Below, one piece after another: positions 1-64,000 of a DNA stretch of 64,000 nt (the stretch's first letter is position 1; the number at the start of each line of letters is the position of its first letter). The stretch comes from Chlamydiales bacterium (GTDB lineage Bacteria > Chlamydiota > Chlamydiia > Chlamydiales > SM23-39), in assembly GCA_028278035.1 (NCBI GenBank), contig JANQFC010000077.1:73323-137322 (forward strand), given 5' to 3'. Under the pieces are notes generated by a model, which ran no database searches, was not told where the DNA came from, and worked only from the letters and a program-made list of their open reading frames with translations. Made by a program: the position numbers and the translations under genes.

Positions 1-2159
1 GTTTGAAATTCTATTGAGTATTGGGTTTTTTGTGATATTTTATCCCAAAGTATTTTGAAATCAGCATTTAGTTCAATTCTTTTATTGTATCTAATTTTTT
101 GACGGTTACGAGCATCTTTAACAAATTCACGAGGCAGAAATTTTTTCATTCGATTAATAATAGCTTCATCCATATTTATAAAATTGTCCGGTAGATTTAA
201 AGAAAAACCTGGATGATCGGGTTTAAAATTTTGTGTAAAACTACCTTCTTTATCAATAAAACCTTGTTTTTGACAATGAACCCATAATTCTTTTGATTCT
301 TCTTGGGAAAGATAATTTGTTCCTGTTGCATTAAGAAGCTGGGTAAAAGCAATTTCTGAAAGACGTCCAAATTTAAATTTTCCACTTGGATCTATCGCTT
401 CTTCAATATCTTTTTGAAGCTCTTTTGCAAAATTCTCAAAAGATTCATCGGCAATTATTGTAAGTTTGTTGATTTGCTCATCATAAATACGTTCTCCTTG
501 TTGATTTACAGGCAAACGTAATCCTCTTCCAATTGTTTGTCGACGTTCTCTAATAGTTCCCATTTCTCGAAGTGAGCATATTTGGAATACATTTGGATTA
601 TCCCACCCTTCTTTTAGAGCTGAGTGGGAAAAAATAAAACGTAAAGGTTCATCAAGATTAAGAAGTCGTTCTTTATCCTTCATAATCAATTCATATGTTT
701 CTTCATCCCTAGCTGTTTTACCAGAAGTGTCCAATTCTTCAATAATTTTCCCTTTCTTTTTATCAGCTGAAAAATATCCTCCATGCACCTCATTTGCTGC
801 ATGAGGTATCACATCTTTATATGTTGTCATATTGCTAAGTTCATTGTAGATTTCTTCAAACCATATAGCCAGCTTTCCCTTTTGAGGGTTGCCATTTTCA
901 TCATATCCTCGATAACTTTTTACATGATCGATAAAAAAGAGAGAAAGCACTTTAATACCTTTCTCTTTGAACTTTTTTTCTTTAATGAAATGTTCTTTAA
1001 TTACTTGTCGTAACTGGCTTTTCATTCGATCATCTCTGATTCCATCAGTATCTTGTTCAAGCTTTAAAATAATACCATTTTGAAATTCAATATATTCATT
1101 ACCGGGTTCTGCATTAATATTAATTACTAAATATCCTTCATAATCAGATCTTTGTGTTTGTTGAGCTAGATCAGTTCCATGTTTAATTTTAATCTGTTTT
1201 TCTCGTGGACCATTTATGGAATTTTCAAAAATAGTTACCTTTGCTTGAGGACTTTTTGAGCTTTTAGGCCAATATCCAACAGCATCTAAGCTTATTAAGG
1301 TTTTATTAAAATCACGTGTATTGTTGGAATCAATCACTTCAAGTTGTTTTACAATTCGCATATCATAAGCTTTTATAGGATCTAGATAATATAACAGATT
1401 ATAAGGATTTATATGCGTAGCTGAATATCTCAAAGCAAAAAGCGGGTTTAAATCATTTATAGCTTTTTGTGATTTAGGAGTATTGTCTACACTCTGAGGT
1501 TCATCAATTATTACTATTGGTCTAGTTGTTTGAACATATTCGGCAGGAGTCCTTCCGGATAATTTATCTTGTTGTTGATGGAAAATATTAACTTCTTTTT
1601 GAAATGCTTGAATATTTATGATCATAATCTGAATTTCATTATTTCTTGCAAATTGCCGTACTTTATTAAGATCTTTAGATAAATATACAAAATCATCATA
1701 AGGAATATTGTCATAAAGATTTCTAAAATGTTCTTTCATCACCTTTAAAGAAGAAATAACCCCTTCTCGAATAGCTATTGAAGGGACAACAATGATAAAT
1801 TTTTTGAATCCATATATTTTATTAAGTTCAAAAATTGTACGCAAATAAACATATGTTTTTCCTGTGCCGGTTTCCATTTCGATTGAAAAATTAGGAAAGG
1901 AGTAGAAAGAGTCATATTCAATTAATGATTGTGATTTAGGTATGTTATTTTTGATTTGAATCGAATGGAGATTTTTTAGTACTTGTTCATCAGGAAGAGT
2001 GTGGTTATTTCCTATACCTAATTCATTTATAAAATGGTCTTTTATTTGGCTAAATTCTATCTTGAAATCATCCTGATGAGGCAATCCTTCAAATAAATCA
2101 GTTGTGCTTTTTATAGCTCCAAGCTGATATTCAAGATTTGAATCAAATTTTAGTTTCAT
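1..2159 (-). CDS. res: Type III restriction enzyme Res subunit (helicase-nuclease), partial; the 3' end lies beyond the window edge
   Basis: It is absent from the ORF track because its stop lies left of position 1. I translated the minus strand from ATG 2159-2157, and the frame stays open to position 1 (about 719 codons). Motifs are METGTGKTYVY (helicase I), IIDEPQS (II), SHSALKEGWDNPNVF and QTIGRGLRLP (VI). The ATG lies 4 nt after the mod stop. Confidence 0.85.
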   Translation of the reverse strand, partial: MKLKFDSNLEYQLGAIKSTTDLFEGLPHQDDFKIEFSQIKDHFINELGIGNNHTLPDEQVLKNLHSIQIKNNIPKSQSLIEYDSFYSFPNFSIEMETGTGKTYVYLRTIFELNKIYGFKKFIIVVPSIAIREGVISSLKVMKEHFRNLYDNIPYDDFVYLSKDLNKVRQFARNNEIQIMIINIQAFQKEVNIFHQQQDKLSGRTPAEYVQTTRPIVIIDEPQSVDNTPKSQKAINDLNPLFALRYSATHINPYNLLYYLDPIKAYDMRIVKQLEVIDSNNTRDFNKTLISLDAVGYWPKSSKSPQAKVTIFENSINGPREKQIKIKHGTDLAQQTQRSDYEGYLVININAEPGNEYIEFQNGIILKLEQDTDGIRDDRMKSQLRQVIKEHFIKEKKFKEKGIKVLSLFFIDHVKSYRGYDENGNPQKGKLAIWFEEIYNELSNMTTYKDVIPHAANEVHGGYFSADKKKGKIIEELDTSGKTARDEETYELIMKDKERLLNLDEPLRFIFSHSALKEGWDNPNVFQICSLREMGTIRERRQTIGRGLRLPVNQQGERIYDEQINKLTIIADESFENFAKELQKDIEEAIDPSGKFKFGRLSEIAFTQLLNATGTNYLSQEESKELWVHCQKQGFIDKEGSFTQNFKPDHPGFSLNLPDNFINMDEAIINRMKKFLPREFVKDARNRQKIRYNKRIELNADFKILWDKISQKTQYSIEFQ

Positions 2160-2163
2160 GGTT

Positions 2164-4092
2164 TTATATAGTTTTGAATTCAATTTGGTTATGTTTTTCT
2201 CGACTCATGTTGTAATCTTTAATAGTTTGAACAATATTTATTTTAAATTGATCATCACTTCCAAAAGCAGAATCTAAACAAATAAATTGAATAGGCTCAG
2301 CTTTGATTACTTCATGAATTAATTCTTTTGTTATTTTCTTTGCCAAACATATAAGAAGATTTCCTTCTGCTATAGAGAATACAGAGGTGTTTGCTAAATG
2401 AATAGTTTCTATTTTTTCTGTTGGCGTAAAACCAGCTTTTATAAGAATTTCATATAATAAATCTTCTTGGGTAGCATCTAGATTAATGTGATCAATATAT
2501 AGATCGAGGTGTTCTGCAATTTTTTCTGAAGGAGTATCTGATGAAAGTTTTTGCCATTGTTTAAAGTTAGATTTATCGAGTTTAAGAACTTTGAAGCCTA
2601 GGTCTTGATTTGATTCAGTAAAATTAAGAGAATCTTCCTTTTCTTTATTAATTTTATTTATAACTCGACGAATACGTTCTTTTCCAATATCGGCTATTGT
2701 TTTATAACCTGCTTTGAAAGCTTCGCTATCTTCAGCACATGGTTCTGGAAGTTGGACTAAGATGAATTTATTGTTACTTCCATTTTTTTCATTAAGATCT
2801 AGAATTGCATGAGCAGTTGTTGCAGATCCACAAAAAAAGTCTAAAACAATATCATTTTTGGTTAAGGCTTGCTCAATAAATATTTTTATAAATGTTGAAG
2901 GCTTAGGAAATTTTAGAGTTTCATTGTTCATTAATTCTCTTAATTCCTTGGTTCCTTTTGAAGTATAATCCGTATTAATCATAGAGGAAAATCCAGTAAA
3001 AGAGTTTAATAATTCATTTAAGTATCTTTTAAATCTAGGCTTTGAATGAGGATTCTTAGGCCATAAAATTCTCTTTTCTTGAAGTAACTTTTCAAATTTA
3101 GATTTTTGAAATCTCCAACCGTTCTCAGGAGATGGCTCATAATTTAATCCTGTTTTTGGATTAGTTATTGTATAATGTAAGTTAGGCCTTTTATCCTTTG
3201 CTGCGACTCCATCCATGGGTGAACTCATCCAATCGCCTCTGGGATCATTATCAGGATTTATATATTTATCTTTATTAATTTCTTTACCTCTAATTCTAAC
3301 TCCTAATTTTTTCGAATAACAAAGTACATACTCATGATCATTAGACACTCCTGTTAAGGAACGACTGTCAACATTTTGACGACTATGCCAGATCATTTGG
3401 GACATAAAATTATCTTCTCCAAAAATCTCATCACATATCTTTCTTAAATTACTTACTTCATTATCATCAATTGAGATAAAAATAACCCCATCATCCTTTA
3501 GCAAATTCCTTGCTAAGTACAACCTTGGGTACATCATGTTTAACCATTTAGTATGAAAACGACCTTCATTAGCAGTATTAGTACTAAATTTCTTCCCATC
3601 TTCATCAGCTAAGCCGGCATATTTTAAATAAGTTTCAAGTGATTCACTAAAGTTGTCTGGATAGATAAATTCTTTTCCTGTATTGTATGGAGGATCTATA
3701 TAGATCATTTTTACTTTGCCATAATAACTTTTTTGTAAAAGCTTTAAAACTTCTAGATTTTCCCCTTCTATAAAAAGATTTGCAGTTGTGTCGAAATTAA
3801 CTGATTCTTCTTTACAAGGTTTAAGAGTAGCTGTGCTTGGAGTTTGTATTAATCTTAGAGATTCTTTTTTACCCGGCCAATCCATATTATAGCGTTCTCT
3901 TCGATTTTCAAAAGCTTCTGAAAAGACTCCTAGCTCGGCTTTTAGTTTTTCAAAATCAATACTTTCTACAAGCTCACCATCTTCATTTTTGGATTCTGTA
4001 AAAACTGAAGGAAAAAGAGATCTAAGTTGGTTCTTTTTTTCAACAGTAATATTAAGCGAAGTCCCATCTAATTTTTCGATAGTAGTTTCCAT
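2164..4092 (-). CDS. mod: Type III R-M Mod subunit, beta-class N6-adenine DNA methyltransferase
   Basis: 642 aa. Motif IV (IYIDPPYNTG) precedes motif I (DFFCGSATTAHA), with a variable region between them, which is the type III Mod order. SD AAGGAG lies upstream of the ATG. Confidence 0.85.
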   Translation of the reverse strand: METTIEKLDGTSLNITVEKKNQLRSLFPSVFTESKNEDGELVESIDFEKLKAELGVFSEAFENRRERYNMDWPGKKESLRLIQTPSTATLKPCKEESVNFDTTANLFIEGENLEVLKLLQKSYYGKVKMIYIDPPYNTGKEFIYPDNFSESLETYLKYAGLADEDGKKFSTNTANEGRFHTKWLNMMYPRLYLARNLLKDDGVIFISIDDNEVSNLRKICDEIFGEDNFMSQMIWHSRQNVDSRSLTGVSNDHEYVLCYSKKLGVRIRGKEINKDKYINPDNDPRGDWMSSPMDGVAAKDKRPNLHYTITNPKTGLNYEPSPENGWRFQKSKFEKLLQEKRILWPKNPHSKPRFKRYLNELLNSFTGFSSMINTDYTSKGTKELRELMNNETLKFPKPSTFIKIFIEQALTKNDIVLDFFCGSATTAHAILDLNEKNGSNNKFILVQLPEPCAEDSEAFKAGYKTIADIGKERIRRVINKINKEKEDSLNFTESNQDLGFKVLKLDKSNFKQWQKLSSDTPSEKIAEHLDLYIDHINLDATQEDLLYEILIKAGFTPTEKIETIHLANTSVFSIAEGNLLICLAKKITKELIHEVIKAEPIQFICLDSAFGSDDQFKINIVQTIKDYNMSREKHNQIEFKTI

Positions 4093-4117
4093 CTTTTTTT
4101 CTCCTTGGAAGTTAATG

Positions 4118-7048
4118 TTAAATTATTTTCCATTTAATTGTAAAAAGAGTTTCCTTTTCTATCTTTTGTTTCAACTGCTTTTCAACATTTTCTAATAATT
4201 TATCTTTTTGTTTTTCTATGTTTTTTGTTGCTTCATCGTATTCTTTCCACGCAATATTATATTTTGTTTCTAAATCTCGGATCTGTTTTTGTATTTTTAA
4301 TTTTTCAGGTAAGTTAATTCCTGAACGAGCCTCTTTTTTTAATGCTTTTATTTGATGATCAAGTTCTTTTAATAAAGTCTTTTGACTTTGTTTTTTATCT
4401 CCTGCCCAATTGTCAAGTTTATTCATTTCATCATCGAAAAACTTTCCGTTTTTTTCTTCGATTTTAGAAAGAAGAGTTGATACATAATTTTGTTCTAGTA
4501 GCACAAGTTTCTGGTGATATTCTTCGGTTGCTTCCCATGGTGAAATAAATGTTGAGGGAAGTTGAAATATTTTTTTTATAATTTCCTGATCAATAGGGTT
4601 CTCATTTTCATCTATTGCTGAAAAAATAATCGCATCCTGTATTTCAAAAGCATCTACTGTATACATTGATACTTTTAATGTACCTTTCATTCCAACTAAT
4701 GAAGCTAGAACAGAAATAATTCCCTCACTATTAGAATAATCAAAGACAATTTCAGCGTCAGGACATTTGTGTAATTTGCTTTCAGAGATAATTTTTTGGG
4801 CTAAAGGATGACTGGGACGATATATATGAGCATCTTCAATATTTTTACCTATTTTGTAAGGGCCTGGATCTATCTGTTCATTCGAGAATGGATTGTTTTT
4901 CAGAGTGAATGAATATAAGTTATCTGAGAAATCAGCATTATCTTTCAAATAATATTGAGTAATTTTCCATAGCCAATTTTCATAGGTGTTTAAAAACAAA
5001 CGGCTATTTTTTTCATTAAATTTTAATTTTTCATGAACTTCGGTATCAAAATTTTCTAATAGTTTTTGGCGTGTATCGGATAAATTATTTTTAATCTTTT
5101 CATCCATCTCTTTTTGTAGCTCATCGAATGCTTTATTGATTTCTTCAGTTGTACGGCATGTATCATAAATTGAAGCAATTCTCTTTTCAAAGTCTACGCC
5201 CGATTCAATTGAGCCTAGAATTTCATCGCTAGCTCCAAAAACGCCTTTAAATAAGTTAAACTTTTGATCTAATAATTCATAAATTCGCTGATCTGCAGCA
5301 TTTTTACGATTTACAAAGTTTATTACCACTACATCATGTTTTTGTCCATAACGATGGCAGCGCCCAATTCTTTGCTCTATTCTTTGTGGATTCCAAGGTA
5401 AATCATAATTTACTAGTAAAGAGCAAAACTGCAAATTTACACCTTCAGCTGCAGCTTCCGTTGCAATCATAATTTCGGCGTAATTTTTGAAATAATCTAC
5501 TAAAGCAGCTCTTGTATCTGCTGTTTTGGAGCCTGTAATTTTGTCGGTGTTTTGATTTTTTTTAAGCCATTCATTATAAATTTGTTTTGTAGTTTGATTA
5601 TTATTCGAACCATTGAATAGTAAGGTTTTATCTTTGTAACCATGCTCAGCAAGTAGTTCTAAAAGATACTTTTGTGTAATTGTAGATTCTGTAAATATAA
5701 TAGCTTTTTTATTGGCTCCAAGTTCTTGAGCCATTTCAAAACCCTTTTTAAGAGCTATTATTAAAGCTTCTCCTTTAGAATTTTTCCAAATACTTTTTGC
5801 TAGATTACAAAGTTTTTCAAGATCATTTTTTTCTTTTTTAATTAGTTCTATATCTTCTTTAGAATAAATTATTTCCTCATTTATATCATTTTCATTTTCT
5901 TCATTATTCCATTCTTCTTTTAAATCAGATAGATTTTCATAGTCTTGTTCTAGATTTTCCAATCCCAAATCTCTCATATTTCTTTGTCGCTCATCTTTTA
6001 CGAGAATGTTTTGGAGTTTATTTGATAAATTGCTAAGAGTATTTGCAATAGCAAAAGATGAAGAAGCTAATAGTTTACGTAAAACAAGAGATATTAGTTG
6101 CCGTTGACTTGCAGGCAAGGCAAAAAGTTTATCTCGACGTAGATATTCAGACATTCCATTATATAGGTCTATCTCTTGCTCAGAAGGTGTATAGTCTTCT
6201 GTTAAAGCTAATCTTTTTGTAAATTTTATATATTCTAAAACTTGACGTCTTAAAGTGCGGGAACATAAGGATTTTAATCTATTTTTTAAATTTGAAAATA
6301 ATTGATTTTTAGGGTTGTTTTCATCAGTAGAATAATCGTTAACATCTTGTTCTAATGATACGCGAGAATAATTTGATTTAAAGCTTGTTAAATCACCAAA
6401 TACGTGTTCATCAATAATATTAACAAGGCCAAATAGTTCAAGTAATGAATTTTGAAGAGGTGTTGCGGTCAATAATACTTTTGAAACGTCTAGTAAAGCA
6501 TCTTTTATTTCTTTAGCTATTTTATTTCCAGATTTATATATATTTCGAAGGTGATGAGCTTCATCGATAATAGCTACATCCCATTTTGTTTGTTTAATAT
6601 ATGCAGCTTTTGTTTTTGCAAAATTATAAGAACAAATAATTACGGCTTCGTTCTGATCAAATGGATTTAAATTTCCATTTTTTATAGCTTCATTAAATGA
6701 TTTTGTCTCTAAAATTATAGAAGGAAGAAAAAATTTTTCTTGTAATTCATCGTTCCATTGTTTACGCAAACTTGCGGGTACTATAAGTAATATTTTTCTT
6801 TTTCTTTCTGCCCATTTTTGCGATAGAATTAATCCGGCTTCTATAGTTTTTCCTAGCCCGACCTCATCCGCTAATATTACTCCTTTCGAAAGAGGAGAGC
6901 GAAAGGCAAAAAGAGCAGCTTCAATTTGATGAGGATTTAGATCAACCTGAGCATTAGAAAGGGTTGCGGATAATTTTTCCAAATTATCTGAAGCGCATCT
7001 CTTGGTAAGCTCATAAGCAAAATATTTAGCATGATAATCAGAAGTCAT
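4118..7048 (-). CDS. SNF2-family DEAH helicase/translocase with a long uncharacterised C-terminal region
   Basis: 976 aa. Motifs are LADEVGLGKTIEAG (I), IIDEAHHLRN (II), LLLTATPLQNS (III) and NYDLPWNPQRIEQRIGRCHRYGQ (V-VI). It is the first gene of the SNF2-mod-res operon, with 25 nt before mod. Confidence 0.85.
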   Translation of the reverse strand: MTSDYHAKYFAYELTKRCASDNLEKLSATLSNAQVDLNPHQIEAALFAFRSPLSKGVILADEVGLGKTIEAGLILSQKWAERKRKILLIVPASLRKQWNDELQEKFFLPSIILETKSFNEAIKNGNLNPFDQNEAVIICSYNFAKTKAAYIKQTKWDVAIIDEAHHLRNIYKSGNKIAKEIKDALLDVSKVLLTATPLQNSLLELFGLVNIIDEHVFGDLTSFKSNYSRVSLEQDVNDYSTDENNPKNQLFSNLKNRLKSLCSRTLRRQVLEYIKFTKRLALTEDYTPSEQEIDLYNGMSEYLRRDKLFALPASQRQLISLVLRKLLASSSFAIANTLSNLSNKLQNILVKDERQRNMRDLGLENLEQDYENLSDLKEEWNNEENENDINEEIIYSKEDIELIKKEKNDLEKLCNLAKSIWKNSKGEALIIALKKGFEMAQELGANKKAIIFTESTITQKYLLELLAEHGYKDKTLLFNGSNNNQTTKQIYNEWLKKNQNTDKITGSKTADTRAALVDYFKNYAEIMIATEAAAEGVNLQFCSLLVNYDLPWNPQRIEQRIGRCHRYGQKHDVVVINFVNRKNAADQRIYELLDQKFNLFKGVFGASDEILGSIESGVDFEKRIASIYDTCRTTEEINKAFDELQKEMDEKIKNNLSDTRQKLLENFDTEVHEKLKFNEKNSRLFLNTYENWLWKITQYYLKDNADFSDNLYSFTLKNNPFSNEQIDPGPYKIGKNIEDAHIYRPSHPLAQKIISESKLHKCPDAEIVFDYSNSEGIISVLASLVGMKGTLKVSMYTVDAFEIQDAIIFSAIDENENPIDQEIIKKIFQLPSTFISPWEATEEYHQKLVLLEQNYVSTLLSKIEEKNGKFFDDEMNKLDNWAGDKKQSQKTLLKELDHQIKALKKEARSGINLPEKLKIQKQIRDLETKYNIAWKEYDEATKNIEKQKDKLLENVEKQLKQKIEKETLFTIKWKII

Positions 7049-7231
7049 TATAATCCCTTAAAAATTTTTTAATGAGTAATTATTTCATTCAACGAATAAT
7101 ATTATATCAGAATTAATTTGCAATTAAAACTAAACTAATTATTTACTATTAATTTATATGAATATTAATTTTAATAATTAATTAAATCCTTTTTTTGTTA
7201 AAATAGTTTCATATTAGAAAAGGAGAATACT

Positions 7232-8011
7232 GTGGCTAAAACAAAAATATTATTTAATTCTAATTCCTCCGAACCTATGCCTCTGAGCAGGTCAAAAATA
7301 GATCTTTTCCTTCAATGCCCTAAATGCTTTTATTTAGATAGAAAGTTAGGGATATCTCAACCTTCCGGAGCTCCTTTTACACTAAATAATGCTGTTGATG
7401 CATTATTAAAAAAAGAATTTGATATTTATAGACAAAACAAATCTTTACACCCTTTTCAAATTAAAAATAATATTGATGCTATTCCTTTTGATCACCCTGA
7501 AATTGAAATATGGAGAAATCAGAAAAAAGGCGGAGTAAGTTATTTGCATGAACAAACAAATTTTTTAATATATGGTGCAATAGATGATGTCTGGATCCAA
7601 CCAAATGGAGAGCTTATAATTGTCGATTATAAAGCAAAAGCCTCCAAAGACGATCCAAGTACTTTTTTAAAACCTAAGACTAAAAAAGACGGCGAAATAA
7701 TTAAAACTGAGAAATATAAAATTAGTTATAAAAAACAATTAGAAATTTATCAGTGGAGCTTTAGAAAAAAAGGTTTCAAAGTTTCCAATACAGCCTATTT
7801 TATTTTTGCTAATGCTAAAAAAGATGAAGATTCATTTAATGATCAATTAATTTTTGAAAAAAGTCTTATTCCCTATGAAGGTAATGATGATTGGGTTGAA
7901 TCGACAATTATGGCAATTCATGAGTGTTTATCACAGGATACTCTGCCTGCCGCTGCTCATGATTGTGATTATTGCAATTATCGAAACAAAATTCATGACC
8001 TGGAGAAATAG
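7232..8011 (+). CDS. Cas4-like PD-(D/E)XK nuclease with a putative 4-Cys Fe-S cluster
   Basis: 259 aa with a GTG start behind SD AAGGAG. Nuclease motifs are GAIDDVW, IIVDYKAK and QLEIYQW. Cysteines sit at CPKC (N-terminus) and CDYC (C-terminus). It is transcribed divergently from the SNF2 gene. Confidence 0.65.
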   Translation: MAKTKILFNSNSSEPMPLSRSKIDLFLQCPKCFYLDRKLGISQPSGAPFTLNNAVDALLKKEFDIYRQNKSLHPFQIKNNIDAIPFDHPEIEIWRNQKKGGVSYLHEQTNFLIYGAIDDVWIQPNGELIIVDYKAKASKDDPSTFLKPKTKKDGEIIKTEKYKISYKKQLEIYQWSFRKKGFKVSNTAYFIFANAKKDEDSFNDQLIFEKSLIPYEGNDDWVESTIMAIHECLSQDTLPAAAHDCDYCNYRNKIHDLEK

Positions 8012-8576
8012 TAGCTAATTTTTCTCGAAAATCAACTTCAGGAAACTTAACAAGCTTAAAACACTTCAATCTTGAGTAAAATCTATCACCAAATTTATTA
8101 CGAAGATCCCTAATAGAACAATTAGTCGAAACCACAGTGAGCCTGTTCTGAGTGTATCTTACATTGAAAATTTCCAAATATTGGCGTTGAACTCTGTCAC
8201 TTGAACTTTCTACACCAAGATCATCTAAAATAAAAAGAGTACTTTCAGAACACATTTTGATAATGCTATCGGCATCACGATCACTCTTTCCCATAGAAGC
8301 ACTTAAGAGTTGATAATCTAATTGAGCACTTATTTTAAAAATAATGAAAGGATAAGGTTGTAATTGCCCCCAAAACTCTCTTAATAGTGCAATTGAAAAG
8401 AATGTCTTCCCACACCCAGGTCTTCCTTGCAGGATTAAGGAGGTTTTATTTCTGCTTGTAAGCCATTCTTTCCCCCATGTAACCAAAGTTGGGTCTAATA
8501 AACATCTATTATCAAAGGAGGCATTGCAATTATCTTTCCCAATTCCTACTTGATTGATAAACTCCTCATATTTCAT
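7908..8576 (-). CDS. DnaC/IstB-like AAA+ ATPase (helicase-loader type)
   Basis: Walker A is GRPGCGKTF, Walker B is LFILDDLG, and there are STNCS and FYSRL elements. I prefer ATG 8576, with SD AAGGA 9 nt upstream, over the track's TTG 8597. The C-terminal ~35 aa run antisense through the end of the Cas4-like gene. Confidence 0.75.
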   Translation of the reverse strand: MKYEEFINQVGIGKDNCNASFDNRCLLDPTLVTWGKEWLTSRNKTSLILQGRPGCGKTFFSIALLREFWGQLQPYPFIIFKISAQLDYQLLSASMGKSDRDADSIIKMCSESTLFILDDLGVESSSDRVQRQYLEIFNVRYTQNRLTVVSTNCSIRDLRNKFGDRFYSRLKCFKLVKFPEVDFREKLATISPGHEFCFDNCNNHNHEQRQAEYPVINTHELP

Positions 8577-8580
8577 AAAA

Positions 8581-9078
8581 CTAATCCTTAATTGCAAAAT
8601 TTATAATGTTTGCTATAGGAAAATCCAAATCCTCACACAATTTTGTATTTTCTTTTGTTCTTAAAGATCTTAAATCTTTATTGTGGGTTTTCATTGGGTT
8701 GCCTTTTGGGTTTTGTTGGGGATTTTGCTGGTTAATAGATTCTGAAAATTGAACTATTATCCATCTGAAAATGGTAAATCTGTTGGGGGTTTTGTTGGGG
8801 CTCTTTTTAAGCAAACTTGCTTTTTCAAAGTGTTTTACTCTAGTTCGTATCTCATCTTCTGTTAAACCTGTTTCAATAGCACACTGACATCTACCAAAGA
8901 TAAAACTAAATGGACGCAGCATTATCTTCTGATTATCATGAATAACAACTCTCTCATCTCGGTAGCATCGACCAAAAGACCAAACAACAAATGCTGTTGT
9001 TTTAGGATCTTGAAACCATCCAGCTAAGCGAAAATATTTTGGTATCGGATCAAAGAAAAAAGGGATTTCTGAACTCAT
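8581..9078 (-). CDS. Replication-initiator-like winged-helix protein (phage/plasmid DnaD/O-like N-terminus)
   Basis: 165 aa. It has the pattern of a wHTH replication protein (GRCQCAIETGLTEDEIRTRVKHFEKASLL) and sits directly upstream of the DnaC-like gene. The assignment rests on context and pattern only. Confidence 0.45.
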   Translation of the reverse strand: MSSEIPFFFDPIPKYFRLAGWFQDPKTTAFVVWSFGRCYRDERVVIHDNQKIMLRPFSFIFGRCQCAIETGLTEDEIRTRVKHFEKASLLKKSPNKTPNRFTIFRWIIVQFSESINQQNPQQNPKGNPMKTHNKDLRSLRTKENTKLCEDLDFPIANIINFAIKD

Positions 9079-9139
9079 GCTTATAAATCCTTTTATCTAC
9101 CCAACTCTCTCATCAATTGAAAATACCGCTGAACATCAA

Positions 9140-9340
9140 CTAAAACCATTTCTGACCAAAAGGTTTGATAAACACATCAGAAATGCCCAAAGCATCTTTA
9201 GTATGAATTTGCCAACGAAGTGTTGTCTCCTTGATAAAAGGATATTTTTTGCAAAACTCTTTTACTCCCAAATAGACAGGTACCTCAAATTGAGCCTTTA
9301 CACCTTGATCTTGATTAATTATTGACTGTGATAAACTCAT
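9140..9340 (-). CDS. Excisionase/AlpA-like HTH DNA-binding protein
   Basis: The likely true start is ATG 9340, preceded by AGGGGAG 6 nt upstream; the track ORF extends to 9433. The 66-aa product carries LGVKEFCKKYPFIKETTLRWQI ... IKPFGQKWF, typical of HTH_17/Xis-like proteins. Confidence 0.55.
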   Translation of the reverse strand: MSLSQSIINQDQGVKAQFEVPVYLGVKEFCKKYPFIKETTLRWQIHTKDALGISDVFIKPFGQKWF

Positions 9341-9498
9341 AACACTCCCCTTTCTTGGAAAATTAAATTGTCTGTTTTTAACAACTGTTTTATATTTGTA
9401 GACAGTATTTTTTGTGTCTACTATCAAGGACAATATTTACTTGATAACAACAATTGATACTACAAGCTACAGTTGTTGGTAATATAAAATTTATATCC

Positions 9499-9523
9499 AG
9501 ACTTTATAAAAATTCTAAAGTCT
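9499..9523. promoter_or_regulatory. Perfect 8-bp inverted repeat AGACTTTA-N9-TAAAGTCT in the divergent promoter region
   Basis: The arms are 9499-9506 and 9516-9523. The repeat ends 17 nt upstream of the ATG at 9540 and lies between divergent genes. Confidence 0.4.
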
Positions 9524-9539
9524 TTAAAAAGAAAATGAT

Positions 9540-10577
9540 ATGACAAAAAAAAATTTTAACCTAAAAAATGAAAAATCAATATCAAATACAGAACCAGCTA
9601 AGGATGTTTTAGATCTTTATCAAGATCATATAACATCTTTTTATGATTCCCTTCTTGTTCAAGAAACATTGAGAAGAAAAGAAAAGAATCTTCCATTCTC
9701 TCAGGCAGAATCAGAAAAATTTTTGAAAGAGATCCAAAAAGCTCTAAAAGGTAAATTAGAAAAATCAAATTCATTTTTAAATAGACAAAATCAAGATAGT
9801 TTTAAAAACCCATTAATTGATAAGGCAAAGAATGAAGGAAAGCTTTCTACTATCAATTTAATGAAAAAAACTTCAATTGAAGATGCCATCTCTGAATGGT
9901 TACTTTCCCTATCCTCCAATACCCTGAAGGGTTATGAAAGAGGTATAAGAGCTCTGATAAGTGAAGGTTACATCCGTTTAGCTGAAAAACAAGACACACT
10001 TAATGCACATCCTCGCACTTTAATCGATTTCTCCAATGTCCCTCACGACTTAATTCTTGAAAAAATTTTCTCCCATGTAACTTGGAGTCCATCAATCAAG
10101 ACGAGAAATGCAACATCTTACAAGAACTTCATCAAGTTCCTGGAGACCAAAACTGAAGGCATTATTACATTTCTTAGAATCAAACCGATGTTCCCTAAAA
10201 ATAAAGAGCCTTCTCCTATCAAAGATTTATCCGCTGATCAAATTAAACAAATTTTGTCTCTTCTTAAAGATGAGAATCTTAGAGATTACTGCCTTGTTTA
10301 CTTATACATATCTTCAGACTTGAAATTATGTGATACTATTAATCTCAGAAAAAAAGATCTAGATCTGAAGAAAAATCAATATGTATGCAGTCTTATACCT
10401 GATTTTCAAAACCTCAGTGATAATGATTATATATTCCGCACAAGGAATGGAAAACCCATTGATCCTATGCAAATTTCTAGAACACTGCAGAGGATTTTTA
10501 AAAAGGTTGGTATATCCGCGGTACCCTTGAAAGATCTAAAAAAATCAGCCGATTTCATAGGAATAGCTTTGAGATAA
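9540..10577 (+). CDS. Tyrosine-recombinase-like protein, catalytically degenerate and C-terminally truncated
   Basis: 345 aa with a SAM-like N-domain (NTLKGYERGIRAL). The box I position reads SSDLKLCD instead of TGLRxSE. The HxLRH position reads KDLKK. The protein stops 11 aa later, before any Tyr nucleophile. Confidence 0.55.
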   Translation: MTKKNFNLKNEKSISNTEPAKDVLDLYQDHITSFYDSLLVQETLRRKEKNLPFSQAESEKFLKEIQKALKGKLEKSNSFLNRQNQDSFKNPLIDKAKNEGKLSTINLMKKTSIEDAISEWLLSLSSNTLKGYERGIRALISEGYIRLAEKQDTLNAHPRTLIDFSNVPHDLILEKIFSHVTWSPSIKTRNATSYKNFIKFLETKTEGIITFLRIKPMFPKNKEPSPIKDLSADQIKQILSLLKDENLRDYCLVYLYISSDLKLCDTINLRKKDLDLKKNQYVCSLIPDFQNLSDNDYIFRTRNGKPIDPMQISRTLQRIFKKVGISAVPLKDLKKSADFIGIALR

Positions 10578-10607
10578 AAAGCCCGTAAGGGTTATTATAT
10601 ACATGGT

Positions 10608-11141
10608 TTGAAAACATCACCATTAAATAAAAGGCCTTTAATGACAACACGTCCTACCATTTCACCAAAGTTAATAGAGCAAGTCAAAATCGAATCAGGA
10701 CATCGATGTGCTATTCCTACATGTTTAAAATTTCCAATTGATGTTCATCACATCATTCCTTACTCAGAGTGTTTAGAACATTCTTTTGATAATTTAATAA
10801 CTCTTTGTACTGAATGTCATGCTAGACATCATCGAACAAAAGAAATTAGTTTAAAAGCGTTACAAACATATAAAAATAATCTAGGATTATTAAATCACCG
10901 ATATGGAGACTTTGAACGAAGATTATTATATTTTTTCTATTTAGAAAAAAAGAAAACAATATTTTTGTCTGTTGGTTTTGAACCTTCAATATTCTTTTTC
11001 CTCCAAGATAATATTATAAAAAAAACTGGGAGAAATAGCGGAGTAAAAACAAGCGGCATATATACATTGGAAGAATACATGTTGACTTCAGATGGAGAGA
11101 AACTGATGGAAAATTTTATGAACGGCCAATTAATTAAATAG
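10608..11141 (+). CDS. HNH endonuclease with an uncharacterised C-terminal domain
   Basis: Motifs are HRCAIPTC...DVHHIIP...NLITLCTECHARHH. An alternative ATG start lies at 10641. Confidence 0.8.
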   Translation: MKTSPLNKRPLMTTRPTISPKLIEQVKIESGHRCAIPTCLKFPIDVHHIIPYSECLEHSFDNLITLCTECHARHHRTKEISLKALQTYKNNLGLLNHRYGDFERRLLYFFYLEKKKTIFLSVGFEPSIFFFLQDNIIKKTGRNSGVKTSGIYTLEEYMLTSDGEKLMENFMNGQLIK

Positions 11142-11218
11142 CCTATATTTAAAGCTCTTACTATCCCTCTTCTCTTGGATATATAACATGGGTAAAGTCC
11201 AAACTTTATAGAGCAGTA

Positions 11219-12166
11219 TTACAAGGAATTACTATCAATAAATTCTACTTTCTCTGAATCTAATCGAAGAATAGCCTTAACTCTATCAATTTTATCTTTT
11301 TTATCCTTTTCAGGATTTTCCTTTTTTATCCGATTAATAATACTAATCTTTTCCCATTTCTTATTTTGGCTTGCGAAAGCAATAGTATTCATTAATTCAT
11401 GGTCATAAATATTGAATGCTAATCCACAAATATATAAATAATCTGCCTGTCTTAACCATTCTTCTGCAAGGATATGATAAGCGAATAATTTATCATAATT
11501 ATTCTTTGATCCATCAAATCTTTCGTAAACTAATTTTAGGACTTCATCTTTGAGATCTTTTTTAACCGAATCAACTAAAGGTTCAATACTTTCTGAAAAC
11601 ACAGAACATTGATAATTTAATTCATTTATAGTTTCAGTTGGAAAAATCATGAGTTGAGGCTCTGTGCACCTTCCATGAAGATAAGCTAAATTTTTAATCT
11701 GTTTATCTCCATTTAGAGTATTATCCCAATTAGTAGTGATTATGGCTGAATCGTAACTATATAATCCTTCACTTTCAAGAAAATCATGACAGCTTTTTCT
11801 CCATTTTATCGCATAATTATCGTTATAACTTTTTCCCATAATTTTTCTGAATGACATTGCCTTGCTTAAATGATGAAGAAGAACAATAATTAGATCTTCT
11901 CCATCAGGCATTTTGGGAGGAATCCATTTTCCTTTAGAAACTAATGCTATTCGTGCAAACCACTCTCTTTCTTCAGCGGCCAAACAACTTAAAGCATGCA
12001 TGGGACCTAATTTAGTTGCATCTGGTAAAAAATAATTACTATTATAATCTTCAGAAAATTTCAGTGCTTGTTCAAGAGGTTCACTTCCATTCTCAATACA
12101 TCCATTTCCAATTAAAAAAACTCTTTTTTTAGCAATATCCTTATTATTTCTCATATTAAACTCCAT
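11219..12166 (-). CDS. Stand-alone SIR2-like (SIR2_2-type) domain protein
   Basis: Landmarks are VFLIGNGCI, IITTNWDNTL, AYLHGRC and YICGLAFNIYDHEL. ATG 12154 is preceded by GGAG and may be the real start. Confidence 0.6.
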   Translation of the reverse strand: MEFNMRNNKDIAKKRVFLIGNGCIENGSEPLEQALKFSEDYNSNYFLPDATKLGPMHALSCLAAEEREWFARIALVSKGKWIPPKMPDGEDLIIVLLHHLSKAMSFRKIMGKSYNDNYAIKWRKSCHDFLESEGLYSYDSAIITTNWDNTLNGDKQIKNLAYLHGRCTEPQLMIFPTETINELNYQCSVFSESIEPLVDSVKKDLKDEVLKLVYERFDGSKNNYDKLFAYHILAEEWLRQADYLYICGLAFNIYDHELMNTIAFASQNKKWEKISIINRIKKENPEKDKKDKIDRVKAILRLDSEKVEFIDSNSL

Positions 12167-12274
12167 TATTAATTTTATTTTTTTTAATAAAGCTCTTCAA
12201 GCAAATTTTTGAAGGTTAATTCTAGCAGCTAAGCTTATATTAATATAATTATCTATACATTTTCATATATCACA

Positions 12275-13349
12275 TCAAACAAAATAATATTCCTTACCAA
12301 ACATCTTCTCATTCATCCTTTCAACAACAAAGCGTGTATGCTCCTCTGTCAAATGAGCATACCTTTTTACCATAACAAGAGTTTTATGGCCCATAGCTTC
12401 TGCTATCTCAGCTAATGTTGCACCATTCATGGCTAAGTAACTGGCAAAGGTATGGCGAAGATCATGGAAGTGAAAGTCAGAAAGATTTGCAAGTTTGGCT
12501 GCTGATTCCCAAGAAGAGCGGATTTGGATAGATTTTGAACCAAAAGTGCTAGGGAAAACAAAAGGACTTAATATCTGACATGACCTATTAGCATATTCCT
12601 TTAGAATATTAAGAGCATGACCTGTAATAGAAACTGTTCTTCTCTCACCATTTTTTGTTTCATGTAAAATTGCTTTGCCCTTTTCCAAATCAATATCCTT
12701 CCATTTAAGATTGAGGATTTCACCTCTTCGCATACCTGTAGCTAATGCAAGAACTACAATTGTATAGAGACAAGGACTTTTACTTGTAAGACAAGCTTGT
12801 AGGAGTCTTTCCTTTTCATCAGGACTAAGAAAACGAATTCTACCTCTTGGCTCTTTGCGTTTTCGTACTTTAGGGACAGGGAGACTCCTTAATCATACCC
12901 CAATCCTCACAAGCAGCCTGAAAAACACATGACAAGGAGCTTCTATAACGATTGAGGGTTGCAGGCGATGCAACTTTTCCACGATAGTTTATTTGTTCGG
13001 ACAATAATTGCAGCTTTTGGGAAATCATAAATGAAGAGATCTTGCCAATAGCAAAACGTCCAAGCTGCTGCTTCCACCATGTAAGCTGTCCAACAAAGGT
13101 TTGGTAATTGCGGGATTCTTTATTTAGAAACTCATTGATATATCTATCGATTACTTCTGATAATGTACATTGTAACGCTTCTGAATTATCAAAATAGGTG
13201 CCCTCCTGCATTGCAGCTTTTGTTTGTATCTCCCACTTCTCTGCCTCTTTTCTGGTTCGAAAGGTTTTCGCTTTTGTGGGATAACCCTTGTTCTTTACGA
13301 TTGCTTGGTAGCGTGGTTTTCCATTTTTATCTTTTCTAGAACGTATCAT
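12275..13349 (-). pseudogene. int: Phage-type tyrosine integrase split by a 1-nt frameshift
   Basis: The N-terminal ORF (13349-12870) ends ...IKESPCP*. The catalytic ORF's frame is open from about 12895 and reads PKVRKRKEPRGRIRFLSPDEKERLL...TGMRRGEILNL...HDLRHTFAS...GHKTLVMVKRYAH. All catalytic boxes are present, but they lie in a frame shifted by 1 nt. Confidence 0.8.
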
Positions 13350-13419
13350 CTCAAACTCCTTTAAATTTGTTTTTCGATGACATTTTCAAACAAAGCAAAA
13401 ACAATACTAAAAATTTTTA

Positions 13420-13452
13420 TTTGTCTGCAATATAATATTTATATCAGACAAA
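13420..13452. promoter_or_regulatory. Inverted repeat TTTGTCTG-N17-CAGACAAA upstream of the integrase
   Basis: Perfect 8-bp arms at 13420-13427 and 13445-13452, about 70-100 nt upstream of the integrase start. Confidence 0.35.
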
Positions 13453-13463
13453 TTTTCTTCGTC

Positions 13464-13483
13464 GGGTGACAAGAGGGTGACAA
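13464..13483. repeat. Tandem direct repeat GGGTGACAA x2 with 11-bp periodicity (candidate arm-type integrase sites)
   Basis: The copies are 13464-13472 and 13475-13483, between the integrase start and the tRNA-Ser 3' end. Confidence 0.4.
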
Positions 13484-13579
13484 AACGCAAAATTACATAT
13501 AAACACAAAACAGCAACACTGCTGTTAGAACTTTACATTTTATTGCTGAGAAGTATGTTTGGACTATAAAAAAGAATTT

Positions 13580-13664
13580 CGGAAGAGGAGGGATTCGAAC
13601 CCCCGGTCCCTTGCGGGACTTCTGTTTTCAAGACAGACGCAATCGGCCACTCTGCCACTCTTCC
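13580..13664 (-). tRNA. tRNA-Ser (anticodon UGA), no encoded CCA
   Basis: I folded it by hand. The acceptor is GGAAGAG/CTCTTCC, the anticodon stem is TCTGT/ACAGA and the loop is CTTGAAA. It has a long variable arm (GTCCCGCAAGGGACC) and T-loop TTCGAAT. Confidence 0.9.
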
Positions 13665-13704
13665 GTAAAAAAGATATTAATATAATAGAAAAAATCTTAA
13701 CAAT

Positions 13705-14736
13705 TTACAAGTCAAATTGTTTTAAAAACCTAAGATCGTTCTCAGTAAAATTTCTAATGTCTTTAATTCCGTATGCAAGCATCGCTAATCTTTCTATTCC
13801 AAATCCTGCTGCATAGCCATAATGCTCTTCCGGATTAATACCACCTGATTTCAAAACCTCAGGATGTATCATACCGGCACCTACTACCTCCAGCCATCCT
13901 GTATATTTACAAATTTTACAGCCCTGACCGGAACAAATAATACATTTAATGTCCCCTTCCATTCCGGGCTCTACAAAAGGAAAATAACTCGGTCTATATC
14001 TAGTTTCTATTTTTTTATTAAAAAGCTTTGCCCAAAATTCGTCCATTGTAGCAAATAGATCAGCAAAACTAACTTTCTTATCTATATAAAAAAGCTCTAT
14101 TTGATGAAAAAACACATGAGACCTAGCTGATATAGTTTCATTTCTAAAACATCTGCCCGGAGCAATACATCTGATCGGCGGTTTGATCTTTTCCATTACC
14201 CTTACTTGAGTATTGCTGGTATGAGTCCTTAAAAGCATTTCTTCAGTTAAATAAAAGGTATCCTGCATATCTCTTGCAGGATGATCTTTAGCAAAATTCA
14301 ATCCTTCAAAATTATAAAAATCAGAATCTACATTAGGTCCAATTTCTACTGAAAATCCCATAGATACTAAAATATCTATAGCTTTATTAAGCATTAACGT
14401 AATGGGATGATTTCTTCCCCAATATTTTCTTCGACCGGGAAGCGTAATATCGATATTTTCAGATTTAAGTTTTATTGATTCTTCTTCTAATAAAAGTCTT
14501 TTCAAAGAATTTTCCAGATGAGAAGTGACTTCTGTTTTGAGATCATTGATCTGCTTGCCAAATAAAGGCTTTTCATCTTTGCTTGCATTTTTTAAAAATA
14601 AGATCAAGCTTTGAAGCAAGCCTTTTTTACCTAGATACTTAATTTTCAGATTCTCAATACATTTAGATGTTTTTGCTTTTTTTAAATCCTGCAAAAACTC
14701 TTCTCTGATTTTACTAATTTCAGTGTTCAGCGTCAT
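13705..14736 (-). CDS. pheS: Phenylalanine--tRNA ligase alpha subunit
   Basis: 343 aa with class II motifs (FRNE..., GFGIERLAML). Confidence 0.95.
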   Translation of the reverse strand: MTLNTEISKIREEFLQDLKKAKTSKCIENLKIKYLGKKGLLQSLILFLKNASKDEKPLFGKQINDLKTEVTSHLENSLKRLLLEEESIKLKSENIDITLPGRRKYWGRNHPITLMLNKAIDILVSMGFSVEIGPNVDSDFYNFEGLNFAKDHPARDMQDTFYLTEEMLLRTHTSNTQVRVMEKIKPPIRCIAPGRCFRNETISARSHVFFHQIELFYIDKKVSFADLFATMDEFWAKLFNKKIETRYRPSYFPFVEPGMEGDIKCIICSGQGCKICKYTGWLEVVGAGMIHPEVLKSGGINPEEHYGYAAGFGIERLAMLAYGIKDIRNFTENDLRFLKQFDL

Positions 14737-14766
14737 GTATAATAAATTTTATAAATACCAAATAAT

Positions 14767-15126
14767 CTAAGCAACTAATGCTTTTTTCGCACTATTTACA
14801 ACTTCTGTAAATGCAGCTGGATCGTTCATTGCAAGGTTTGCTAATACTTTTCTATTAATAGTACATCCTGCTTTTTTCAATCCATTAATGAACTTGTTAT
14901 AACTCATACCGTTTATTTTTGCAGCAACATTAATCCTAATTATCCATAGCTTTCTAAAATCGCTTTTTTTCTTTTTTCTATGAATATAATTATAGGCAAG
15001 AGCTTTCATAACAGCATCTTTAGTAAGACGAATATGGTTTTTTCTATCACCATAAAAGCCTTTTGCCATTTTCAAGATTCTCTTTCTTCTTTTGCGTGAA
15101 GCTACAGCATTTGTAACCCTAGCCAT
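14767..15126 (-). CDS. rplT: 50S ribosomal protein L20
   Basis: 119 aa, beginning MARVTNAVASRKRRKRILK... Confidence 0.95.
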   Translation of the reverse strand: MARVTNAVASRKRRKRILKMAKGFYGDRKNHIRLTKDAVMKALAYNYIHRKKKKSDFRKLWIIRINVAAKINGMSYNKFINGLKKAGCTINRKVLANLAMNDPAAFTEVVNSAKKALVA

Positions 15127-15151
15127 TTTTTTACTCCGTTTTTATTAATTT

Positions 15152-15349
15152 CTAAGCAAAACCTAATAGTCTTGAATATGTTTTTAAATGTGTTTTATTC
15201 AACATTTCGCTTTTACTAAGTCTTCTTTTTCTATTAGAAGATTTTTTAGTTAAAATATGTCGTTTATTAGGTTTTGTTCTTTTTAATTGTCCAGTTTTTG
15301 TTTTTTTAAAGCGTGATTTGATCGCTTTTTTAGTTTTCATTTTAGGCAC
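15152..15349 (-). CDS. rpmI: 50S ribosomal protein L35
   Basis: GTG 15349 follows GGAG and gives (M)[16 protein letters not shown]. It overlaps the infC 3' end by 8 nt. The track ORF is extended at its 5' end. Confidence 0.9.
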
Positions 15350-15869
15350 TTTTTTTCTCCTTAATTTTTTTACTACCAAGAGGTGCTATTACTGTAGTAA
15401 TCGATCGTCCCATTAATTTAATTGGAGCTTCTACCTGAGCTATATTTTCAAGATCATCTATTAATCTTTGAACTACTTTTTTACCCAACTCTGTATGAAG
15501 CATTTCTCTTCCTCTAAAAGCACATGTAATTCTTACTTTATATCCTTTTTCAATAAACTCTTTAGCATGTTTTTCTTTAGTTAAAAAATCATGCGTATCA
15601 ATATTTGGCTTGAATTTAATTTCTTTTACTTTTACCTGATGCTGCGATTTCTTACTTTCTTTTTCTTTTTTTATCTGTTGGTATTTGTACTTGCCAAAAT
15701 CAATAATTTTACAAACCGGCGGGTTAGCATTAGGTGAAATCTCAACTAAATCTAAATTTTCCTCTTCTGCTAGCTTTAATGCTTCTCTAGGATGCATTAT
15801 TCCTAATTGCTTTCCGTCGCTTCCAATAACTCTTATTTTATCAGCTCGGATCTGTCTATTTATTCTCAA
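15342..15869 (-). CDS. infC: Translation initiation factor IF-3 with a non-AUG start
   Basis: The product begins [22 protein letters not shown]... The only in-frame start candidates after an upstream TAA are ATT (15872-15870) and TTG (15869-15867), behind SD AGGTGA. Confidence 0.9.
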
Positions 15870-16136
15870 AATTTAATCACCTAATTTTCAATTTTTTTTT
15901 ACCTTGTTAAACATACACATTTCAAGGCTCTAAAAAACTATATATTAAAGCATAACTGCCTTTTTTAATATATTGAAACTTATACCTTATTAGGTAAGTT
16001 TTCTATATCTATAAGCCTATTTTTAAACATTTCTTGCTTTAAAGCTAAAATATTAAGGATTTTATTATTGAATTTCAAGTAAGATTTACAACTCAAAAAA
16101 AATTTTATTCATTTTAAAATATTTTTTTCCAAAAAA

Positions 16137-16210
16137 TGGGATATAGCTGACTCGAACAGCTGACCTCCACCATGTCAAGGTGGCGCTCTAACCAACTGAG
16201 CTAATACCCC
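16137..16210 (-). tRNA. tRNA-Val (anticodon GAC), no encoded CCA
   Basis: Hand fold: acceptor GGGGTAT/ATATCCC, D arm GCTC/GAGC, anticodon stem CCACC/GGTGG with loop TTGACAT, and T arm AGCTG/CAGCT with loop TTCGAGT. Confidence 0.9.
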
Positions 16211-16274
16211 AAATTAATTGGAAAATATTTTAATACATGGGTATTATTGCTAGCAATATTTTTTAAAGTTTTAT

Positions 16275-16850
16275 ATGAAAAATAAATATAGATTTTCACC
16301 ACACTTAAAAATAGCTCACAGCTATTGGCAAACATTTTTACAAAGAAATGATGTTGTCATAGACGCTACCTGCGGCAATGGTCAAGACACCTTATTTTTA
16401 GCATCTTTACTTCAATTAAAAAAAATTTATGGGTTTGATATTCAAGCCCAAGCTATTGAAAATACTCAAAAATTACTCAAGAAAAATTTAAATAAAGATA
16501 TTTTGAAAAACATTTTTTTATTTAATGTTTCTCACATAGATTTTTCAAAATATATTAAAGAAAAAGCAAATTTAATTATTTATAACCTCGGTTATTTACC
16601 CAGTGGAAATAAAGCTATAACAACCATGACTGATATAACTATAAAAAGTATTCAATCTGCTTTTTCAATACTAAACAAAAAAGGAGCAATCTGTATTACC
16701 TGCTATCCAGGTCATTTAGAAGGATTAAAAGAAAAAAACGCCATTTTAAATTTTTTAAAAACTTTAGATAATAAAACTTATAATATTTGTCATCATCAGT
16801 GGATAAATAAACAATCTGCACCATCAGTTATTTGGATCTATAAATATTAA
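16275..16850 (+). CDS. YtqB/MnmM-family class I SAM-dependent methyltransferase
   Basis: Motifs are VIDATCGNGQDTLFLA, GFDIQ, YNLGYLPSGNK and CYPGHLEG. Confidence 0.7.
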   Translation: MKNKYRFSPHLKIAHSYWQTFLQRNDVVIDATCGNGQDTLFLASLLQLKKIYGFDIQAQAIENTQKLLKKNLNKDILKNIFLFNVSHIDFSKYIKEKANLIIYNLGYLPSGNKAITTMTDITIKSIQSAFSILNKKGAICITCYPGHLEGLKEKNAILNFLKTLDNKTYNICHHQWINKQSAPSVIWIYKY

Positions 16851-18076
16851 ACTTTTTCATTTAACTGTGCATCATCTCTCAATTCTTCAATACCTAACGC
16901 TTTTCTTGCCTCAGACATAATGTAAAAACTGCCGGAAATTAATAATACCTCATTATTTTTTTCCGCTAAATCCTTAGCTTTTTTTACCCCAGCAGTAATT
17001 GATTTTTCAATTGCAGTATCTAAATAATTAATATTTAAAAAAGTATTTTTCACATTTTGACTTGGCATCGCTTTCAAAACTTTGGCTTCTACAATATGCA
17101 CAAATGAAGAAAATGATGCAATTATTTTACAATTTTTATTCTCATCTTTTTTTTTGGAAAGCCCTAAAACAACTCTTATTTTTTTATCAGGAAACTTTTC
17201 TTTTAAAGTGTTTTTCAAATTATTTAAACCGTCTGCATTATGAGCTACATCAAAAATTACAATTTTTGGCCCTAAGTTTTGATGTTCTTCAAAGCGGCAC
17301 CTAGGTCTTTTTTTCAAAGAAGCTTCTATTATTTGATTTGAGATTTTGTATTTTTTTTGCAGATCTTCTAAGCCTTTTTTGGCTATTAAAGAATTTTGAA
17401 GATCATAAAATCCTTTTTGTTCTGGCACTTGAATAATTCTGCTATTCTTTTCTTGCGCTGTTTTTATTATTGGTTCTAAATAAGCGCTGGGGCCTACTAC
17501 CACAGGAATATTATTTTTAATAATTCCAGCCTTTTGAAAAGCTATTTTATTTAAAGTATCTCCTAAAATATTAACATGATCAAAACCAATTGATGTTATA
17601 ATTGATAAAATAGGAGTGATGATATTGGTAGCATCATATTTTCCGCCAAGACCTGCTTCAATAACAGCAAAGTCTACTTTTTCATCGAAAAAGTATAAAA
17701 AAGCCATAGAGGCAATTGTTTCAAAAAAGCTCAATTTTACCTTAGTTTTTTTTTCAGCATTTTTAATTTTTTTGTAATAAAAAATGACATCTTTACAACT
17801 AATAAGCTCATCATTTATTGCAATTCTTTCTCTAAAAGTAGAAATATGCGGCGAAGTAAATAAAGCTGTTTTAAAACCCGACAAACTTAAAGCTTTGGCT
17901 ATTTTAGTAGAAACAGATCCCTTACCGTTAGTACCTGCTATATGAATAGATATTAAGTTATTATAAGGATAATTAAGTTCTCTGCTGACGGCTAAAATAT
18001 TATTTAAAGAATAATCCGCTTTTTGCAAAAGGGTTTTCGGAAAAATTTTTTTTATAATTTTATTATATTCTATCAT
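16847..18076 (-). CDS. folC: Folylpolyglutamate synthase / dihydrofolate synthase
   Basis: P-loop HIAGTNGKGS, Mur ligase-like architecture. Confidence 0.85.
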   Translation of the reverse strand: MIEYNKIIKKIFPKTLLQKADYSLNNILAVSRELNYPYNNLISIHIAGTNGKGSVSTKIAKALSLSGFKTALFTSPHISTFRERIAINDELISCKDVIFYYKKIKNAEKKTKVKLSFFETIASMAFLYFFDEKVDFAVIEAGLGGKYDATNIITPILSIITSIGFDHVNILGDTLNKIAFQKAGIIKNNIPVVVGPSAYLEPIIKTAQEKNSRIIQVPEQKGFYDLQNSLIAKKGLEDLQKKYKISNQIIEASLKKRPRCRFEEHQNLGPKIVIFDVAHNADGLNNLKNTLKEKFPDKKIRVVLGLSKKKDENKNCKIIASFSSFVHIVEAKVLKAMPSQNVKNTFLNINYLDTAIEKSITAGVKKAKDLAEKNNEVLLISGSFYIMSEARKALGIEELRDDAQLNEKV

Positions 18077-18903
18077 CTTATTAATTCATTAAAAACGTCT
18101 TCATTCACCCAAGAACAGCCTAGCTTAATATATGGTTTAATACTTCCATGATAATCAGAGCCGCCTGTTATTAAAAGCTTTTGCTTTTCTGCAATATCAA
18201 ACCATTTTTTTTCCTGGAAAGGCATTAATTTACCATAATATACTTCAATACCATCAAAATTCATATCTAACAAAGCTTTTAATACAGATTTTTTTTTTAT
18301 AAAATGAGGATGAGCAAGAACAGCTTTTCCTGAAGCTTTATGAATTTCTTCAATTACTTTTTGGGGAGGAAATTTTTCTCCCTGCACATAACAACTTGCT
18401 GAGTCTTTTAAATATTTATCAAAAGCTTCTTGAAATGTCTCAACATATTTTTTTTCTAACATTAACTGTGCTATATGAGGTCTGCCAACAGTAGTTTGAC
18501 TAACACCTTTGTGCCTTTTGATAAAATCTAAAAGTTCTGTTTCCTCAATTATAATATTAATTTTATTTAATTTTTCTATAATTTTTTTATTTCTATTGTT
18601 TCTTCTTGACTGAACTTCTTTTAGAAAATTTTTAAAACCTTTAGAAGTAATATTAAAATTATATCCTAAAATATGAACTGCTTCTGAATTTAATTCAGAA
18701 GAAATTTCAATACCTGGTATTAATTTGATATTATTTTTTTCTGCCACTTGGAAAAGAGTATTTGAATAAGCTTCAAAACTATCATGATCAGTAATGGACA
18801 AAGCTTGAAGATTTAATTCTTTAGCCAAATATATTAATTCTTCCGGAGTATCCGTTCCATCAGAATAAGTACTATGACAGTGAAGGTCTGCTCTAAAACT
18901 CAT
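18073..18903 (-). CDS. PHP-domain metal-dependent phosphoesterase (TrpH/YciV-like)
   Basis: Motifs are DLHCHSTYSDG, ITDHD and GGSDYHG. Confidence 0.8.
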   Translation of the reverse strand: MSFRADLHCHSTYSDGTDTPEELIYLAKELNLQALSITDHDSFEAYSNTLFQVAEKNNIKLIPGIEISSELNSEAVHILGYNFNITSKGFKNFLKEVQSRRNNRNKKIIEKLNKINIIIEETELLDFIKRHKGVSQTTVGRPHIAQLMLEKKYVETFQEAFDKYLKDSASCYVQGEKFPPQKVIEEIHKASGKAVLAHPHFIKKKSVLKALLDMNFDGIEVYYGKLMPFQEKKWFDIAEKQKLLITGGSDYHGSIKPYIKLGCSWVNEDVFNELIR

Positions 18904-18914
18904 AACTTTTGCTT

Positions 18915-19766
18915 TTATTTTGGAATATAACGAATTTCTTTTTCTAATATTATATTCATTTTATTTTTTACTTCATTTTGAATTATATGTATTAACTGCA
19001 AAACGTCTTTAGAAGTAGCGTTATTATCGTTAACAATGAAGTTTGCATGTATATCTGAAACTCTAGCTCCCCCAACTTGTTTTCCTTTAAGACCGCATTT
19101 TTCAATAATATAGCCCGCAGACATGTTCTTAGGATTTTTAAAAACACATCCTGCGTTATAAGATCTTACAGGCTGAGTCTTGTTTCTTTTTTGAACAAAA
19201 GATTCTTGAAGTTCTTTGACCCTGTCTGATTTGGTTAATTTGAATTTTGCAGACAAAATTACTCCCCTCATTTTTTGAAAAGAAGAATATCTATATTTAA
19301 ATGTAAGCTGATCCTTGAAATATTCAACTAAATGAGAATGCTCATCTAAAAACATTACACTTATTAAATTATCCGATGTTTTTTGACTGTTACATGCGGC
19401 ATTCATAAAAATAGCTCCCCCAACGCTTGCAGGCAAAGCTTTAGCATATTCAAATCCGGAAAGATTGTTTTTCTGACATAACACAGCAAGTTTTGCAATC
19501 AAAGCTCCAGATCCTACCTCTACTAAATTATCCTTAAGCAAAATCTTATCAAACTTATTCACAATAACTAAACCATCAAATCCTTCATCTTCTAATAAGA
19601 TATTTGACCCCTTGCCTATCACTAAAATTTTTTGGTTGTTGTTTTTAGCAAAATGAAAAGCGTCTTGAAAATCCTTGATTGAAGATGCTATAGCAAAAAA
19701 TTTAGCATCTCCTCCTATTCTAAAGGTAGTAAAACTTTTAAGATTCTTGTTTTTTTGTATTTCCAT
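18915..19766 (-). CDS. murB: UDP-N-acetylenolpyruvoylglucosamine reductase
   Basis: 283 aa with an FAD-binding N-terminus (TFRIGG, GKGSNIL) and C-terminal GGARVS...HANFIVN. Confidence 0.9.
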   Translation of the reverse strand: MEIQKNKNLKSFTTFRIGGDAKFFAIASSIKDFQDAFHFAKNNNQKILVIGKGSNILLEDEGFDGLVIVNKFDKILLKDNLVEVGSGALIAKLAVLCQKNNLSGFEYAKALPASVGGAIFMNAACNSQKTSDNLISVMFLDEHSHLVEYFKDQLTFKYRYSSFQKMRGVILSAKFKLTKSDRVKELQESFVQKRNKTQPVRSYNAGCVFKNPKNMSAGYIIEKCGLKGKQVGGARVSDIHANFIVNDNNATSKDVLQLIHIIQNEVKNKMNIILEKEIRYIPK

Positions 19767-20169
19767 CTGTCTTTTTATGAATAATGTCTAATATTGCATT
19801 TACAAAGGTCGCACTTTGAGGCGTTGCAAACTTTTTGCAAAGTCTTATAGCTTCTGCTATAGCAACCTTATTCGGCACTTCTTTATTATATTTTATTTCA
19901 TATATACCAAGTCTTAAAATATTTAGCTCTAATTTTGAAATTCGATCAAAATCATAAGATTTTGAACTCTCTTTGATTTCCTGATCTATCGTGCCTAAAT
20001 TCTTTATTACATCATTTACATAAGACTGAGTCATGCAAATATTTTTTTTAGTAGTTTTTAACTGATTCATCATAAATAACGTAAGATCTTTTTCTTCTGT
20101 CTTGATATAATTATATGCAAACAGAATTTGCAGAACAGATTCTCTGAATTTTTGTTTTGGAAGCCCCAT
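19738..20169 (-). CDS. nusB: Transcription antitermination factor NusB
   Basis: 143 aa with a NusB-like helical pattern (RESVLQILFAY..., INEAIRL-type region, FVNAILD). Confidence 0.8.
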   Translation of the reverse strand: MGLPKQKFRESVLQILFAYNYIKTEEKDLTLFMMNQLKTTKKNICMTQSYVNDVIKNLGTIDQEIKESSKSYDFDRISKLELNILRLGIYEIKYNKEVPNKVAIAEAIRLCKKFATPQSATFVNAILDIIHKKTDGNTKKQES

Positions 20170-20338
20170 ATTTTATCCTTTTTCAAATAGTATATCAGAT
20201 TAACAAGCTTTTTTCTTTATAAACTTTTATTTTAAAGCCATTTAAAATAAATATTTTATTTAATAATTTCAAAAAAAATATTTAAAAACTTGAATAATAA
20301 TTTATTTTTAATAAAAATAATTTGTGAGAGGCGGACAA

Positions 20339-20944
20339 ATGTTAGGTATTTTTTTAGATTCTGAGACTAATGGTTTAAATCCTCAGAAAAATAGAATTAT
20401 TGAAATTGCTTTTAAAATAATCGACTTGTACACAGGTATAATTAACGAAGATTATCATTCTGTTGTAGCACAACCCGATAACGTTTGGAAGCAAAGCAAT
20501 CTTAAAAGCTTGGAAATTACCGGTTTTACTTTTGATGATATGAAACAGGGGAAAACAGAAAGCAAAGTTGCAAATGACATAATAAATATATTCGAAAAAG
20601 CAAATATAAATAATGAAAATGCAGTCTTTATTTGTCAAAATCCTTCTTTTGACAGAACCTTCTTCTCCCAGTTAATAGATGCAGACATGCAAGATACCCT
20701 TAACTGGCCCTATCACTGGTTAGACCTCGCATCCATGTATTGGGCTATTTCAATGAAAAAAGTAAAAATCGAAAATAATTTATTCCCATGGCAAACAGGT
20801 TTCTCTAAAGATTTAATTGCATCCACCTATAATTTACCAACAGAACAACAACCGCATAGAGCTATGAACGGAGTTAATCATCTAATTTTATGCTATAAAG
20901 CTGTAGTTGGATTTCCTTATATCGAAAAAAAGTTTTCTAATTGA
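20339..20944 (+). CDS. DEDD-family 3'-5' exonuclease
   Basis: ATG 20339 follows SD GAGG. Motifs are FLDSETNGL (Exo I), NPSFDRTF (Exo II) and HRAMNG (Exo III-like). Confidence 0.7.
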   Translation: MLGIFLDSETNGLNPQKNRIIEIAFKIIDLYTGIINEDYHSVVAQPDNVWKQSNLKSLEITGFTFDDMKQGKTESKVANDIINIFEKANINNENAVFICQNPSFDRTFFSQLIDADMQDTLNWPYHWLDLASMYWAISMKKVKIENNLFPWQTGFSKDLIASTYNLPTEQQPHRAMNGVNHLILCYKAVVGFPYIEKKFSN

Positions 20945-21041
20945 TTTTATATGATTTTTTCTACATAATTTTTGATAAAAAATATTCATTTTGTATTTAA
21001 ATGCTTGTTAATGGATATTATTAAATAAAAAATATGTAATT

Positions 21042-21836
21042 ATGGATTTTCTGTATTTTATAATTCCAGTTATTGAAGTATTGGTCATTTGCATAGCAAT
21101 CAATTATTTACTGTCTTTTTTCTGGGCAACCAAATCAATGGATATAGTATGGGGAATACTAGCCTTTGCTTTACTGTTTGTAATAGCAACATGGTTAAAG
21201 CTACCTGTTTTACATAAAATTATAATAATACTAAGCAATGCTGCAGTTATAGGTTTTATAGTAATTTTTCAGCCGGAGCTAAGAACCGCATTAGCAAAAT
21301 TAAGTTTTAAAGGAAAACGCAATAAAGAAATAACGGAATTTGATAAATTTTTAGACCATTTAGCAAATACAATTTATCGTTTAGCTGAAAGGAGAATCGG
21401 AGCAATTATAGCAATTGAAAAAGAAGATTCCTTAGAGGAATATGCTCAAAAAGCTGTTATTTTAAATGCAGATTTTTCATCTGAGCTGTTGGAAACCATC
21501 TTTGCAGCTACAACACCTCTTCATGACGGAGCTGTAATAATTAGACAAAGAACTATTTTATCAGCCGCAAGTATTTTGCCTTTAGCGGAAGATATTTCCC
21601 ACATAAGTAAAGCAATGGGAACAAGACATAGAGCAGGCCTTGGGCTTTCAAGTTTTACAGACGCTCTAGTTATTGTTGTCTCAGAAGAAACTGGAAGGGT
21701 TTCCGTGGCAAGAGAAGGCATCATGACCAAGAGTATAAAAATTGATAGATTCAAAAGTGTTATTAGAAGTATTTTTAATTCTCCAAAAATTACTTTTCAA
21801 ACAAAATATAACTTTCGAGAATGGCTGAGAAAATGA
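21042..21836 (+). CDS. cdaA: Diadenylate cyclase CdaA/DacA (membrane-anchored)
   Basis: Three N-terminal TM segments and DisA_N motifs TPLHDGAVII and GTRHRAGLGLS. Confidence 0.9.
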   Translation: MDFLYFIIPVIEVLVICIAINYLLSFFWATKSMDIVWGILAFALLFVIATWLKLPVLHKIIIILSNAAVIGFIVIFQPELRTALAKLSFKGKRNKEITEFDKFLDHLANTIYRLAERRIGAIIAIEKEDSLEEYAQKAVILNADFSSELLETIFAATTPLHDGAVIIRQRTILSAASILPLAEDISHISKAMGTRHRAGLGLSSFTDALVIVVSEETGRVSVAREGIMTKSIKIDRFKSVIRSIFNSPKITFQTKYNFREWLRK

Positions 21837-23068
21837 AAAGTTTTTTAAAAAAAATATTTATAGAAAATTGGCAAAGAAAACTTGTTGCTTTAATTTTAGC
21901 AATTATTACCTGGTGGGCTGTTAATCATTCCCTTACTATCACAAAAACAATTTCAAATATTCCTGTACAAATAATCAATATACCTCAAGGCAAAACAATA
22001 ATTGGCATAGACTCCAACGGCTCTTTAAATAAAACTATAAACCTTGCCTTGTCCGGCAACAAACATTTGTTGGAACAATTATCTGAAGAAGACTTAAAAG
22101 TAGTTATCAATGCAAATGATCAAGCCTCAATCAATTCATTTTTAATCACTGAAAATAATGTAATCTCAACAAATCCAAATATAAAAATCAAAAAAAATAT
22201 TAAACAGGTAAAACCTCAGTATTTTTCCGTACAATTCAGTAATTTAGTAACAGATAAAATTCCGGTAAATGTAATCTCTCCTCATGGTAAGTCCCCCAGA
22301 GACTACAGTATGATTACTATTTGGCCTAACAAATTTCTTGTAAACGTTTCTGGACCAGAAGAAATAATTAATAAGCTCAAGACGTCCACAATAAGATTAT
22401 CTTTTGATTTATCTAAAATTTCCAGAAAAGAACTTAATGCTTTGTATTCTCAAAAAAAAGGAAATTCTGATTTAATCAGTTACTATATCCCTACTTCTTG
22501 GAAAAAAATTGAGATTCCAGAAATTTCCTCAATGCCAATAGAAATAGATGACCCTTTGATTAATATGCTGAGAATCGACTTTATTAAAGAAGATGCTTTG
22601 CCTATTAATACAAAAATTCCAATTCAATTATTTTACTCTTTATCTGCCAGTAATAAATATAATCCAAAAACAATCTCCTTACAAACAAATAATTTTATAA
22701 AATTAAATAATAATATACCTGTAGTATCAGTACCTTTATATAGCAAAGGAGTAAGTAAAATCTTTCTTGATGTAGTAAAAGATATGATGGAAATAATAAT
22801 TTCAATCGATCCTTCAAACAATAAATTTCACTGGAATGTCCAGGCTATTTTACCTATGGAATTAGAAGAAAAATATTTAGCAAAATTCCTGCAAGAAGAA
22901 AAAGAATATCTATCACATATTAAAATCGATTTTCAAGAAGATTACATAAGAAATTCATTTAGAAAATTTCTTCATAGACTTAAACTTTGGTTATCTGCCG
23001 ATGAAAAATTAGACTTAAATATTAAGCTCGAAAATAATCAAGTTGTTGTAAAACCTTATAAAAAATGA
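21821..23068 (+). CDS. YbbR-domain protein (CdaR-like regulator)
   Basis: It sits directly downstream of cdaA and overlaps it. It has an N-terminal TM segment, and the repeated beta-rich domains are inferred mainly from position. An alternative ATG at 21833 forms an ATGA overlap with the cdaA stop. Confidence 0.65.
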   Translation: MAEKMKSFLKKIFIENWQRKLVALILAIITWWAVNHSLTITKTISNIPVQIINIPQGKTIIGIDSNGSLNKTINLALSGNKHLLEQLSEEDLKVVINANDQASINSFLITENNVISTNPNIKIKKNIKQVKPQYFSVQFSNLVTDKIPVNVISPHGKSPRDYSMITIWPNKFLVNVSGPEEIINKLKTSTIRLSFDLSKISRKELNALYSQKKGNSDLISYYIPTSWKKIEIPEISSMPIEIDDPLINMLRIDFIKEDALPINTKIPIQLFYSLSASNKYNPKTISLQTNNFIKLNNNIPVVSVPLYSKGVSKIFLDVVKDMMEIIISIDPSNNKFHWNVQAILPMELEEKYLAKFLQEEKEYLSHIKIDFQEDYIRNSFRKFLHRLKLWLSADEKLDLNIKLENNQVVVKPYKK

Positions 23069-24180
23069 ATGAAATCATATTAATCAAATATCAAATGACC
23101 CAAAAAGGCGGACTTGAAAAGCAATTTTGGAAAATACTAAAAGTCTTAATTAATAAAAACTATACAGTCACTATTCTTACTGCTTCAAAAGTAAAAAAAA
23201 ATCATCCCAATGTTATTTTTCAACATCTTCCCGTTCATAGTGTTTTTAAGTTTTTAAAGATAAAAAAATTTGATCAAAAATGTTCTTTATGGATTAAAAA
23301 GTCTAATGCAAAAATTGTATTATCATTCGACAGAACCTCTCATCAAAGTTATATGAGACTGGGAAACGGGATTCATAAAGCTTATTTAAACAAAAGATCC
23401 CTGTTTGAAACTTTTTTTAAAACATTTATAAATATAATAAATCCCCTTCACAAAATCATTTTATCTTTAGAAAAAAAAGCTTTTTCCAATTCTTTTTTAA
23501 AAACCATAATAGTTAACTCAAATATGGTAAAAAATGAAGTAATTAAATATTACTCAAACAAAAATATCAAAGTTGTACATAATGGAGTCGAATTAAATGC
23601 CTTGCAAAAGCCCTTTATAGAACAGTTCGATCAAAAAAATGCAATATTAAAAAAATTTACCCTACCTCAAGCTACTCAAATATTATTCGTAGGTAATGAT
23701 TTTAAAAGAAAAGGACTTAAAATCCTTATTTTAGCATTAGCTCGTTTAAAAAATAAAAATTTTCATCTCTGTATTGTAGGCAAAGATAAACACGAAAAAA
23801 AATATAAGAAGCTAGTTGAAAAATTAAAATTAAACAATAAAATAACTTTTTTCGGTCCCAGACAAGACGTTATAAAATTTTACCAGATAGCTGATTTATT
23901 TGTCCTGCCCACTTATTATGATCCTTTCGCAAATACGACTATTGAAGCCATAGCTCTTGGCAATTATACAATAACTTCAAAAAATAACGGAGCATCTGAA
24001 ATAATCAATGAAAAAAATGGTTATGTTTTAGATAATTTAAATATAAACTGTTTATTTAATTGCCTCAGCAAAGTAATTAAACATAAAAAATCTAAAAAAA
24101 ATGCAGAAGAAATCAGAAATACTATAAATAACCTTGAGATAACAAAACAGCTGGATAAATTAATAAGCATATTAAAATGA
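23065..24180 (+). CDS. GT4/GT1-family glycosyltransferase (LPS core-type)
   Basis: C-terminal motif FVLPTYYDPFANTTIEAIALGNYTITS...GASEII. Confidence 0.8.
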   Translation: MNEIILIKYQMTQKGGLEKQFWKILKVLINKNYTVTILTASKVKKNHPNVIFQHLPVHSVFKFLKIKKFDQKCSLWIKKSNAKIVLSFDRTSHQSYMRLGNGIHKAYLNKRSLFETFFKTFINIINPLHKIILSLEKKAFSNSFLKTIIVNSNMVKNEVIKYYSNKNIKVVHNGVELNALQKPFIEQFDQKNAILKKFTLPQATQILFVGNDFKRKGLKILILALARLKNKNFHLCIVGKDKHEKKYKKLVEKLKLNNKITFFGPRQDVIKFYQIADLFVLPTYYDPFANTTIEAIALGNYTITSKNNGASEIINEKNGYVLDNLNINCLFNCLSKVIKHKKSKKNAEEIRNTINNLEITKQLDKLISILK

Positions 24181-25457
24181 GTAAAAACAAAATATCGTAT
24201 TATTTGATTAGATTTCTAACAATTCCTTTTATGTTTTTGCCGTATAAAATTATTCATACAATTGGCAGAATAATCGGTAAGTGTGCTTTTTATGTAATGA
24301 CAGAATATAGAAAAAAAACACTTAGCAATTTAGCATTAGCTAATGATTTAAAGCTTACCAAAAAACAAATCAAGCATTATGCGATTAAATCCTTTCAAAA
24401 CTTAGCAATAACTGTCTTTGAATATCCAAAGCTATCCAGAGAAAAACACTTCAACAAAATAATTAAATGTGAAAATCCAGAAATTGCAAACCAAATATAT
24501 AAACAAAAAAAAGGCATCATCTTTTTTGTAGGACATCAGTCTAACTGGGAAGTATTATTTTTGGATGGAACTTCCAGAATGAAGGGAATAGCCATCGGCA
24601 GGCCTATAAAAAACAAAAGGCTTTATCAATGGATCGTGGCTATCAGAGAGAAAAATAATGGCAAAATCATTACTCCTAAAAATGCTTTAAAAGAAGGTTT
24701 AAGAAATTTACGAAAAGGCATTTTTATGGGTATTGTCGGAGATCAGGGTATGCCTGACAGCAACTATTCTTTTCCTTTTTTTGGAAGAAGAGCCTGGACC
24801 TCCACCGCTCCGGCCTTACTTTCTTATAAAACAAACTGTCCGATAATTGTGGCCACAACAAAAAGAGAAAATGGAAAATATATAATCAGATATTCAGATC
24901 CGATATGGCCAGATCTGAAAAAAAATAGAGATAGTGAAGTATTAAGACTTATGGACACATCATTAAACATTTTGCAAAAGAGCATAAAAGAAAAACCCGG
25001 AGAATGGCTTTGGCAGCATAATAGATGGAAACAGCAAACGCCGAAAGTCTTATATAAAAGATTCAGACAAGACTGTATTTGTATAATTTTACCTATAGAA
25101 AAAAATCCCTTTGAAAAAATTTTTAACCACCTCTCTGTTTTAAAATCCATATATTCCAGAGATTTTATTTTTGTATTATGTCCTGAAAAATATAAGAATT
25201 TGGACATCATAAAATGTGACGAGATTTTTTATTACAAAAAGTATAAAGACACTCTTGTGCAAGATTATAGATTTAAATTAATTTATAATTTCACATCATA
25301 TAAAGAAATTAACAAACACTTTTTAAAATTAAGTGCTTTTGAAGTTTTAACAATACCAAAACTTCAAAAATTAGCCTCTAAAAAAATACCTAAAGAACAT
25401 CTTCAAGATTTATCTTTAGTACTTAAAACTGCAACATGTAGAAATATAAGAGAATAA
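24177..25457 (+). CDS. Lipid A biosynthesis LpxL/HtrB-type acyltransferase with a ~130-aa C-terminal extension
   Basis: Catalytic HX4E-type motif VGHQSNWE; PGEWLWQHNRWK marks the usual end of the domain near residue 295 of 426. Confidence 0.75.
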   Translation: MSKNKISYYLIRFLTIPFMFLPYKIIHTIGRIIGKCAFYVMTEYRKKTLSNLALANDLKLTKKQIKHYAIKSFQNLAITVFEYPKLSREKHFNKIIKCENPEIANQIYKQKKGIIFFVGHQSNWEVLFLDGTSRMKGIAIGRPIKNKRLYQWIVAIREKNNGKIITPKNALKEGLRNLRKGIFMGIVGDQGMPDSNYSFPFFGRRAWTSTAPALLSYKTNCPIIVATTKRENGKYIIRYSDPIWPDLKKNRDSEVLRLMDTSLNILQKSIKEKPGEWLWQHNRWKQQTPKVLYKRFRQDCICIILPIEKNPFEKIFNHLSVLKSIYSRDFIFVLCPEKYKNLDIIKCDEIFYYKKYKDTLVQDYRFKLIYNFTSYKEINKHFLKLSAFEVLTIPKLQKLASKKIPKEHLQDLSLVLKTATCRNIRE

Positions 25458-25458
25458 T

Positions 25459-26157
25459 ATGCCTTTTGATCGTTATTATGTGAATCAGTTATTAGAAAAA
25501 AGTTCAGTTGTAAAAATTGAAAATACAGAATTTCATCATCTTAAAAAAGTGATGAGAAAAAAAGAAAATGACACTATTGAACTTATTGACGGTAAAGGAA
25601 TATTGGCCACAGCCACATTGCAAAAAATTAACTCTAAAAATGCCGTTGCTAAAATAAAATCTGTAAAAAAAGCAAAACCTGAAAAACAAAAAACAGTGTT
25701 GGTTCAATCAATTATTAAATTAAACCGATTAGAAATTTTAATTGAAAAAGCAAGTGAACTGGGATGTACAGAATTTTTATTTTTTCAAGCAAAAAACTCT
25801 GAAAAAATAAATTTTTCAAATAACAAAATTAAAAGGCTGGAAAATATAATAATATCAGCTTGTAAACAATGCGGCAGGCTATTTATTCCAAAAATGACTT
25901 TTTTTAAATCTATCAAAGACTTTTCTCATATTAAAGGTAATATTTTTTATGGAGACCAATACGCTAAAAAAAACTCCTTTTCTTTAAACACAGATTCGGA
26001 CAGTTATTTTTTTATAGGTCCCGAAATGGGCTTTTCAAAAGAAGAAACCCTCTTTTTACAACAATTAAAAGCAAAAAATATTTGTTTAAATAAAAATATT
26101 CTGCGTTCAGAAACAGCTGGAATAACAGCTATAGGTATTATGCGTTATCTTCTGTAG
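25459..26157 (+). CDS. rsmE: 16S rRNA (uracil1498-N3)-methyltransferase
   Basis: 232 aa, with HHLKKVMR near the N-terminus and C-terminal ILRSETAGITAI. Confidence 0.8.
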   Translation: MPFDRYYVNQLLEKSSVVKIENTEFHHLKKVMRKKENDTIELIDGKGILATATLQKINSKNAVAKIKSVKKAKPEKQKTVLVQSIIKLNRLEILIEKASELGCTEFLFFQAKNSEKINFSNNKIKRLENIIISACKQCGRLFIPKMTFFKSIKDFSHIKGNIFYGDQYAKKNSFSLNTDSDSYFFIGPEMGFSKEETLFLQQLKAKNICLNKNILRSETAGITAIGIMRYLL

Positions 26158-27907
26158 GATTATATATTAAAGCCTTAACAGGATCTAAATAAACAATTTC
26201 ATCATCATTTAATATCTCAAAAGCGCTCTTGGCCCTTATTATTACAGGAATCTTATATTTTTCTGCAAAAGACAATACTTTATTTTCACTAGTCACATCT
26301 ACTTCATTATTTTGGAGAATAACTCCTTTTGAATTTTTGATTATCTCCTCATAAGAGTCTTCACACTGTTTAATCACAATAATTTTATCTTTAGCTTTCA
26401 AAGCTGTCTCTTTATCTATCAGCATAAATTTATAAATCTGCGCTTTTATCTTACCTCCTATTCCTTTTTGCCCTCTAACTAATATATTACCAATACTTTC
26501 TACTACCATTAGATTCGTAAAAGCTCTTTTATCAAAAGGAAAACTGGAAATTAAAACTACCAAATCTCCAAAACTCAATACATTACTATTTGTTGCAAAA
26601 TCACTCATAATAGATACAGCTTCTCTTTCTGTTTTCCAATCAGGTGCATATACAGGCATTACCCCCCAATTAAAAGCTAATTGATTATATTTTTTTTCAT
26701 TTCGAGTAAGAACTACTATCGGCATCTGTGGCCGCAGTCTGGTAAGCAGTCTTGCAGTAAAACCTGTTTTGGTCACAGCAAATATAGCAGCAGCCCTACA
26801 GCTGTATGCTGTTTTCACAGTAGAAATTGACACAGCTGTAGCAATATCTTCATATTCCACATGAGCCTGTTTATAAAAAAAACTTTTATAATCAAAATCC
26901 TGTTCTGCTTCATGTATTATTTTTTTCATCTGTTCTACTGTTTCTACGGGGTATTTTCCTGCTGCGGTCTCCGCCGAAAGCATTACAGCGGAAGCGCTGT
27001 CATATATTGCATTTGCCACATCAGATACTTCTGCTCTTGTCGGCCTTGGATTGGATATCATAGATTCTAACATTTGCGTGGCAATTACGACAGGCTTACA
27101 TGCCGTATAACACTTTGATACCATAATTTTTTGAAGTTTTGGAACCAAACTTAAATCCACTTCAACACCCAGATCTCCCCTAGCTACCATAATACCGTCA
27201 GCCGCATCAGCAATTTGTTCAAAATTATCTACTCCTTCAGAGCTTTCAATTTTAGCTATTACTAAAACGTCTTTTTTATTTTCTTTTTCCAGTATCTTTT
27301 TTATTTGAAAAACATGATCAGCAGATCGGATAAAAGAAGCTGCAACAATATCAATATCATAAGAGCAACCAAATTTTAAATCTTCTATATCCTGTTTGGT
27401 GACAGCTTCCAAAGGAAGCTTGACATTGGGAATATTTACACTTTTCTGATTTTTTAAAATTCCTGAGTTTTGAACTTCTACTAAAATATGATCATCTTTT
27501 TTTTCTAAAACTTTGGATATAATATATCCGTCGTCAAATAATATTTTTTGAGAAGGTTTGACAACATCCAAAACCTTAAACGGATTAATAGGAACCTCAT
27601 CATCTGCTTTAGCATCATTAGCTACTAATTTCAGTTTTTGTTTTGGCTTAACCTCCAGCTGATTATTTTTTAATATTCCCAATCTTATCTCAGGCCCTTT
27701 GGTATCCAGCATTATAGCCAAAGGACTTTTCAAAATTTTTCTAGCTTCTTTTACATTATTAATAATTTCTAAGTGTTCCTGATGAGTTCCATGACTACAG
27801 TTGATCCTAGCTACGTTCATGCCGGCTTTGCCTAAAGCAAGGATTTTTTCTAAAGATCTAGTCGCCGGTCCTATAGTGCATATTATCTTGGTATGAGTGT
27901 AAATCAA
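26138..27907 (-). CDS. pyk: Pyruvate kinase with a C-terminal PEP-utiliser-like domain
   Basis: TTG start. Motifs are KIICTIGPA, MVARGDLGVE and MLSAETA. An extra ~110-aa C-terminal domain is present. Confidence 0.9.
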   Translation of the reverse strand: MIYTHTKIICTIGPATRSLEKILALGKAGMNVARINCSHGTHQEHLEIINNVKEARKILKSPLAIMLDTKGPEIRLGILKNNQLEVKPKQKLKLVANDAKADDEVPINPFKVLDVVKPSQKILFDDGYIISKVLEKKDDHILVEVQNSGILKNQKSVNIPNVKLPLEAVTKQDIEDLKFGCSYDIDIVAASFIRSADHVFQIKKILEKENKKDVLVIAKIESSEGVDNFEQIADAADGIMVARGDLGVEVDLSLVPKLQKIMVSKCYTACKPVVIATQMLESMISNPRPTRAEVSDVANAIYDSASAVMLSAETAAGKYPVETVEQMKKIIHEAEQDFDYKSFFYKQAHVEYEDIATAVSISTVKTAYSCRAAAIFAVTKTGFTARLLTRLRPQMPIVVLTRNEKKYNQLAFNWGVMPVYAPDWKTEREAVSIMSDFATNSNVLSFGDLVVLISSFPFDKRAFTNLMVVESIGNILVRGQKGIGGKIKAQIYKFMLIDKETALKAKDKIIVIKQCEDSYEEIIKNSKGVILQNNEVDVTSENKVLSFAEKYKIPVIIRAKSAFEILNDDEIVYLDPVKALIYNPTEDNA

Positions 27908-27988
27908 AATTTTTACCTTTTGCTATAAATTTCAAAATCTTATAATTAGTTATATGTTAACATCTCTTAACTTAGAATTATAAGAAAA

Positions 27989-30900
27989 TTGAATAATCGT
28001 CAAATTGTTTTAAAAAAAGTTAAGGTTCACAATCTAAAAAATGTAGATTTGACCTTAAATCCTTTTGAGATCATTGTGTTTACCGGAGTTTCTGGCTCCG
28101 GCAAATCATCTTTGGCTTTTGATACGATTTTTGTTGAAGGTCAAAGAAGGTATATTGAATCGTTGTCCCATAGTGCAAAAAGATACTTAAATGAAATGTC
28201 CAAACCTGATGTTCAAACAATTAGCGGGCTATCTCCTACAATTGCAATAGAACAGAAAACTGTGTTAAAAACTCCCCGATCTACAGTTGGGACTATTACG
28301 GGAATTTATGATTTTTTAAGGGTTTTATTTGCTAAAGTAGCTACTGCTTATTGCCCAATCAGCGGCGAGGCTATCAAAACTCAAAGCAGAGAAAAAATCT
28401 TAAAATCAATAGAACTTCAATATAAAAATAAAAAAATATTTATATTAAGTCCTTACATCAATAACAAAAAAAGCTCTTTTAAAGAAGAGTTTTTAGACCT
28501 TCAAAAAAAGGGCTACAGCAGAATAAGAGTAGATAAAAAAATATATATTTTAGATGAAATCACCCCTTTAGACCCAAAAAAAAGCCACTCATTAGATATT
28601 GTTATTGATAGGTTAGAAGTATCTGAAAATAATCTATCTCGTTTGAAAGAATCGGTAAACTTATCGATGGAAGTATCAAAAGGCTCTGTAATTATTGTAG
28701 AGGCGAAATCTAATGAAGAAAAATATTATTCAGAACATGGCTTCAGTAAAAAATCAAACACTTCCTACCCCCCTCTGACAATCCAAGACTTTTCTTTTAA
28801 CCACCCTTCTGGTATGTGTCCAAAATGTCAAGGCCTTGGAGAAGTTTTTGAGTTTGACTTAGAAAAAATCATAGACCCTAATCTTTCTATTTCTGAAGAC
28901 TGTTGTAAAATAGCCGGTCACTATAATACAGTCAGATATAAAAATATCTACGAAAATTTAGCAAAACTATATAAGTTCAGCACAAAAACTGCATGGAAAG
29001 ATTTATCTGAAAAAGCAAAAAAAATCCTTTTATACGGAACTGACACAAAATGGACCAAAATGCGTTTTATTCACTTAAGAAAAAAAATAAAATGGACCGA
29101 ATATGTATCTTGGAAAGGAATTCTCTTCGAGGCACATAAAAGATTAAATGAAGCGAAAAGCGATATCTATAGAAAAAACATACAATCATTAATGAGCCAA
29201 ATGACATGTCCTTCCTGCAATGGCTCTAGAATAAAAAAATATCCGTCTGCTGCAAAACTTGACAATTTGACAATCTCGAAAATTACCCAATTAAATGCAG
29301 AAAAATGTTTACAGTTCTTCGAACAAATAAAACTTGAAAAAGAAGAGCTTTTTATAGCAAAAGATTTATTGATAGAGATCAAAAAAAAGCTTAAATTTTT
29401 AATAAATGTAGGGTTACAATATTTAACAATAGACAGAATTTCACCAACCCTCAGCGGCGGAGAATCTCAAAGAGTAAGACTAGCCTCTCAACTCGGCTGC
29501 TCATTATCAGGAGCCACATATATTTTAGATGAACCGTCCATAGGGCTTCATCCATTTGATCATAACAAACTTATCGGCACTTTAATAGATTTAAAAAATG
29601 CTAAAAATACAGTGATAATAGTTGAACATGACAAAGATACGATAGAATCTGCTGATCAAATAGTGGATATTGGACCATATGCCGGAAAAATAGGAGGGGA
29701 AATAATAGCACAAGGATCTATTGATGACATCATCAAATCAAAAAGGTCCATAACTGGAAAATATTTTTCTCATCAAAAAACTATTTCCTTAAATAAATAT
29801 AGAAAAATTTCTTCAAAAAAAATAACTCTAACCCAAGCAAGCTTAAATAATTTAAAAAATGTTGATATAACCATACCGACAAAAGCATTTATTTGTATAA
29901 CAGGAGTATCAGGCTCTGGTAAATCCTCATTGATATCGGACACTTTTTTCCCAGCAATTTCAAATATATTGCAAAAAAGCACTCTTAATTGCGGAAAATA
30001 TAAAAATATATCAGGTTTGGAAAATATTAAAAAAATAATCTTCGTAGACCAAGCTCCAATCGGTAGAACAATCAGGTCCAATCCAGCTACCTATATTAAA
30101 TTGTTTGATGACATAAGACTGTTTTTTTCTAATCTTCCAAAATCAAAAATGAAAGGATTTACCCCCTCTCATTTTAGTTTTAATGTTAAAGAGGGTACCT
30201 GCCCGTATTGCAAAGGACTTGGAAAAGTCAAAATAGATATGGACTTTTTAGAAGATGTATTTTCCACTTGTCACCAATGTCATGGCAAAAGATTCGATCC
30301 TGATATTTTATCTGTTACATACAAAGATAAAAGCATTTTTGATGTATTAGAAATGGACGTTGACGAGGCTTTAGATATTTTTGTAAATATTCCTCAAATC
30401 AAAAAGAAACTACATGTACTTCAAAAAGTTGGACTGGGTTATATGCCTATCGGACAAAGCGCAACAACCCTATCGGGCGGTGAAGCCCAAAGAATAAAAC
30501 TTGCAAAAGAACTTGTCAGACCCTCCGGTGATACCCTGTACATCTTAGATGAGCCTACAACCGGACTGCATTTTCATGACATTGAAAAACTCCTTCAAAT
30601 ACTTCAAGAGCTTGTAGACCATAATAATACTGTATTAGTAATAGAACATAACATGGACTTTGTAAAAAATGCAGATTACATAATAGATATGGGACCAGGT
30701 GCTGGAACAGATGGAGGAAAAATAATCTTTCAAGGAGCTTTTAAAGATATTTTATCTAAAAAAACTAAAACGGCAATTTATTTAAACAAAGCTTTAAAAG
30801 AAACAAGGTATATACAAAAAAAACCAAAGCAGTTAAAAAAATATCCGCAAGAAATAATAATTGAAAACGCATATCAAAATAATCTTAAAAACATCAATTT

Positions 30901-33625
30901 AAAAATACCTCATGGGCAAATGACCGTCTTTACCGGACCTTCCGGCTCCGGAAAAACTTCTCTTGCTTTCGATACTATATATGCAGAAGGACAGATTAGA
31001 TATATGGAAGCTCTGCCTTCTTATACAAGACAGTTCTTAAAACAAATCCCCCGCCCTAATATTGATAAAATCGATAATTTATTCCCATGTATTGCACTCG
31101 AGCAAAAAGGCCACCTTTTATCCCCCCGATCTACAGTTGGAACTATTACAGAAATATATGATCATTTAAGGTTGTTATATTCTCATTTAGGTATAGCTTA
31201 CTGCCCTGAAACCCATGAAAAAATAAAAACAATTTCAAAAGATTTTGTGGTTGATAAAGTTCTGTCTTATAAAGAAGGCGAAAAAATTCAAATTTTATCC
31301 CCTATCGAAATTGAAAACGACTCTTTTGAAGATCTTTTACAAAAGTATATTGCAAAAGGTTTTTTAAGAATTCGGATAAATAACGCTTACTATGAAATTG
31401 ATGAAAAAATACCTTTTGATACCAGCATAAAGAATAAAATATATTTGGTCATAGATCGGCTAAAAGTAGCCAAAAATATTAAAGCAAGGTTGTTTGAGGC
31501 TGTAAAAACAGCAGCGGATATATCTGATGGAAAAATCATAATAGCAAAAGAAAAAGAAGATGTGTTTTTTAATTTATCTTTTGCTGTAGAGTCTACCGGT
31601 AAGTCATATCCTAAAATCACACCTCAAAGTTTTTCATTTAACTCAGAAAAAGGCATGTGCTTAGACTGTCAGGGCCTCGGCTATAATTACGGGTTTGATA
31701 TTTTATCTAATTCAGAATTTTTAGATTCTGCCATAGAAGATATTGCATATATATTTTTCGATGATAATGAGCTGGAGCTGATAAATGATTATTTTTCTTC
31801 CATAAATATCAATACAGAAATTCCTTTAAAAGATTTGTCTACAAAAGAGCTTAATATTTTTTTATACGGATTTGAAAAACCATATAAATATAAAAAGAAT
31901 TTTTCTTTTATCTGGAAAGGAATAAACAAAACCCTGGCAACCCTGGCAAGACATAGTCTTGGCCATATAAAAGAATCCTTATATTTCTACATGGAAAAAA
32001 ACACTTGTTCAACCTGTGCTGGACAAAGACTAAATCCTTTGTCTCAAAACGTTTTGATCAATAAATTATCCATAGTCGATTTATGCGCTCTTAGCATTAA
32101 AGATGCTTCTGAATTTATTAAAAGTATCAAACTAACAGATGCTCAAAAACCAATTTTATCCGACACACTTCAAGAAATACAAAATCATCTGGGATTTTTA
32201 CTTGAAATTGGCCTTGATTATTTATCTTTGGACAGATCAGCACCAACTCTTAGCGGCGGTGAAATGCAAAGAATAAGGCTATCCAAACAGTTAGGTTCTT
32301 TTTTAACATCATGTATCTATATTTTAGATGAGCCTACAATAGGACTGCATCCCCACAACAGTTATCTTCTTGTTAATGCGCTTAAAAAATTAAAAAATCT
32401 TGGCAATACTTTAATTTTAGTGGAACACGATCCTATTATTATAAAAAAAGCAGATTACATATATGATTTTGGCCCTCAAGCAGGAGAAGAAGGCGGTAAA
32501 ATAACAGCTCACGGTAGCTTAAAAGAAATACTAAAAAATCCCAAATCATTAACCGGAAATTATTTATCTAATAAAAAGCAAATCCCAATCCCTGCTGCCA
32601 GAAGAAATATTGCAAACAAACCCCTTACCATCAAAAACGCCTGCTTACATAATTTAAAAAATATTTCCGTTGCACTTCCAATAAATGCTATTACCTGTAT
32701 ATCCGGAGTTTCCGGCTCTGGAAAATCTACTTTAATCAATCAAATACTAAAACCAGCAGCAACACTTGGTTTAAAACAAAATAAAGATGAAGTTAAATAT
32801 CCTTACGCAAAAATTAAAGGCATTAAAAATTTTGAAAAATTAATTGTATTAGATCAATCTCCCATAGGACAAACCAAGAGAGCCGATGTTGGAACCTATT
32901 CTGACATTATGCCACATATTAGAAGTTTTTATTCTAATATGAAACTTGCCAAAGCAAAAGGATTAAAACCAAGACACTTCAGTTACAACCACATTCAAGG
33001 AATGTGTAGAAACTGTTGGGGAATAGGATATAAGAACATAACACTTTCCTATCTTCCTCCCGTCAGAGTAAAATGTGATGTCTGCCACGGTCAAAAATTA
33101 AATCCAAGAAGTCTTGAAGTAAAATATAAAAACAAAAGTTTAGGAGATGTTTTAGATCTTACCATCAACGAAGCTTTAGAGTTTTTTGAAGTAGTGCCTC
33201 AAATAGTTAAAAAACTAAACATCTTAATAGACACAGGACTTGGTTATTTAAAGTTAGGTCAGGAATTGAGCTCTCTGTCCGGTGGAGAAGCTCAAAGAAT
33301 AAGATTGTCAAAAGAACTAGCAAAAAGAAGCTTAAAAAATAATCTCTATTTATTAGACGAACCATCTATTGGCTTGCATAGCATAGATATAGAAAAACTC
33401 TTAAAGATCTTTCATAAACTAGCTGATAAAAACAACACTCTTATTATTATAGAGCACAATTTGGATATCATCGCGAATGCCGACTACATTATAGATCTGG
33501 GACCCGACGCAGGAGAAAAAGGCGGCGAAGTTATAACGTCTAAACCTCCAGAAGAATTCATAAAAGAACAATCATATACAGCAAAATATCTTAAAGAAAT
33601 TTTAAAAAATAGTCACATTAGATAA
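27989..33625 (+). CDS. uvrA: Excinuclease ABC subunit A, tandem-duplicated (two complete UvrA units in one ORF)
   Basis: 1878 aa. There are four Walker A sites (GVSGSGKSS x2, GPSGSGKTS, GVSGSGKST) and four signatures (LSGGESQR, LSGGEAQR, LSGGEMQR, LSGGEAQR). Eight CxxC zinc-module pairs are visible. Confidence 0.9.
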   Translation: MNNRQIVLKKVKVHNLKNVDLTLNPFEIIVFTGVSGSGKSSLAFDTIFVEGQRRYIESLSHSAKRYLNEMSKPDVQTISGLSPTIAIEQKTVLKTPRSTVGTITGIYDFLRVLFAKVATAYCPISGEAIKTQSREKILKSIELQYKNKKIFILSPYINNKKSSFKEEFLDLQKKGYSRIRVDKKIYILDEITPLDPKKSHSLDIVIDRLEVSENNLSRLKESVNLSMEVSKGSVIIVEAKSNEEKYYSEHGFSKKSNTSYPPLTIQDFSFNHPSGMCPKCQGLGEVFEFDLEKIIDPNLSISEDCCKIAGHYNTVRYKNIYENLAKLYKFSTKTAWKDLSEKAKKILLYGTDTKWTKMRFIHLRKKIKWTEYVSWKGILFEAHKRLNEAKSDIYRKNIQSLMSQMTCPSCNGSRIKKYPSAAKLDNLTISKITQLNAEKCLQFFEQIKLEKEELFIAKDLLIEIKKKLKFLINVGLQYLTIDRISPTLSGGESQRVRLASQLGCSLSGATYILDEPSIGLHPFDHNKLIGTLIDLKNAKNTVIIVEHDKDTIESADQIVDIGPYAGKIGGEIIAQGSIDDIIKSKRSITGKYFSHQKTISLNKYRKISSKKITLTQASLNNLKNVDITIPTKAFICITGVSGSGKSSLISDTFFPAISNILQKSTLNCGKYKNISGLENIKKIIFVDQAPIGRTIRSNPATYIKLFDDIRLFFSNLPKSKMKGFTPSHFSFNVKEGTCPYCKGLGKVKIDMDFLEDVFSTCHQCHGKRFDPDILSVTYKDKSIFDVLEMDVDEALDIFVNIPQIKKKLHVLQKVGLGYMPIGQSATTLSGGEAQRIKLAKELVRPSGDTLYILDEPTTGLHFHDIEKLLQILQELVDHNNTVLVIEHNMDFVKNADYIIDMGPGAGTDGGKIIFQGAFKDILSKKTKTAIYLNKALKETRYIQKKPKQLKKYPQEIIIENAYQNNLKNINLKIPHGQMTVFTGPSGSGKTSLAFDTIYAEGQIRYMEALPSYTRQFLKQIPRPNIDKIDNLFPCIALEQKGHLLSPRSTVGTITEIYDHLRLLYSHLGIAYCPETHEKIKTISKDFVVDKVLSYKEGEKIQILSPIEIENDSFEDLLQKYIAKGFLRIRINNAYYEIDEKIPFDTSIKNKIYLVIDRLKVAKNIKARLFEAVKTAADISDGKIIIAKEKEDVFFNLSFAVESTGKSYPKITPQSFSFNSEKGMCLDCQGLGYNYGFDILSNSEFLDSAIEDIAYIFFDDNELELINDYFSSININTEIPLKDLSTKELNIFLYGFEKPYKYKKNFSFIWKGINKTLATLARHSLGHIKESLYFYMEKNTCSTCAGQRLNPLSQNVLINKLSIVDLCALSIKDASEFIKSIKLTDAQKPILSDTLQEIQNHLGFLLEIGLDYLSLDRSAPTLSGGEMQRIRLSKQLGSFLTSCIYILDEPTIGLHPHNSYLLVNALKKLKNLGNTLILVEHDPIIIKKADYIYDFGPQAGEEGGKITAHGSLKEILKNPKSLTGNYLSNKKQIPIPAARRNIANKPLTIKNACLHNLKNISVALPINAITCISGVSGSGKSTLINQILKPAATLGLKQNKDEVKYPYAKIKGIKNFEKLIVLDQSPIGQTKRADVGTYSDIMPHIRSFYSNMKLAKAKGLKPRHFSYNHIQGMCRNCWGIGYKNITLSYLPPVRVKCDVCHGQKLNPRSLEVKYKNKSLGDVLDLTINEALEFFEVVPQIVKKLNILIDTGLGYLKLGQELSSLSGGEAQRIRLSKELAKRSLKNNLYLLDEPSIGLHSIDIEKLLKIFHKLADKNNTLIIIEHNLDIIANADYIIDLGPDAGEKGGEVITSKPPEEFIKEQSYTAKYLKEILKNSHIR

Positions 33626-33637
33626 AGTAAGACAAGC

Positions 33638-33871
33638 CTAAAAAATTTCTTCCATAATTGCAGGTAATGGATTATAAAAAATTCTTTCTTCAGGTTGTAA
33701 AAGACTATTTGCCTGCAAAAACAAAACTGCATGTAAATTAATAGAGGAATAATTCTGCATATTTTGAATAGATCTTTCCACTACTGCAGTTATTCTATCA
33801 AGAATATATGGTTCTATCCTATTAAAATCCCCTCTCTGCATAACGAGACCTAGCAACCTTACTGCAGCCAT
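33638..33871 (-). CDS. Hypothetical small protein (77 aa)
   Basis: It is an ORF only, with no recognisable motif, and fills the gap after uvrA. Confidence 0.3.
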   Translation of the reverse strand: MAAVRLLGLVMQRGDFNRIEPYILDRITAVVERSIQNMQNYSSINLHAVLFLQANSLLQPEERIFYNPLPAIMEEIF

Positions 33872-34021
33872 ATAATAACTTCCTGTTTTTATTGATTAAA
33901 CTTTCAAAGTATAATTACACACACAAATAAAATACATTATTAAAAAAATTATTACTTTATGAAAAATAATTTTATTTTTAGACTACAAATAGAAGGCTTA
34001 GAAATATAAAAGGAGAAAACA

Positions 34022-34396
34022 ATGGCAAAACCTATCTTGTCAAAAAAGAAAGCCCATATACTTTCTTTTGCTCTATTTTTAATTGGACTTGCATTAATAA
34101 TTTATTTCAACTATTGGTGGCCTGGTATAATGTTAGCACTGGGTATTCCTCTGGCTTTGAGACAATATCTTTTAGGCAGAAGACTGGACATGATTATTTC
34201 ACTGGTAGTCTTTTTAGGCGCCTTTATAGTGATCCAGTTTAAGATACAATGGGAGATCATATTACCTGTACTGCTAACAGTTGGAGCTATATACATATTC
34301 TTTAAAGAATTTTTTGGACCAAAAGAAATAGATGAAGCCGAAGAAGAAGAAGAGTTAAATAAAGAAATTGAAGAAGACGAAGAGCATCACAGTTAA
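34022..34396 (+). CDS. Small integral membrane protein with an acidic C-terminal tail
   Basis: SD AAGGAG lies upstream. The protein has 3-4 hydrophobic segments and the tail EIDEAEEEEELNKEIEEDEEHHS. Confidence 0.5.
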   Translation: MAKPILSKKKAHILSFALFLIGLALIIYFNYWWPGIMLALGIPLALRQYLLGRRLDMIISLVVFLGAFIVIQFKIQWEIILPVLLTVGAIYIFFKEFFGPKEIDEAEEEEELNKEIEEDEEHHS

Positions 34397-35388
34397 ATTA
34401 AATGCATAGCCTCTTTTACTTGTTTTAAAGTTTGAGAGGCTTTTTTTTCAGCGATTATAGACCCTTGTAAAATTATATCCATCACATAATCTTTATCTTT
34501 TTCCAATTCTTTTCTTTTCTGCCTTATAGGTTCCAGTAAATTATCAAGCACTTCAAAAAGTCTTTTTTTGCAAACAACATCACCAAGACCACCTCTTTGG
34601 TAATGCTCTTTCATTTCCCGCAGTTTTTCTTTATCTTCATCAAAAACATCTAAATATGTAAAAACAGGATTGCCTTCTACTTTTCCCGGATCTTCTACTC
34701 TTAAATGATTTGGATCTGTATACATACTCATAACTTTTTTTCTAACAACTTCCTGAGGATCTGACAAATAAATAGCATTATTTAAAGATTTGCTCATTTT
34801 TGCACTGCCATCGATTCCCGGCAATCTGGAAACTTTAGGAACCACGGCTTCCACTTCTTTTAAAACATCTTTTTTATAAATCCTATTGAACTTCTTTACT
34901 ATCTCGTTAGTTTGTTCGATCATTGGGAACTGATCATCTCCTACAGGCACAACATCCGCTTTAAAAGCAGTAATATCCGCTGCTTGAGAGACAGGATATA
35001 CCATAAACCCGGCAGGAGTAGCATCTTGAAATCTTTTTTGTTTTATTTCCTGTTTAACAGTCGGATTATGTTTTAGCCTGTTCCAGGTAACCAAATTTAA
35101 AAAATAACAAGTCATTTCAGCAATCTGAGGAATTTTCGACTGCAAAAAAATAACTGATTTCTTAGGATCAATTCCTACAGATAAATAATCTATTGTAACT
35201 TCTAAAATATTTTTTCTTATAACTTCAGGCCTATCATAATAATCAGTTAATGCCTGAAGATCTGCAATAATAATATTTTGATCATATTCATTCTGCATTT
35301 TAACTCTATTTGCTACAGAACCAACATAATGACCTATATGAAGAGGACCTGTTGGCCTATCACCTGTAAGAATAATTTTCTTTTTCAT
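34393..35388 (-). CDS. trpS: Tryptophan--tRNA ligase
   Basis: The HIGH motif is TGPLHIGHY and KMSKS is present. Confidence 0.95.
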   Translation of the reverse strand: MKKKIILTGDRPTGPLHIGHYVGSVANRVKMQNEYDQNIIIADLQALTDYYDRPEVIRKNILEVTIDYLSVGIDPKKSVIFLQSKIPQIAEMTCYFLNLVTWNRLKHNPTVKQEIKQKRFQDATPAGFMVYPVSQAADITAFKADVVPVGDDQFPMIEQTNEIVKKFNRIYKKDVLKEVEAVVPKVSRLPGIDGSAKMSKSLNNAIYLSDPQEVVRKKVMSMYTDPNHLRVEDPGKVEGNPVFTYLDVFDEDKEKLREMKEHYQRGGLGDVVCKKRLFEVLDNLLEPIRQKRKELEKDKDYVMDIILQGSIIAEKKASQTLKQVKEAMHLI

Positions 35389-35509
35389 AATTAACCTTTT
35401 TTTTAAATATAATATAATAATAAAAAATGTTTTTCAAATTTTTATAAAAAAAACTTTTGCAAAAAAATATCCTTGACAAACTGATATTTTTGAAATAAAA
35501 CCATCACAT

Positions 35510-38254
35510 ATGAAACATAAAATCAAAGAAGAATTTAAAAATATAGATCACTATCAAATAATAAAAAGACTTGCTCAAGGCGGTATGGGAGAAGTCTTTT
35601 TGGCATATGATACTAAATGCAAACGACATGTTGCCTTAAAAAAAATCAAAGCAGATCTCAAAAATAATAAAACAATAAAAAAAAGATTTTTAAAAGAAGC
35701 AATAATAGCCAGCAAGCTGACCCATCCGGGCATTACTCCAATATATGATATCAATCTTGAAAACTCCTGTTACTATACTATGCCATATATAGAAGGAGAG
35801 ACTTTGAAGGAAATATTTCAAAAGGCCAAAGAAAATGATCATCCGATTGGCAAATCTATTCCCTCCTTAGTTAGGATATTTTTAAATGTCTGTGAAGCTA
35901 TAGCATATGTTCATTCTAATAATATTCTTCATAGAGATATAAAGCCTGACAATATAATGATAGGAAAATATGGTGAAGTTCTAATTCTAGACTGGGGTAT
36001 TGCAAAATACCTTACAGATAAAGAGAAAGATCTCAAGCTAGACATAAATTTCGGATCAGAAATCACGCAGCCAGGAAAACTGGCAGGCACAATATCTTAT
36101 ATGGCACCTGAGCGAGCAATGGGAGAAAAAGCCAGTTACCTATGTGATATTTATTCACTCGGCACTATTTTATATCAAATATTAACGCTTTGCCTACCTT
36201 TCAAAAGAAAAGATATAAAATCTTTTAGAAAAAACATTAAAAAAGAAAAATTAATAGAGCCTTATTTAAAAGCTCCTTATAGAGATATTCCTAAGAAACT
36301 GACCGACATATGTAAAAAATGCTTAATGTTTTCCAAAAGCCAAAGATATCAAAGCGTAAAAGAACTTATTAAGGATTTGTTAGATTTTATAGAAGGAAGG
36401 CCAGACTGGATCTTATCCACTCAATTAGATATAGCAAAAAAAAATGATTGGGCCTTTGAAGAAAATATTATGCTTTCCAAACACACCGCTATCTCCAAAA
36501 ATATAGATTTTGCTGAATGGATCACCTTGATGATCTCTAAAGAGTCTTTTTCTGGGAACATCAAATTAGAAGCAGATATTTCTATAGGAAAAGAAGCATC
36601 CGGCGTCGGATTTTTCATAAATGTATTAAAACATAAACAAACTTTCAAGGTAGAAGAAGGCTATAGGCTGTGGCTTACATCTCAAAATGCAAAAACATCT
36701 TTGTATAAATCAAATATATTGATGTATGAAAAAAAATTAAACTTAACGCCAGATAAATTCTATAAAATATCCTTAGAGAAAAAAGATGATATTTTTCATT
36801 TTTATTTGGATAACAATTTAATTTTTTCTCACACCAGCCATCTGCCGCTGAGAGGCACTTTTATAGGTATTGGTTTTAAAGATGACAATTTTATAATGCA
36901 GAATTTAAAAATATATTCATCTACCTATAACGTAATGGTAAACTGTTTGTCTATTGCAGATGCATTCTTTTCTAAAGAACAATATGATACAGCAATAGAC
37001 GAATACAGGAAAATAGCGTCATCATTTCCCGGCAGAATTGAAGCGAAAGAAGCTATTTTCAGATCAGGAATTACCCTATTAGAAAAAGCCAAGAGCCAAA
37101 ATTCCAAAAAACAAAAAAATACTTACTTAAATTTAGCTTTAAAAGAATTTGAGAAACTACACAGCACACCATCTGAGCCATTAGAATATTTGGGAAAATC
37201 ACTAGTATATTCTACGCAGGAAGACAGTCAAGAAGAAGCAAAATGCCTGGAGCTTTCTATAAGAAAATATAAGAATCATGTGCTTATAGATATTATAAAA
37301 GAGCATATCATTTACAGAATGCATGAAAGTTCAATCCAAAATCAAGAAACTGCTTACAGAATAATTTTGATAGCTTTAAGATTCATAGAAGATATAATCA
37401 ACAATCAAGACACCAAAAAACTATTATTAAGCTTAAATGATCATTTAGAAAATATACATTTTATCACTCCAGCTGCAGATATTAAAAACCATTTAATCAT
37501 TGAATTAGCCTATAGACTGAATAAATGGCCCACTCTTCTTGAAATCCTTCAATCAGAAATTTTAGACAATATCAATTTGCAAAATATCATATTAGTATTA
37601 ATAGACTTAGGCTTTTTTTCAAAAATAAAAAACACCCTTAAAAATCTGTGTGATTTTAAAAATATAAAGTCTTTCGATGTTCTTTTTTCTAAAAAACCTT
37701 TAGAAAATAAAATCAGTGAACTGATTTCAAACACAAAAAAATTAACTTTAGCAAATACCAAACTTATCTTATTTGCATTAAATCAATTATTGGAACAAAA
37801 AAAATTCTCAGATATTAAAAATATTATTTCTTCTTTAAGAAAACACCTTATTAATAAAGACGATAAACTTGTATTAGACACCATACTAATTAAAGTTCAT
37901 CTTTTAGAGAACCAAACAAAAGATGCATTTAAGATATTTTCAAAATATAAAATTGATTATCTCAGCTCCGAAAACAATCCATTATTCTTTTTATACGGCA
38001 TATATCTAAGTATGATTGAATCCAAAGAAATAGCTAATGTTCATTTTGCAAAAGCATTAGATACACATCACTTAAGTTATTTCTCATTGGCCGCGCATTT
38101 TATAATATCCGCTAAAACCCTTAGGAAAATACTATATTTTGAAAAAAAACAAATGTTAAAAGACCTGATCTTATATTATGGATGTATTAAAAATACAAAA
38201 AAAACGAGCTACTTTAAAAAAGAGCTCGCCAAGCTAGAAAAAATTTCTAAATAA
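35510..38254 (+). CDS. pknD: Ser/Thr protein kinase, PknD-like, with a long C-terminal non-kinase region
   Basis: Motifs are GGMGEVFLA, VALKKI, HRDIKPDNIM, DWGIA and YMAPE. At 914 aa and upstream of valS, it matches the chlamydial arrangement. Confidence 0.85.
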   Translation: MKHKIKEEFKNIDHYQIIKRLAQGGMGEVFLAYDTKCKRHVALKKIKADLKNNKTIKKRFLKEAIIASKLTHPGITPIYDINLENSCYYTMPYIEGETLKEIFQKAKENDHPIGKSIPSLVRIFLNVCEAIAYVHSNNILHRDIKPDNIMIGKYGEVLILDWGIAKYLTDKEKDLKLDINFGSEITQPGKLAGTISYMAPERAMGEKASYLCDIYSLGTILYQILTLCLPFKRKDIKSFRKNIKKEKLIEPYLKAPYRDIPKKLTDICKKCLMFSKSQRYQSVKELIKDLLDFIEGRPDWILSTQLDIAKKNDWAFEENIMLSKHTAISKNIDFAEWITLMISKESFSGNIKLEADISIGKEASGVGFFINVLKHKQTFKVEEGYRLWLTSQNAKTSLYKSNILMYEKKLNLTPDKFYKISLEKKDDIFHFYLDNNLIFSHTSHLPLRGTFIGIGFKDDNFIMQNLKIYSSTYNVMVNCLSIADAFFSKEQYDTAIDEYRKIASSFPGRIEAKEAIFRSGITLLEKAKSQNSKKQKNTYLNLALKEFEKLHSTPSEPLEYLGKSLVYSTQEDSQEEAKCLELSIRKYKNHVLIDIIKEHIIYRMHESSIQNQETAYRIILIALRFIEDIINNQDTKKLLLSLNDHLENIHFITPAADIKNHLIIELAYRLNKWPTLLEILQSEILDNINLQNIILVLIDLGFFSKIKNTLKNLCDFKNIKSFDVLFSKKPLENKISELISNTKKLTLANTKLILFALNQLLEQKKFSDIKNIISSLRKHLINKDDKLVLDTILIKVHLLENQTKDAFKIFSKYKIDYLSSENNPLFFLYGIYLSMIESKEIANVHFAKALDTHHLSYFSLAAHFIISAKTLRKILYFEKKQMLKDLILYYGCIKNTKKTSYFKKELAKLEKISK

Positions 38255-38256
38255 AA

Positions 38257-38910
38257 TTACTCATTCTGATTTTGGGAAGGTGGTTTAATATACAATTTAG
38301 CTATAGTAGAAACTAATGCAGTAGTAGATAATAAAAGCATTGTAGGTGCCACCACGGTAAAAGCAAAAAATGTAGAGGTAAAAACCAAAACTCCTATTGC
38401 AAAAAGAGCAATATTTTTAGCCAGGTCCAAAAACTTTATCTTTTTCTGACTAGTATCATTTACATCTAAATGTCTAATATCTCTAATAGTATCTAGAGAT
38501 CTTCTGGCAAAGCTATATGCTAGAGTAAGGCCACTTCCAATAGAGACTAAATCAGATACTCCTGCACTTAACGTAACAATTTTCGCTGCATCTATCCAGT
38601 TAATAGTCTCACAAATGTTATTAGTTAAATCAGATGCTACCAGCCAAATCCTTTCTTTTGCTGCCCCAAATACGTGATGTCTAAAAGTATTAAGATTCTG
38701 AACTAAATCCAACATATTAAAAGCTTCAAAAGCCGAACTAAAAGATTTTAAACCGTTTTTTATTCCAACATTTTCAGATTTACTAAAAAAATTCACCCAA
38801 TCCAACCCAAAATGATGAATTGTCTTAAAAAAATTTCTTGTATCTTGCTGGGTAAAATTTACAAAAACATCAAAATTATCCTGTTGGGAATCTTGAACTG
38901 ATGCTGCCAT
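38257..38910 (-). CDS. Hypothetical membrane protein with a bilobed hydrophobic domain (Inc-like)
   Basis: The C-terminal region reads IALFAIGVLVFTSTFFAFTVV-AP-TMLLLSTTALVSTIAKLYI. No enzymatic motif was seen. Confidence 0.45.
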   Translation of the reverse strand: MAASVQDSQQDNFDVFVNFTQQDTRNFFKTIHHFGLDWVNFFSKSENVGIKNGLKSFSSAFEAFNMLDLVQNLNTFRHHVFGAAKERIWLVASDLTNNICETINWIDAAKIVTLSAGVSDLVSIGSGLTLAYSFARRSLDTIRDIRHLDVNDTSQKKIKFLDLAKNIALFAIGVLVFTSTFFAFTVVAPTMLLLSTTALVSTIAKLYIKPPSQNQNE

Positions 38911-38998
38911 ATATTATCTCCTTTTTTACAAAAGCAGGCAGCAGTTTATTTCAATAGGCAAATAAAGAAAAGTATAATTTTTTTTTAAACCCATTATT

Positions 38999-39031
38999 TT
39001 GACTTCGATTGAGATTTATGATAAATTATCA
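38999..39031 (+). promoter_or_regulatory. Candidate sigma-70-type promoter of valS overlapped by a palindrome
   Basis: TTGACT (38999-39004), a 17-nt spacer, then TAAATT (39022-39027). The palindrome TGATAA-A-TTATCA (39019-39031) overlaps the -10 element. Confidence 0.35.
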
Positions 39032-39056
39032 TAAACAAAATACATGAAAAAATAAT

Positions 39057-41885
39057 ATGAAAGAACTTCCGATTCAATATAACCCCAAAGAAATTGAAAA
39101 TAAATGGTACGATATCTGGGAAAAAAAAGGCTATTTTAAAGCAAATGCAAAATCTGATAAAAAAAGTTTTTGCATAGTGATCCCCCCACCCAATGTTACC
39201 GGAGTTCTACATATGGGGCATGCTTTAGTCGACACCCTTCAAGATATTTTGATCCGATACAAAAGAATGCAAAATTTTGAAGCTCTTTGGCTACCAGGGA
39301 CTGACCATGCAGGAATAGCAACTCAAACCATTGTTGAAAAGCACTTAATAGCAAAGCTCAAGAAACGAAGAAAAGATTTTACAAGAGAAGAATTTTTAAA
39401 ACATATCTGGGAGTGGAAAGAAGAAAAAGAAGATAATATTTTATCCCAGTTAAAAACACTAGGCTGCTCCTGCGATTGGTCAAGACTTCGCTTTACCATG
39501 GACGACAACTGCAATAAAGCCGTTAGGGAAGTCTTTAAAAAAATGTATGATGCAAAGCTTATCTATCAAGGAGACTATCTAGTAAACTGGGATCCAATTA
39601 CACAAACGGCCCTAGCCGATGATGAAGTAGAATATGAAGAGAAAGATTCTCATTTATGGTTTTTTAAATACCCCATAGCGGGTAGCAAAGACTATATTAT
39701 AGTGGCAACTACCAGACCTGAGACCATGTTAGGAGATACTGCTGTAGCAGTATCTGCAAAAGATCCCAGATATTCTTTTTTAATCGGCAAAAAAGTTAAA
39801 CTTCCCATAGTAAATAGAGAAATACCAATAATAGAAGATAGATTTGTAGATCCTAAATTCGGAACGGGAGCAGTAAAAGTAACGCCTGCGCATGATCCTA
39901 ATGACTATGAAATAGCTTTACGTAATGACCTACCCATGATCAATATAATGACACCAGATGGAAGGATCAATGAAAATGGCAAAGATTTTTGCGGACTTAG
40001 CATGCAAAAAGCAAGGCAGGCCGTTATAGAAAAAATGAAAACACTAAATCTTCTAGAAAAAATCGAGCCTTATCAATTAAGAGTCGGGGTATCGTACCGA
40101 TCTAAAGCTACAATACAGCCCTATCTTTCAAAACAGTGGTTTGTAAAAATGAAACCATTTAAAAACAAACTGATCTCTGCCGTCAAAGAAAAAAGGGTAA
40201 ATCTCATTCCAAAACATTTTGAAAATACATATTATCACTGGATTGAAAACTTAAGAGACTGGTGTATATCAAGACAACTGTGGTGGGGACACAGAATTCC
40301 AATTTGGCATAATATAGAAGATCCTGATGTTATGATATGTCATTCGAAAGACGACCTTCCTGAAGAAGTTAAAAAAAATCCGGATAAATGGAAACAGGAT
40401 GAAGATGTCTTAGATACATGGTTTTCTTCTGCTCTTTGGCCATTTAGCACACTTGGTTGGCCGGAAAAAACAGACGATCTAAAAAAATTCTACCCAACAA
40501 ACATTTTAATTACAGCACATGACATATTATTTTTCTGGGTAGCCAGAATGATAATGATGGGCGAATACATAATGAAAGACGTTCCATTTAAAGAAACTTT
40601 CATACATGGGCTTATCTATGGCAAATCCTATTGGAGAGAAGAAAAAGACGGATCTGTTACATATGCACTTCCAGAAGAAAAGAAAAAATACGATCTTGGA
40701 GAAAAACCTCCAAAAGATGTTTTTTCTAAATGGGAGAAGATGTCTAAGTCCAAAGGTAATATTATAGATCCGATAGAACTTATAGATGAATACGGAACAG
40801 ATGCCGTAAGAATTGCGCTTACTTCTTCAGTAACTCACGCTCGGCAAATAGATATGGACAGAAGAAAATTCGGTGAGTACAAAAACTTTGCAAATAAAAT
40901 CTGGAACTCATTTAGATTTGTCATGTTAAATTTAGAAGCCAATAAAGAAAAAAATCTCTTGGCTCTGACTGCTCGGGAAATAGAACAAGGCCTTAATCTA
41001 AAAGATCTCATTCTAGAGGATCGATGGATCTTATCAAAGCTCAATCAAACAATCAAAGAAGAAATAAATTATCTAGAAAATAAAACATTCGATAAAGCAG
41101 CCACACTTCTATATTCTTTTTTCTGGGATGATTTTTGTGCATATTACCTAGAGATGACCAAACCTTATTTATTCGGAAAAATAAAACCTAAATTGAGATC
41201 CAATAAACAAAAAATATTGCTTTTTGTTCTATTGGCATCGATAAGGCTTATGCATCCGATAGTACCATTTATCACAGAAGAGATTTTTTCTAAAATAAAA
41301 GAAAAATTCAAAAATTTAAAAACACAAAAAAAGCAGGATCCATATACTTTAGATTTCATAGAAGCTATATCTGCTGATAACTGTATTGTCTCTAAATATC
41401 CGCAAGTGTTTACTCAAGATTTTAAAAATGCAACAAAAGATTTTGATCTGATAAAAGAGGTGTTGAGAACAATTAGAAATATTAGAACAGAGATGAAAAT
41501 TTCTCCTTCTACTAAAACAGATCTTCATATAATCTCTAAAAATGCAGCTCTCATAAAACAAAATGAAAATATCATAATTACTTTAGCCAAAATAAATATA
41601 ATCTACTATTCTGATAATGAAAAATCTCTTCCTAAAAATGGTTCTATTAATATTTGCGAATCTTTAAAACTATATATCCCACTTCCTCAAGAGCTTTTAG
41701 AAAATGAAAAAAAACGCCTTACTAAAGAAAAAGAAAAACTTATAAAAATTTTAGAATCAACAAAACAAAAATTAAATAATAAAGAATTTATTTCTAAAGC
41801 TCCACAAGATGTAATAGATAAAATGAAAAAGATATTTACAAACACAGAAAATAAACTAAAAGAAATTGAAAAAAAATTAAATTAA
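39057..41885 (+). CDS. valS: Valine--tRNA ligase
   Basis: Motifs are PPPNVTGVLHMGHAL and KMSKSKGN, with a C-terminal coiled coil. Confidence 0.95.
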   Translation: MKELPIQYNPKEIENKWYDIWEKKGYFKANAKSDKKSFCIVIPPPNVTGVLHMGHALVDTLQDILIRYKRMQNFEALWLPGTDHAGIATQTIVEKHLIAKLKKRRKDFTREEFLKHIWEWKEEKEDNILSQLKTLGCSCDWSRLRFTMDDNCNKAVREVFKKMYDAKLIYQGDYLVNWDPITQTALADDEVEYEEKDSHLWFFKYPIAGSKDYIIVATTRPETMLGDTAVAVSAKDPRYSFLIGKKVKLPIVNREIPIIEDRFVDPKFGTGAVKVTPAHDPNDYEIALRNDLPMINIMTPDGRINENGKDFCGLSMQKARQAVIEKMKTLNLLEKIEPYQLRVGVSYRSKATIQPYLSKQWFVKMKPFKNKLISAVKEKRVNLIPKHFENTYYHWIENLRDWCISRQLWWGHRIPIWHNIEDPDVMICHSKDDLPEEVKKNPDKWKQDEDVLDTWFSSALWPFSTLGWPEKTDDLKKFYPTNILITAHDILFFWVARMIMMGEYIMKDVPFKETFIHGLIYGKSYWREEKDGSVTYALPEEKKKYDLGEKPPKDVFSKWEKMSKSKGNIIDPIELIDEYGTDAVRIALTSSVTHARQIDMDRRKFGEYKNFANKIWNSFRFVMLNLEANKEKNLLALTAREIEQGLNLKDLILEDRWILSKLNQTIKEEINYLENKTFDKAATLLYSFFWDDFCAYYLEMTKPYLFGKIKPKLRSNKQKILLFVLLASIRLMHPIVPFITEEIFSKIKEKFKNLKTQKKQDPYTLDFIEAISADNCIVSKYPQVFTQDFKNATKDFDLIKEVLRTIRNIRTEMKISPSTKTDLHIISKNAALIKQNENIIITLAKINIIYYSDNEKSLPKNGSINICESLKLYIPLPQELLENEKKRLTKEKEKLIKILESTKQKLNNKEFISKAPQDVIDKMKKIFTNTENKLKEIEKKLN

Positions 41886-43279
41886 TCCTCTGAAAAACCC
41901 AAAACTTTCTTTTTGATTTTTCTTTTCTTCTCTATTTTTAAAATTTCAAAAAACTCATTACTTTCAGAAATTATAATTTTAGATAAAAACATAAGACCTA
42001 TTAAATTAGGCAAGGCCATCAGTCCATTAAAAATATCGGCTATCGGCCAAACTATTTTTATACTGGACACAGCTCCTACAAAAACTATAAACACAAATAA
42101 AAACCTGTAATAAATAACTGCTTTTTTAGCAAAAGTATACTCGACACATTTTTCTCCATAATACGCCCATCCCAATATTGTAGAAAAACCAAATAAAACA
42201 AGTCCTAAAGCAACAATATACTCTCCATAAGGTAAAACATTAGAAAACGCCTTCATTACTAAAGGGGCGCCATTTAAAACCCTGCCTTCTGCATCCAAAT
42301 CTCCGACAACCTGGGTAACAGATAATACCAAAACTGTTATTGTGCAAACTATAAAGCTTGATAAAAAAACCCCCGACATAGAAATCAAGGCCTGTCTTCC
42401 CGGAAAATCTGTTTTGGCAGCCGCAGCCGCTATGGGTGCACTGCCAAGCCCCGCTTCATTAGAAGAAATACCTCTTGATATTCCTATTTGGACCGCATGA
42501 AAAATCCCCCCTCCAATAAAACCACCATAAGCTGCTTTTTTAGAAAAAGCACTTTTTATAATTAAACCAATAGCAGGCAAAATGCTATTTACGTGAATAA
42601 GAAGTATCACAATACCGCCAGTAATATAAATCAGGGCCATAACAGGAACTAAATAAGCATTTATTTTACCTAAATTTTTAATACCTCCTATTATTGCAAT
42701 AAAAGCAAGTAGAGCAATAACAATACCCGATATAACATATGGAATATCAAACAGTGCATTTAAAGCATGGGCAATAGATTGGGACTGAATAATATTCCCC
42801 CCGCCAAATGTAGCCAAAATCCCAAAAACGGAAAACAATACTGCCAGCCATTTAATTTTTAGTCCTTTTTGAATATAATACATTGGCCCGCCGGCAATCT
42901 TATTATTTTGATCTTGAGTCCTATATTTAACAGCTAAAATAGCTTCACTGTATTTTGTAACCATACCAATCAAAGCTACCAGCCACATCCAGAATATAGA
43001 ACCAAACCCTCCGGCCACAACAGCTGTAGCCATACCGGCAATGCTTCCTATTCCAATGGTGGCAGCAAGAGCTGTCATCAAAGACTGAAACTGAGAAATA
43101 TCCCCTTTAGTATTGTTGTCATGTTTAGAAAAAACATATTTTAAAGATAATAACAGATACTTAAACTGCATGCCTTTTAGTTTATATGTAAGATAAAGAC
43201 CCACTCCTACTAAAAGATACAATAAAAGCCCGTCCCACAAATAAAAATCCAATTTTTCCAAGAAATAACTTACATTCAT
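41882..43279 (-). CDS. Alanine/glycine:cation symporter (AGCS family)
   Basis: 465 aa, polytopic, with ISQFQSLMTALAATIGIGSIAG...GGFGSIFWMW. Confidence 0.85.
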   Translation of the reverse strand: MNVSYFLEKLDFYLWDGLLLYLLVGVGLYLTYKLKGMQFKYLLLSLKYVFSKHDNNTKGDISQFQSLMTALAATIGIGSIAGMATAVVAGGFGSIFWMWLVALIGMVTKYSEAILAVKYRTQDQNNKIAGGPMYYIQKGLKIKWLAVLFSVFGILATFGGGNIIQSQSIAHALNALFDIPYVISGIVIALLAFIAIIGGIKNLGKINAYLVPVMALIYITGGIVILLIHVNSILPAIGLIIKSAFSKKAAYGGFIGGGIFHAVQIGISRGISSNEAGLGSAPIAAAAAKTDFPGRQALISMSGVFLSSFIVCTITVLVLSVTQVVGDLDAEGRVLNGAPLVMKAFSNVLPYGEYIVALGLVLFGFSTILGWAYYGEKCVEYTFAKKAVIYYRFLFVFIVFVGAVSSIKIVWPIADIFNGLMALPNLIGLMFLSKIIISESNEFFEILKIEKKRKIKKKVLGFSED

Positions 43280-44166
43280 ATCAGCTTTTCTAATTTTAAG
43301 AACCCATAGGCGATATCATATACATTTTGATGTTTTTCTTCTTGTAAATAATTCATATGTTTCATTTTTTCATTAGTAATTTTCTTCTCAATTTTTTGTA
43401 AAACATTTGAAAGTTGAGGATATTTTTTTATAATATCTTTTCTTATGGCTATAGCCGCATCATATGCAGGAAAGAATTTTTTATCATCTGATAAAGTTAA
43501 AAAATCATATTTTGTTATTTTACTATCTGTTGCATAAGCAGAAGCTGTATCAATAGATCCGTTATTTAAAGATATATAAATTAAAGACTGGTCTAACATT
43601 TTATAATTTAAAGATAATTTATACTCATTTTTTAAAATTTTAAAATCATCCCTTATAATAAATTCAGGATCTACAGCCATTGAAAACTTTTGATTATCAA
43701 GGTCTGAAATAGAACAAATATTGTTATTTACAGCCTTAGATTTTTTCATGATGATGACATATGAATTTTCAAAACCTAAAGGATAAGAAAATACAATATT
43801 ATAATCCTGTAATCCCTTATTTATATATTCAAAACCTCGATCCTTTTCCTGCTGAATATCTTCTTTTAAAAATCCACTTAAAATAGTGCCCGAATATTCC
43901 GGATAAAGATCTATGCTTTTAGACAGCAAGGCTTCAAAACAAATAAAAGAACCCTCTAAATTAAACGTCCTTTTAACTTTTAAGTTAGTATTCTTCTCTA
44001 TTAGAATAGAAATTATTTCGGCTAAAATATGACTTTCCGTACAATTTTTTGAGCCTACTGTAATAACATTTTCAGATTTATTAAAAAAAAAGCTGTTTAA
44101 CCATAAAAAATTCAACAATACAATAATAAAAAAAACGATTTTGAGCCTTTTTTTCAGTATTATCAT
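43276..44166 (-). CDS. ABC transporter substrate-binding protein, glycine betaine/choline (OpuAC-type)
   Basis: It has an N-terminal signal/anchor and ITVGSKNCTESHILAEII. It is in an operon with the permease and ATPase. Confidence 0.75.
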   Translation of the reverse strand: MIILKKRLKIVFFIIVLLNFLWLNSFFFNKSENVITVGSKNCTESHILAEIISILIEKNTNLKVKRTFNLEGSFICFEALLSKSIDLYPEYSGTILSGFLKEDIQQEKDRGFEYINKGLQDYNIVFSYPLGFENSYVIIMKKSKAVNNNICSISDLDNQKFSMAVDPEFIIRDDFKILKNEYKLSLNYKMLDQSLIYISLNNGSIDTASAYATDSKITKYDFLTLSDDKKFFPAYDAAIAIRKDIIKKYPQLSNVLQKIEKKITNEKMKHMNYLQEEKHQNVYDIAYGFLKLEKLI

Positions 44167-44807
44167 ATTTTTTTTCTATGAGGCTCTAAATAGTTTTTTA
44201 AGTTGGATAATATTATATCAAAAAAAATAGCAAAAACAGCAGCGGGAACAGTACCGGATAATATTAAATCCACCCTCATGCTTCTAAGGCCCTGCATAAT
44301 AAGATCTCCCAGCCCTCCGGATCCTACCAAACTAGTAAGAGTAGCCATACCGATAATCCAAATAAAAGAAATCCTTATACCGGTTATGATAAAAGGCAGC
44401 GCTAACGGCAGCTGAACAGAAAATAATATCTGTTTAGATGTCATTCCCAAGCTTAAGGCTACATCTATAGTTTTATCGCTAATATGTTTTATACCCGTAT
44501 AAGTATTGCTTAGAATAGGAAAAAGAGCGTACAAGCTCAGAACAATAATAGAAGGAAAAAATCCTGTGGTAGGAAGAGAAAAAACATTTTTAAAAGCAAC
44601 AAGTACAGCTACTAACAAAGCAATAAAAGCAAGGCCCGGTATAGTTTGAATAATCGCTACTATTCTTAAAACAATATTAGATAATTTTGTATATTTGGTT
44701 TTCGCTAACAATATCCCTAAAGGCACAGATATCAAAGTGGCTATCATAATAGCCACAAAACAAAGTTTAAAATGCTGAAAAAACTTTATTAAAATATATG
44801 TAATCAT
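44163..44807 (-). CDS. ABC transporter permease (osmoprotectant type)
   Basis: 214 aa with 5-6 TM segments and a BPD_transp_1-like loop. Confidence 0.85.
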   Translation of the reverse strand: MITYILIKFFQHFKLCFVAIMIATLISVPLGILLAKTKYTKLSNIVLRIVAIIQTIPGLAFIALLVAVLVAFKNVFSLPTTGFFPSIIVLSLYALFPILSNTYTGIKHISDKTIDVALSLGMTSKQILFSVQLPLALPFIITGIRISFIWIIGMATLTSLVGSGGLGDLIMQGLRSMRVDLILSGTVPAAVFAIFFDIILSNLKNYLEPHRKKI

Positions 44808-45595
44808 AATAAACAGGTCTCATTCATATCAGACAAAACAGGTTTTTTATTATTTAATATCCAATTAAGATGCCGTTTATGTTTTGCAAAAAAATCATTT
44901 ACAAATGCATCTTTGGGATTTTCTATTAGTTCTTTAGCGGTTCCTATTTGTTTGATCCTACCTTTGTCCATTAAAACAATTCTATCTGCCATTTTAACAG
45001 CTTCAAGAATATCATGTGTTACAAATACAATGGTCTTTTTAATATTTGACTCTAACTCCAGAAACTCATTTTGGACTTGCTCTCTTGTCAAGGGATCTAA
45101 AGAACCAAAAGGTTCGTCCATTAAAATAATAGGAGGATCATTGGCAATTGCTCTTGCCACCCCTATTCTTTGTTTTTCTCCTCCGCTTAGCTCAAACGGA
45201 TATCTTTTTTTATATCCTTTAGTCAAATTAAAAAGCTCCAAGAGCTCATCAACTTTTTTATCTATATCTAATTTACTCCAGCTTTGAAGCTTCAAAACAA
45301 TAGATATATTTTCATAAATAGTCATGTGTTCAAAAAGACCGACATGCTGAATGGCATACCCAATTTTCCTTCTGAGCTTGATCGGATCTACACCTGCAAT
45401 ATCTTCATTTTCAATATAAACTCTGCCGTTTGTCGGCTCTATTAATTTATTTATCATTCTAAGCGCTGTTGTCTTCCCACTACCGCTTGTGCCCAATAAG
45501 ACCAAAGTCTCACCGACATTCACATGAAAACTAATATTATCTAATGCTTTTTTTTCTTTTAAAAAAAACTTTGATACTTTTTCAAAGGTTATCAA
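44804..45595 (-). CDS. ABC transporter ATP-binding protein (osmoprotectant type, no CBS tail)
   Basis: Motifs are GTSGSGKTT, LSGGEKQR and ILMDEPFGSLD. TTG start. Confidence 0.9.
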   Translation of the reverse strand: MITFEKVSKFFLKEKKALDNISFHVNVGETLVLLGTSGSGKTTALRMINKLIEPTNGRVYIENEDIAGVDPIKLRRKIGYAIQHVGLFEHMTIYENISIVLKLQSWSKLDIDKKVDELLELFNLTKGYKKRYPFELSGGEKQRIGVARAIANDPPIILMDEPFGSLDPLTREQVQNEFLELESNIKKTIVFVTHDILEAVKMADRIVLMDKGRIKQIGTAKELIENPKDAFVNDFFAKHKRHLNWILNNKKPVLSDMNETCLL

Positions 45596-45619
45596 AAGTA
45601 TGCCCTATTATTTATAAAA

Positions 45620-46684
45620 ATGTTAAACTATAAAGCCTTACAAAAATCACTTTTTATTAAAACAAAAACTTTAAAAATGTTGCAGCCAAAAGAATTTAAA
45701 AAAAAATATTACCCTTCATCTGAAAATACTGCTTTTTTATCAAACATACAAAAGCAAATTAAAAATATTTTTTTAAAAAAAGATAGGCGAAAAATAATCT
45801 TTGTAGGGCCCTGCTCTATACACTCAGCAAAAGAGGCTTTAATATATGCATCAAAGCTAAAAAAACTCCAAGAAGAAGTAAAAGACACTCTTTTACTTGT
45901 AATGAGGTTTTATTATGAAAAGCCCAGATCAAAATCAACCTGGAGAGGTTTTTTATATGACCCTAATCTCGATGGAACTAACAACATCTTATCCGGTATA
46001 ATAAAAACCAGACAATTACTGCTTAAAATAACTCAATTACAAATACCTGTTTCTACTGAAATACTAGATCCCTACACAGGATATTTTTTCGATGATCTTA
46101 TCTCTTGGGGATTTATAGGAGCGAGAACGGTTCATTCTCAAATACACAGGCAACTAGCTTCTAATTTCTTATTTCCAGTGGGTTTTAAAAATGATATATC
46201 CGGAAATGTATCAACCGCCGTTGAAGCAGCTTATTTTGCTAATCAAAAGCACTGTTTTTTTACAATAAACCAAGAAGGCATTTTATCTGCTACTGAATCT
46301 AACGGTAATCCTTATACGCATCTAGTTTTAAGAGGTTCTAACTTAAAGACCAATTATGACAAACATTCTGTTACAAAAGCAGAAAACCTAATGCATAAAA
46401 AACTGCCGATTGTCATAGATTCCTCTCATGGCAATTCTCAAAAAAATTATAAAAAACAAATTGAGGTTTTTAAAAACATAATCAAACAATCAAAAATAAA
46501 TCCCTCAATAATCGGAACTATGTTAGAAAGCAATCTTATAGAAGGAAAACAGCCTATTCATCCAATTAATCTTAGATTTGGAGTATCTATTACAGATTCC
46601 TGTATCAGTTTCGAAGATACCAAACAATTAATCTATTACGCTCATGACATTTTAGATCACAAAAAGCCCTGTTATATTCATTAA
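45620..46684 (+). CDS. 3-deoxy-7-phosphoheptulonate (DAHP) synthase, class I
   Basis: 354 aa with IFVGPCSIH, KPRSKSTWRGF and DSSHGNS. Confidence 0.85.
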   Translation: MLNYKALQKSLFIKTKTLKMLQPKEFKKKYYPSSENTAFLSNIQKQIKNIFLKKDRRKIIFVGPCSIHSAKEALIYASKLKKLQEEVKDTLLLVMRFYYEKPRSKSTWRGFLYDPNLDGTNNILSGIIKTRQLLLKITQLQIPVSTEILDPYTGYFFDDLISWGFIGARTVHSQIHRQLASNFLFPVGFKNDISGNVSTAVEAAYFANQKHCFFTINQEGILSATESNGNPYTHLVLRGSNLKTNYDKHSVTKAENLMHKKLPIVIDSSHGNSQKNYKKQIEVFKNIIKQSKINPSIIGTMLESNLIEGKQPIHPINLRFGVSITDSCISFEDTKQLIYYAHDILDHKKPCYIH

Positions 46685-47151
46685 ATAGTCTGTTTTTTTT
46701 CAAATATTTGCTCTTGATTATTTTGATTGATATCTATTCTTTTTTTCCAGAACTGATGCTCCCATACCTGAACGATATTACCATCTTCATTGATTACCTC
46801 AATCTTATAGGTCAAGATCTTCTTGCTGCTGTCTTCTTCCATAGCCTCTTGAAACTTAAAGATCTTGTACCCTCTTTTCTTGTCTACCTTATGAACAAAC
46901 ACATCTTGTTTGTTATCCCAGAACCTAACCGTTAAAATCAAAGTCAGATCTTCTCTATATACACTCAAAGGAAAGTCCCAGCTAATAGAAATTTTCTGTC
47001 CTTCCGGAGGGTTTCTTAATCTTGGATCTGGGGTATTTACATGAACTGAGGCCAGCTCTGACTTGTCTATTTTTTCATGCTGGACAAACAGATACTGCTT
47101 ATAACATCCACAACATAGAAGAATTAACAGCATAACAAAAAGCTTTCTCAT
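46681..47151 (-). CDS. Hypothetical lipoprotein
   Basis: ATG 47151 gives MRKLFVMLLILLCCGC, a lipobox-like signal. The track ORF starts 19 codons earlier. Confidence 0.5.
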   Translation of the reverse strand: MRKLFVMLLILLCCGCYKQYLFVQHEKIDKSELASVHVNTPDPRLRNPPEGQKISISWDFPLSVYREDLTLILTVRFWDNKQDVFVHKVDKKRGYKIFKFQEAMEEDSSKKILTYKIEVINEDGNIVQVWEHQFWKKRIDINQNNQEQIFEKKQTI

Positions 47152-47216
47152 ACAGGATACTTGTAAATATAAAAAAAAGAAGATAGCATGTTTTAAAACA
47201 AAGTGCAAATGTCTAC

Positions 47217-47717
47217 ATGTTAGATCAAAGCTGTGCCGGCATCATATTTTCTGATAACAGACAAAAAGTCCTTCTTATTAAAAGAAGGGATGTTCCCGTT
47301 TGGGTCTTGCCTGGCGGGGGAATCGAAAAAAACGAGAGCATTGAAGATGCTATTATACGTGAAATTCTTGAAGAAACAGGGTATAAAGTAAATATTTTAA
47401 AAAAAGTAGGAGAATACACTCCTGTCAATAAACTAAGCAAATTTACCCACCTTTATGAATGTCAAATAATTTCTGGAAAAGCCAAACTTTCCGATGAGAC
47501 AAAAGATGTGCAATTTTTTGATATTAAGTCCCTTCCTAAACTGATCCCTCCTCCTTATCCCGAATGGATAGAAGATGCCCATCAAAATTTAAATTATATA
47601 ATATCAAAAAAATTATATAGTATAACCTACCTGTCTTTAATTAAAAATTTTATTTTACATCCTGTTTTAGTGATAAGGTTTTTTCTTGCTAGAATGGGCT
47701 TTTCAATTAATACATAA
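47217..47717 (+). CDS. NUDIX hydrolase
   Basis: Nudix box GGGIEKNESIEDAIIREILEETG. Confidence 0.8.
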   Translation: MLDQSCAGIIFSDNRQKVLLIKRRDVPVWVLPGGGIEKNESIEDAIIREILEETGYKVNILKKVGEYTPVNKLSKFTHLYECQIISGKAKLSDETKDVQFFDIKSLPKLIPPPYPEWIEDAHQNLNYIISKKLYSITYLSLIKNFILHPVLVIRFFLARMGFSINT

Positions 47718-47825
47718 TAAAAAAATATTTAATTATTACAATTAATAATAAAATATACTATAATATTATTATAAAAATATTAATTTTTTATATTTTTATA
47801 TAAATAATAACAAGGAGTAATAATT

Positions 47826-48683
47826 ATGGCATCAATTGGATATTGGCTTTTACAGGCCTTAGGGGCAAAACCACATCAGCCCGCATCAGAAGAATTAGCT
47901 CGTAAGGAAGATGAGCTGAATGCGAGATTAGCATTTATAAGAGAAGAACATTTTAAAAAAGAAGCTTATCAAGAGGATATATTCAATCTATCAGAATTAG
48001 AAGTGAATGATAGAATCAGACAAATTGCTGAATATAAAGCTGGTAAAGGCGGATTTTTATTCAATGAAGCCATTCCCCCAGCAATCATTAAATTAATGCG
48101 TGAAATAACGCATTCTCGAGTTTACAAAACTAAAATGAAACAAGCGCAAGAAGATACAGCAAAATACGAACCTTTATTAAAAAAAATGGCTGAAGCAAAA
48201 GAAAACGGCTATAAAAATGAGTTATTTCAAACAGTTAAAATATTCGCAGCAGGAGATTCGATAGTTACACAAAAATTTAAAAATATATTAATAGAACTTA
48301 ACATACCTTTTGAAAGATTGGCTTTATTATCCACTGATCAATATATAAAAATTATTTCTAACATGAATATACAAATAATCAATCTATTAAAAAAATCGAC
48401 AAGACAAACAGCTGATATCATAGGAAAAAAACTAAATCACATTAGAAGAAACTTATTTCCTAAAATACTAAAAAAAGCCACCACTAATTCTGAGCACTTC
48501 CAACAAGAAATAGATAAATTGGACTTTATAGATCCAATCACCGGCTATCCCATGGATACAGAAGCAAAAAGAACAGTAAACTACGAATTACTAGAACATA
48601 GTCAACTTCATTCTAAATTAATCGAACTAAAAGATTTCAACTCTCGATTAAACCAAATAGCTCAAACAAAATCAGTTAAATAA
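47826..48683 (+). CDS. Hypothetical protein (285 aa, predicted helical/coiled)
   Basis: SD AAGGAG lies upstream and no motif was recognised. It is followed by a clean intrinsic terminator. Confidence 0.5.
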   Translation: MASIGYWLLQALGAKPHQPASEELARKEDELNARLAFIREEHFKKEAYQEDIFNLSELEVNDRIRQIAEYKAGKGGFLFNEAIPPAIIKLMREITHSRVYKTKMKQAQEDTAKYEPLLKKMAEAKENGYKNELFQTVKIFAAGDSIVTQKFKNILIELNIPFERLALLSTDQYIKIISNMNIQIINLLKKSTRQTADIIGKKLNHIRRNLFPKILKKATTNSEHFQQEIDKLDFIDPITGYPMDTEAKRTVNYELLEHSQLHSKLIELKDFNSRLNQIAQTKSVK

Positions 48684-48708
48684 AAAAAGCCGCTTAAAGC
48701 GGCTTTTT
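48682..48708. terminator. Bidirectional intrinsic terminator
   Basis: AAAAAAA-GCCGC-TTAAA-GCGGC-TTTTT, between convergent genes. Confidence 0.8.
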
Positions 48709-49968
48709 CTAATCTTTTTGAAAAATAGCTCTTCCTCTGGTCTCTTTTATAAAGAATATAAAAATAATAGCTATCAATATCCCTATTGGAATACTTACAA
48801 ATGCCTTATGATATGCCTCTAAAGAATAATGATGTATGCCATCAACTATTTTACCGTCCCAAAATAAATCCAACAACTTACCAATAAAAGGAAGGCCTAA
48901 TCCATACCCTCCCCCCATAATAATAAAAGCAGCCAAACTTAAAGCAGTCCCTGATATTTCAGGTCTGTTGCTCTCTGAAATAACAGGATATCCAAGAGCC
49001 TGAGCGCCGCTGGTAAAGCCTATTAAAAAAAATAAGATATAAAGGCCAAAAAGATCGAATTTATGCACATATAAAACAATTATCATCAATACCAAACAGG
49101 CAACTGCACCTATTAACATAGGAACTTTTCTGTATCTTATAAAATCGGAGAGCCATCCAAAAAACGGAGAACCGAAAATCATACCGAAAAATAACATAGA
49201 TGTTACTGCTGCTGCATGCATAAACGTCATATCATATGCCTGTATCAAATAAAATATACCAAATAGAGCTCCAAATATTGCAACCGGCAGATTTAATAAA
49301 GAAATATAAAACCCGCAAAGCCAGTTTTGTTTTTGTCTAAACACCATGTATAAAGAGGTAAAGACGCTTATATTTTGACTTTCTTTTATCTCCTTTTCTC
49401 TTCCTTTAGGATCTTTTACCGTAAACCATAAAATAATTCCTATTATCAATCCCAGCATCGCACTAAATAATAATGCAGCCTGCCAGTTCATAAAATGCAC
49501 TATATAAGCTAAAGGAGCCTGAGCCGCTATAGCTCCAAACATACCAATTGTAATGATCAAGGAGCTTGCCAATGCCATATTCTTAGGAGGCAGCCATAAA
49601 GAAGCCAGTTTTAAACAAATAATAAGACCAAATGACATCATAATGCCTGACATGAATCTTCCCACTGCAGCTAAAAATAAAGTATCTGAAAAAGCAAATA
49701 TTAAAGTTCCTGCTATTGCCAAGAGCATATTAATTCCCATAAGTATTCTAATGGAAAACCTGTCCATAATAAGGCCTGCCGGCAATAAAAATATTATATT
49801 TGCATAAAAAAACCATGCAGACAAAAGACCTATATCAGAAGAAGTCGCCCCAAAGTATTTAAGTAAAGAACCGTTTAATGGGGTCATTAAATTAGCTTGG
49901 AAAAAAGCATAAAAGAAAAACAGCGCTCCAACTAATGTAATAACCCATGATTTTGTAGTTGATTTCAT
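48709..49968 (-). CDS. MFS transporter
   Basis: 419 aa with about 12 TM segments. Confidence 0.8.
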   Translation of the reverse strand: MKSTTKSWVITLVGALFFFYAFFQANLMTPLNGSLLKYFGATSSDIGLLSAWFFYANIIFLLPAGLIMDRFSIRILMGINMLLAIAGTLIFAFSDTLFLAAVGRFMSGIMMSFGLIICLKLASLWLPPKNMALASSLIITIGMFGAIAAQAPLAYIVHFMNWQAALLFSAMLGLIIGIILWFTVKDPKGREKEIKESQNISVFTSLYMVFRQKQNWLCGFYISLLNLPVAIFGALFGIFYLIQAYDMTFMHAAAVTSMLFFGMIFGSPFFGWLSDFIRYRKVPMLIGAVACLVLMIIVLYVHKFDLFGLYILFFLIGFTSGAQALGYPVISESNRPEISGTALSLAAFIIMGGGYGLGLPFIGKLLDLFWDGKIVDGIHHYSLEAYHKAFVSIPIGILIAIIFIFFIKETRGRAIFQKD

Positions 49969-50029
49969 AATATCTCCAAAAAATAATAAAAAGATCTATA
50001 TTCTCTTGTATTACTTTAAAAAGAAATAT

Positions 50030-50674
50030 TCAAGACTTAACTATATCTAAAGATGCAGAAGAACCTATTCTGGAAGCTCCAGCCTGTATCATTAACAGAG
50101 CATCTTCTTTTGTTTTAACGCCGCCGGAAGCTTTAACCGACATATTATTACCAACTATTTGCTTCATCAAGAAAACATCTTGGAATGTAGCTCCACTTGT
50201 GCCAAAACCGGTTGATGTTTTTACAAAAGAGGCCTTAGCTAATTGAGCAAGAGCGCATGCAATTACCTTCTCATCATGATTTAAATAGCACGTTTCAATT
50301 ATCACTTTAACAGGAATTGGAGATGCTATGTCCACCACTTTTTTAATACCGTCAAAAACCTTAGAATAATCTTTATCTTTTAAAGCAAGCACATCCAAGA
50401 CCATATCTATTTCCTGAACACCATTTTCTACTAAATCTTTCGCTTCTTGAGCTTTTTTATCAGGAGATTTATCCCCTATTGGAAAATCAACTACAGAGAT
50501 TACAACAGGGCTTTCATTTTTTAAAATACTCCTGGCAAACTTTACGAATTTCGGAAGAACGCATACTCCCTTGAAGTTATATTTGACAGCTTCTTCGCAA
50601 AGCTTTTTAATATCTTTTTGAACAGTATCGTTTTTTAAACAGGTATGGTCGATATATTTTGCTAAATCACACAT
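50030..50674 (-). CDS. deoC: Deoxyribose-phosphate aldolase
   Basis: 214 aa with FVKTSTGF and VKASGGV. Confidence 0.9.
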   Translation of the reverse strand: MCDLAKYIDHTCLKNDTVQKDIKKLCEEAVKYNFKGVCVLPKFVKFARSILKNESPVVISVVDFPIGDKSPDKKAQEAKDLVENGVQEIDMVLDVLALKDKDYSKVFDGIKKVVDIASPIPVKVIIETCYLNHDEKVIACALAQLAKASFVKTSTGFGTSGATFQDVFLMKQIVGNNMSVKASGGVKTKEDALLMIQAGASRIGSSASLDIVKS

Positions 50675-52052
50675 GTGGTCTCACCATTTTTTTTGGATCA
50701 ATAATTTCATGATATGTTTTTTCATCTACAATCTTTAAACATATTGCAGCTTCTTTTAAAGAAATATTTTCTTTATGAGCTTTTTTTACAATTTGTGCCG
50801 CTTTTTCATATCCTATTTTTTTATTTAAAACAGTAGCCAGCATCAAAGTATTTTCAACATGGTTTTTAATATTTTCAATATTAGGGTTAATTCCGATTAA
50901 GCATTTTTCTAAAAAACTAATGCTGATCCCGGACAGGATATGAATAGATTGGATGAGATTATAAATAATTAGAGGTCTGCATGTATTCAACTGAAAATTG
51001 CCGGAAAAATTGGCCATAGTAATAGAATTGTTATTGCTAATTACTTGAATCGATACCATTTTTAAAGCTTCCATCTGAGTTGGATTTACTTTACCGGGCA
51101 TAATAGAAGAGCCTGGCTCATTAGCCGGCAGACTCAGCTCATTTAACCCGCATCTTGGTCCGGACGCTAATAGACTGATATCTGTAGACATCTTAAAAAA
51201 CACAGATCCCAGCAAAGACAGATTATTGCTCAAATCCGCAACCGCATCATTAGACGACAAAGCAGAAAACATATTATCTGCCGGAACAAAATTTTCTTTG
51301 ATGTTTTTAGAAATTTCTTGTATCGCTAATTTTGAAAAATCCCTATGGGTATTTATTCCTGTACCGACAGCCGTCGCCCCCAGGGCCAGCTTGGATAAAT
51401 TATTTAAAGAACCTTTAATTAAATCTTTAGCATTTTTTATTTGATATAAGTAGGCTGAAAATTCTTGTCCCAGAGTCAAAGGAACAGCATCCATAAGATG
51501 CGTTCTACCAACTTTTATAATATGATCAAATTCTTTAACTTTTTTTTCCAAGCCTTCAATTAATTTATCTAACGATGTAAGCAGTTTGTTTTTTACTAGT
51601 AAATAAGCTGCTATATGCATAGCCGTTGGAAAGGTATCGTTAGAAGATTGGCTCATATTAACATCATCATTGGGATGCAAGGGATCTTTCGAACCTAATT
51701 TCTTACCTGTCTTCAAAGATGCTATATTTGCAATCACTTCATTGATATTCATGTTAGTATGAGTGCCGGACCCTGTCTGCCATATAAACAAGGGGAACTG
51801 ATCATCGTATTTTTTATCTAAAATCTCATCAGAAATATTAGCTATCAATCTTAACTTTTCATTCGATAACAACCCAAGTTTGTGATTAGCTTCTGCAGAG
51901 GCCTTTTTAATAACAGCAAAAGCATATATCATTTCAATTGGAATTTTTTCACAACTTATAGAAAAATTATTCAACGACCGTTGGGTCTGCGCTCCCCAAA
52001 GATTATTGTTTTCTATAAAAACTTTCCCTAACGTATCTTGTTCTTCTCTCAT
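50667..52052 (-). CDS. fumC: Class II fumarate hydratase
   Basis: Signature GSSIMPGKVNPTQ. Confidence 0.95.
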   Translation of the reverse strand: MREEQDTLGKVFIENNNLWGAQTQRSLNNFSISCEKIPIEMIYAFAVIKKASAEANHKLGLLSNEKLRLIANISDEILDKKYDDQFPLFIWQTGSGTHTNMNINEVIANIASLKTGKKLGSKDPLHPNDDVNMSQSSNDTFPTAMHIAAYLLVKNKLLTSLDKLIEGLEKKVKEFDHIIKVGRTHLMDAVPLTLGQEFSAYLYQIKNAKDLIKGSLNNLSKLALGATAVGTGINTHRDFSKLAIQEISKNIKENFVPADNMFSALSSNDAVADLSNNLSLLGSVFFKMSTDISLLASGPRCGLNELSLPANEPGSSIMPGKVNPTQMEALKMVSIQVISNNNSITMANFSGNFQLNTCRPLIIYNLIQSIHILSGISISFLEKCLIGINPNIENIKNHVENTLMLATVLNKKIGYEKAAQIVKKAHKENISLKEAAICLKIVDEKTYHEIIDPKKMVRPHV

Positions 52053-52055
52053 AAT

Positions 52056-52478
52056 TTACAACAATAATAGTGCAAATACCAAAGCAAATAAAGCAAATGA
52101 TTCTATAATACCTAATGCCGCTGCACATTTACCAAAAATAGCAGGCTGTTTTGCCGACGCCTGAATAGCAGTAGCTGCTGTTTTGCCCTGATAAATAGCA
52201 CTGATCATAATTGCAAGTCCTGCAAATAGCGCAATACCTACAGCACTCATAGGAGAAGTTTTACCTTGAACAATAGAATTTTTCATAATTATCATTAAAA
52301 CAAATGCATAAATTGACTGAGAAGACGGCATAGCAGATAGACCGATAAATTTTCCGTGCCCTTCATCAACATGCGTCATCACACCATGTGAAGCCATTCC
52401 TGCAACACCGCAGCCTATTGCACTTCCTAAACAACCAAGCCCCAATACAATTCCGGGCCCAAACATTGAAAAATCCAT
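52056..52478 (-). CDS. atpK: V-type ATPase subunit K (proteolipid)
   Basis: 140 aa, Gly/Ala-rich TM hairpins, operon position. Confidence 0.85.
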   Translation of the reverse strand: MDFSMFGPGIVLGLGCLGSAIGCGVAGMASHGVMTHVDEGHGKFIGLSAMPSSQSIYAFVLMIIMKNSIVQGKTSPMSAVGIALFAGLAIMISAIYQGKTAATAIQASAKQPAIFGKCAAALGIIESFALFALVFALLLL

Positions 52479-52494
52479 ATTTACCTCTTTTTTT

Positions 52495-54399
52495 TTATTT
52501 TAATAACTTTAAAGGATCAAACAGCTTTCCATCTCCTTTAAATGAATGGTGGTACCATTCAATAAAGTTCAAACGCAGACCATGTATTACACCACCCATA
52601 ATAGTAAGTACTATATTAACTGCATGCCCGGCTATCACAATTAAAAAACCAAAAAAAAGCCCCATTGCAACACCAAGCCCGTTAAATGTCGAAGCCATTA
52701 TCATACCGGCTAAGCCTAACGCATATAAACGTAAATATGATAATACATCTGCAAAAACCTGTACAACATTTGTAATTTCTATAAATCCCTGATATTTTTT
52801 TTGAATAATAGCTAGAATAACAGCTAATGCTATTCCTGCAATTACCAATTGCAGACCTATTAAATAAGAAGTCTGCTTACTTAAAATATCTAAAAAATTA
52901 ATCATCGAGACCGCATTTAATATTTTAGGAAAATATAAATATCCCCCTACCATGAAAATTGACCACCCGATACCAGCTAAATTTCTTTTTAAATATCTCA
53001 AAAAAGAAAGCATTATATGTATAATGCCTACTAATATGGAAAACTCCATTAGTATATTATTTTTAAAATCATCCAAAGCTATATACTGCATTTTATTATT
53101 ATCGACGGTTACAGCTTTTAGAAAAAAATCATCCACATCCTTAATATTTTTTACTTTTGGAAATTTCTGTGAATAATCTTGATAGACCTCATCTTTTTGT
53201 CTGATATGGTATTCAGCTTTCTTCTTGGCTAAATAATTTATAAAAACAGCTTTATTAATCTCATCTTTTGGACTTGGGCTTATTCCAAAAAAAGACCCTG
53301 TAAGTCCGCCCCATATAACGCAGCTTATAGATATTATCCAAATAAGCTTCATAAATCTTTTTAAAACAGGCTTTGGATTTTTGAACTTACATTTCAAAAA
53401 AGCTGCTATAAATAAATAAATAAGACCATATCCAGCATCGGATACTATCATCGCAAAAAAAACAGCAAAAGAAAACAATACCCAAAGAGAAGGATCTTTA
53501 TCATCTACTGCAGGAACATCGTAAATGTTAACTAAATCTTCTCCTAATTTGGCAAAGCCTTTATTATCCATGTAAGTAGGGATTCTATCCTTTTTTTCTA
53601 TTGCTATTTCCTGAAAGTCAACATTCAAAGATTTAGTAAGAATTTTTAACTGATCAATTTTATTGACAGGAACCCAGGCATCTATTGCAAATAAAGAATC
53701 TTCCATGTGAAAAGATGCATCGTTTTTTGCTTTTTTTAAATTAAAAGTATTCAGCTCCTTTAAAAGATATTGTTTTAATATTTTTAAATATCCTGCATAT
53801 TCCTTTAGTTCTTTTTGAAGCTTTTCTATTTGTCTTTCCACTACAAAAAGTCTTTCTTTTAAAAGGGACAATGGTCTGTCGATATATATCTCTATCATTT
53901 TAGGATATGCCTTTCTCTGTTTATTGATAGCTACAAAATAGTCCAGATCAAATTGAGTTCCTACGTATATAAGTTCATCCGGCAACTTTATTTTTTCTCT
54001 TTTAGATGTTTTTATACATAAGAACTGAAAAAATCTGTGAGATAAATTCTGAGTTTCTTCCAGCTCTTCTTTGGAATAATTTCCAAAAGGCGTAATTCTT
54101 GTAATTTCGGCATGCAGATATCTTTTTTCCTCATATAGTTTTTCAATAGACTGATTTACCTGAAGAATTTGTTTAACAGCTGCATGAGCAGGCACATAAT
54201 CTTTTTTACTTTCTAGGAAAGGCTGCTTTTTTAAAATCTTTATAGCCGATATATACTCTTTTATAGTGTCCGATAAAACTTTGACTTTTTTGGAAGGTGA
54301 AATAAATTCAATAAAACCTTTTTCTTGAGCCGCTTTAAAAAAGATAGCTACTTGATCTTTTATTCCGTAAATTAAAAATTTCTTAACCTTTACAATCAT
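52495..54399 (-). CDS. atpI: V-type ATPase subunit I
   Basis: 634 aa with a soluble N-terminal half and a polytopic C-terminal half ending RLNFIEWYHHSF. Confidence 0.85.
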   Translation of the reverse strand: MIVKVKKFLIYGIKDQVAIFFKAAQEKGFIEFISPSKKVKVLSDTIKEYISAIKILKKQPFLESKKDYVPAHAAVKQILQVNQSIEKLYEEKRYLHAEITRITPFGNYSKEELEETQNLSHRFFQFLCIKTSKREKIKLPDELIYVGTQFDLDYFVAINKQRKAYPKMIEIYIDRPLSLLKERLFVVERQIEKLQKELKEYAGYLKILKQYLLKELNTFNLKKAKNDASFHMEDSLFAIDAWVPVNKIDQLKILTKSLNVDFQEIAIEKKDRIPTYMDNKGFAKLGEDLVNIYDVPAVDDKDPSLWVLFSFAVFFAMIVSDAGYGLIYLFIAAFLKCKFKNPKPVLKRFMKLIWIISISCVIWGGLTGSFFGISPSPKDEINKAVFINYLAKKKAEYHIRQKDEVYQDYSQKFPKVKNIKDVDDFFLKAVTVDNNKMQYIALDDFKNNILMEFSILVGIIHIMLSFLRYLKRNLAGIGWSIFMVGGYLYFPKILNAVSMINFLDILSKQTSYLIGLQLVIAGIALAVILAIIQKKYQGFIEITNVVQVFADVLSYLRLYALGLAGMIMASTFNGLGVAMGLFFGFLIVIAGHAVNIVLTIMGGVIHGLRLNFIEWYHHSFKGDGKLFDPLKLLK

Positions 54400-55001
54400 A
54401 CAGCCTTCTCAAGTATTTTAAGTTTTGCTACTTTTGCCTGCGAAATTGCCGCCAGCTCCTGATCTGATAAAAATACTTTAATTTTTTTTATGTTATTTAA
54501 TGTTTTAGGAATCAATACCTTTTCAAAAAGATTTACTCTGATCGACACATCCTTAAGTTCTTTTTCCAAAGATCTTTTCTTTTCTTCTTCAATATTTGTT
54601 TTTTCTTTAAGCCTTATTAATTTCCTTAATTTCTCTATCATGGAATCAAACCATATCGGAGTATCAAATAAAGAATAGTTCAAATCGTTAAAAATAATTC
54701 TTTCGAATTTTGCAAGCTCTACTCCTGCTATGTTTTCATATGTTTTTTCAATATGCTGAACTTTGGTAAATAAAGTAGGATCCATTCCGTATTTAGATGT
54801 TAGAAGATAAGCATAATGCAGAATTTCCTGTCTTTTTTCAGAAAAATCTTTTTCTAATTTTTCTATTTTTGTTTTTGTATTATTTACCTCTACCTGCAAA
54901 AGTGTTTTTTTAAGCTGCAGTGTCGGTAAATACGTCTGCAGCTGTTTTAAAATATGCTGCTGGGAGCGAAGCCCATTCTTTGTCATTTTAAAATCAGCCA
55001 T
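54396..55001 (-). CDS. atpD: V-type ATPase subunit D
   Basis: 201 aa, coiled coil, positioned between atpB and atpI. Confidence 0.85.
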
Positions 55002-56307
55002 ATGCTTTCTCTTTGGGCCAATATTTATCTGTTAAAGTTTTTTTCATAGCCACTTCTTCAACATTAAAGCACTCGGCCAGTGTCTGCCAACCAAGATCTA
55101 AAGCTCCTTCTAAAGAAATATTTACTTTCAAGTTCATCATTCTATCTTCAAACAAAAAAGAATATCTAAGAAGTTTCTCATCCCAATGAGATAACTTGAA
55201 CCCCATACTTTGTCTTTCTCTTGCTTTTTTTGAATCTGCATAAAGCCTGATCATTGTATTTGCCAAATCCGCATGATCCTCTCTTGTCACTTTTCCAATC
55301 ACCTGCTGTTTTAACCTAGACAAAGAACCGAACGGATCAATAAACCCATCATGCAAATAGAACTGACCTTCAGTAATGTATCCGGTATTATCTGGAATAG
55401 GATGGGTAATATCACCTCCAGGCATAGTAGTTACAGATACTATAGTAATAGAGCCCGATCCATCTATATCAACCGCCTTTTCATACCTTGACGCCAGATC
55501 AGAATATAAAGATCCAGGATAACCCCTGTTAGATGGTATCTGATCCATCGTTATTGCTATTTCTTTTATCGCATCAGCAAATGCGGTCATATCTGTTAAA
55601 AGCACTAATACATTCTTGCCATCCACTGCAAATTTTTCTGCAGAGGCTAATGCCATATCAGGCACTAAAAGACATTCAACAGCAGGATCTGTAGCCAAGT
55701 GAATAAATAAAGCTGTTTTGTCCATAACCCCTGACTGTTCGGCATTATTAACAAAGGCTTTGTAATCATCAAATCTAAGGCCCATTCCCCCTATTATCAC
55801 AATATCAGCATCAGTTTGATTGGCTATTCTCATTAAAAGCTGGTTATATGGTTCGCCCGGTAGAGAAAAAATAGGTATTTTTTGAGATTTAACTAAACAG
55901 TTAAAAATATCTATCATAGGAATATTGGTCCGGATAATATCTCTTGGTACAATTCTTTTGGTCGGATTGAAAGAAGGAAGGTTAATCTCAACTTTTTCTC
56001 CACTAACCTCCGGCCCACTGTCAATAGGCTCTCCACTTCCGGAAAGACATCTTCCCAATAAGGAATCACTGACTGTTGCCTGCATTTGCTTGTTTAAAAA
56101 TGTGACCTTATCACCAGTAGAAATACCCCTTACATTTTCAAAAACTTGAAGGGTTACCAAGTCCTCATCAATTCTTAAAACAGATCCGTAAGTATGAGTA
56201 CCGTCTGATTTATAAATTTTTGCAAGTTCTCCTAAACCGACATTTACAGCTTGAACAGTTATCAAACTTCCTCTCATATCTAATATGCGATCGTATACTT
56301 TTATCAT
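54994..56307 (-). CDS. atpB: V-type ATPase subunit B
   Basis: 437 aa, homologous to non-catalytic A/B-type subunits (PGRRGYPGY-like [12 protein letters not shown]). Confidence 0.95.
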
Positions 56308-58070
56308 ACACCCACCTTCAAGCTATGCATTTTTTCTTTTATGTTTTTCAAGGCATCTTTATATGCATTGGAATTGTATTCTATAAAATTTAAATTCTTC
56401 ATGTCATTTTGAAGAGACAAGAAAAACGCTCTTGCTTCATCATGTGTATCAAATGCAAATTTCTCTTTAAAAATATCATGCAGAACATCAAAGATCTCCA
56501 CTTGTCTTAAAATAGGACAATATGCATCTATTTTATCAAAAGAATTTTGCTGAAGATAACAAGTATCAAACAGCTCTGCTTTTAGATATACTATCATGTC
56601 ATCTATAGAAATTCCTTCTTCTCCGACCACTTCCATTCTCTTGGATATTTCATTTCCATTTTTTAATATAGCATGTGAAAAATAAACTTTTTTCTGCCAG
56701 TTATTGGAATGTTTATTCAATTCCATAGAAGCCTTGTTCAAATACTTGGTCCAGGAAATTAAAGGATCTATCGCCGGATACCTTCTTGCATCCGATCTTT
56801 CTCTTGAAAGACCCCAAAAAGCACCGACTACTGCTAATGTTGCCTGAGTTACCGGCTCTTCAAAGTTACCGCCGGCAGGCGATACTGCTCCGCCAATTGT
56901 CAAAGATCCTATTTTTTGATTTTTTAAAACTAAAGATCCGGCCCTTTCATAAAAAGCTGCTATCCTCGAAGCTAAATATGCAGGAAAAGCTTCTTCTCCA
57001 GGAATTTCTTCTAATCTTCCGGACATCTCTCTCATAGCCTGCGCCCAACGGGAAGTGGAGTCTGCTAAAACTAAAATATTTAGTCCCATCTGACGATAAT
57101 ACTCAGCAATGGTAACCGCCATATAAACTGAGGCTTCTCTAGCTGCCACCGGCATAGAAGATGTATTACTAATAATTACCGTTCTGTTCATTAAAGGTTC
57201 ATTTGTCTTGGCATCTATTAAATGAGGAAACTCTTTTAAGATCTCAACTACCTCTCCTGCTCTTTCTCCACATGCCGCTACGATTACAATGTCTACATCA
57301 CTGTGTTTTGCCAAATGGTGCTGCAAAACTGTTTTACCAGCTCCGAATGGTCCCGGCGTACAAAAAGTAGAACCTTTCAAGATAGGAAACTCTGTGTCTA
57401 ATATTCTCAGCCCTGTTATCATCATATTTTCAGGACTTACTTTTTGACCCTGCAACAAAGCAGATTTAACAGGCCATTTTTGAAGCATGCAGAATTCGTA
57501 TTCTTTCCCTTCTTCATCCTTTGCCTTTGCTACTACCGTTTCAATGTTATATACACCTGGTTTTATAACCCAAATGATTTCAAAAGATCTTCTGTAAATA
57601 AAAGGTACCATAATCTGATGCTGGAAATGTCCTTCTTTCACCTCTCCTAAGCTGTCTCCTCTTTGAACATTATCCCCTACTTTTATTTTCGGAATAAATT
57701 CCCAGGTCTTTTTTCTATCTAATGGTTTTATGTATAAACCTCTGGATAAAAAATAACCTGCCTCTTCTGCTATTTTTTCTAACGGATTTTGCAGTCCATC
57801 AAAAATAGAAGTCAATAATCCCGGCCCTAGCTCAGCTTCTAATAAATGTCCTAAGAATTCTACCTCGGTATTTAATTTTATACCTCTTGTATCTTCAAAA
57901 ACTTGTACTTTTGCCACATTAGAATTTATCTCAATCACTTCTGCAGAAAAATTCATATTCTCCACCTTAATAAAACAAACTTCACCCTGGCAGATATTTC
58001 CTTTAAACTCCACATGAAGTAAATTTCCAAAAGCTTTTATTACATTGCCTTTTGCTTTAATATTTGTCAT
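56304..58070 (-). CDS. atpA: V-type ATPase catalytic subunit A
   Basis: 588 aa with Walker [10 protein letters not shown]. Confidence 0.95.
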
Positions 58071-58078
58071 TTTTTTCC

Positions 58079-58843
58079 CTAGGTAATATTGTCTATAATA
58101 TTTTTACCAATATCTTTATTTAACATGTTCAAATCCTCTACAATGATAAGCAAAGCCGAATATGCTAACAGCTGATCTATTGAAAAAGGCTTTTCTTCCA
58201 TAATTTCTGAAATCTTTTTAAATCTATATTCTAAAAGTTTTTCATTTAGTTTATGGGGGTCGTCAATATTATTTTTATAAATATCTTTGATTTCCTGATA
58301 TTCTTTAGGAGGCTCAAAATCTTCTAAGTCTTTTTGAACCAGAATGTATTCCACTAGATCATCTTGAAGATCTTCATACTGCACTTCTTTTACAACATCT
58401 CTTTTTAAAGTTTTCGATCTTAAAGCAGTAAGTATTAATCTATAATCTCTTTCAAATGTGAAATATTTTTTTAAAAAACCTTTTTTTCGCATCATTTTTT
58501 CGAAATATTTCACTTTCAAAAAATTAAAATTTTTTAATCTCTCCTCTACACTTTCATATTTATCCAAATAATCAAAAACATAATCATCAAAAATATCTTT
58601 TATCAAAAGGGCATCTTCTAACTCTTTTGCATTTAAAATGCCTCTTGGATCTATTTCCTTGCTTTCCCATAAAAGCCTTAAATTAGTTATGTCTATATAT
58701 CTTTTAAAGGCTGTATTTTTCTGCATATCTACAACCGATAAATTGATGGCAAAGATTCTTTGAAGCTCATGAAAAGACATTTCCGGCTTAACCTTTAAAG
58801 AAAGAGTCGGAAGAGCTGATCCAATAAAATAATATTTATTCAT
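58079..58843 (-). CDS. Hypothetical protein inside the V-ATPase operon (possible C/d-like accessory subunit)
   Basis: 254 aa. It occupies the position between atpE and atpA that a hypothetical gene occupies in Chlamydiaceae. Confidence 0.5.
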   Translation of the reverse strand: MNKYYFIGSALPTLSLKVKPEMSFHELQRIFAINLSVVDMQKNTAFKRYIDITNLRLLWESKEIDPRGILNAKELEDALLIKDIFDDYVFDYLDKYESVEERLKNFNFLKVKYFEKMMRKKGFLKKYFTFERDYRLILTALRSKTLKRDVVKEVQYEDLQDDLVEYILVQKDLEDFEPPKEYQEIKDIYKNNIDDPHKLNEKLLEYRFKKISEIMEEKPFSIDQLLAYSALLIIVEDLNMLNKDIGKNIIDNIT

Positions 58844-58848
58844 AAAAT

Positions 58849-59472
58849 TTATACGTTAAATATTTTTTGTCTAAAATCTTGCCTTATATAAGCTGCTATC
58901 AAATCCTTTAGGGCGCTGTCTGAAATATCTATTGTAATCTGCATTTCATGCAGTTTAATTTTAACCCCGCCTTCAAAATCTTTTAAAACAAGTTCTTTTT
59001 CTTTAAGTTTATTAAGTATTTCTTTTGATAAAAAAGTAGTTATTTTATTTGCATCTACAAGTTTTGGTATATATGCACTAATATCAACATCAAGTCCTTT
59101 TTCTTCGATTGTTTTAATAATAGCAGTTATTAGCCCTGCTATTATTTTAGGATCCGTTGTATTTTTAGTAACAAGCTCTTTTAAGTTCTTATTGAAAAGC
59201 TCATTTTCAATTTTTTGTTTTAGCTCTTCAAAAGCCTGACGGGTAGCAAGCGACATAGCAGAATCAAATATCTTTTTTTCTTTTGCTATTTGTTTTTTAG
59301 CATCAGATATTATTTGTTCATTTTCTTTCTTAGCTTTTTTTACTATCTCTTCTGCTTCTAATCGAGCATTTTCTACTATTTCTTTAGCCTGCTGTTTGGC
59401 AGGGTCCAAAGTTTCTTTTCTTATCACATCGCAAATTTTTTGAATTTTAATCTCAGAGGTCTGTTCTTTCAT
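58849..59472 (-). CDS. atpE: V-type ATPase subunit E
   Basis: 207 aa with an N-terminal Lys/Glu/Ala-rich long helix. It is the first gene of the operon. Confidence 0.75.
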   Translation of the reverse strand: MKEQTSEIKIQKICDVIRKETLDPAKQQAKEIVENARLEAEEIVKKAKKENEQIISDAKKQIAKEKKIFDSAMSLATRQAFEELKQKIENELFNKNLKELVTKNTTDPKIIAGLITAIIKTIEEKGLDVDISAYIPKLVDANKITTFLSKEILNKLKEKELVLKDFEGGVKIKLHEMQITIDISDSALKDLIAAYIRQDFRQKIFNV

Positions 59473-59628
59473 AAAAATTCCTCAGTTGACTTTATTGATA
59501 TTTTACATAGATTCTTAATTTAAGTGAAATATTACAAAAAAAATCATCCCAATATAAAAATCACATTGCCAGAAACTCTATCTTTTTGTAAAAAAAGATA
59601 TAAAAAATTTTAAAATCAGGCTTAATTC

Positions 59629-59856
59629 ATGAAAAAACTTATCTCTATTTTATTGATATTTACTTCTTTTTTATTTTCTAATAAATTAGAAGCCGAACAA
59701 TCAGTATCACTTTCACAATCTAATGCAATACAAGCTGAAGCAGCAGCTGCCAGCTCTTACAGCGCTACTGCTATGTCTATGGTATTTTGGGGAGTAGTAT
59801 TGGTAGCTGGAATGGCCGTTGCTGCAATATTAATTAATTCAAGCTCATCACACTAG
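59629..59856 (+). CDS. Small secreted/tail-anchored protein
   Basis: 75 aa with an N-terminal signal-like segment and the C-terminal hydrophobic segment VFWGVVLVAGMAVAAILI. Confidence 0.4.
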   Translation: MKKLISILLIFTSFLFSNKLEAEQSVSLSQSNAIQAEAAAASSYSATAMSMVFWGVVLVAGMAVAAILINSSSSH

Positions 59857-60527
59857 TGAAAAAATTATTTTTTATATTATTTGCTTTTAACACTTTTTTA
59901 TTTGCAGACAATATTCCATATTTTAAAGAACCTCAATCTTGGCAGATAGTTGATCCCAAGGCTTACCCTAAACACGTACAAATAGGCTTCGTTAAAAAAA
60001 CAAAAACATCATTCAACCCATCTGTTAATTTAGCAAAAGAAGAAATATCTTGTACAAAAAATGAGTATTTGCGAGCAGCTCAAAGAGTGCATACTAATTC
60101 CATTACATACTGTCAAAGTTTTGGAACTTTAAATACAAATATCGGTCCTGCCGATATTTTTGAAATTACGAAGCAAACTAAGTTCGGCTCTTTAAAAATG
60201 CTTCAAATGATCCTGTTTCATGAAAATAGCGTTTATGTCATGACAGGTTCATGTAAGAAAGAAGACTTCTTACAATACCTGAGCATCTTTAAAGACTGCT
60301 TTGCATCTTTTGACATAACAAATGATATATTTTCACTATTACAAAATAAAGATGAAAAAGCTAAAATTATAAATAACTATCAGGATTTTTTAAAAAAGTT
60401 AAAAACAGCAAAAAATAAAGAAAAAGAACTTAAGAATTTTGAAAAAAACATACAAAAAAAATTTAAGAACATATCAAAACATTTCCAAATACTACTTTTG
60501 AAAAAAGCAATTGAAAATAATTGCTAG
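59856..60527 (+). CDS. Hypothetical exported protein
   Basis: The GTG start overlaps the previous stop by 1 nt. It has an N-terminal signal-like segment (MKKLFFILFAFNTFLFA). Confidence 0.5.
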   Translation: MKKLFFILFAFNTFLFADNIPYFKEPQSWQIVDPKAYPKHVQIGFVKKTKTSFNPSVNLAKEEISCTKNEYLRAAQRVHTNSITYCQSFGTLNTNIGPADIFEITKQTKFGSLKMLQMILFHENSVYVMTGSCKKEDFLQYLSIFKDCFASFDITNDIFSLLQNKDEKAKIINNYQDFLKKLKTAKNKEKELKNFEKNIQKKFKNISKHFQILLLKKAIENNC

Positions 60528-60577
60528 AATTTTTTTTTAAAAAGCTTTATTTTTTATTCTAATAAATTGAGGTGACC

Positions 60578-60886
60578 ATGAAAAAATTTGCAATATCAAT
60601 AATGCTTTTTTGTTCGCTGTTTTCTAATTATTTAATAGCTGCGGAAAATACTAAAGATGTAAATCAAGAAGAAAGTATTACTCAAAGCAAAAATTCCGAA
60701 ACAGAAGATTGCATTATTCCGGACAATATGACCAATGAAAACACATATGAGGAAAAAGAGGTTCCAAAAGCAGCGCAAGAATCCTCTATTGCCGCTGAAA
60801 AAACAAACTGGCAGCCTTGGGCAGTAGCAGCAGTGACAATTGCAGTAGCAGCTACCGGCATTGCCATTGTGCTTGCAAATAAATGA
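60578..60886 (+). CDS. Small secreted/tail-anchored protein
   Basis: ATG 60578 follows SD GAGGTGA. It has a signal-like N-terminus, an acidic middle and a C-terminal TM segment (WAVAAVTIAVAATGIAIVLA). Confidence 0.4.
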   Translation: MKKFAISIMLFCSLFSNYLIAAENTKDVNQEESITQSKNSETEDCIIPDNMTNENTYEEKEVPKAAQESSIAAEKTNWQPWAVAAVTIAVAATGIAIVLANK

Positions 60887-61341
60887 TCTTTTTTTGTTTA
60901 TTATTTTTGTTTTTGTCATGCACTCCTGGTAAATGGCAAATCGATAAAATAAATACCTTTAACGAACATTCTTCCAAAAGAATAAAATACATATCGGAAA
61001 ATTTTATTTCTGATATTGAACTGGAAATTTTATTTACAAAAGATGAAATCTTCTCTTATATCAATTTAATTTCTGCTAAAATTGAAAAAAAAGAAATAGA
61101 TCTAAAAATAATAATAGAAAATGCCGAATATGAATTTTCAGAAAATCTAATCACACCTCAAAGAATAAAACTGTCCAAGCACTTACAAAATTTAATATTA
61201 GAAACATGTAAAGAAAATAAAAATATTGCTATACTTTTCGAAGATTTTAAGATAAACATAACTCCTTCTTATATCTCAAAAAAAATGGAAAATAATTCCT
61301 TTTTTAAGTTAATAAGTTTTATAGAAATCAACAAAGGATAG
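60883..61341 (+). CDS. Hypothetical lipoprotein
   Basis: MIFFCLLFLFLSCTPG has a lipobox-like signal. It overlaps the previous stop by 4 nt. Confidence 0.45.
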   Translation: MIFFCLLFLFLSCTPGKWQIDKINTFNEHSSKRIKYISENFISDIELEILFTKDEIFSYINLISAKIEKKEIDLKIIIENAEYEFSENLITPQRIKLSKHLQNLILETCKENKNIAILFEDFKINITPSYISKKMENNSFFKLISFIEINKG

Positions 61342-61344
61342 ATC

Positions 61345-62313
61345 ATGCACAATACAAAACAAAAATTATCAACTTTAGACCAAATAAAAAAATACACCAA
61401 AGTAGTCGCTGATACTTCCGATTTTGAGCTTATTGATCAATATAAACCTCAAGACGCCACCACTAATCCTTCATTGATTTTAAAAGCCTCCCAAAAAGAA
61501 AATTATAAGCATTTAATTAAAGAGGCCATTTCTTATGCAAAATCAAAAAATCCTAAAAATACTTTGTCTTTAGCTTTAGATAAAGTCTTTGTTAATTTCG
61601 GTTTTGAGATATTAAAACTAATACCGGGCAGGGTTTCTATAGAAGTTGATGTCAGATATTCTTTTGACACAAAAAAATCTATTGAAAAAGCCAAGAATAT
61701 TATTTCCCTGTTCGATGAAATGGGTATTGAAAGAAATAGAATTTTAATAAAACTTGCCTCTACCTATGAAGGGATAACAGCAGCCCAACAGTTAGAAAAA
61801 GAAAATATCCATTGTAATTTAACGCTGCTGTTTTCTTTAGCTCAGGCTATTTTATGCGCAGAAAAAAAAGTAACTTTAATATCTCCTTTTGTTGGAAGAA
61901 TATTAGACTGGTACAAAAAAAATGAAAATAAAGAATATCAAGGTTTTGAAGATCCAGGGGTATTATCTGTAACCAATATATACAATTACTACAAAAAATT
62001 TGATTATCATACTGAAATAATGGGAGCAAGCTTTAGAAATACTGATGAAATAATAGAGCTTGCAGGATGCGATCTTTTAACAATATCTCCTGACCTATTA
62101 GAAGAACTTCAAAAAAGCGATACTGAAATCACTAAAAAATTAGATTCAAATCTAGCTAAAAAAAAGAATATTCAAAAAATAAATCTTACCGAACAAAGTT
62201 TTAGGTATATGCTAAATGAAGATCCTATGGCTACAGAAAAATTATCTGAAGGAATTAGAAAGTTTGCAAAAGATCAAATTCTTTTAGAAAAAATTATTAA
62301 AAATCATCTATAA
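61345..62313 (+). CDS. tal: Transaldolase
   Basis: 322 aa with [25 protein letters not shown] and LISPFVGRI. Confidence 0.95.
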
Positions 62314-62346
62314 ATTAAAGCTTCCATATGAGAGCTTTAATTTTTT
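62314..62346. terminator. Bidirectional AT-rich intrinsic terminator
   Basis: The stem is TTAAAGCT/AGCTTTAA (62315-62322 / 62333-62340) followed by T6. It lies between convergent tal and the 62363 gene. Confidence 0.6.
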
Positions 62347-62362
62347 CAACTAAAATTTTTTT

Positions 62363-62854
62363 TTAATCTCTAACTATTTGACCATTGACAACTTCTTCGA
62401 CAAAGCTTGTAGGATCCAAATGTACAGTGCCGGCATCTCCTAAAAATTTAATTTTATTAATATGGCTATTTATTAAATAAATATCAGTAGAGCAAGAAGG
62501 TGTTTCAAAATATCCTTTTAAAACCGTAACATGAACATTTTTATAAGTAATATTATCCGCGCTGCTAGGATTCAAGTATTTAAAATGAACTCCTCTTTCA
62601 GCTGTTAATTTTCCGTCAGATTCTAATATCCCTTCTTTTTCTGTAATATTTATTATTCTCGCTTCTTTTTGAATTCTCCCGCCTGCTTCAATTTCCTTCA
62701 CTACAGAGGCCGCATCCACATAAATATTACCATCTGATATAATTTTTTCAGCTGTAACACCTAGCAGTTTCAAATTAGCGCATTCTGCAGTAACTTGACG
62801 ATGTTGTCCCATTAAGTATACATATTCTAAAGATGTTGATCCTATTATTGGCAT
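62363..62854 (-). CDS. Hypothetical protein (beta-rich repeat pattern; bactofilin-like is only a guess)
   Basis: 163 aa. It is translationally coupled to the upstream ORF through the overlap ATGCCAATAA. Confidence 0.5.
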   Translation of the reverse strand: MPIIGSTSLEYVYLMGQHRQVTAECANLKLLGVTAEKIISDGNIYVDAASVVKEIEAGGRIQKEARIINITEKEGILESDGKLTAERGVHFKYLNPSSADNITYKNVHVTVLKGYFETPSCSTDIYLINSHINKIKFLGDAGTVHLDPTSFVEEVVNGQIVRD

Positions 62855-63180
62855 ATAATTATTTCCTTGTTGATATATTTGTTAAAAAAATGTGTCGAAA
62901 ATCTCTTAGCCTCCAAAGACATAGACTTTTCTTGTGTACTTTGACTAAACAACGCTCCTGTAGTTCCAAATTGCCGCATAACATCAAATATTTCCATCTC
63001 TTCTAAAGTAGGTTCTCTAACAAACCAATCTCTTCCCCAACCAGCAACTTCTGCAACATACTTTCCTGCTATTCGTTCGTAGTCTTTGAATTTTTCTTCT
63101 TCTTTTTCCTCTTTTTGGGAAGCTGTTTCAACAGCACCTGCAGATTGCCCTGAAGATGCTGTAGGTGAGCTGCACGACAT
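62845..63180 (-). CDS. Hypothetical protein with a Ser/Ala/Glu-rich disordered N-terminus
   Basis: 111 aa, the first gene of a two-gene operon. Confidence 0.45.
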   Translation of the reverse strand: MSCSSPTASSGQSAGAVETASQKEEKEEEKFKDYERIAGKYVAEVAGWGRDWFVREPTLEEMEIFDVMRQFGTTGALFSQSTQEKSMSLEAKRFSTHFFNKYINKEIIICQ

Positions 63181-63244
63181 ATTTTAACCTCATAAGTTAT
63201 TTTTTTAGAAATTGAGTATGCAAAATATGTGAAATGATATTTTC

Positions 63245-63263
63245 TATCAACAAAAAGTTGATA
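63245..63263. promoter_or_regulatory. Palindrome TATCAAC-AAAAA-GTTGATA upstream of the two-gene operon
   Basis: Perfect 7-bp arms, about 65 nt upstream of ATG 63180. Confidence 0.35.
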
Positions 63264-63334
63264 ATTATTAAATTAAAATAATATTTTTCAAAAGTTTTAT
63301 TTATGACTTATATATTTTCTAGTCTTAATGCTAT

Positions 63335-63642
63335 TTATTGTCCTGTAAATACTATGTTAATACCTTCTTTAGCTACTAATTGTTCAAATCTTTCTTTACG
63401 TGAATTTTCTTTTTGATACAAATTGATTATTTTTTCTTGTATTGATTCTAAATACTCTATCCTTCTTTTTTATCCATTAAAACATTTCCGTCTGATATTA
63501 CTTTTTTAGCAGTAACCCCTATAAGACAACGAGTTTCTTTTCCTCGAAAAATTATAACATCACATTTTTTATTAAATATTGTACATACTTCACGCGGAAA
63601 TATTAATTTTTAATGCTTTGAAATTCGTGAAATACCGGCCAT
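63335..63642 (-). pseudogene. Decayed paralogue fragment of the 62363-62854 gene
   Basis: The minus-strand translation gives MAGISRISKH*, then ...CLIGVTAKKVISDGNVLMDKKEG*. The intact gene has LKLLGVTAEKIISDGNIYVD. At nucleotide level, CCGTCTGATATTACTTTTTTAGCAGTAACCCCT compares with CCATCTGATATAATTTTTTCAGCTGTAACACCT. Confidence 0.4.
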
Positions 63643-63694
63643 AAGAATTCTTTTTTTATTAAAAAATTTCAAATTATAAGTACAAAAAAGAAAA

Positions 63695-63717
63695 AGCTCC
63701 CATTAGGGAGCTTTTTT
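63695..63717. terminator. Intrinsic terminator downstream of rpoC (bidirectional)
   Basis: AGCTCCC-ATTA-GGGAGCT, flanked by an A-run and a T-run. Confidence 0.8.
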
Positions 63718-63739
63718 ATAATAAATAAAAATTAATATT

Positions 63740-64000
<261 letters not shown>

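Follow-up and report, generated by a model that had tools for sequence, protein, structure and literature searches.

A tRNA-Ser-integrated element of about 16.5 kb with a frameshifted integrase in an uncultured coral-associated chlamydia

What is the block of DNA that begins at the 3′ end of a tRNA-Ser gene in an uncultured coral-associated chlamydia, where does it end, and can it still move? The gene, an intact tRNA-Ser(UGA) at 13579–13665 on the minus strand of the window (the whole 64,000-nt stretch of DNA analysed here), is flanked on one side by pheS-rplT-rpmI-infC, in synteny with relatives, and on the other by a tyrosine integrase gene on the same strand, with approximately 230 nt between the tRNA 3′ end and the integrase. 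A sequence-only reading had proposed a mobile accessory island anchored in this tRNA, with the integrase on its 3′ side and conserved core genes on the other side. ARAGORN and the gene calls agree on the tRNA and the adjacent integrase, synteny confirms the core side, and the island itself, which carries defence-type cargo, is supported by a distal repeat, by island-free relatives and by sister islands at the same tRNA. We conclude that the block is, with high probability, an integrative element of approximately 16.5 kb from a chlamydial family, put into the 3′ part of tRNA-Ser(UGA), the integration target, by a tyrosine integrase that is now broken.

The tRNA-proximal border is the attL core, 53 nt (13580–13632, minus strand) that start in the anticodon loop (CTTGAAAAC...) and reach the 3′ end of the tRNA; the opposite end of the island has a direct repeat of this segment. 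Within the window, a search for the tRNA 3′ part gave no further copy, in agreement with what had been stated for positions 1–13579, and of the two options offered for the distal att site, left of the window or eroded, the first proved right: a publicly available contig (L001) of this coral metagenome matches window 1–13607 at 100% identity, continues for 2,932 bp further left and terminates in 30 nt that copy the tRNA exactly, beginning at the anticodon loop. The distal repeat lies approximately 2.9 kb left of window base 1, from L001 position 16510 onward; adding one 53-bp core to the 16,481 bp that separate the two copies gives the length of the island. The initial 30 nt of this distal copy were read directly; for its remainder and for its join to a flanking contig of 1,902 nt, the evidence is the assembly graph (k=31) built from the source run, the assembler word being shorter than the 53-bp repeat and the run kept as contigs. 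In this graph, a 52-nt unitig covers window 13581–13632 and also begins exactly at L001 16510; two paths lead into it, from the 5′ half of the tRNA (depth 17.3) and from the island far end (19.8), and two lead out, toward the island integrase end (19.8) and the 1,902-nt contig (21.2). The shared repeat 31-mer reaches a depth of 45, compared with 19.8 and 21.2 on the outgoing paths, and the island flanks have depths of 13.8 and 18.1. The graph paths and the 31-mer depth indicate that each genome has two repeat copies and that the island and its flanks are equally deep; all data on this island copy come from a single sample and sequencing run. The 30 nt beyond the distal repeat, CCATTGCAACCAATTCGTACCACTGTTCTC (reverse complement of the consensus), match the DNA located just after tRNA-Ser in two relatives, L003 and L004.

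The spacer between the tRNA and the integrase (13350–13578, minus strand) constitutes the P arm and contains two TTGTCACCC repeats, 11 bp apart, at 13466–13483 (island strand). In the whole 16.5-kb contig, the motif has just three occurrences, two in the P arm and the third 134 nt short of the distal repeat. Both arms of L001 and of the sister islands L008, L010 and L011 show the paired pattern; the repeats are confined to the two ends and are candidate arm-binding sites of the integrase.

An empty tRNA-Ser/pheS site, which the sequence-only reading had suggested looking for in related Chlamydiota, was found in L003, L004 and L005, which retain pheS-tRNA-Ser and lack the island (PheS 76–77% identical); the closest relatives compared share at most 77% PheS identity and are not of the same species. 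The same tRNA-Ser follows pheS in these three as well as in L008 and L010, and the displaced flank described above corresponds to the uninterrupted locus of L003 and L004. On the reading adopted here, recombination between attP and the tRNA gene rebuilt an intact tRNA beside the integrase and left a partial copy, from the anticodon loop to the 3′ end, at the distal border, before the DNA that formerly followed the tRNA. Sister islands occupy the same tRNA in other chlamydiae. One of them (L008/L007) is 7.3 kb long, with the 53-nt repeat complete on a single contig, and L010/L011 represent further examples, the sister attL and attR being complete on single contigs. All share the integrase, a catalytically dead recombinase-like protein, a small helix-turn-helix (HTH) protein, DnaD-like and DnaC-like loaders and the arm repeats, and differ in the cargo carried in two slots; the backbone proteins are 61–75% identical, and at the DNA level nothing beyond the integrase, backbone and attR arm is homologous. 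A 20-mer spanning the attR junction was found in 10 of 185,579 species genomes, 8 of them labelled Chlamydiota and 2 being other metagenome-assembled genomes (MAGs). The element family is specific to Chlamydiota, and the idea that islands of this sort are uncommon does not hold for environmental chlamydiae, given the presence of the junction in 10 species-level genomes.

A frameshift divides the integrase gene (12275–13349, minus strand) in two; the earlier description of a tyrosine integrase beside the tRNA, otherwise correct, had overlooked it. The N-terminal part (13349–12870, 159 aa) corresponds to residues 1–159 of an intact 351-aa homologue (P0218) at 90% identity, and the catalytic part, in another frame from approximately 12892 to 12275, to residues 153–351 at 86% identity and matches Phage_integrase with E = 7e-37. 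Placed against intact 351-aa homologues (75–89% identical), the two halves join end to end through a single frame change, a 1-nt shift near 12873–12885, and the gene is otherwise undamaged. The closest non-chlamydial integrases, from Nitrosospira and Nitrosomonas MAGs for example, are approximately 50% identical. With its integrase split, this copy is probably immobilised, unable to excise alone, and would persist as a fixed single-copy island. It might instead still be mobile, if the frameshift were a minority variant or a consensus error, or if another integrase of the genome acted in trans. Such a reading would accommodate the single lesion with every catalytic box intact downstream, and the two repeat copies, identical as far as they were read, point to a recent event; rare variants are, moreover, lost from assembled contigs. 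However, a second, independent assembly of the same run yielded the identical frameshifted sequence, at a depth of approximately 20× and with no variant reported, and the site contains no long homopolymer. Programmed frameshifting is unlikely because all 351-aa homologues are encoded by single open reading frames (ORFs). Overall, we consider continued mobility of this copy improbable.

Beyond the integrase, the element combines a conserved backbone with two cargo slots. The backbone includes a 345-aa tyrosine-recombinase-like protein (9540–10577, plus strand) with weak Phage_integrase and Xer matches over residues 124–280 and without the catalytic end. Its homologues in L008 and L010 are 61% and 45% identical, respectively, and all three proteins stop right after LKDLKK. 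The gene is divergent from a three-gene operon (7908–9340, minus strand) encoding a 66-aa HTH-like protein (9140–9340; 67% identical to its L007 counterpart), a 165-aa DnaD-like protein (8581–9078; weak match, PHROG E = 1e-4; 70% identity to L007) and a DnaC/IstB-like AAA+ helicase loader (7908–8597; DnaC-like PHROG E = 8e-24; 71% identity to L007), for which the NCBIfam and Pfam IstB/DnaC matches concur. The HTH-like protein, previously labelled Xis-like, matches no family and is conserved in the sister islands. At the DNA level, the backbone is 71.7% identical to that of the L007 island across 2.5 kb. The operon may serve replication of the element after excision.

Cargo slot 1 (10608–12166, both strands) is delimited by the loss of DNA homology to L007, which ends at approximately 12293 and restarts at 10506; in L007, a DUF2726 gene occupies this position. 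Here, the slot encodes a 177-aa HNH nuclease (10608–11141, plus strand; HNH E = 7e-9) and a 315-aa AbiH/SIR2-like protein (11219–12166, minus strand). The latter has no direct match in Pfam, NCBIfam, PHROGs or PADLOC; it contains a Rossmann GxG motif along with TTNWD and LHG, of which the last two are conserved, and its homologues show weak AbiH and SIR2_2 matches. Its AF2 model (pLDDT 93.8) retrieves SIR2/HerA, ThsA and Sir2A as the top PDB matches, all SIR2 proteins at probability 1.0, but with TM scores of 0.43–0.45 and E values of about 1e-3, supporting a predicted SIR2 fold; the protein may be a SIR2-family defence NADase. L007 homology ends again at 8024, and slot 2, approximately 10.8 kb in all, has its window part at positions 1–8023 on both strands. 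It encodes a Cas4-like PD-(D/E)XK nuclease identified by profile match (7232–8011, plus strand), followed on the minus strand by a DrmD-like SNF2 helicase (4118–7048; PADLOC DrmD, 695 bits, over the helicase core), a type III Mod (2164–4092; PADLOC MTase_III, 697 bits, residues 6–629 against profile positions 3–615 of 621) and a type III Res that runs off the window (1–2183; PADLOC REase_III, 950 bits) and is complete in L001 (978 aa, residues 1–967 against profile positions 1–969 of 989). The SNF2 gene forms an operon with Mod and Res, and on L001 the Mod and Res genes are 4 nt apart; being adjacent and both full-length matches, they qualify by sequence as a predicted type III restriction-modification pair, which may stabilise the island. 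To the left of the window lie the gene for a 550-aa protein with a weak GapS1-like match (NCBIfam score 40 bits, under the cut-off of 320), the P′ arm and attR. Conjugative plasmids of Rhizobium and Salmonella carry the same kind of SNF2-methyltransferase-helicase/nuclease unit, the SNF2 proteins being 45–50% identical over their whole length. Both slots contain defence-type genes, which, judging from their family assignments, may function in defence. Nearly all gene labels assigned in the sequence-only reading were upheld by profiles, with weak matches for the recombinase-like and DnaD-like proteins and no direct family match for the SIR2-like and Xis-like ones.

The order of these genes resembles the layout of phage-inducible chromosomal islands (PICIs). 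Could the element be a PICI-like phage satellite, with integrase, divergent regulators, replication module and defence cargo, that is induced and packaged by a helper phage? A size range of 7–16 kb fits, as does the succession of an integrase, a divergent dead recombinase facing the HTH and DnaD/DnaC module, and accessory or defence genes in last position. However, Pfam, NCBIfam, PHROGs and PADLOC revealed no terS-like, cpm-like (capsid-remodelling) or primase-helicase gene. To our knowledge, the chlamydial phages are small ssDNA viruses unable to package 16 kb, and we know of no helper phage. A satellite of this type is thus quite improbable. A broader proposal concerns the family as a whole: it might constitute a self-replicating integrative plasmid or satellite peculiar to chlamydiae, in which the dead recombinase acts as a switch or an origin-binding factor and the two slots move defence genes among chlamydiae that live in one host cell. 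We regard this as rather unlikely; if true, the family would be a dedicated vehicle for defence-gene exchange in an obligate intracellular phylum.

The composition of the tRNA-integrated element bears on its age. The G+C content of the integrase is 38.4%, not the 43–45% previously estimated from hand-counted samples, and its GC3 is 37–48%, compared with 23.5 ± 3.5% and a maximum of 28.9% among 32 core ORFs. The whole island has a G+C content of 30.6% versus 30.9% for the core, so that the integrase alone deviates in G+C, and the tetranucleotide distance between island and core is 0.173, compared with 0.103 ± 0.011 for equal-sized core segments. The view that the integrase end is compositionally foreign thus finds support in the integrase GC3 and the island tetranucleotides, but not in the host-like overall G+C, which is compatible with either a donor close to the host in composition or a less recent acquisition. 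That the locus is instead an old, vertically inherited block, a tRNA-Ser hotspot shaped by other recombinases with no discrete recent insertion, would explain the host-like G+C, the variability of the region after tRNA-Ser in all relatives (with serine-recombinase relics and other defence genes) and the occupation of this site by sister islands in distant chlamydiae, but is highly improbable given the patchy distribution (absent at 77% PheS identity yet present at 67%), the greater similarity of the integrases than of PheS between the two hosts (75% versus 67%), the perfect repeats, the integrase GC3 far beyond the core range and the ancestral flank displaced intact.

Comparison with known systems places the element among integrative genomic islands. 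Among the 13 island proteins, Pfam, NCBIfam, PHROGs and PADLOC detected no relaxase, coupling protein or type IV secretion families, and we rejected an integrative conjugative element on this ground. A prophage was likewise rejected, since PHROGs assigned the proteins only to the integrase, loader, nuclease and HNH categories, with no capsid, tail, terminase or lysis genes. The SNF2 protein matches the DrmD profile of DISARM across the helicase core, but its NCBIfam DrmD_b score of 690 bits is under the cut-off of 950 and neither PADLOC nor NCBIfam found DrmA, DrmB or DrmC in the island; DISARM was therefore rejected in favour of a type III pair, whose Mod and Res match their profiles end to end, with an extra SNF2 partner. 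The 315-aa protein resembles stand-alone SIR2/AbiH abortive-infection proteins in its motifs and in the SIR2 matches of its confident model, but differs from them in matching no family, in its low TM scores and in having no partner sensor domain. PICIs are similar in size and gene order, the regulator roles being putative here, but differ in that no packaging or capsid-redirecting genes were detected in this island. Another chromosomal island of an environmental chlamydia with short direct repeats at its flanks is Pam100G of Protochlamydia amoebophila UWE25, which is reported to span 100 kb, to be bounded by 17-bp repeats and to encode an F-like conjugative transfer system, and was taken to show gene flow into obligate intracellular bacteria (PMC548262). 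Unlike Pam100G, the present island is 16.5 kb long, has no transfer genes, occupies a tRNA-Ser site between 53-bp repeats and carries defence genes. The likeness is most extensive with the P4-integrase-type tRNA islands of Proteobacteria, which have the integrase beside an intact tRNA, the tRNA 3′ part repeated distally, arm-type repeats flanking the core, accessory cargo and a patchy spread among relatives; what sets the present element apart is its chlamydial host, the conserved dead recombinase-like protein and the DnaD/DnaC-type loader pair. As a genomic island, the element is of an ordinary kind; it is the host group that is unusual.

The tRNA-Ser(tga) gene predicted by ARAGORN lies at 13579-13665 on the minus strand, and its immediate downstream neighbour, also on the minus strand, encodes a tyrosine integrase broken into 2 parts: an N-terminal ORF of 159 aa (13349-12870, minus strand), closed by a stop codon, and a catalytic part, read in another frame of the minus strand and reaching 12275. 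Aligned to an intact 351-aa homologue (P0218), the former covers residues 1-159 with 90% identity and the latter residues 153-351 with 86% identity. Thus, the integrase carries one single-nucleotide frameshift near 12873-12885 and is otherwise undamaged, suggesting that this copy of the island is probably unable to move by itself. The catalytic domain matches Phage_integrase (E = 7e-37), and the N-terminus weakly matches Arm-DNA-bind_4. To the right of the tRNA lies pheS-rplT-rpmI-infC, with synteny to related chlamydial metagenome-assembled genomes (MAGs) over at least 10 kb.

In the sequence-only reading, the 3' half of the tRNA was not seen a second time in positions 1-13579, and the distal attachment site was taken to be either eroded or located to the left of the window. 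Indeed, no repeat of this tRNA segment is present within the 64-kb window. Searches of public assemblies with the Mod protein as query retrieved a 16,539-bp Logan contig from a coral metagenome (L001), which is 100% identical to window positions 1-13607 and extends 2,932 bp further left. The contig starts inside the tRNA; at its other end, CTTGAAAACAGAAGTCCCGCAAGGGACCGG repeats 30 nt of the tRNA exactly, from the anticodon loop onward, in agreement with a distal site left of the window. When contigs of the source run (assembly word k=31) were placed on the region, the assembly graph was as expected for a repeat exceeding the 31-nt word. A 52-nt unitig (window 13581-13632; depth 25.7), which also begins exactly at position 16510 of L001, is entered from the tRNA 5' half (depth 17.3) and from the far end of the island (19.8), and is left towards the integrase end of the island (19.8) and towards a 1,902-nt contig (21.2). 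The mean depth of the unitig is below the sum of both paths, short-contig depths being taken as noisy; the presence of 2 repeat copies per genome is therefore deduced from the depth of the 31-mer common to the paths (45) rather than from the unitig mean. The depth of the island is the same as that of its neighbours (13.8 and 18.1), indicating a fixed single-copy insertion. The repeats, of about 53 bp, are separated by 16,481 bp, with the distal junction (attR) inferred in part from the k=31 graph and the data on the island copy derived from one sample. Two further runs of the same study (X2 and X3) contain the organism at 1-3x depth only and added nothing on the borders. Short graph joints with sides of 20-22 nt, which join unrelated places, were dismissed as chance matches or sequences of other organisms.

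The 1,902-nt exit contig opens with the 30 nt CCATTGCAACCAATTCGTACCACTGTTCTC (consensus, reverse complement). In 2 relatives with PheS proteins 76-77% identical (L003 and L004), the tRNA-Ser gene is directly followed by ACATTGCAACCAATTCGTACCTTTGTTCTC and CCATTGTACCCAATTCGCATCTTTGGTGCC, respectively, sequences that encode the C-terminus of a serine-recombinase relic. This flank match indicates that the DNA adjoining the tRNA in the relatives has been displaced here by 16.5 kb, behind the partial tRNA copy. The empty-site comparison proposed in the sequence-only reading, made with loci of other species, gave a consistent result: pheS-tRNA-Ser is present in L003 and L004, as well as in another relative, L005, but the gene block is missing from all 3 loci and no tRNA repeat occurs in the 2 to 10 kb readable beyond the tRNA.

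The relatives carry other features at this locus. The serine-recombinase relic spans 11160-11600 in L003 and 11047-11955 in L004, and the source run apparently contains it as well, in the 1,902-nt flank contig. The reading frame of this large serine recombinase extends into tRNA-Ser in both relatives, and among 95 metagenome homologues, many of them truncated, several end with ...NW.QWRKR at tRNA-like sequence. The relics abutting the tRNA indicate that its 3' end is a target of a second, unrelated element family. The C-terminal peptide expected from the 1,902-nt flank was found in none of the 28 relic homologues retrieved (Logan sequences plus a few others, among 95 matches). Past the relic in L003, a 110-nt direct repeat (11720-11829 and 19851-19960; 72% identity) surrounds an 8-kb block encoding LCM methyltransferase, ATP-grasp, SHMT, methyltransferase, lactamase_B and aldehyde dehydrogenase proteins, and may delimit a further inserted module. 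L005 has no integrase; its tRNA-Ser is immediately followed (11136-14700) by genes for an unknown protein of 272 aa and an AbiEii toxin and by small ORFs. The bases next to the tRNA, GAAACTCTTTATTTTTAG, resemble the island sequence at that position, GAAATTCTTTTTTATAG, and neither the repeat nor the arm motif was found after this tRNA-Ser; the locus may be an eroded relative of the island.

With the integrase read-through as query, we identified intact homologues of 351 aa with identities of 75-89%; those ranking next, at approximately 50%, include Nitrosospira and Nitrosomonas MAGs. Comparison of the gene contexts of 3 integrase homologues revealed sister islands. In Chlamydiae bacterium CG10_35_9 (L008/L007; PheS 67% identical), pheS and tRNA-Ser are followed by the integrase, DUF2726, a 340-aa gene on the opposite strand, 82-aa, 164-aa and IstB-like genes and an AbiEi/nucleotidyltransferase pair; this 7.3-kb island is ended by a 53-nt tRNA repeat starting from the same anticodon-loop position. 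Another locus (L010/L011) has the same backbone with its own attR and a cargo of an HD-domain protein, 2 unknown proteins and a Gp49-like toxin; upstream of its tRNA-Ser, on the side opposite to the island, this one carrier also encodes a second, different tyrosine integrase (L010 912-1952; 346 aa, Phage_integrase E = 3e-23). Relative to their L007 counterparts, the N-terminal part of the integrase is 73% identical, the recombinase-like protein 61%, the small HTH protein 67%, the 165-aa protein 70% and the DnaC-like protein 71%. DNA similarity to L007 is confined to 3 stretches, namely, the integrase region, a 2.5-kb backbone (window 10506-8024; 71.7% identity) and the last 165 nt before attR, and thus delimits 2 cargo slots, one at approximately 10507-12292 and the other from 8023 leftwards to the attR arm.

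We then scanned 185,579 species, represented by one genome each, for the 20-mer spanning the attR junction (ATCGGA followed by CTTGAAAACAGAAG), which was present in 10 genomes, 8 labelled Chlamydiota, Parachlamydiales, Parachlamydiaceae or Anoxychlamydiales and the other 2 being MAGs. In most carriers, the 3' part of tRNA-Ser comes next, and the variable arm differs among hosts. In a Parachlamydiaceae MAG (L014 929-1611), only about 580 bp, including the start of an integrase truncated after approximately 110 codons, separate tRNA-Ser from a perfect 53-nt repeat, pointing to a nearly erased copy of the same kind of element. The states of the element thus range from intact (L008, L010) through a frameshifted integrase (the window genome) to a 580-bp remnant (L014).

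In L001, there are only 3 copies of the motif TTGTCACCC: 2 of them, 11 bp apart, lie between the tRNA and the integrase, and the third is located 134 nt before attR. As the paired pattern recurs in both arms of L001, L008, L010 and L011, these repeats are candidate arm-type binding sites. In an alignment of 12 loci, the attR arms split into 2 groups, one with paired GTCACCC...GTCAC repeats (the window island, L008 and L010) and the other with paired GCACAAA...GCACAC repeats (L017 and L019-L023), which suggests 2 integrase subfamilies using one and the same core site.

Within the backbone, similarity of the 345-aa recombinase-like protein to profiles of tyrosine recombinases is limited to residues 124-280. 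Its 2 counterparts terminate at the corresponding position, immediately after LKDLKK. The protein lacks the catalytic histidine-arginine and tyrosine region, yet is conserved and not a decaying pseudogene. Weak similarity to DnaD was seen for the 165-aa protein (E = 1e-4), and its neighbour is DnaC/IstB-like (PHROG E = 8e-24). The DnaC-like ORF has a 38-residue tail (within window 7908-8023) without L007 counterpart, which overlaps the convergent Cas4-like gene at its 3' end; as position 8024 is the limit of DNA homology with the sister island, this overlap represents the junction between backbone and cargo.

Slot 1 encodes a 315-aa protein, which has no direct family match in profile searches, and an adjoining HNH nuclease. 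The former has homologues in approximately 135 clusters, each about 300 aa, with conserved IGNG, ITTNWD, LHGR and WGxAFNxYDxE motifs; weak matches among the homologues are to AbiH (6 of 39) and SIR2_2 (2), and the best PDB matches of the confident predicted model of the 315-aa protein (pLDDT 93.8) are SIR2/HerA, ThsA and Sir2A (TM 0.43-0.45). Slot 2 contains a PD-(D/E)XK Cas4-like nuclease, an SNF2 helicase, full-length type III Mod and Res, and a 550-aa protein that weakly matches GapS1 (40 bits, below the cut-off of 320). The helicase matches the DrmD profile with 695 bits in PADLOC and 690 in NCBIfam, the latter below the cut-off of 950; DrmA, DrmB and DrmC are absent, and we rejected an assignment of the SNF2-Mod-Res block to DISARM. 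Full-length homologues of the helicase (45-50% identity) are encoded in HTH-SNF2-methylase-helicase operons of Rhizobium and Salmonella conjugative plasmids, indicating that the block is a travelling unit. In these plasmid SNF2-methylase-helicase/nuclease operons (L012 and L013), a small HTH gene stands in front; in Rhizobium plasmid p7 (L012, NZ_CP072872.1), Mod and Res are separated by an additional DUF262 gene, and the Salmonella plasmid (L013, NZ_CP100694.1) carries an IS256 and an Abi gene as insertions behind the SNF2 gene.

The G+C content of the 16,481-bp island (30.6%) equals that of the core (window 13666-64000; 30.9%), and overall G+C was discarded as a marker of foreign origin. By contrast with same-size core segments, which lie at a tetranucleotide distance of 0.103 +/- 0.011 from the core (maximum 0.127), the island lies at 0.173. 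Across 32 core ORFs (200 aa or longer), G+C is 31.1 +/- 3.0% and GC3 23.5 +/- 3.5% (maximum 28.9%). The corresponding values are 38.4% and 37-48% for the integrase, 32-35% and 26-28% for the backbone genes, and 29-31% and 18-21% for the cargo genes. The element is thus a compositional mosaic; hand counts in the sequence-only reading had the direction of the integrase deviation right, with values that were too high.

Collectively, the anatomy of the locus and the sister islands show that a tyrosine integrase integrated the element at a 53-bp core that is also part of tRNA-Ser, supporting the original proposal of a tRNA-anchored mobile island and adding to it borders, an ancestral flank and a family. 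The small HTH protein would aid excision, and the excised form would replicate via the DnaD-like and DnaC-like loaders, with the catalytically dead recombinase-like protein having a putative regulatory or origin-binding role. The cargo would serve in defence. Restriction-modification systems display addictive behaviour and, by analogy, the Mod-Res pair may help to retain the island. Searches of the island genes for relaxase, secretion or packaging functions were negative.

Obligate intracellular bacteria are often regarded as closed to gene flow. The island represents a working route of gene flow into environmental chlamydiae, with the integrase family and its 53-bp tRNA-Ser target reused in at least 10 species-level genomes and the defence cassettes differing each time. 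The integrase and the att pair constitute a site-specific integration system native to the phylum, which could help the laboratory genetics of chlamydia-like organisms, for which genetic tools are scarce. We found no description in the literature of the chlamydial family, the two-slot backbone or the dead recombinase-like gene, which is not proof of absence. The nearest published chlamydial case that we found is Pam100G, reported as a 100-kb conjugative island (PMC548262). The element described here is known in kind, being a classical tRNA-integrated island of textbook type, and the surprise is moderate.

What the first reader, a model, noticed from the sequence alone, without database searches (positions are those of the whole stretch)
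1..8011. SNF2 helicase fused into a type III R-M operon, with a divergent Cas4-like nuclease: a candidate four-gene defence locus
Three minus-strand genes are packed as one operon: SNF2 (7048 to 4118), a 25-nt gap, Mod (4092 to 2164), a 4-nt gap, then Res (2159 to beyond position 1). Textbook type III systems consist of Mod plus Res only, and Res already contains its own helicase-type motor (GTGKT / DEPQ / QTIGRGLR seen here). A dedicated SNF2 translocase as the first gene is therefore an unexplained extra component. An SNF2 plus adenine-methylase pairing recalls class 1 DISARM (DrmD plus DrmMI). However, no DrmA, DUF1998 or PLD gene is visible, and a COG3587-type Res takes their place. A Cas4-like Fe-S nuclease is transcribed divergently from the same 183-nt AT-rich control region. 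I cannot tell from sequence alone whether this arrangement is already catalogued.
Basis: partly seen in the sequence, partly recalled or inferred. Interest (0 to 1): 0.72.

Follow-up and report, generated by a model that had tools for sequence, protein, structure and literature searches.

The report
SNF2 helicase-assisted type III restriction system
A classical two-gene type III restriction-modification system here carries a third, highly conserved SNF2 motor gene; the same three-gene cassette recurs in more than 15 bacterial phyla, including E. coli, Salmonella and Klebsiella, yet I found no paper that describes it as a system.

Summary
SNF2 (7048-4118), Mod (4092-2164) and Res (2159 to beyond position 1) form a tight minus-strand operon. 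A PD-(D/E)XK, Cas4-like gene (7232-8011) diverges from it.

The SNF2-Mod-Res linkage is real and general. Among relatives of the SNF2 with at least 7 kb of downstream sequence, 56 of 58 loci carry Mod and Res downstream on the same strand. These span more than 15 phyla and three unrelated Mod/Res subtypes. The reverse does not hold: most plasmid homologues of this Res lack this SNF2. The SNF2 is therefore an accessory that depends on type III R-M.

It is closest to DISARM DrmD but scores below the family cut-off, and no DrmA, DrmB or DrmC is present. Its C-terminal coiled-coil arm co-varies with the Mod/Res subtype, which suggests a docking arm.

The Cas4-like gene is not a core part. It neighbours 8 of 84 SNF2 loci, and 0 of 38 loci found through the Cas4-like protein carry SNF2, Mod or Res.

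The cassette is cargo of a 16.5-kb island integrated at tRNA-Ser, in what is probably a chlamydia-like coral symbiont.

Verdict: an apparently undescribed variant of type III R-M; the mechanism is inferred.

The parts
1..2159 (-). Res, the type III restriction subunit. These are the N-terminal 719 codons; the gene runs off the window start. The full protein is 978 aa in contig L007.
   Evidence: Pfam ResIII; PADLOC REase_III PDLC03647 at 730 bits. Full length with RE_endonuc in L007. Walker A G98-T102, DEPQ 219-222, motif VI 541-548 and PD(916-917)...E934-x-K936 are invariant in 17 relatives.
2164..4092 (-). Mod, a type III N6-adenine DNA methyltransferase (642 aa). The DPPY motif precedes the FxGxG-type AdoMet motif.
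   Evidence: Pfam N6_N4_Mtase 2.8e-35; PADLOC MTase_III PDLC03634 at 697 bits, covering 3-615 of 621 profile positions.
4118..7048 (-). SNF2-family ATPase (976 aa). It is the first gene of the operon and is DrmD-like.
   Evidence: SNF2-rel_dom plus Helicase_C. PADLOC DrmD PDLC02619 at 695 bits. NCBIfam DISARM_DrmD_b at 690 bits, below the cut-off of 950, covering profile positions 22-701 of 868. GLGKT, DEAH and QRIGRCHRYGQ are invariant in 15 homologues from several phyla. RapA is the closest solved structure.
5009..6967 (-). SNF2 motor core (residues 28-680). It includes a poorly conserved acidic insert between the lobes (residues 341-425).
4529..5008 (-). SNF2 C-terminal alpha/beta domain (residues 681-840). 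It is specific to this family and its fold is unassigned.
   Evidence: AlphaFold model of residues 640-976, pLDDT 87.5. No Foldseek match in PDB or BFVD. Always C-terminal in 704 clusters at E<=1e-10.
4121..4528 (-). SNF2 C-terminal antiparallel coiled-coil hairpin plus terminal beta-strand (residues 841-976). This is the candidate docking arm.
   Evidence: Model helices 203-270 and 274-320. Identity co-varies with Mod/Res subtype: 41.5% against 32.7% at equal core divergence, reached by 0 of 2000 label permutations. The neighbouring domain and the insert show no such effect.
7049..7231 (.). A+T-rich divergent intergenic region of 183 nt. It holds no small HTH gene, unlike some relatives.
   Evidence: The promoter scan found no more sites than shuffled sequence.
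7232..8011 (+). PD-(D/E)XK nuclease of the RecB/Cas4-like kind (259 aa). It is an occasional neighbour, not a core component.
   Evidence: PDDEXK_1 at 46.6 bits; the Cas4 models score below their cut-offs. D118, D132-x-K134, Q169...Y173 and four Cys (C29, C32, C245, C248) are conserved in 38 homologues. Present in 8 of 84 SNF2 loci. 0 of 38 reverse loci carry SNF2, Mod or Res.
7908..9078 (-). Island replication module: a DnaC-like helicase loader (7908-8597) and a DnaD-like protein (8581-9078). The DnaC-like gene overlaps the Cas4-like 3' end by 104 nt.
   Evidence: PHROG DnaC-like 8e-24 and DnaD-like 1e-4; NCBIfam.
9540..13349 (.). Other island genes: an integrase-like gene (9540-10577, +), an HNH gene (10608-11141, +), an unknown gene (11219-12166, -), and a tyrosine integrase split into two ORFs (12275-12733 and 12870-13349, -).
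13579..13665 (-). tRNA-Ser(TGA), the island attachment site. At least 30 nt of its 3' part recur at the far end of the island, outside the window.
   Evidence: The end of L007 repeats 'cttgaaaacagaagtcccgcaagggaccgg', and L007 starts inside the tRNA.

Best explanation
This is a three-gene, SNF2-assisted type III restriction-modification system. It is carried as cargo on a 16.5-kb island integrated at tRNA-Ser. Mod marks host DNA by adenine methylation of an asymmetric site. Mod-Res complexes bind unmethylated sites on incoming DNA and cut it after ATP-triggered long-range communication, as in EcoP15I. The extra first gene encodes an active DrmD-like SNF2 double-strand-DNA translocase with no nuclease of its own. 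I infer that it is tethered to the Mod/Res complex through its protruding C-terminal coiled-coil arm, which matches the Mod/Res subtype. I further infer that it spends ATP to move along DNA or strip proteins from it. That would let the otherwise passive sliding step of type III enzymes, and hence cleavage, still work on protein-covered or otherwise protected invader DNA. Shown here: gene content, intact motifs, near-universal synteny, one-sided dependence, tail co-variation and mobile-element carriage. Inferred: the physical contact and the roadblock-clearing or driving role (about 0.35 on its own). The Cas4-like nuclease is an optional neighbour and is not required.
For: Tight operon and domain identities. 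SNF2 ATPase motifs are invariant across phyla, with 64-73% identity across Patescibacteria, Omnitrophota, Brocadiia, Bacteroidota and Syntrophales. Of 58 relatives' loci with at least 7 kb downstream, 56 have Mod and Res downstream on the same strand; the other two are a decayed Mod and a flank that ends at Mod. The same SNF2 family is joined to three unrelated cognate Mod/Res subtypes. The link also survives insertion of unrelated defence genes between SNF2 and Mod. The dependence is one-sided. The Res family occurs in 266 plasmids. Only about 45 plasmids carry this SNF2 at full length, and only 4 of the 60 best Res hits are among them. Res keeps its own motor and nuclease motifs, so SNF2 adds a function rather than replacing one. 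Only the coiled-coil arm co-varies with the Mod/Res subtype. By analogy, SNF2 partners are needed for defence in ARMADA II (PMC13463889) and ietHAS (PMC13069673), and they contribute to defence in class 1 DISARM (bioRxiv 10.1101/2021.12.28.474362).
Against: There is no experiment on any member. Tail co-variation could reflect recombination breakpoints, because the tail coding region abuts mod; the sequences are also phylogenetically related, so the permutation count is not a probability. SNF2-linked Mod and Res show no extra domain that would obviously receive the arm. The alpha/beta C-terminal domain has no structural match. The gene order, with SNF2 always directly before the methylase or before inserts, fits a methylation-side role equally well. 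My literature search covers open-access papers and bioRxiv only.
Confidence: 0.55

Rival explanations
1. SNF2 serves the methylase rather than the nuclease. Like DDM1/LSH for eukaryotic DNA methyltransferases, it would open nucleoid-protein-covered host DNA so that Mod can keep every site marked. This would prevent self-restriction.
For: SNF2 lies upstream of the methylase in this cassette. SNF2 plus methylase is the module shared by class 1 DISARM (DrmD-DrmMI) and ARMADA (ArmA-ArmB), and the YprA paper likens both to BREX BrxHII and PglX (PMC12458937, PMC13463889). DDM1 and LSH are among the solved structures matched by sequence. Type III systems methylate only one strand, so maintenance is delicate (established knowledge).
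Against: Most relatives of the same Mod/Res subtype manage without this SNF2. In ARMADA II the SNF2 is required for defence itself (PMC13463889). There are no methylome data here.
Confidence: 0.25
2. This is a four-gene system in which the Cas4-like nuclease is an obligatory partner. It might, for example, degrade the ends made by Res.
For: A homologue (46-53% identical) lies within 0-1 genes downstream of Res, on the same strand, in 7 other SNF2 loci from at least 4 different backbones. A Cronobacter integrative element is reported to carry a PD-(D/E)XK nuclease, Res, Mod and an SNF2 helicase (PMC12757443).
Against: It is absent from about 87% of complete cassettes. 0 of 38 loci found through the nuclease carry SNF2, Mod or Res. 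Its position and orientation differ in this window. Here it adjoins DnaD/DnaC-like replication genes. The one plasmid homologue sits in a phage-like gene array.
Confidence: 0.08
3. SNF2 is an independent gene that merely travels with type III R-M in defence islands.
For: Unrelated defence genes (RhuM, OLD plus DUF2130, LmuB-like, Abi, AbiP2, SIR2-HerA) do nest in these loci.
Against: Order and strand are kept in 56 of 58 loci across more than 15 phyla and three Mod/Res subtypes. SNF2 has no effector domain. It was never seen without type III genes where the flank sufficed. The tail co-varies with the partner subtype.
Confidence: 0.07
4. This is a decayed or minimal class 1 DISARM locus.
For: The best HMM hits of the SNF2 are DrmD models.
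Against: It scores below the curated cut-off (690 against 950) and has a different C-terminus. The methylase is PF01555 Mod-type. No DrmA, DrmB or DrmC is in the island. The cassette is intact and conserved as it stands.
Confidence: 0.03

Closest known systems
Type III restriction-modification (EcoP15I, EcoP1I, LlaFI)
   Same: A Mod (beta-class N6-adenine methylase) lies directly upstream of a Res with SF2 motor motifs and a C-terminal PD-(D/E)XK nuclease. PADLOC type III models match both over nearly their full length.
   Different: The textbook system has two genes. Here a 976-aa SNF2 ATPase is a conserved third gene at the head of the operon.
Class 1 DISARM (DrmD, DrmMI, DrmA, DrmB, DrmC)
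   Same: An SNF2 helicase gene lies directly before an adenine methylase. DrmD_b is the nearest named family (690 bits).
   Different: There is no DrmA, DUF1998 or PLD gene. The methylase is Mod-type (PF01555), not PF13659/PglX-like. The effector is a type III Res. The C-terminal 230 residues differ from DrmD_b.
ARMADA (ArmA SNF2, ArmB methylase, ArmC YprA helicase-nuclease, ArmD) and BREX BrxHII with PglX
   Same: A RapA-like SNF2 is paired with a methylase in a methylation-based defence system (PMC12458937, PMC13463889).
   Different: No YprA-type or BREX core genes are present. The methylase class and the effector differ.
CglI/NgoAVII-type ATP-dependent restriction enzymes with a separate H subunit
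   Same: A restriction system recruits a separately encoded SF2 helicase-like motor for long-range movement (PMC5861437).
   Different: There the motor is a DEAD-Z1 protein and the nuclease has no motor of its own. Here Res keeps its own motor and the added one is SNF2.
ietHAS (ietAS plus a DrmD-like SNF2)
   Same: A DrmD-like SNF2 is acquired as an add-on by an existing defence system, and its ATPase motifs are needed for protection (PMC13069673).
   Different: The host system is a protease/ATPase pair, not an R-M system.
Firmicute cassette: helicase-related protein (1085 aa), DUF4391, Mod, Res
   Same: A distant SNF2-like gene lies upstream of the same Mod/Res subtype on Bacillus cereus and Enterococcus plasmids.
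   Different: It is a different helicase family (about 30% identity in the motor motifs only) and has an added DUF4391 gene. In B. cereus it is also preceded by DrmA and DUF1998.

Membership tests
Type III restriction-modification | Mod: N6-adenine methylase of the N6_N4_Mtase kind, with DPPY before the AdoMet motif | tested here: met
   (MTase_III at 697 bits, nearly full length).
Type III restriction-modification | Res: SF2 helicase motifs plus a PD-(D/E)XK endonuclease domain | tested here: met
   (motifs invariant in 17 relatives).
Type III restriction-modification | mod directly upstream of res in one operon | tested here: met
   A 4-nt gap. Mod and Res subtypes are always cognate in the 62 loci that have both.
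Type III restriction-modification | Two-component composition (Mod and Res only) | tested here: not met
   A conserved third gene (SNF2) is present in 56 of 58 loci.
Type III restriction-modification | ATP-dependent cleavage that needs two inversely oriented unmethylated sites; hemimethylation | not testable with these tools
   Needs biochemistry or a methylome.
Class 1 DISARM | Core DrmA helicase, DrmB (DUF1998) and DrmC (PLD) | tested here: not met
   None of these is among the island genes.
Class 1 DISARM | DrmD SNF2 helicase at equivalog level | tested here: not met
   NF038318 scores 690 bits against a cut-off of 950, and NF038317 scores 261 against 610. RefSeq (PGAP) annotation names the relatives only 'SNF2-related protein'.
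Class 1 DISARM | DrmMI methylase of the PF13659/PglX-like kind | tested here: not met
   Only PF01555 matches.
ARMADA | YprA-like ArmC with DUF1998 and nuclease domains | tested here: not met
   Absent from the island.
MADS | MAD6 kinase, MAD7 and MAD8 (mandatory in the authors' model) | tested here: not met
   There is only a weak mad8 hit on the DnaC-like protein. A MAD1-like HTH heads the cassette in E. coli relatives but not here.
Cas4 (CRISPR-associated) | Score above the Cas4 family cut-off | tested here: not met
   TIGR00372 scores 21 bits against 65, and PF01930 scores 19.6 against 22.7.
Cas4 (CRISPR-associated) | Linkage to a CRISPR array or cas genes | tested here: not met
   No repeat array in the 64-kb window and no cas genes in the island.
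PD-(D/E)XK nuclease superfamily (RecB/Cas4-like branch) | D...D/ExK and QxxxY motifs plus cysteine ligands | tested here: met
   PDDEXK_1 at 46.6 bits against a cut-off of 22. Conserved D118, D132-x-K134, Q169/Y173 and four Cys arranged 2+2.

The most novel reading that the evidence does not exclude
SNF2-Mod-Res is a distinct, widespread and so far unnamed three-component class of type III restriction. A DrmD-like remodeller docks on Mod/Res through a subtype-matched coiled-coil arm and is required for full defence. It would then be the simplest setting in which to learn what the SNF2 partners of DISARM, BREX and ARMADA do. The Cas4-like nuclease and the MAD1-like HTH would be optional modules.
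Probability: 0.45. Interest if true: 0.75.

Novelty: new variant of a known kind. Interest (0 to 1): 0.6.

Why it matters
Type III enzymes are among the best-understood ATP-dependent restriction systems. The role of the SNF2 helicases found in DISARM, BREX and ARMADA is still open.

This cassette joins such a helicase to a well-characterised two-subunit enzyme, so that role can be tested directly by genetics, methylome sequencing and single-molecule assays.

The cassette is common:
- The family-specific C-terminus defines about 700 clusters at 50% identity.
- It sits on mobile elements.
- It occurs on IncF plasmids of Klebsiella, E. coli and Salmonella and in 30 complete E. coli chromosomes.

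It may therefore influence phage therapy outcomes and plasmid spread, and annotation pipelines currently leave the SNF2 gene unexplained.

Tried and rejected
- The full-length AlphaFold model from 15 close homologues was poor (pLDDT 50) and was not used.
I rebuilt it from database proteins, which gave a good C-terminal model.
- Foldseek of that model against PDB and BFVD gave only coiled-coil noise, so the alpha/beta domain stays unassigned.
- The promoter and terminator scan found no more sites than shuffled sequence in this A+T-rich DNA.
- Eight literature searches and several targeted readings found no description of an SNF2 plus type III system. The original DISARM paper is not held.
- The phage collection holds almost no relatives of the SNF2 and none of the Cas4-like protein.
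- The 550-aa gene after Res has no hit in Pfam, PADLOC, PHROGs or PDB sequences.
- A PDDEXK gene between Mod and Res on a Chryseobacterium plasmid is unrelated to the Cas4-like protein.
- I rejected the DISARM, ARMADA, MADS and CRISPR-Cas4 labels; the reasons are in the membership tests.
Full report
**Observation**

The ORF list and translations confirm three close-packed minus-strand genes: SNF2 at 4118-7048 (976 aa), Mod at 2164-4092 (642 aa), and Res from 2159 running off the window start. The gaps between them are 25 nt and 4 nt. A plus-strand gene at 7232-8011 (259 aa) diverges from them across a 183-nt A+T-rich spacer.

Pfam, PADLOC and NCBIfam agree on the identities:
- Mod is an N6_N4_Mtase and matches PADLOC MTase_III at 697 bits over nearly the whole profile.
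- Res has a ResIII domain and matches REase_III at 730 bits.
- SNF2 has SNF2-rel_dom plus Helicase_C.
- The divergent gene is a PDDEXK_1 nuclease that stays below both Cas4 family cut-offs.

An identical 16.5-kb public contig (L007) supplies the rest of Res. The full protein is 978 aa and has a C-terminal RE_endonuc domain.

**What the SNF2 is**

Its best models are DISARM DrmD models: PADLOC PDLC02619 at 695 bits and NCBIfam DISARM_DrmD_b at 690 bits. The NCBIfam score is below the curated cut-off of 950. Only profile positions 22-701 of 868 align, so the last 230 or so residues differ. RefSeq (PGAP) annotation accordingly calls relatives just 'SNF2-related protein'. The closest solved structure by sequence is RapA.

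Full-length homologues are very conserved. They are 64-73% identical in Patescibacteria, Omnitrophota, Brocadiia, Bacteroidota and Syntrophales, and the ATPase motifs are invariant.

**Conserved linkage**

Gene maps around three distant homologues already showed SNF2-Mod-Res in the same order. A scan of one genome per species returned 80 loci at 48-72% identity from more than 15 phyla. I mapped Mod, Res and all neighbours on them.

- Among loci with at least 7 kb downstream of SNF2, 56 of 58 carry both Mod and Res downstream on the same strand.
- The two exceptions are a locus with a decayed Mod and a locus whose flank ends at Mod.
- The remaining 'missing' cases are contigs that end too soon.

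The SNF2 family is joined to three unrelated but internally cognate Mod/Res subtypes:
- Subtype A, as in this window.
- Subtype B: Res of about 890 aa with a TnsA-like nuclease hit.
- Subtype C: Mod of about 1040 aa and Res of about 1100 aa.

Other self-contained defence genes are often wedged between SNF2 and Mod or after Res. These include RhuM, OLD/GajA-like plus DUF2130, LmuB-like, Abi, AbiP2 reverse transcriptase, SIR2-HerA and GmrSD-like genes. The link between SNF2 and Mod/Res survives these insertions.

The cassette also occurs in cultured bacteria:
- Salmonella IncFIB plasmids.
- IncF plasmids of Klebsiella, E. coli, Raoultella and Citrobacter.
- Cupriavidus and Rhizobium plasmids.
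- 30 of 5426 complete E. coli chromosomes.

**One-sided dependence**

Homologues of this Res occur in 266 plasmid records. Only about 45 plasmids hold this SNF2 at full length, and only 4 of the 60 best Res hits are among them. So this SNF2 appears essentially only with type III genes, while most relatives of this Res (the subtype I checked) do without it. That is the signature of an accessory module.

Res has not lost anything that SNF2 might replace. Walker A, DEPQ, motif VI and the PD...ExK nuclease motif are invariant in 17 relatives.

On Bacillus cereus and Enterococcus plasmids, the same Mod/Res subtype is instead preceded by a different, distantly SNF2-like 1085-aa helicase plus a DUF4391 gene. 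In B. cereus, DrmA and a DUF1998 protein lie further upstream. A helicase of this broad kind upstream of type III Mod-Res is therefore a recurring theme with at least two independent solutions.

**The C-terminus**

A model of residues 640-976, built on 116 diverse sequences, reached pLDDT 87.5. It shows:
- a long helix;
- an alpha/beta domain of about 130 residues;
- an antiparallel coiled-coil hairpin of about 65 residues per helix (roughly 100 Å if ideally helical);
- a final strand that, I infer, returns to the alpha/beta domain.

Neither PDB nor BFVD holds a convincing match. The region is family-specific. Hits that reach the protein end are always C-terminal, and there are 704 clusters at E<=1e-10.

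I compared SNF2 pairs of equal motor-core divergence (58-68% identity). The coiled-coil arm is 41.5% identical when the two loci share a Mod/Res subtype and 32.7% when they do not. The alpha/beta domain and the inter-lobe insert show no such difference. No label permutation out of 2000 reached the observed value.

The window's own SNF2 groups by motor core with subtype-B proteins, yet its arm is closer to those of distant subtype-A proteins. This points to the arm as the part adapted to the partner. The caveats are:
- the arm's coding region abuts mod, so linked recombination could produce the same pattern;
- the sequences are related, so the permutation count is not a probability.

**Mechanism (inferred)**

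Type III enzymes use a burst of ATP hydrolysis to switch into passive sliding along DNA. They cut when a sliding complex meets a site-bound one. This is established for EcoP15I (PMC3413136, PMC4490356). An attached true translocase could clear bound proteins or drive the complex, and so extend restriction to protected or protein-coated DNA.

The main rival is that SNF2 helps Mod reach host sites, as DDM1/LSH do for eukaryotic methyltransferases. This fits the recurrent SNF2-then-methylase gene pair of DISARM and ARMADA, which the YprA paper likens to BREX BrxHII and PglX (PMC12458937).

Published data on relatives favour a role in defence. ArmA is essential in ARMADA II (PMC13463889). The DrmD-like ietH needs its ATPase motifs (PMC13069673). 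Deleting drmD together with drmMI weakens class 1 DISARM (bioRxiv 10.1101/2021.12.28.474362).

**The Cas4-like gene**

It has the RecB/Cas4-type catalytic motifs and four conserved cysteines in a 2+2 arrangement. It is not a Cas4 by family score, and the window contains no CRISPR array.

Homologues (46-53% identical) sit 0-1 genes after Res in 7 other SNF2 loci, which represent at least four different backbones. This is more than chance but covers only about 13% of cassettes.

The search in the other direction found no link:
- None of 38 metagenomic loci found through this protein holds SNF2, Mod or Res, although many of those contigs are short.
- There is no hit in sequenced phages.
- The single plasmid hit lies in a phage-like gene array.

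In this window it converges on DnaC-like and DnaD-like loader genes. I treat it as an optional neighbour or an island gene, not a core part.

**Setting**

L007 starts inside tRNA-Ser (window 13579-13665) and ends with a second copy of the tRNA's 3' part. The cassette therefore lies in a 16.5-kb island integrated at tRNA-Ser. The island also holds a split tyrosine integrase, a second integrase-like gene, an HNH gene and the replication genes.

Outside the island are pheS, folC, valS, pyruvate kinase, a V-type ATPase operon and a PknD that is closest to the chlamydial equivalog. The sequence is found complete in one coral metagenome. The host is probably a chlamydia-like coral associate; this is an inference.

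**Known or new**

HMM libraries label the parts (type III Mod and Res; DrmD-like helicase). I found no defined system or paper for the triad in the library I could search. One paper lists a PD-(D/E)XK nuclease, Res, Mod and an SNF2 helicase together on a Cronobacter integrative element, without comment (PMC12757443).

I could not run PADLOC or DefenseFinder system calls, and subscription literature and REBASE were not searchable. I therefore rate this a new variant of a known kind, with moderate confidence that it is undescribed.

Noticed in passing
window 13579-13665 and L007 1-30 / 16510-16539: The public contig L007 begins inside tRNA-Ser and ends with a repeat of the tRNA's 3' part. It therefore equals the whole 16.5-kb island between its two attachment sites. 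The island's far end lies about 2.9 kb beyond the window start.
   Followed up: yes
window 12275-12733 and 12870-13349 (-): The integrase next to the tRNA is split into two ORFs (N-terminal and catalytic halves). This is possibly a frameshift, so the island may no longer excise. A second integrase-like gene lies at 9540-10577.
   Followed up: partly
window 13705-64000: The flanking genes include a PknD closest to the chlamydial equivalog (35510-38254) and a V-type ATPase operon (about 52056-59472). The sequence comes from a coral metagenome. This suggests a chlamydia-like host at about 30% G+C.
   Followed up: partly
L129 1-11970 (Bacillus cereus plasmid NZ_AP022875) and L130 1921-11168 (Enterococcus faecium plasmid): The same Mod/Res subtype is preceded by a different SNF2-like 1085-aa helicase plus a DUF4391 gene. 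In B. cereus, DrmA and a DUF1998 protein lie directly upstream, giving a DISARM/type III hybrid arrangement. I found no paper that links DUF4391 to defence.
   Followed up: partly
L010, L015, L018, L012, L062, L076, L080, L087, L133 (between SNF2 and Mod, or after Res): Unrelated defence genes are nested inside the cassette: RhuM/PDC-S05, OLD/GajA-like plus DUF2130, LmuB-like, Ppl-like, AbiP2 reverse transcriptase, SIR2-HerA, GmrSD-like and Abi. The loci therefore act as small defence islands.
   Followed up: partly
L088 6232-6432, L089 8760-9005, L090 8795-8995, L133 11814-12014: A small HTH gene overlaps the SNF2 start in at least 12 of 82 loci and is named MAD1 (a MADS component) in the RefSeq (PGAP) annotation of E. 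coli. It is absent from this window. It is possibly a controller protein.
   Followed up: partly
L007 14689-16341 (outside the window, after Res): A 550-aa gene lies between Res and the island end. It has no hit in Pfam, PADLOC, PHROGs or PDB sequences and no relative in the other loci.
   Followed up: partly
window 7908-8011: The Cas4-like gene and the convergent DnaC-like gene overlap by 104 nt at their 3' ends. This is unusually long for convergent genes.
   Followed up: no
proteins P0363, P0365, P0374, P0376, P0379: Some fragments that carry the SNF2 C-terminus are named 'adenine-specific DNA-methyltransferase' by JGI. These may be SNF2-Mod fusions or annotation carry-over.
   Followed up: no
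window 27989-33625 (+): A very large ORF (1878 aa) in the host part of the window was not examined.
   Followed up: no
phrog_62 and phrog_11801: The SNF2, including its C-terminal part, aligns with the helicase section of very large phage proteins (1881-2269 aa), one family of which is annotated as a DNA methyltransferase. This hints at kinship with the SNF2-methylase 'polyvalent' proteins of phages and conjugative elements.
   Followed up: no
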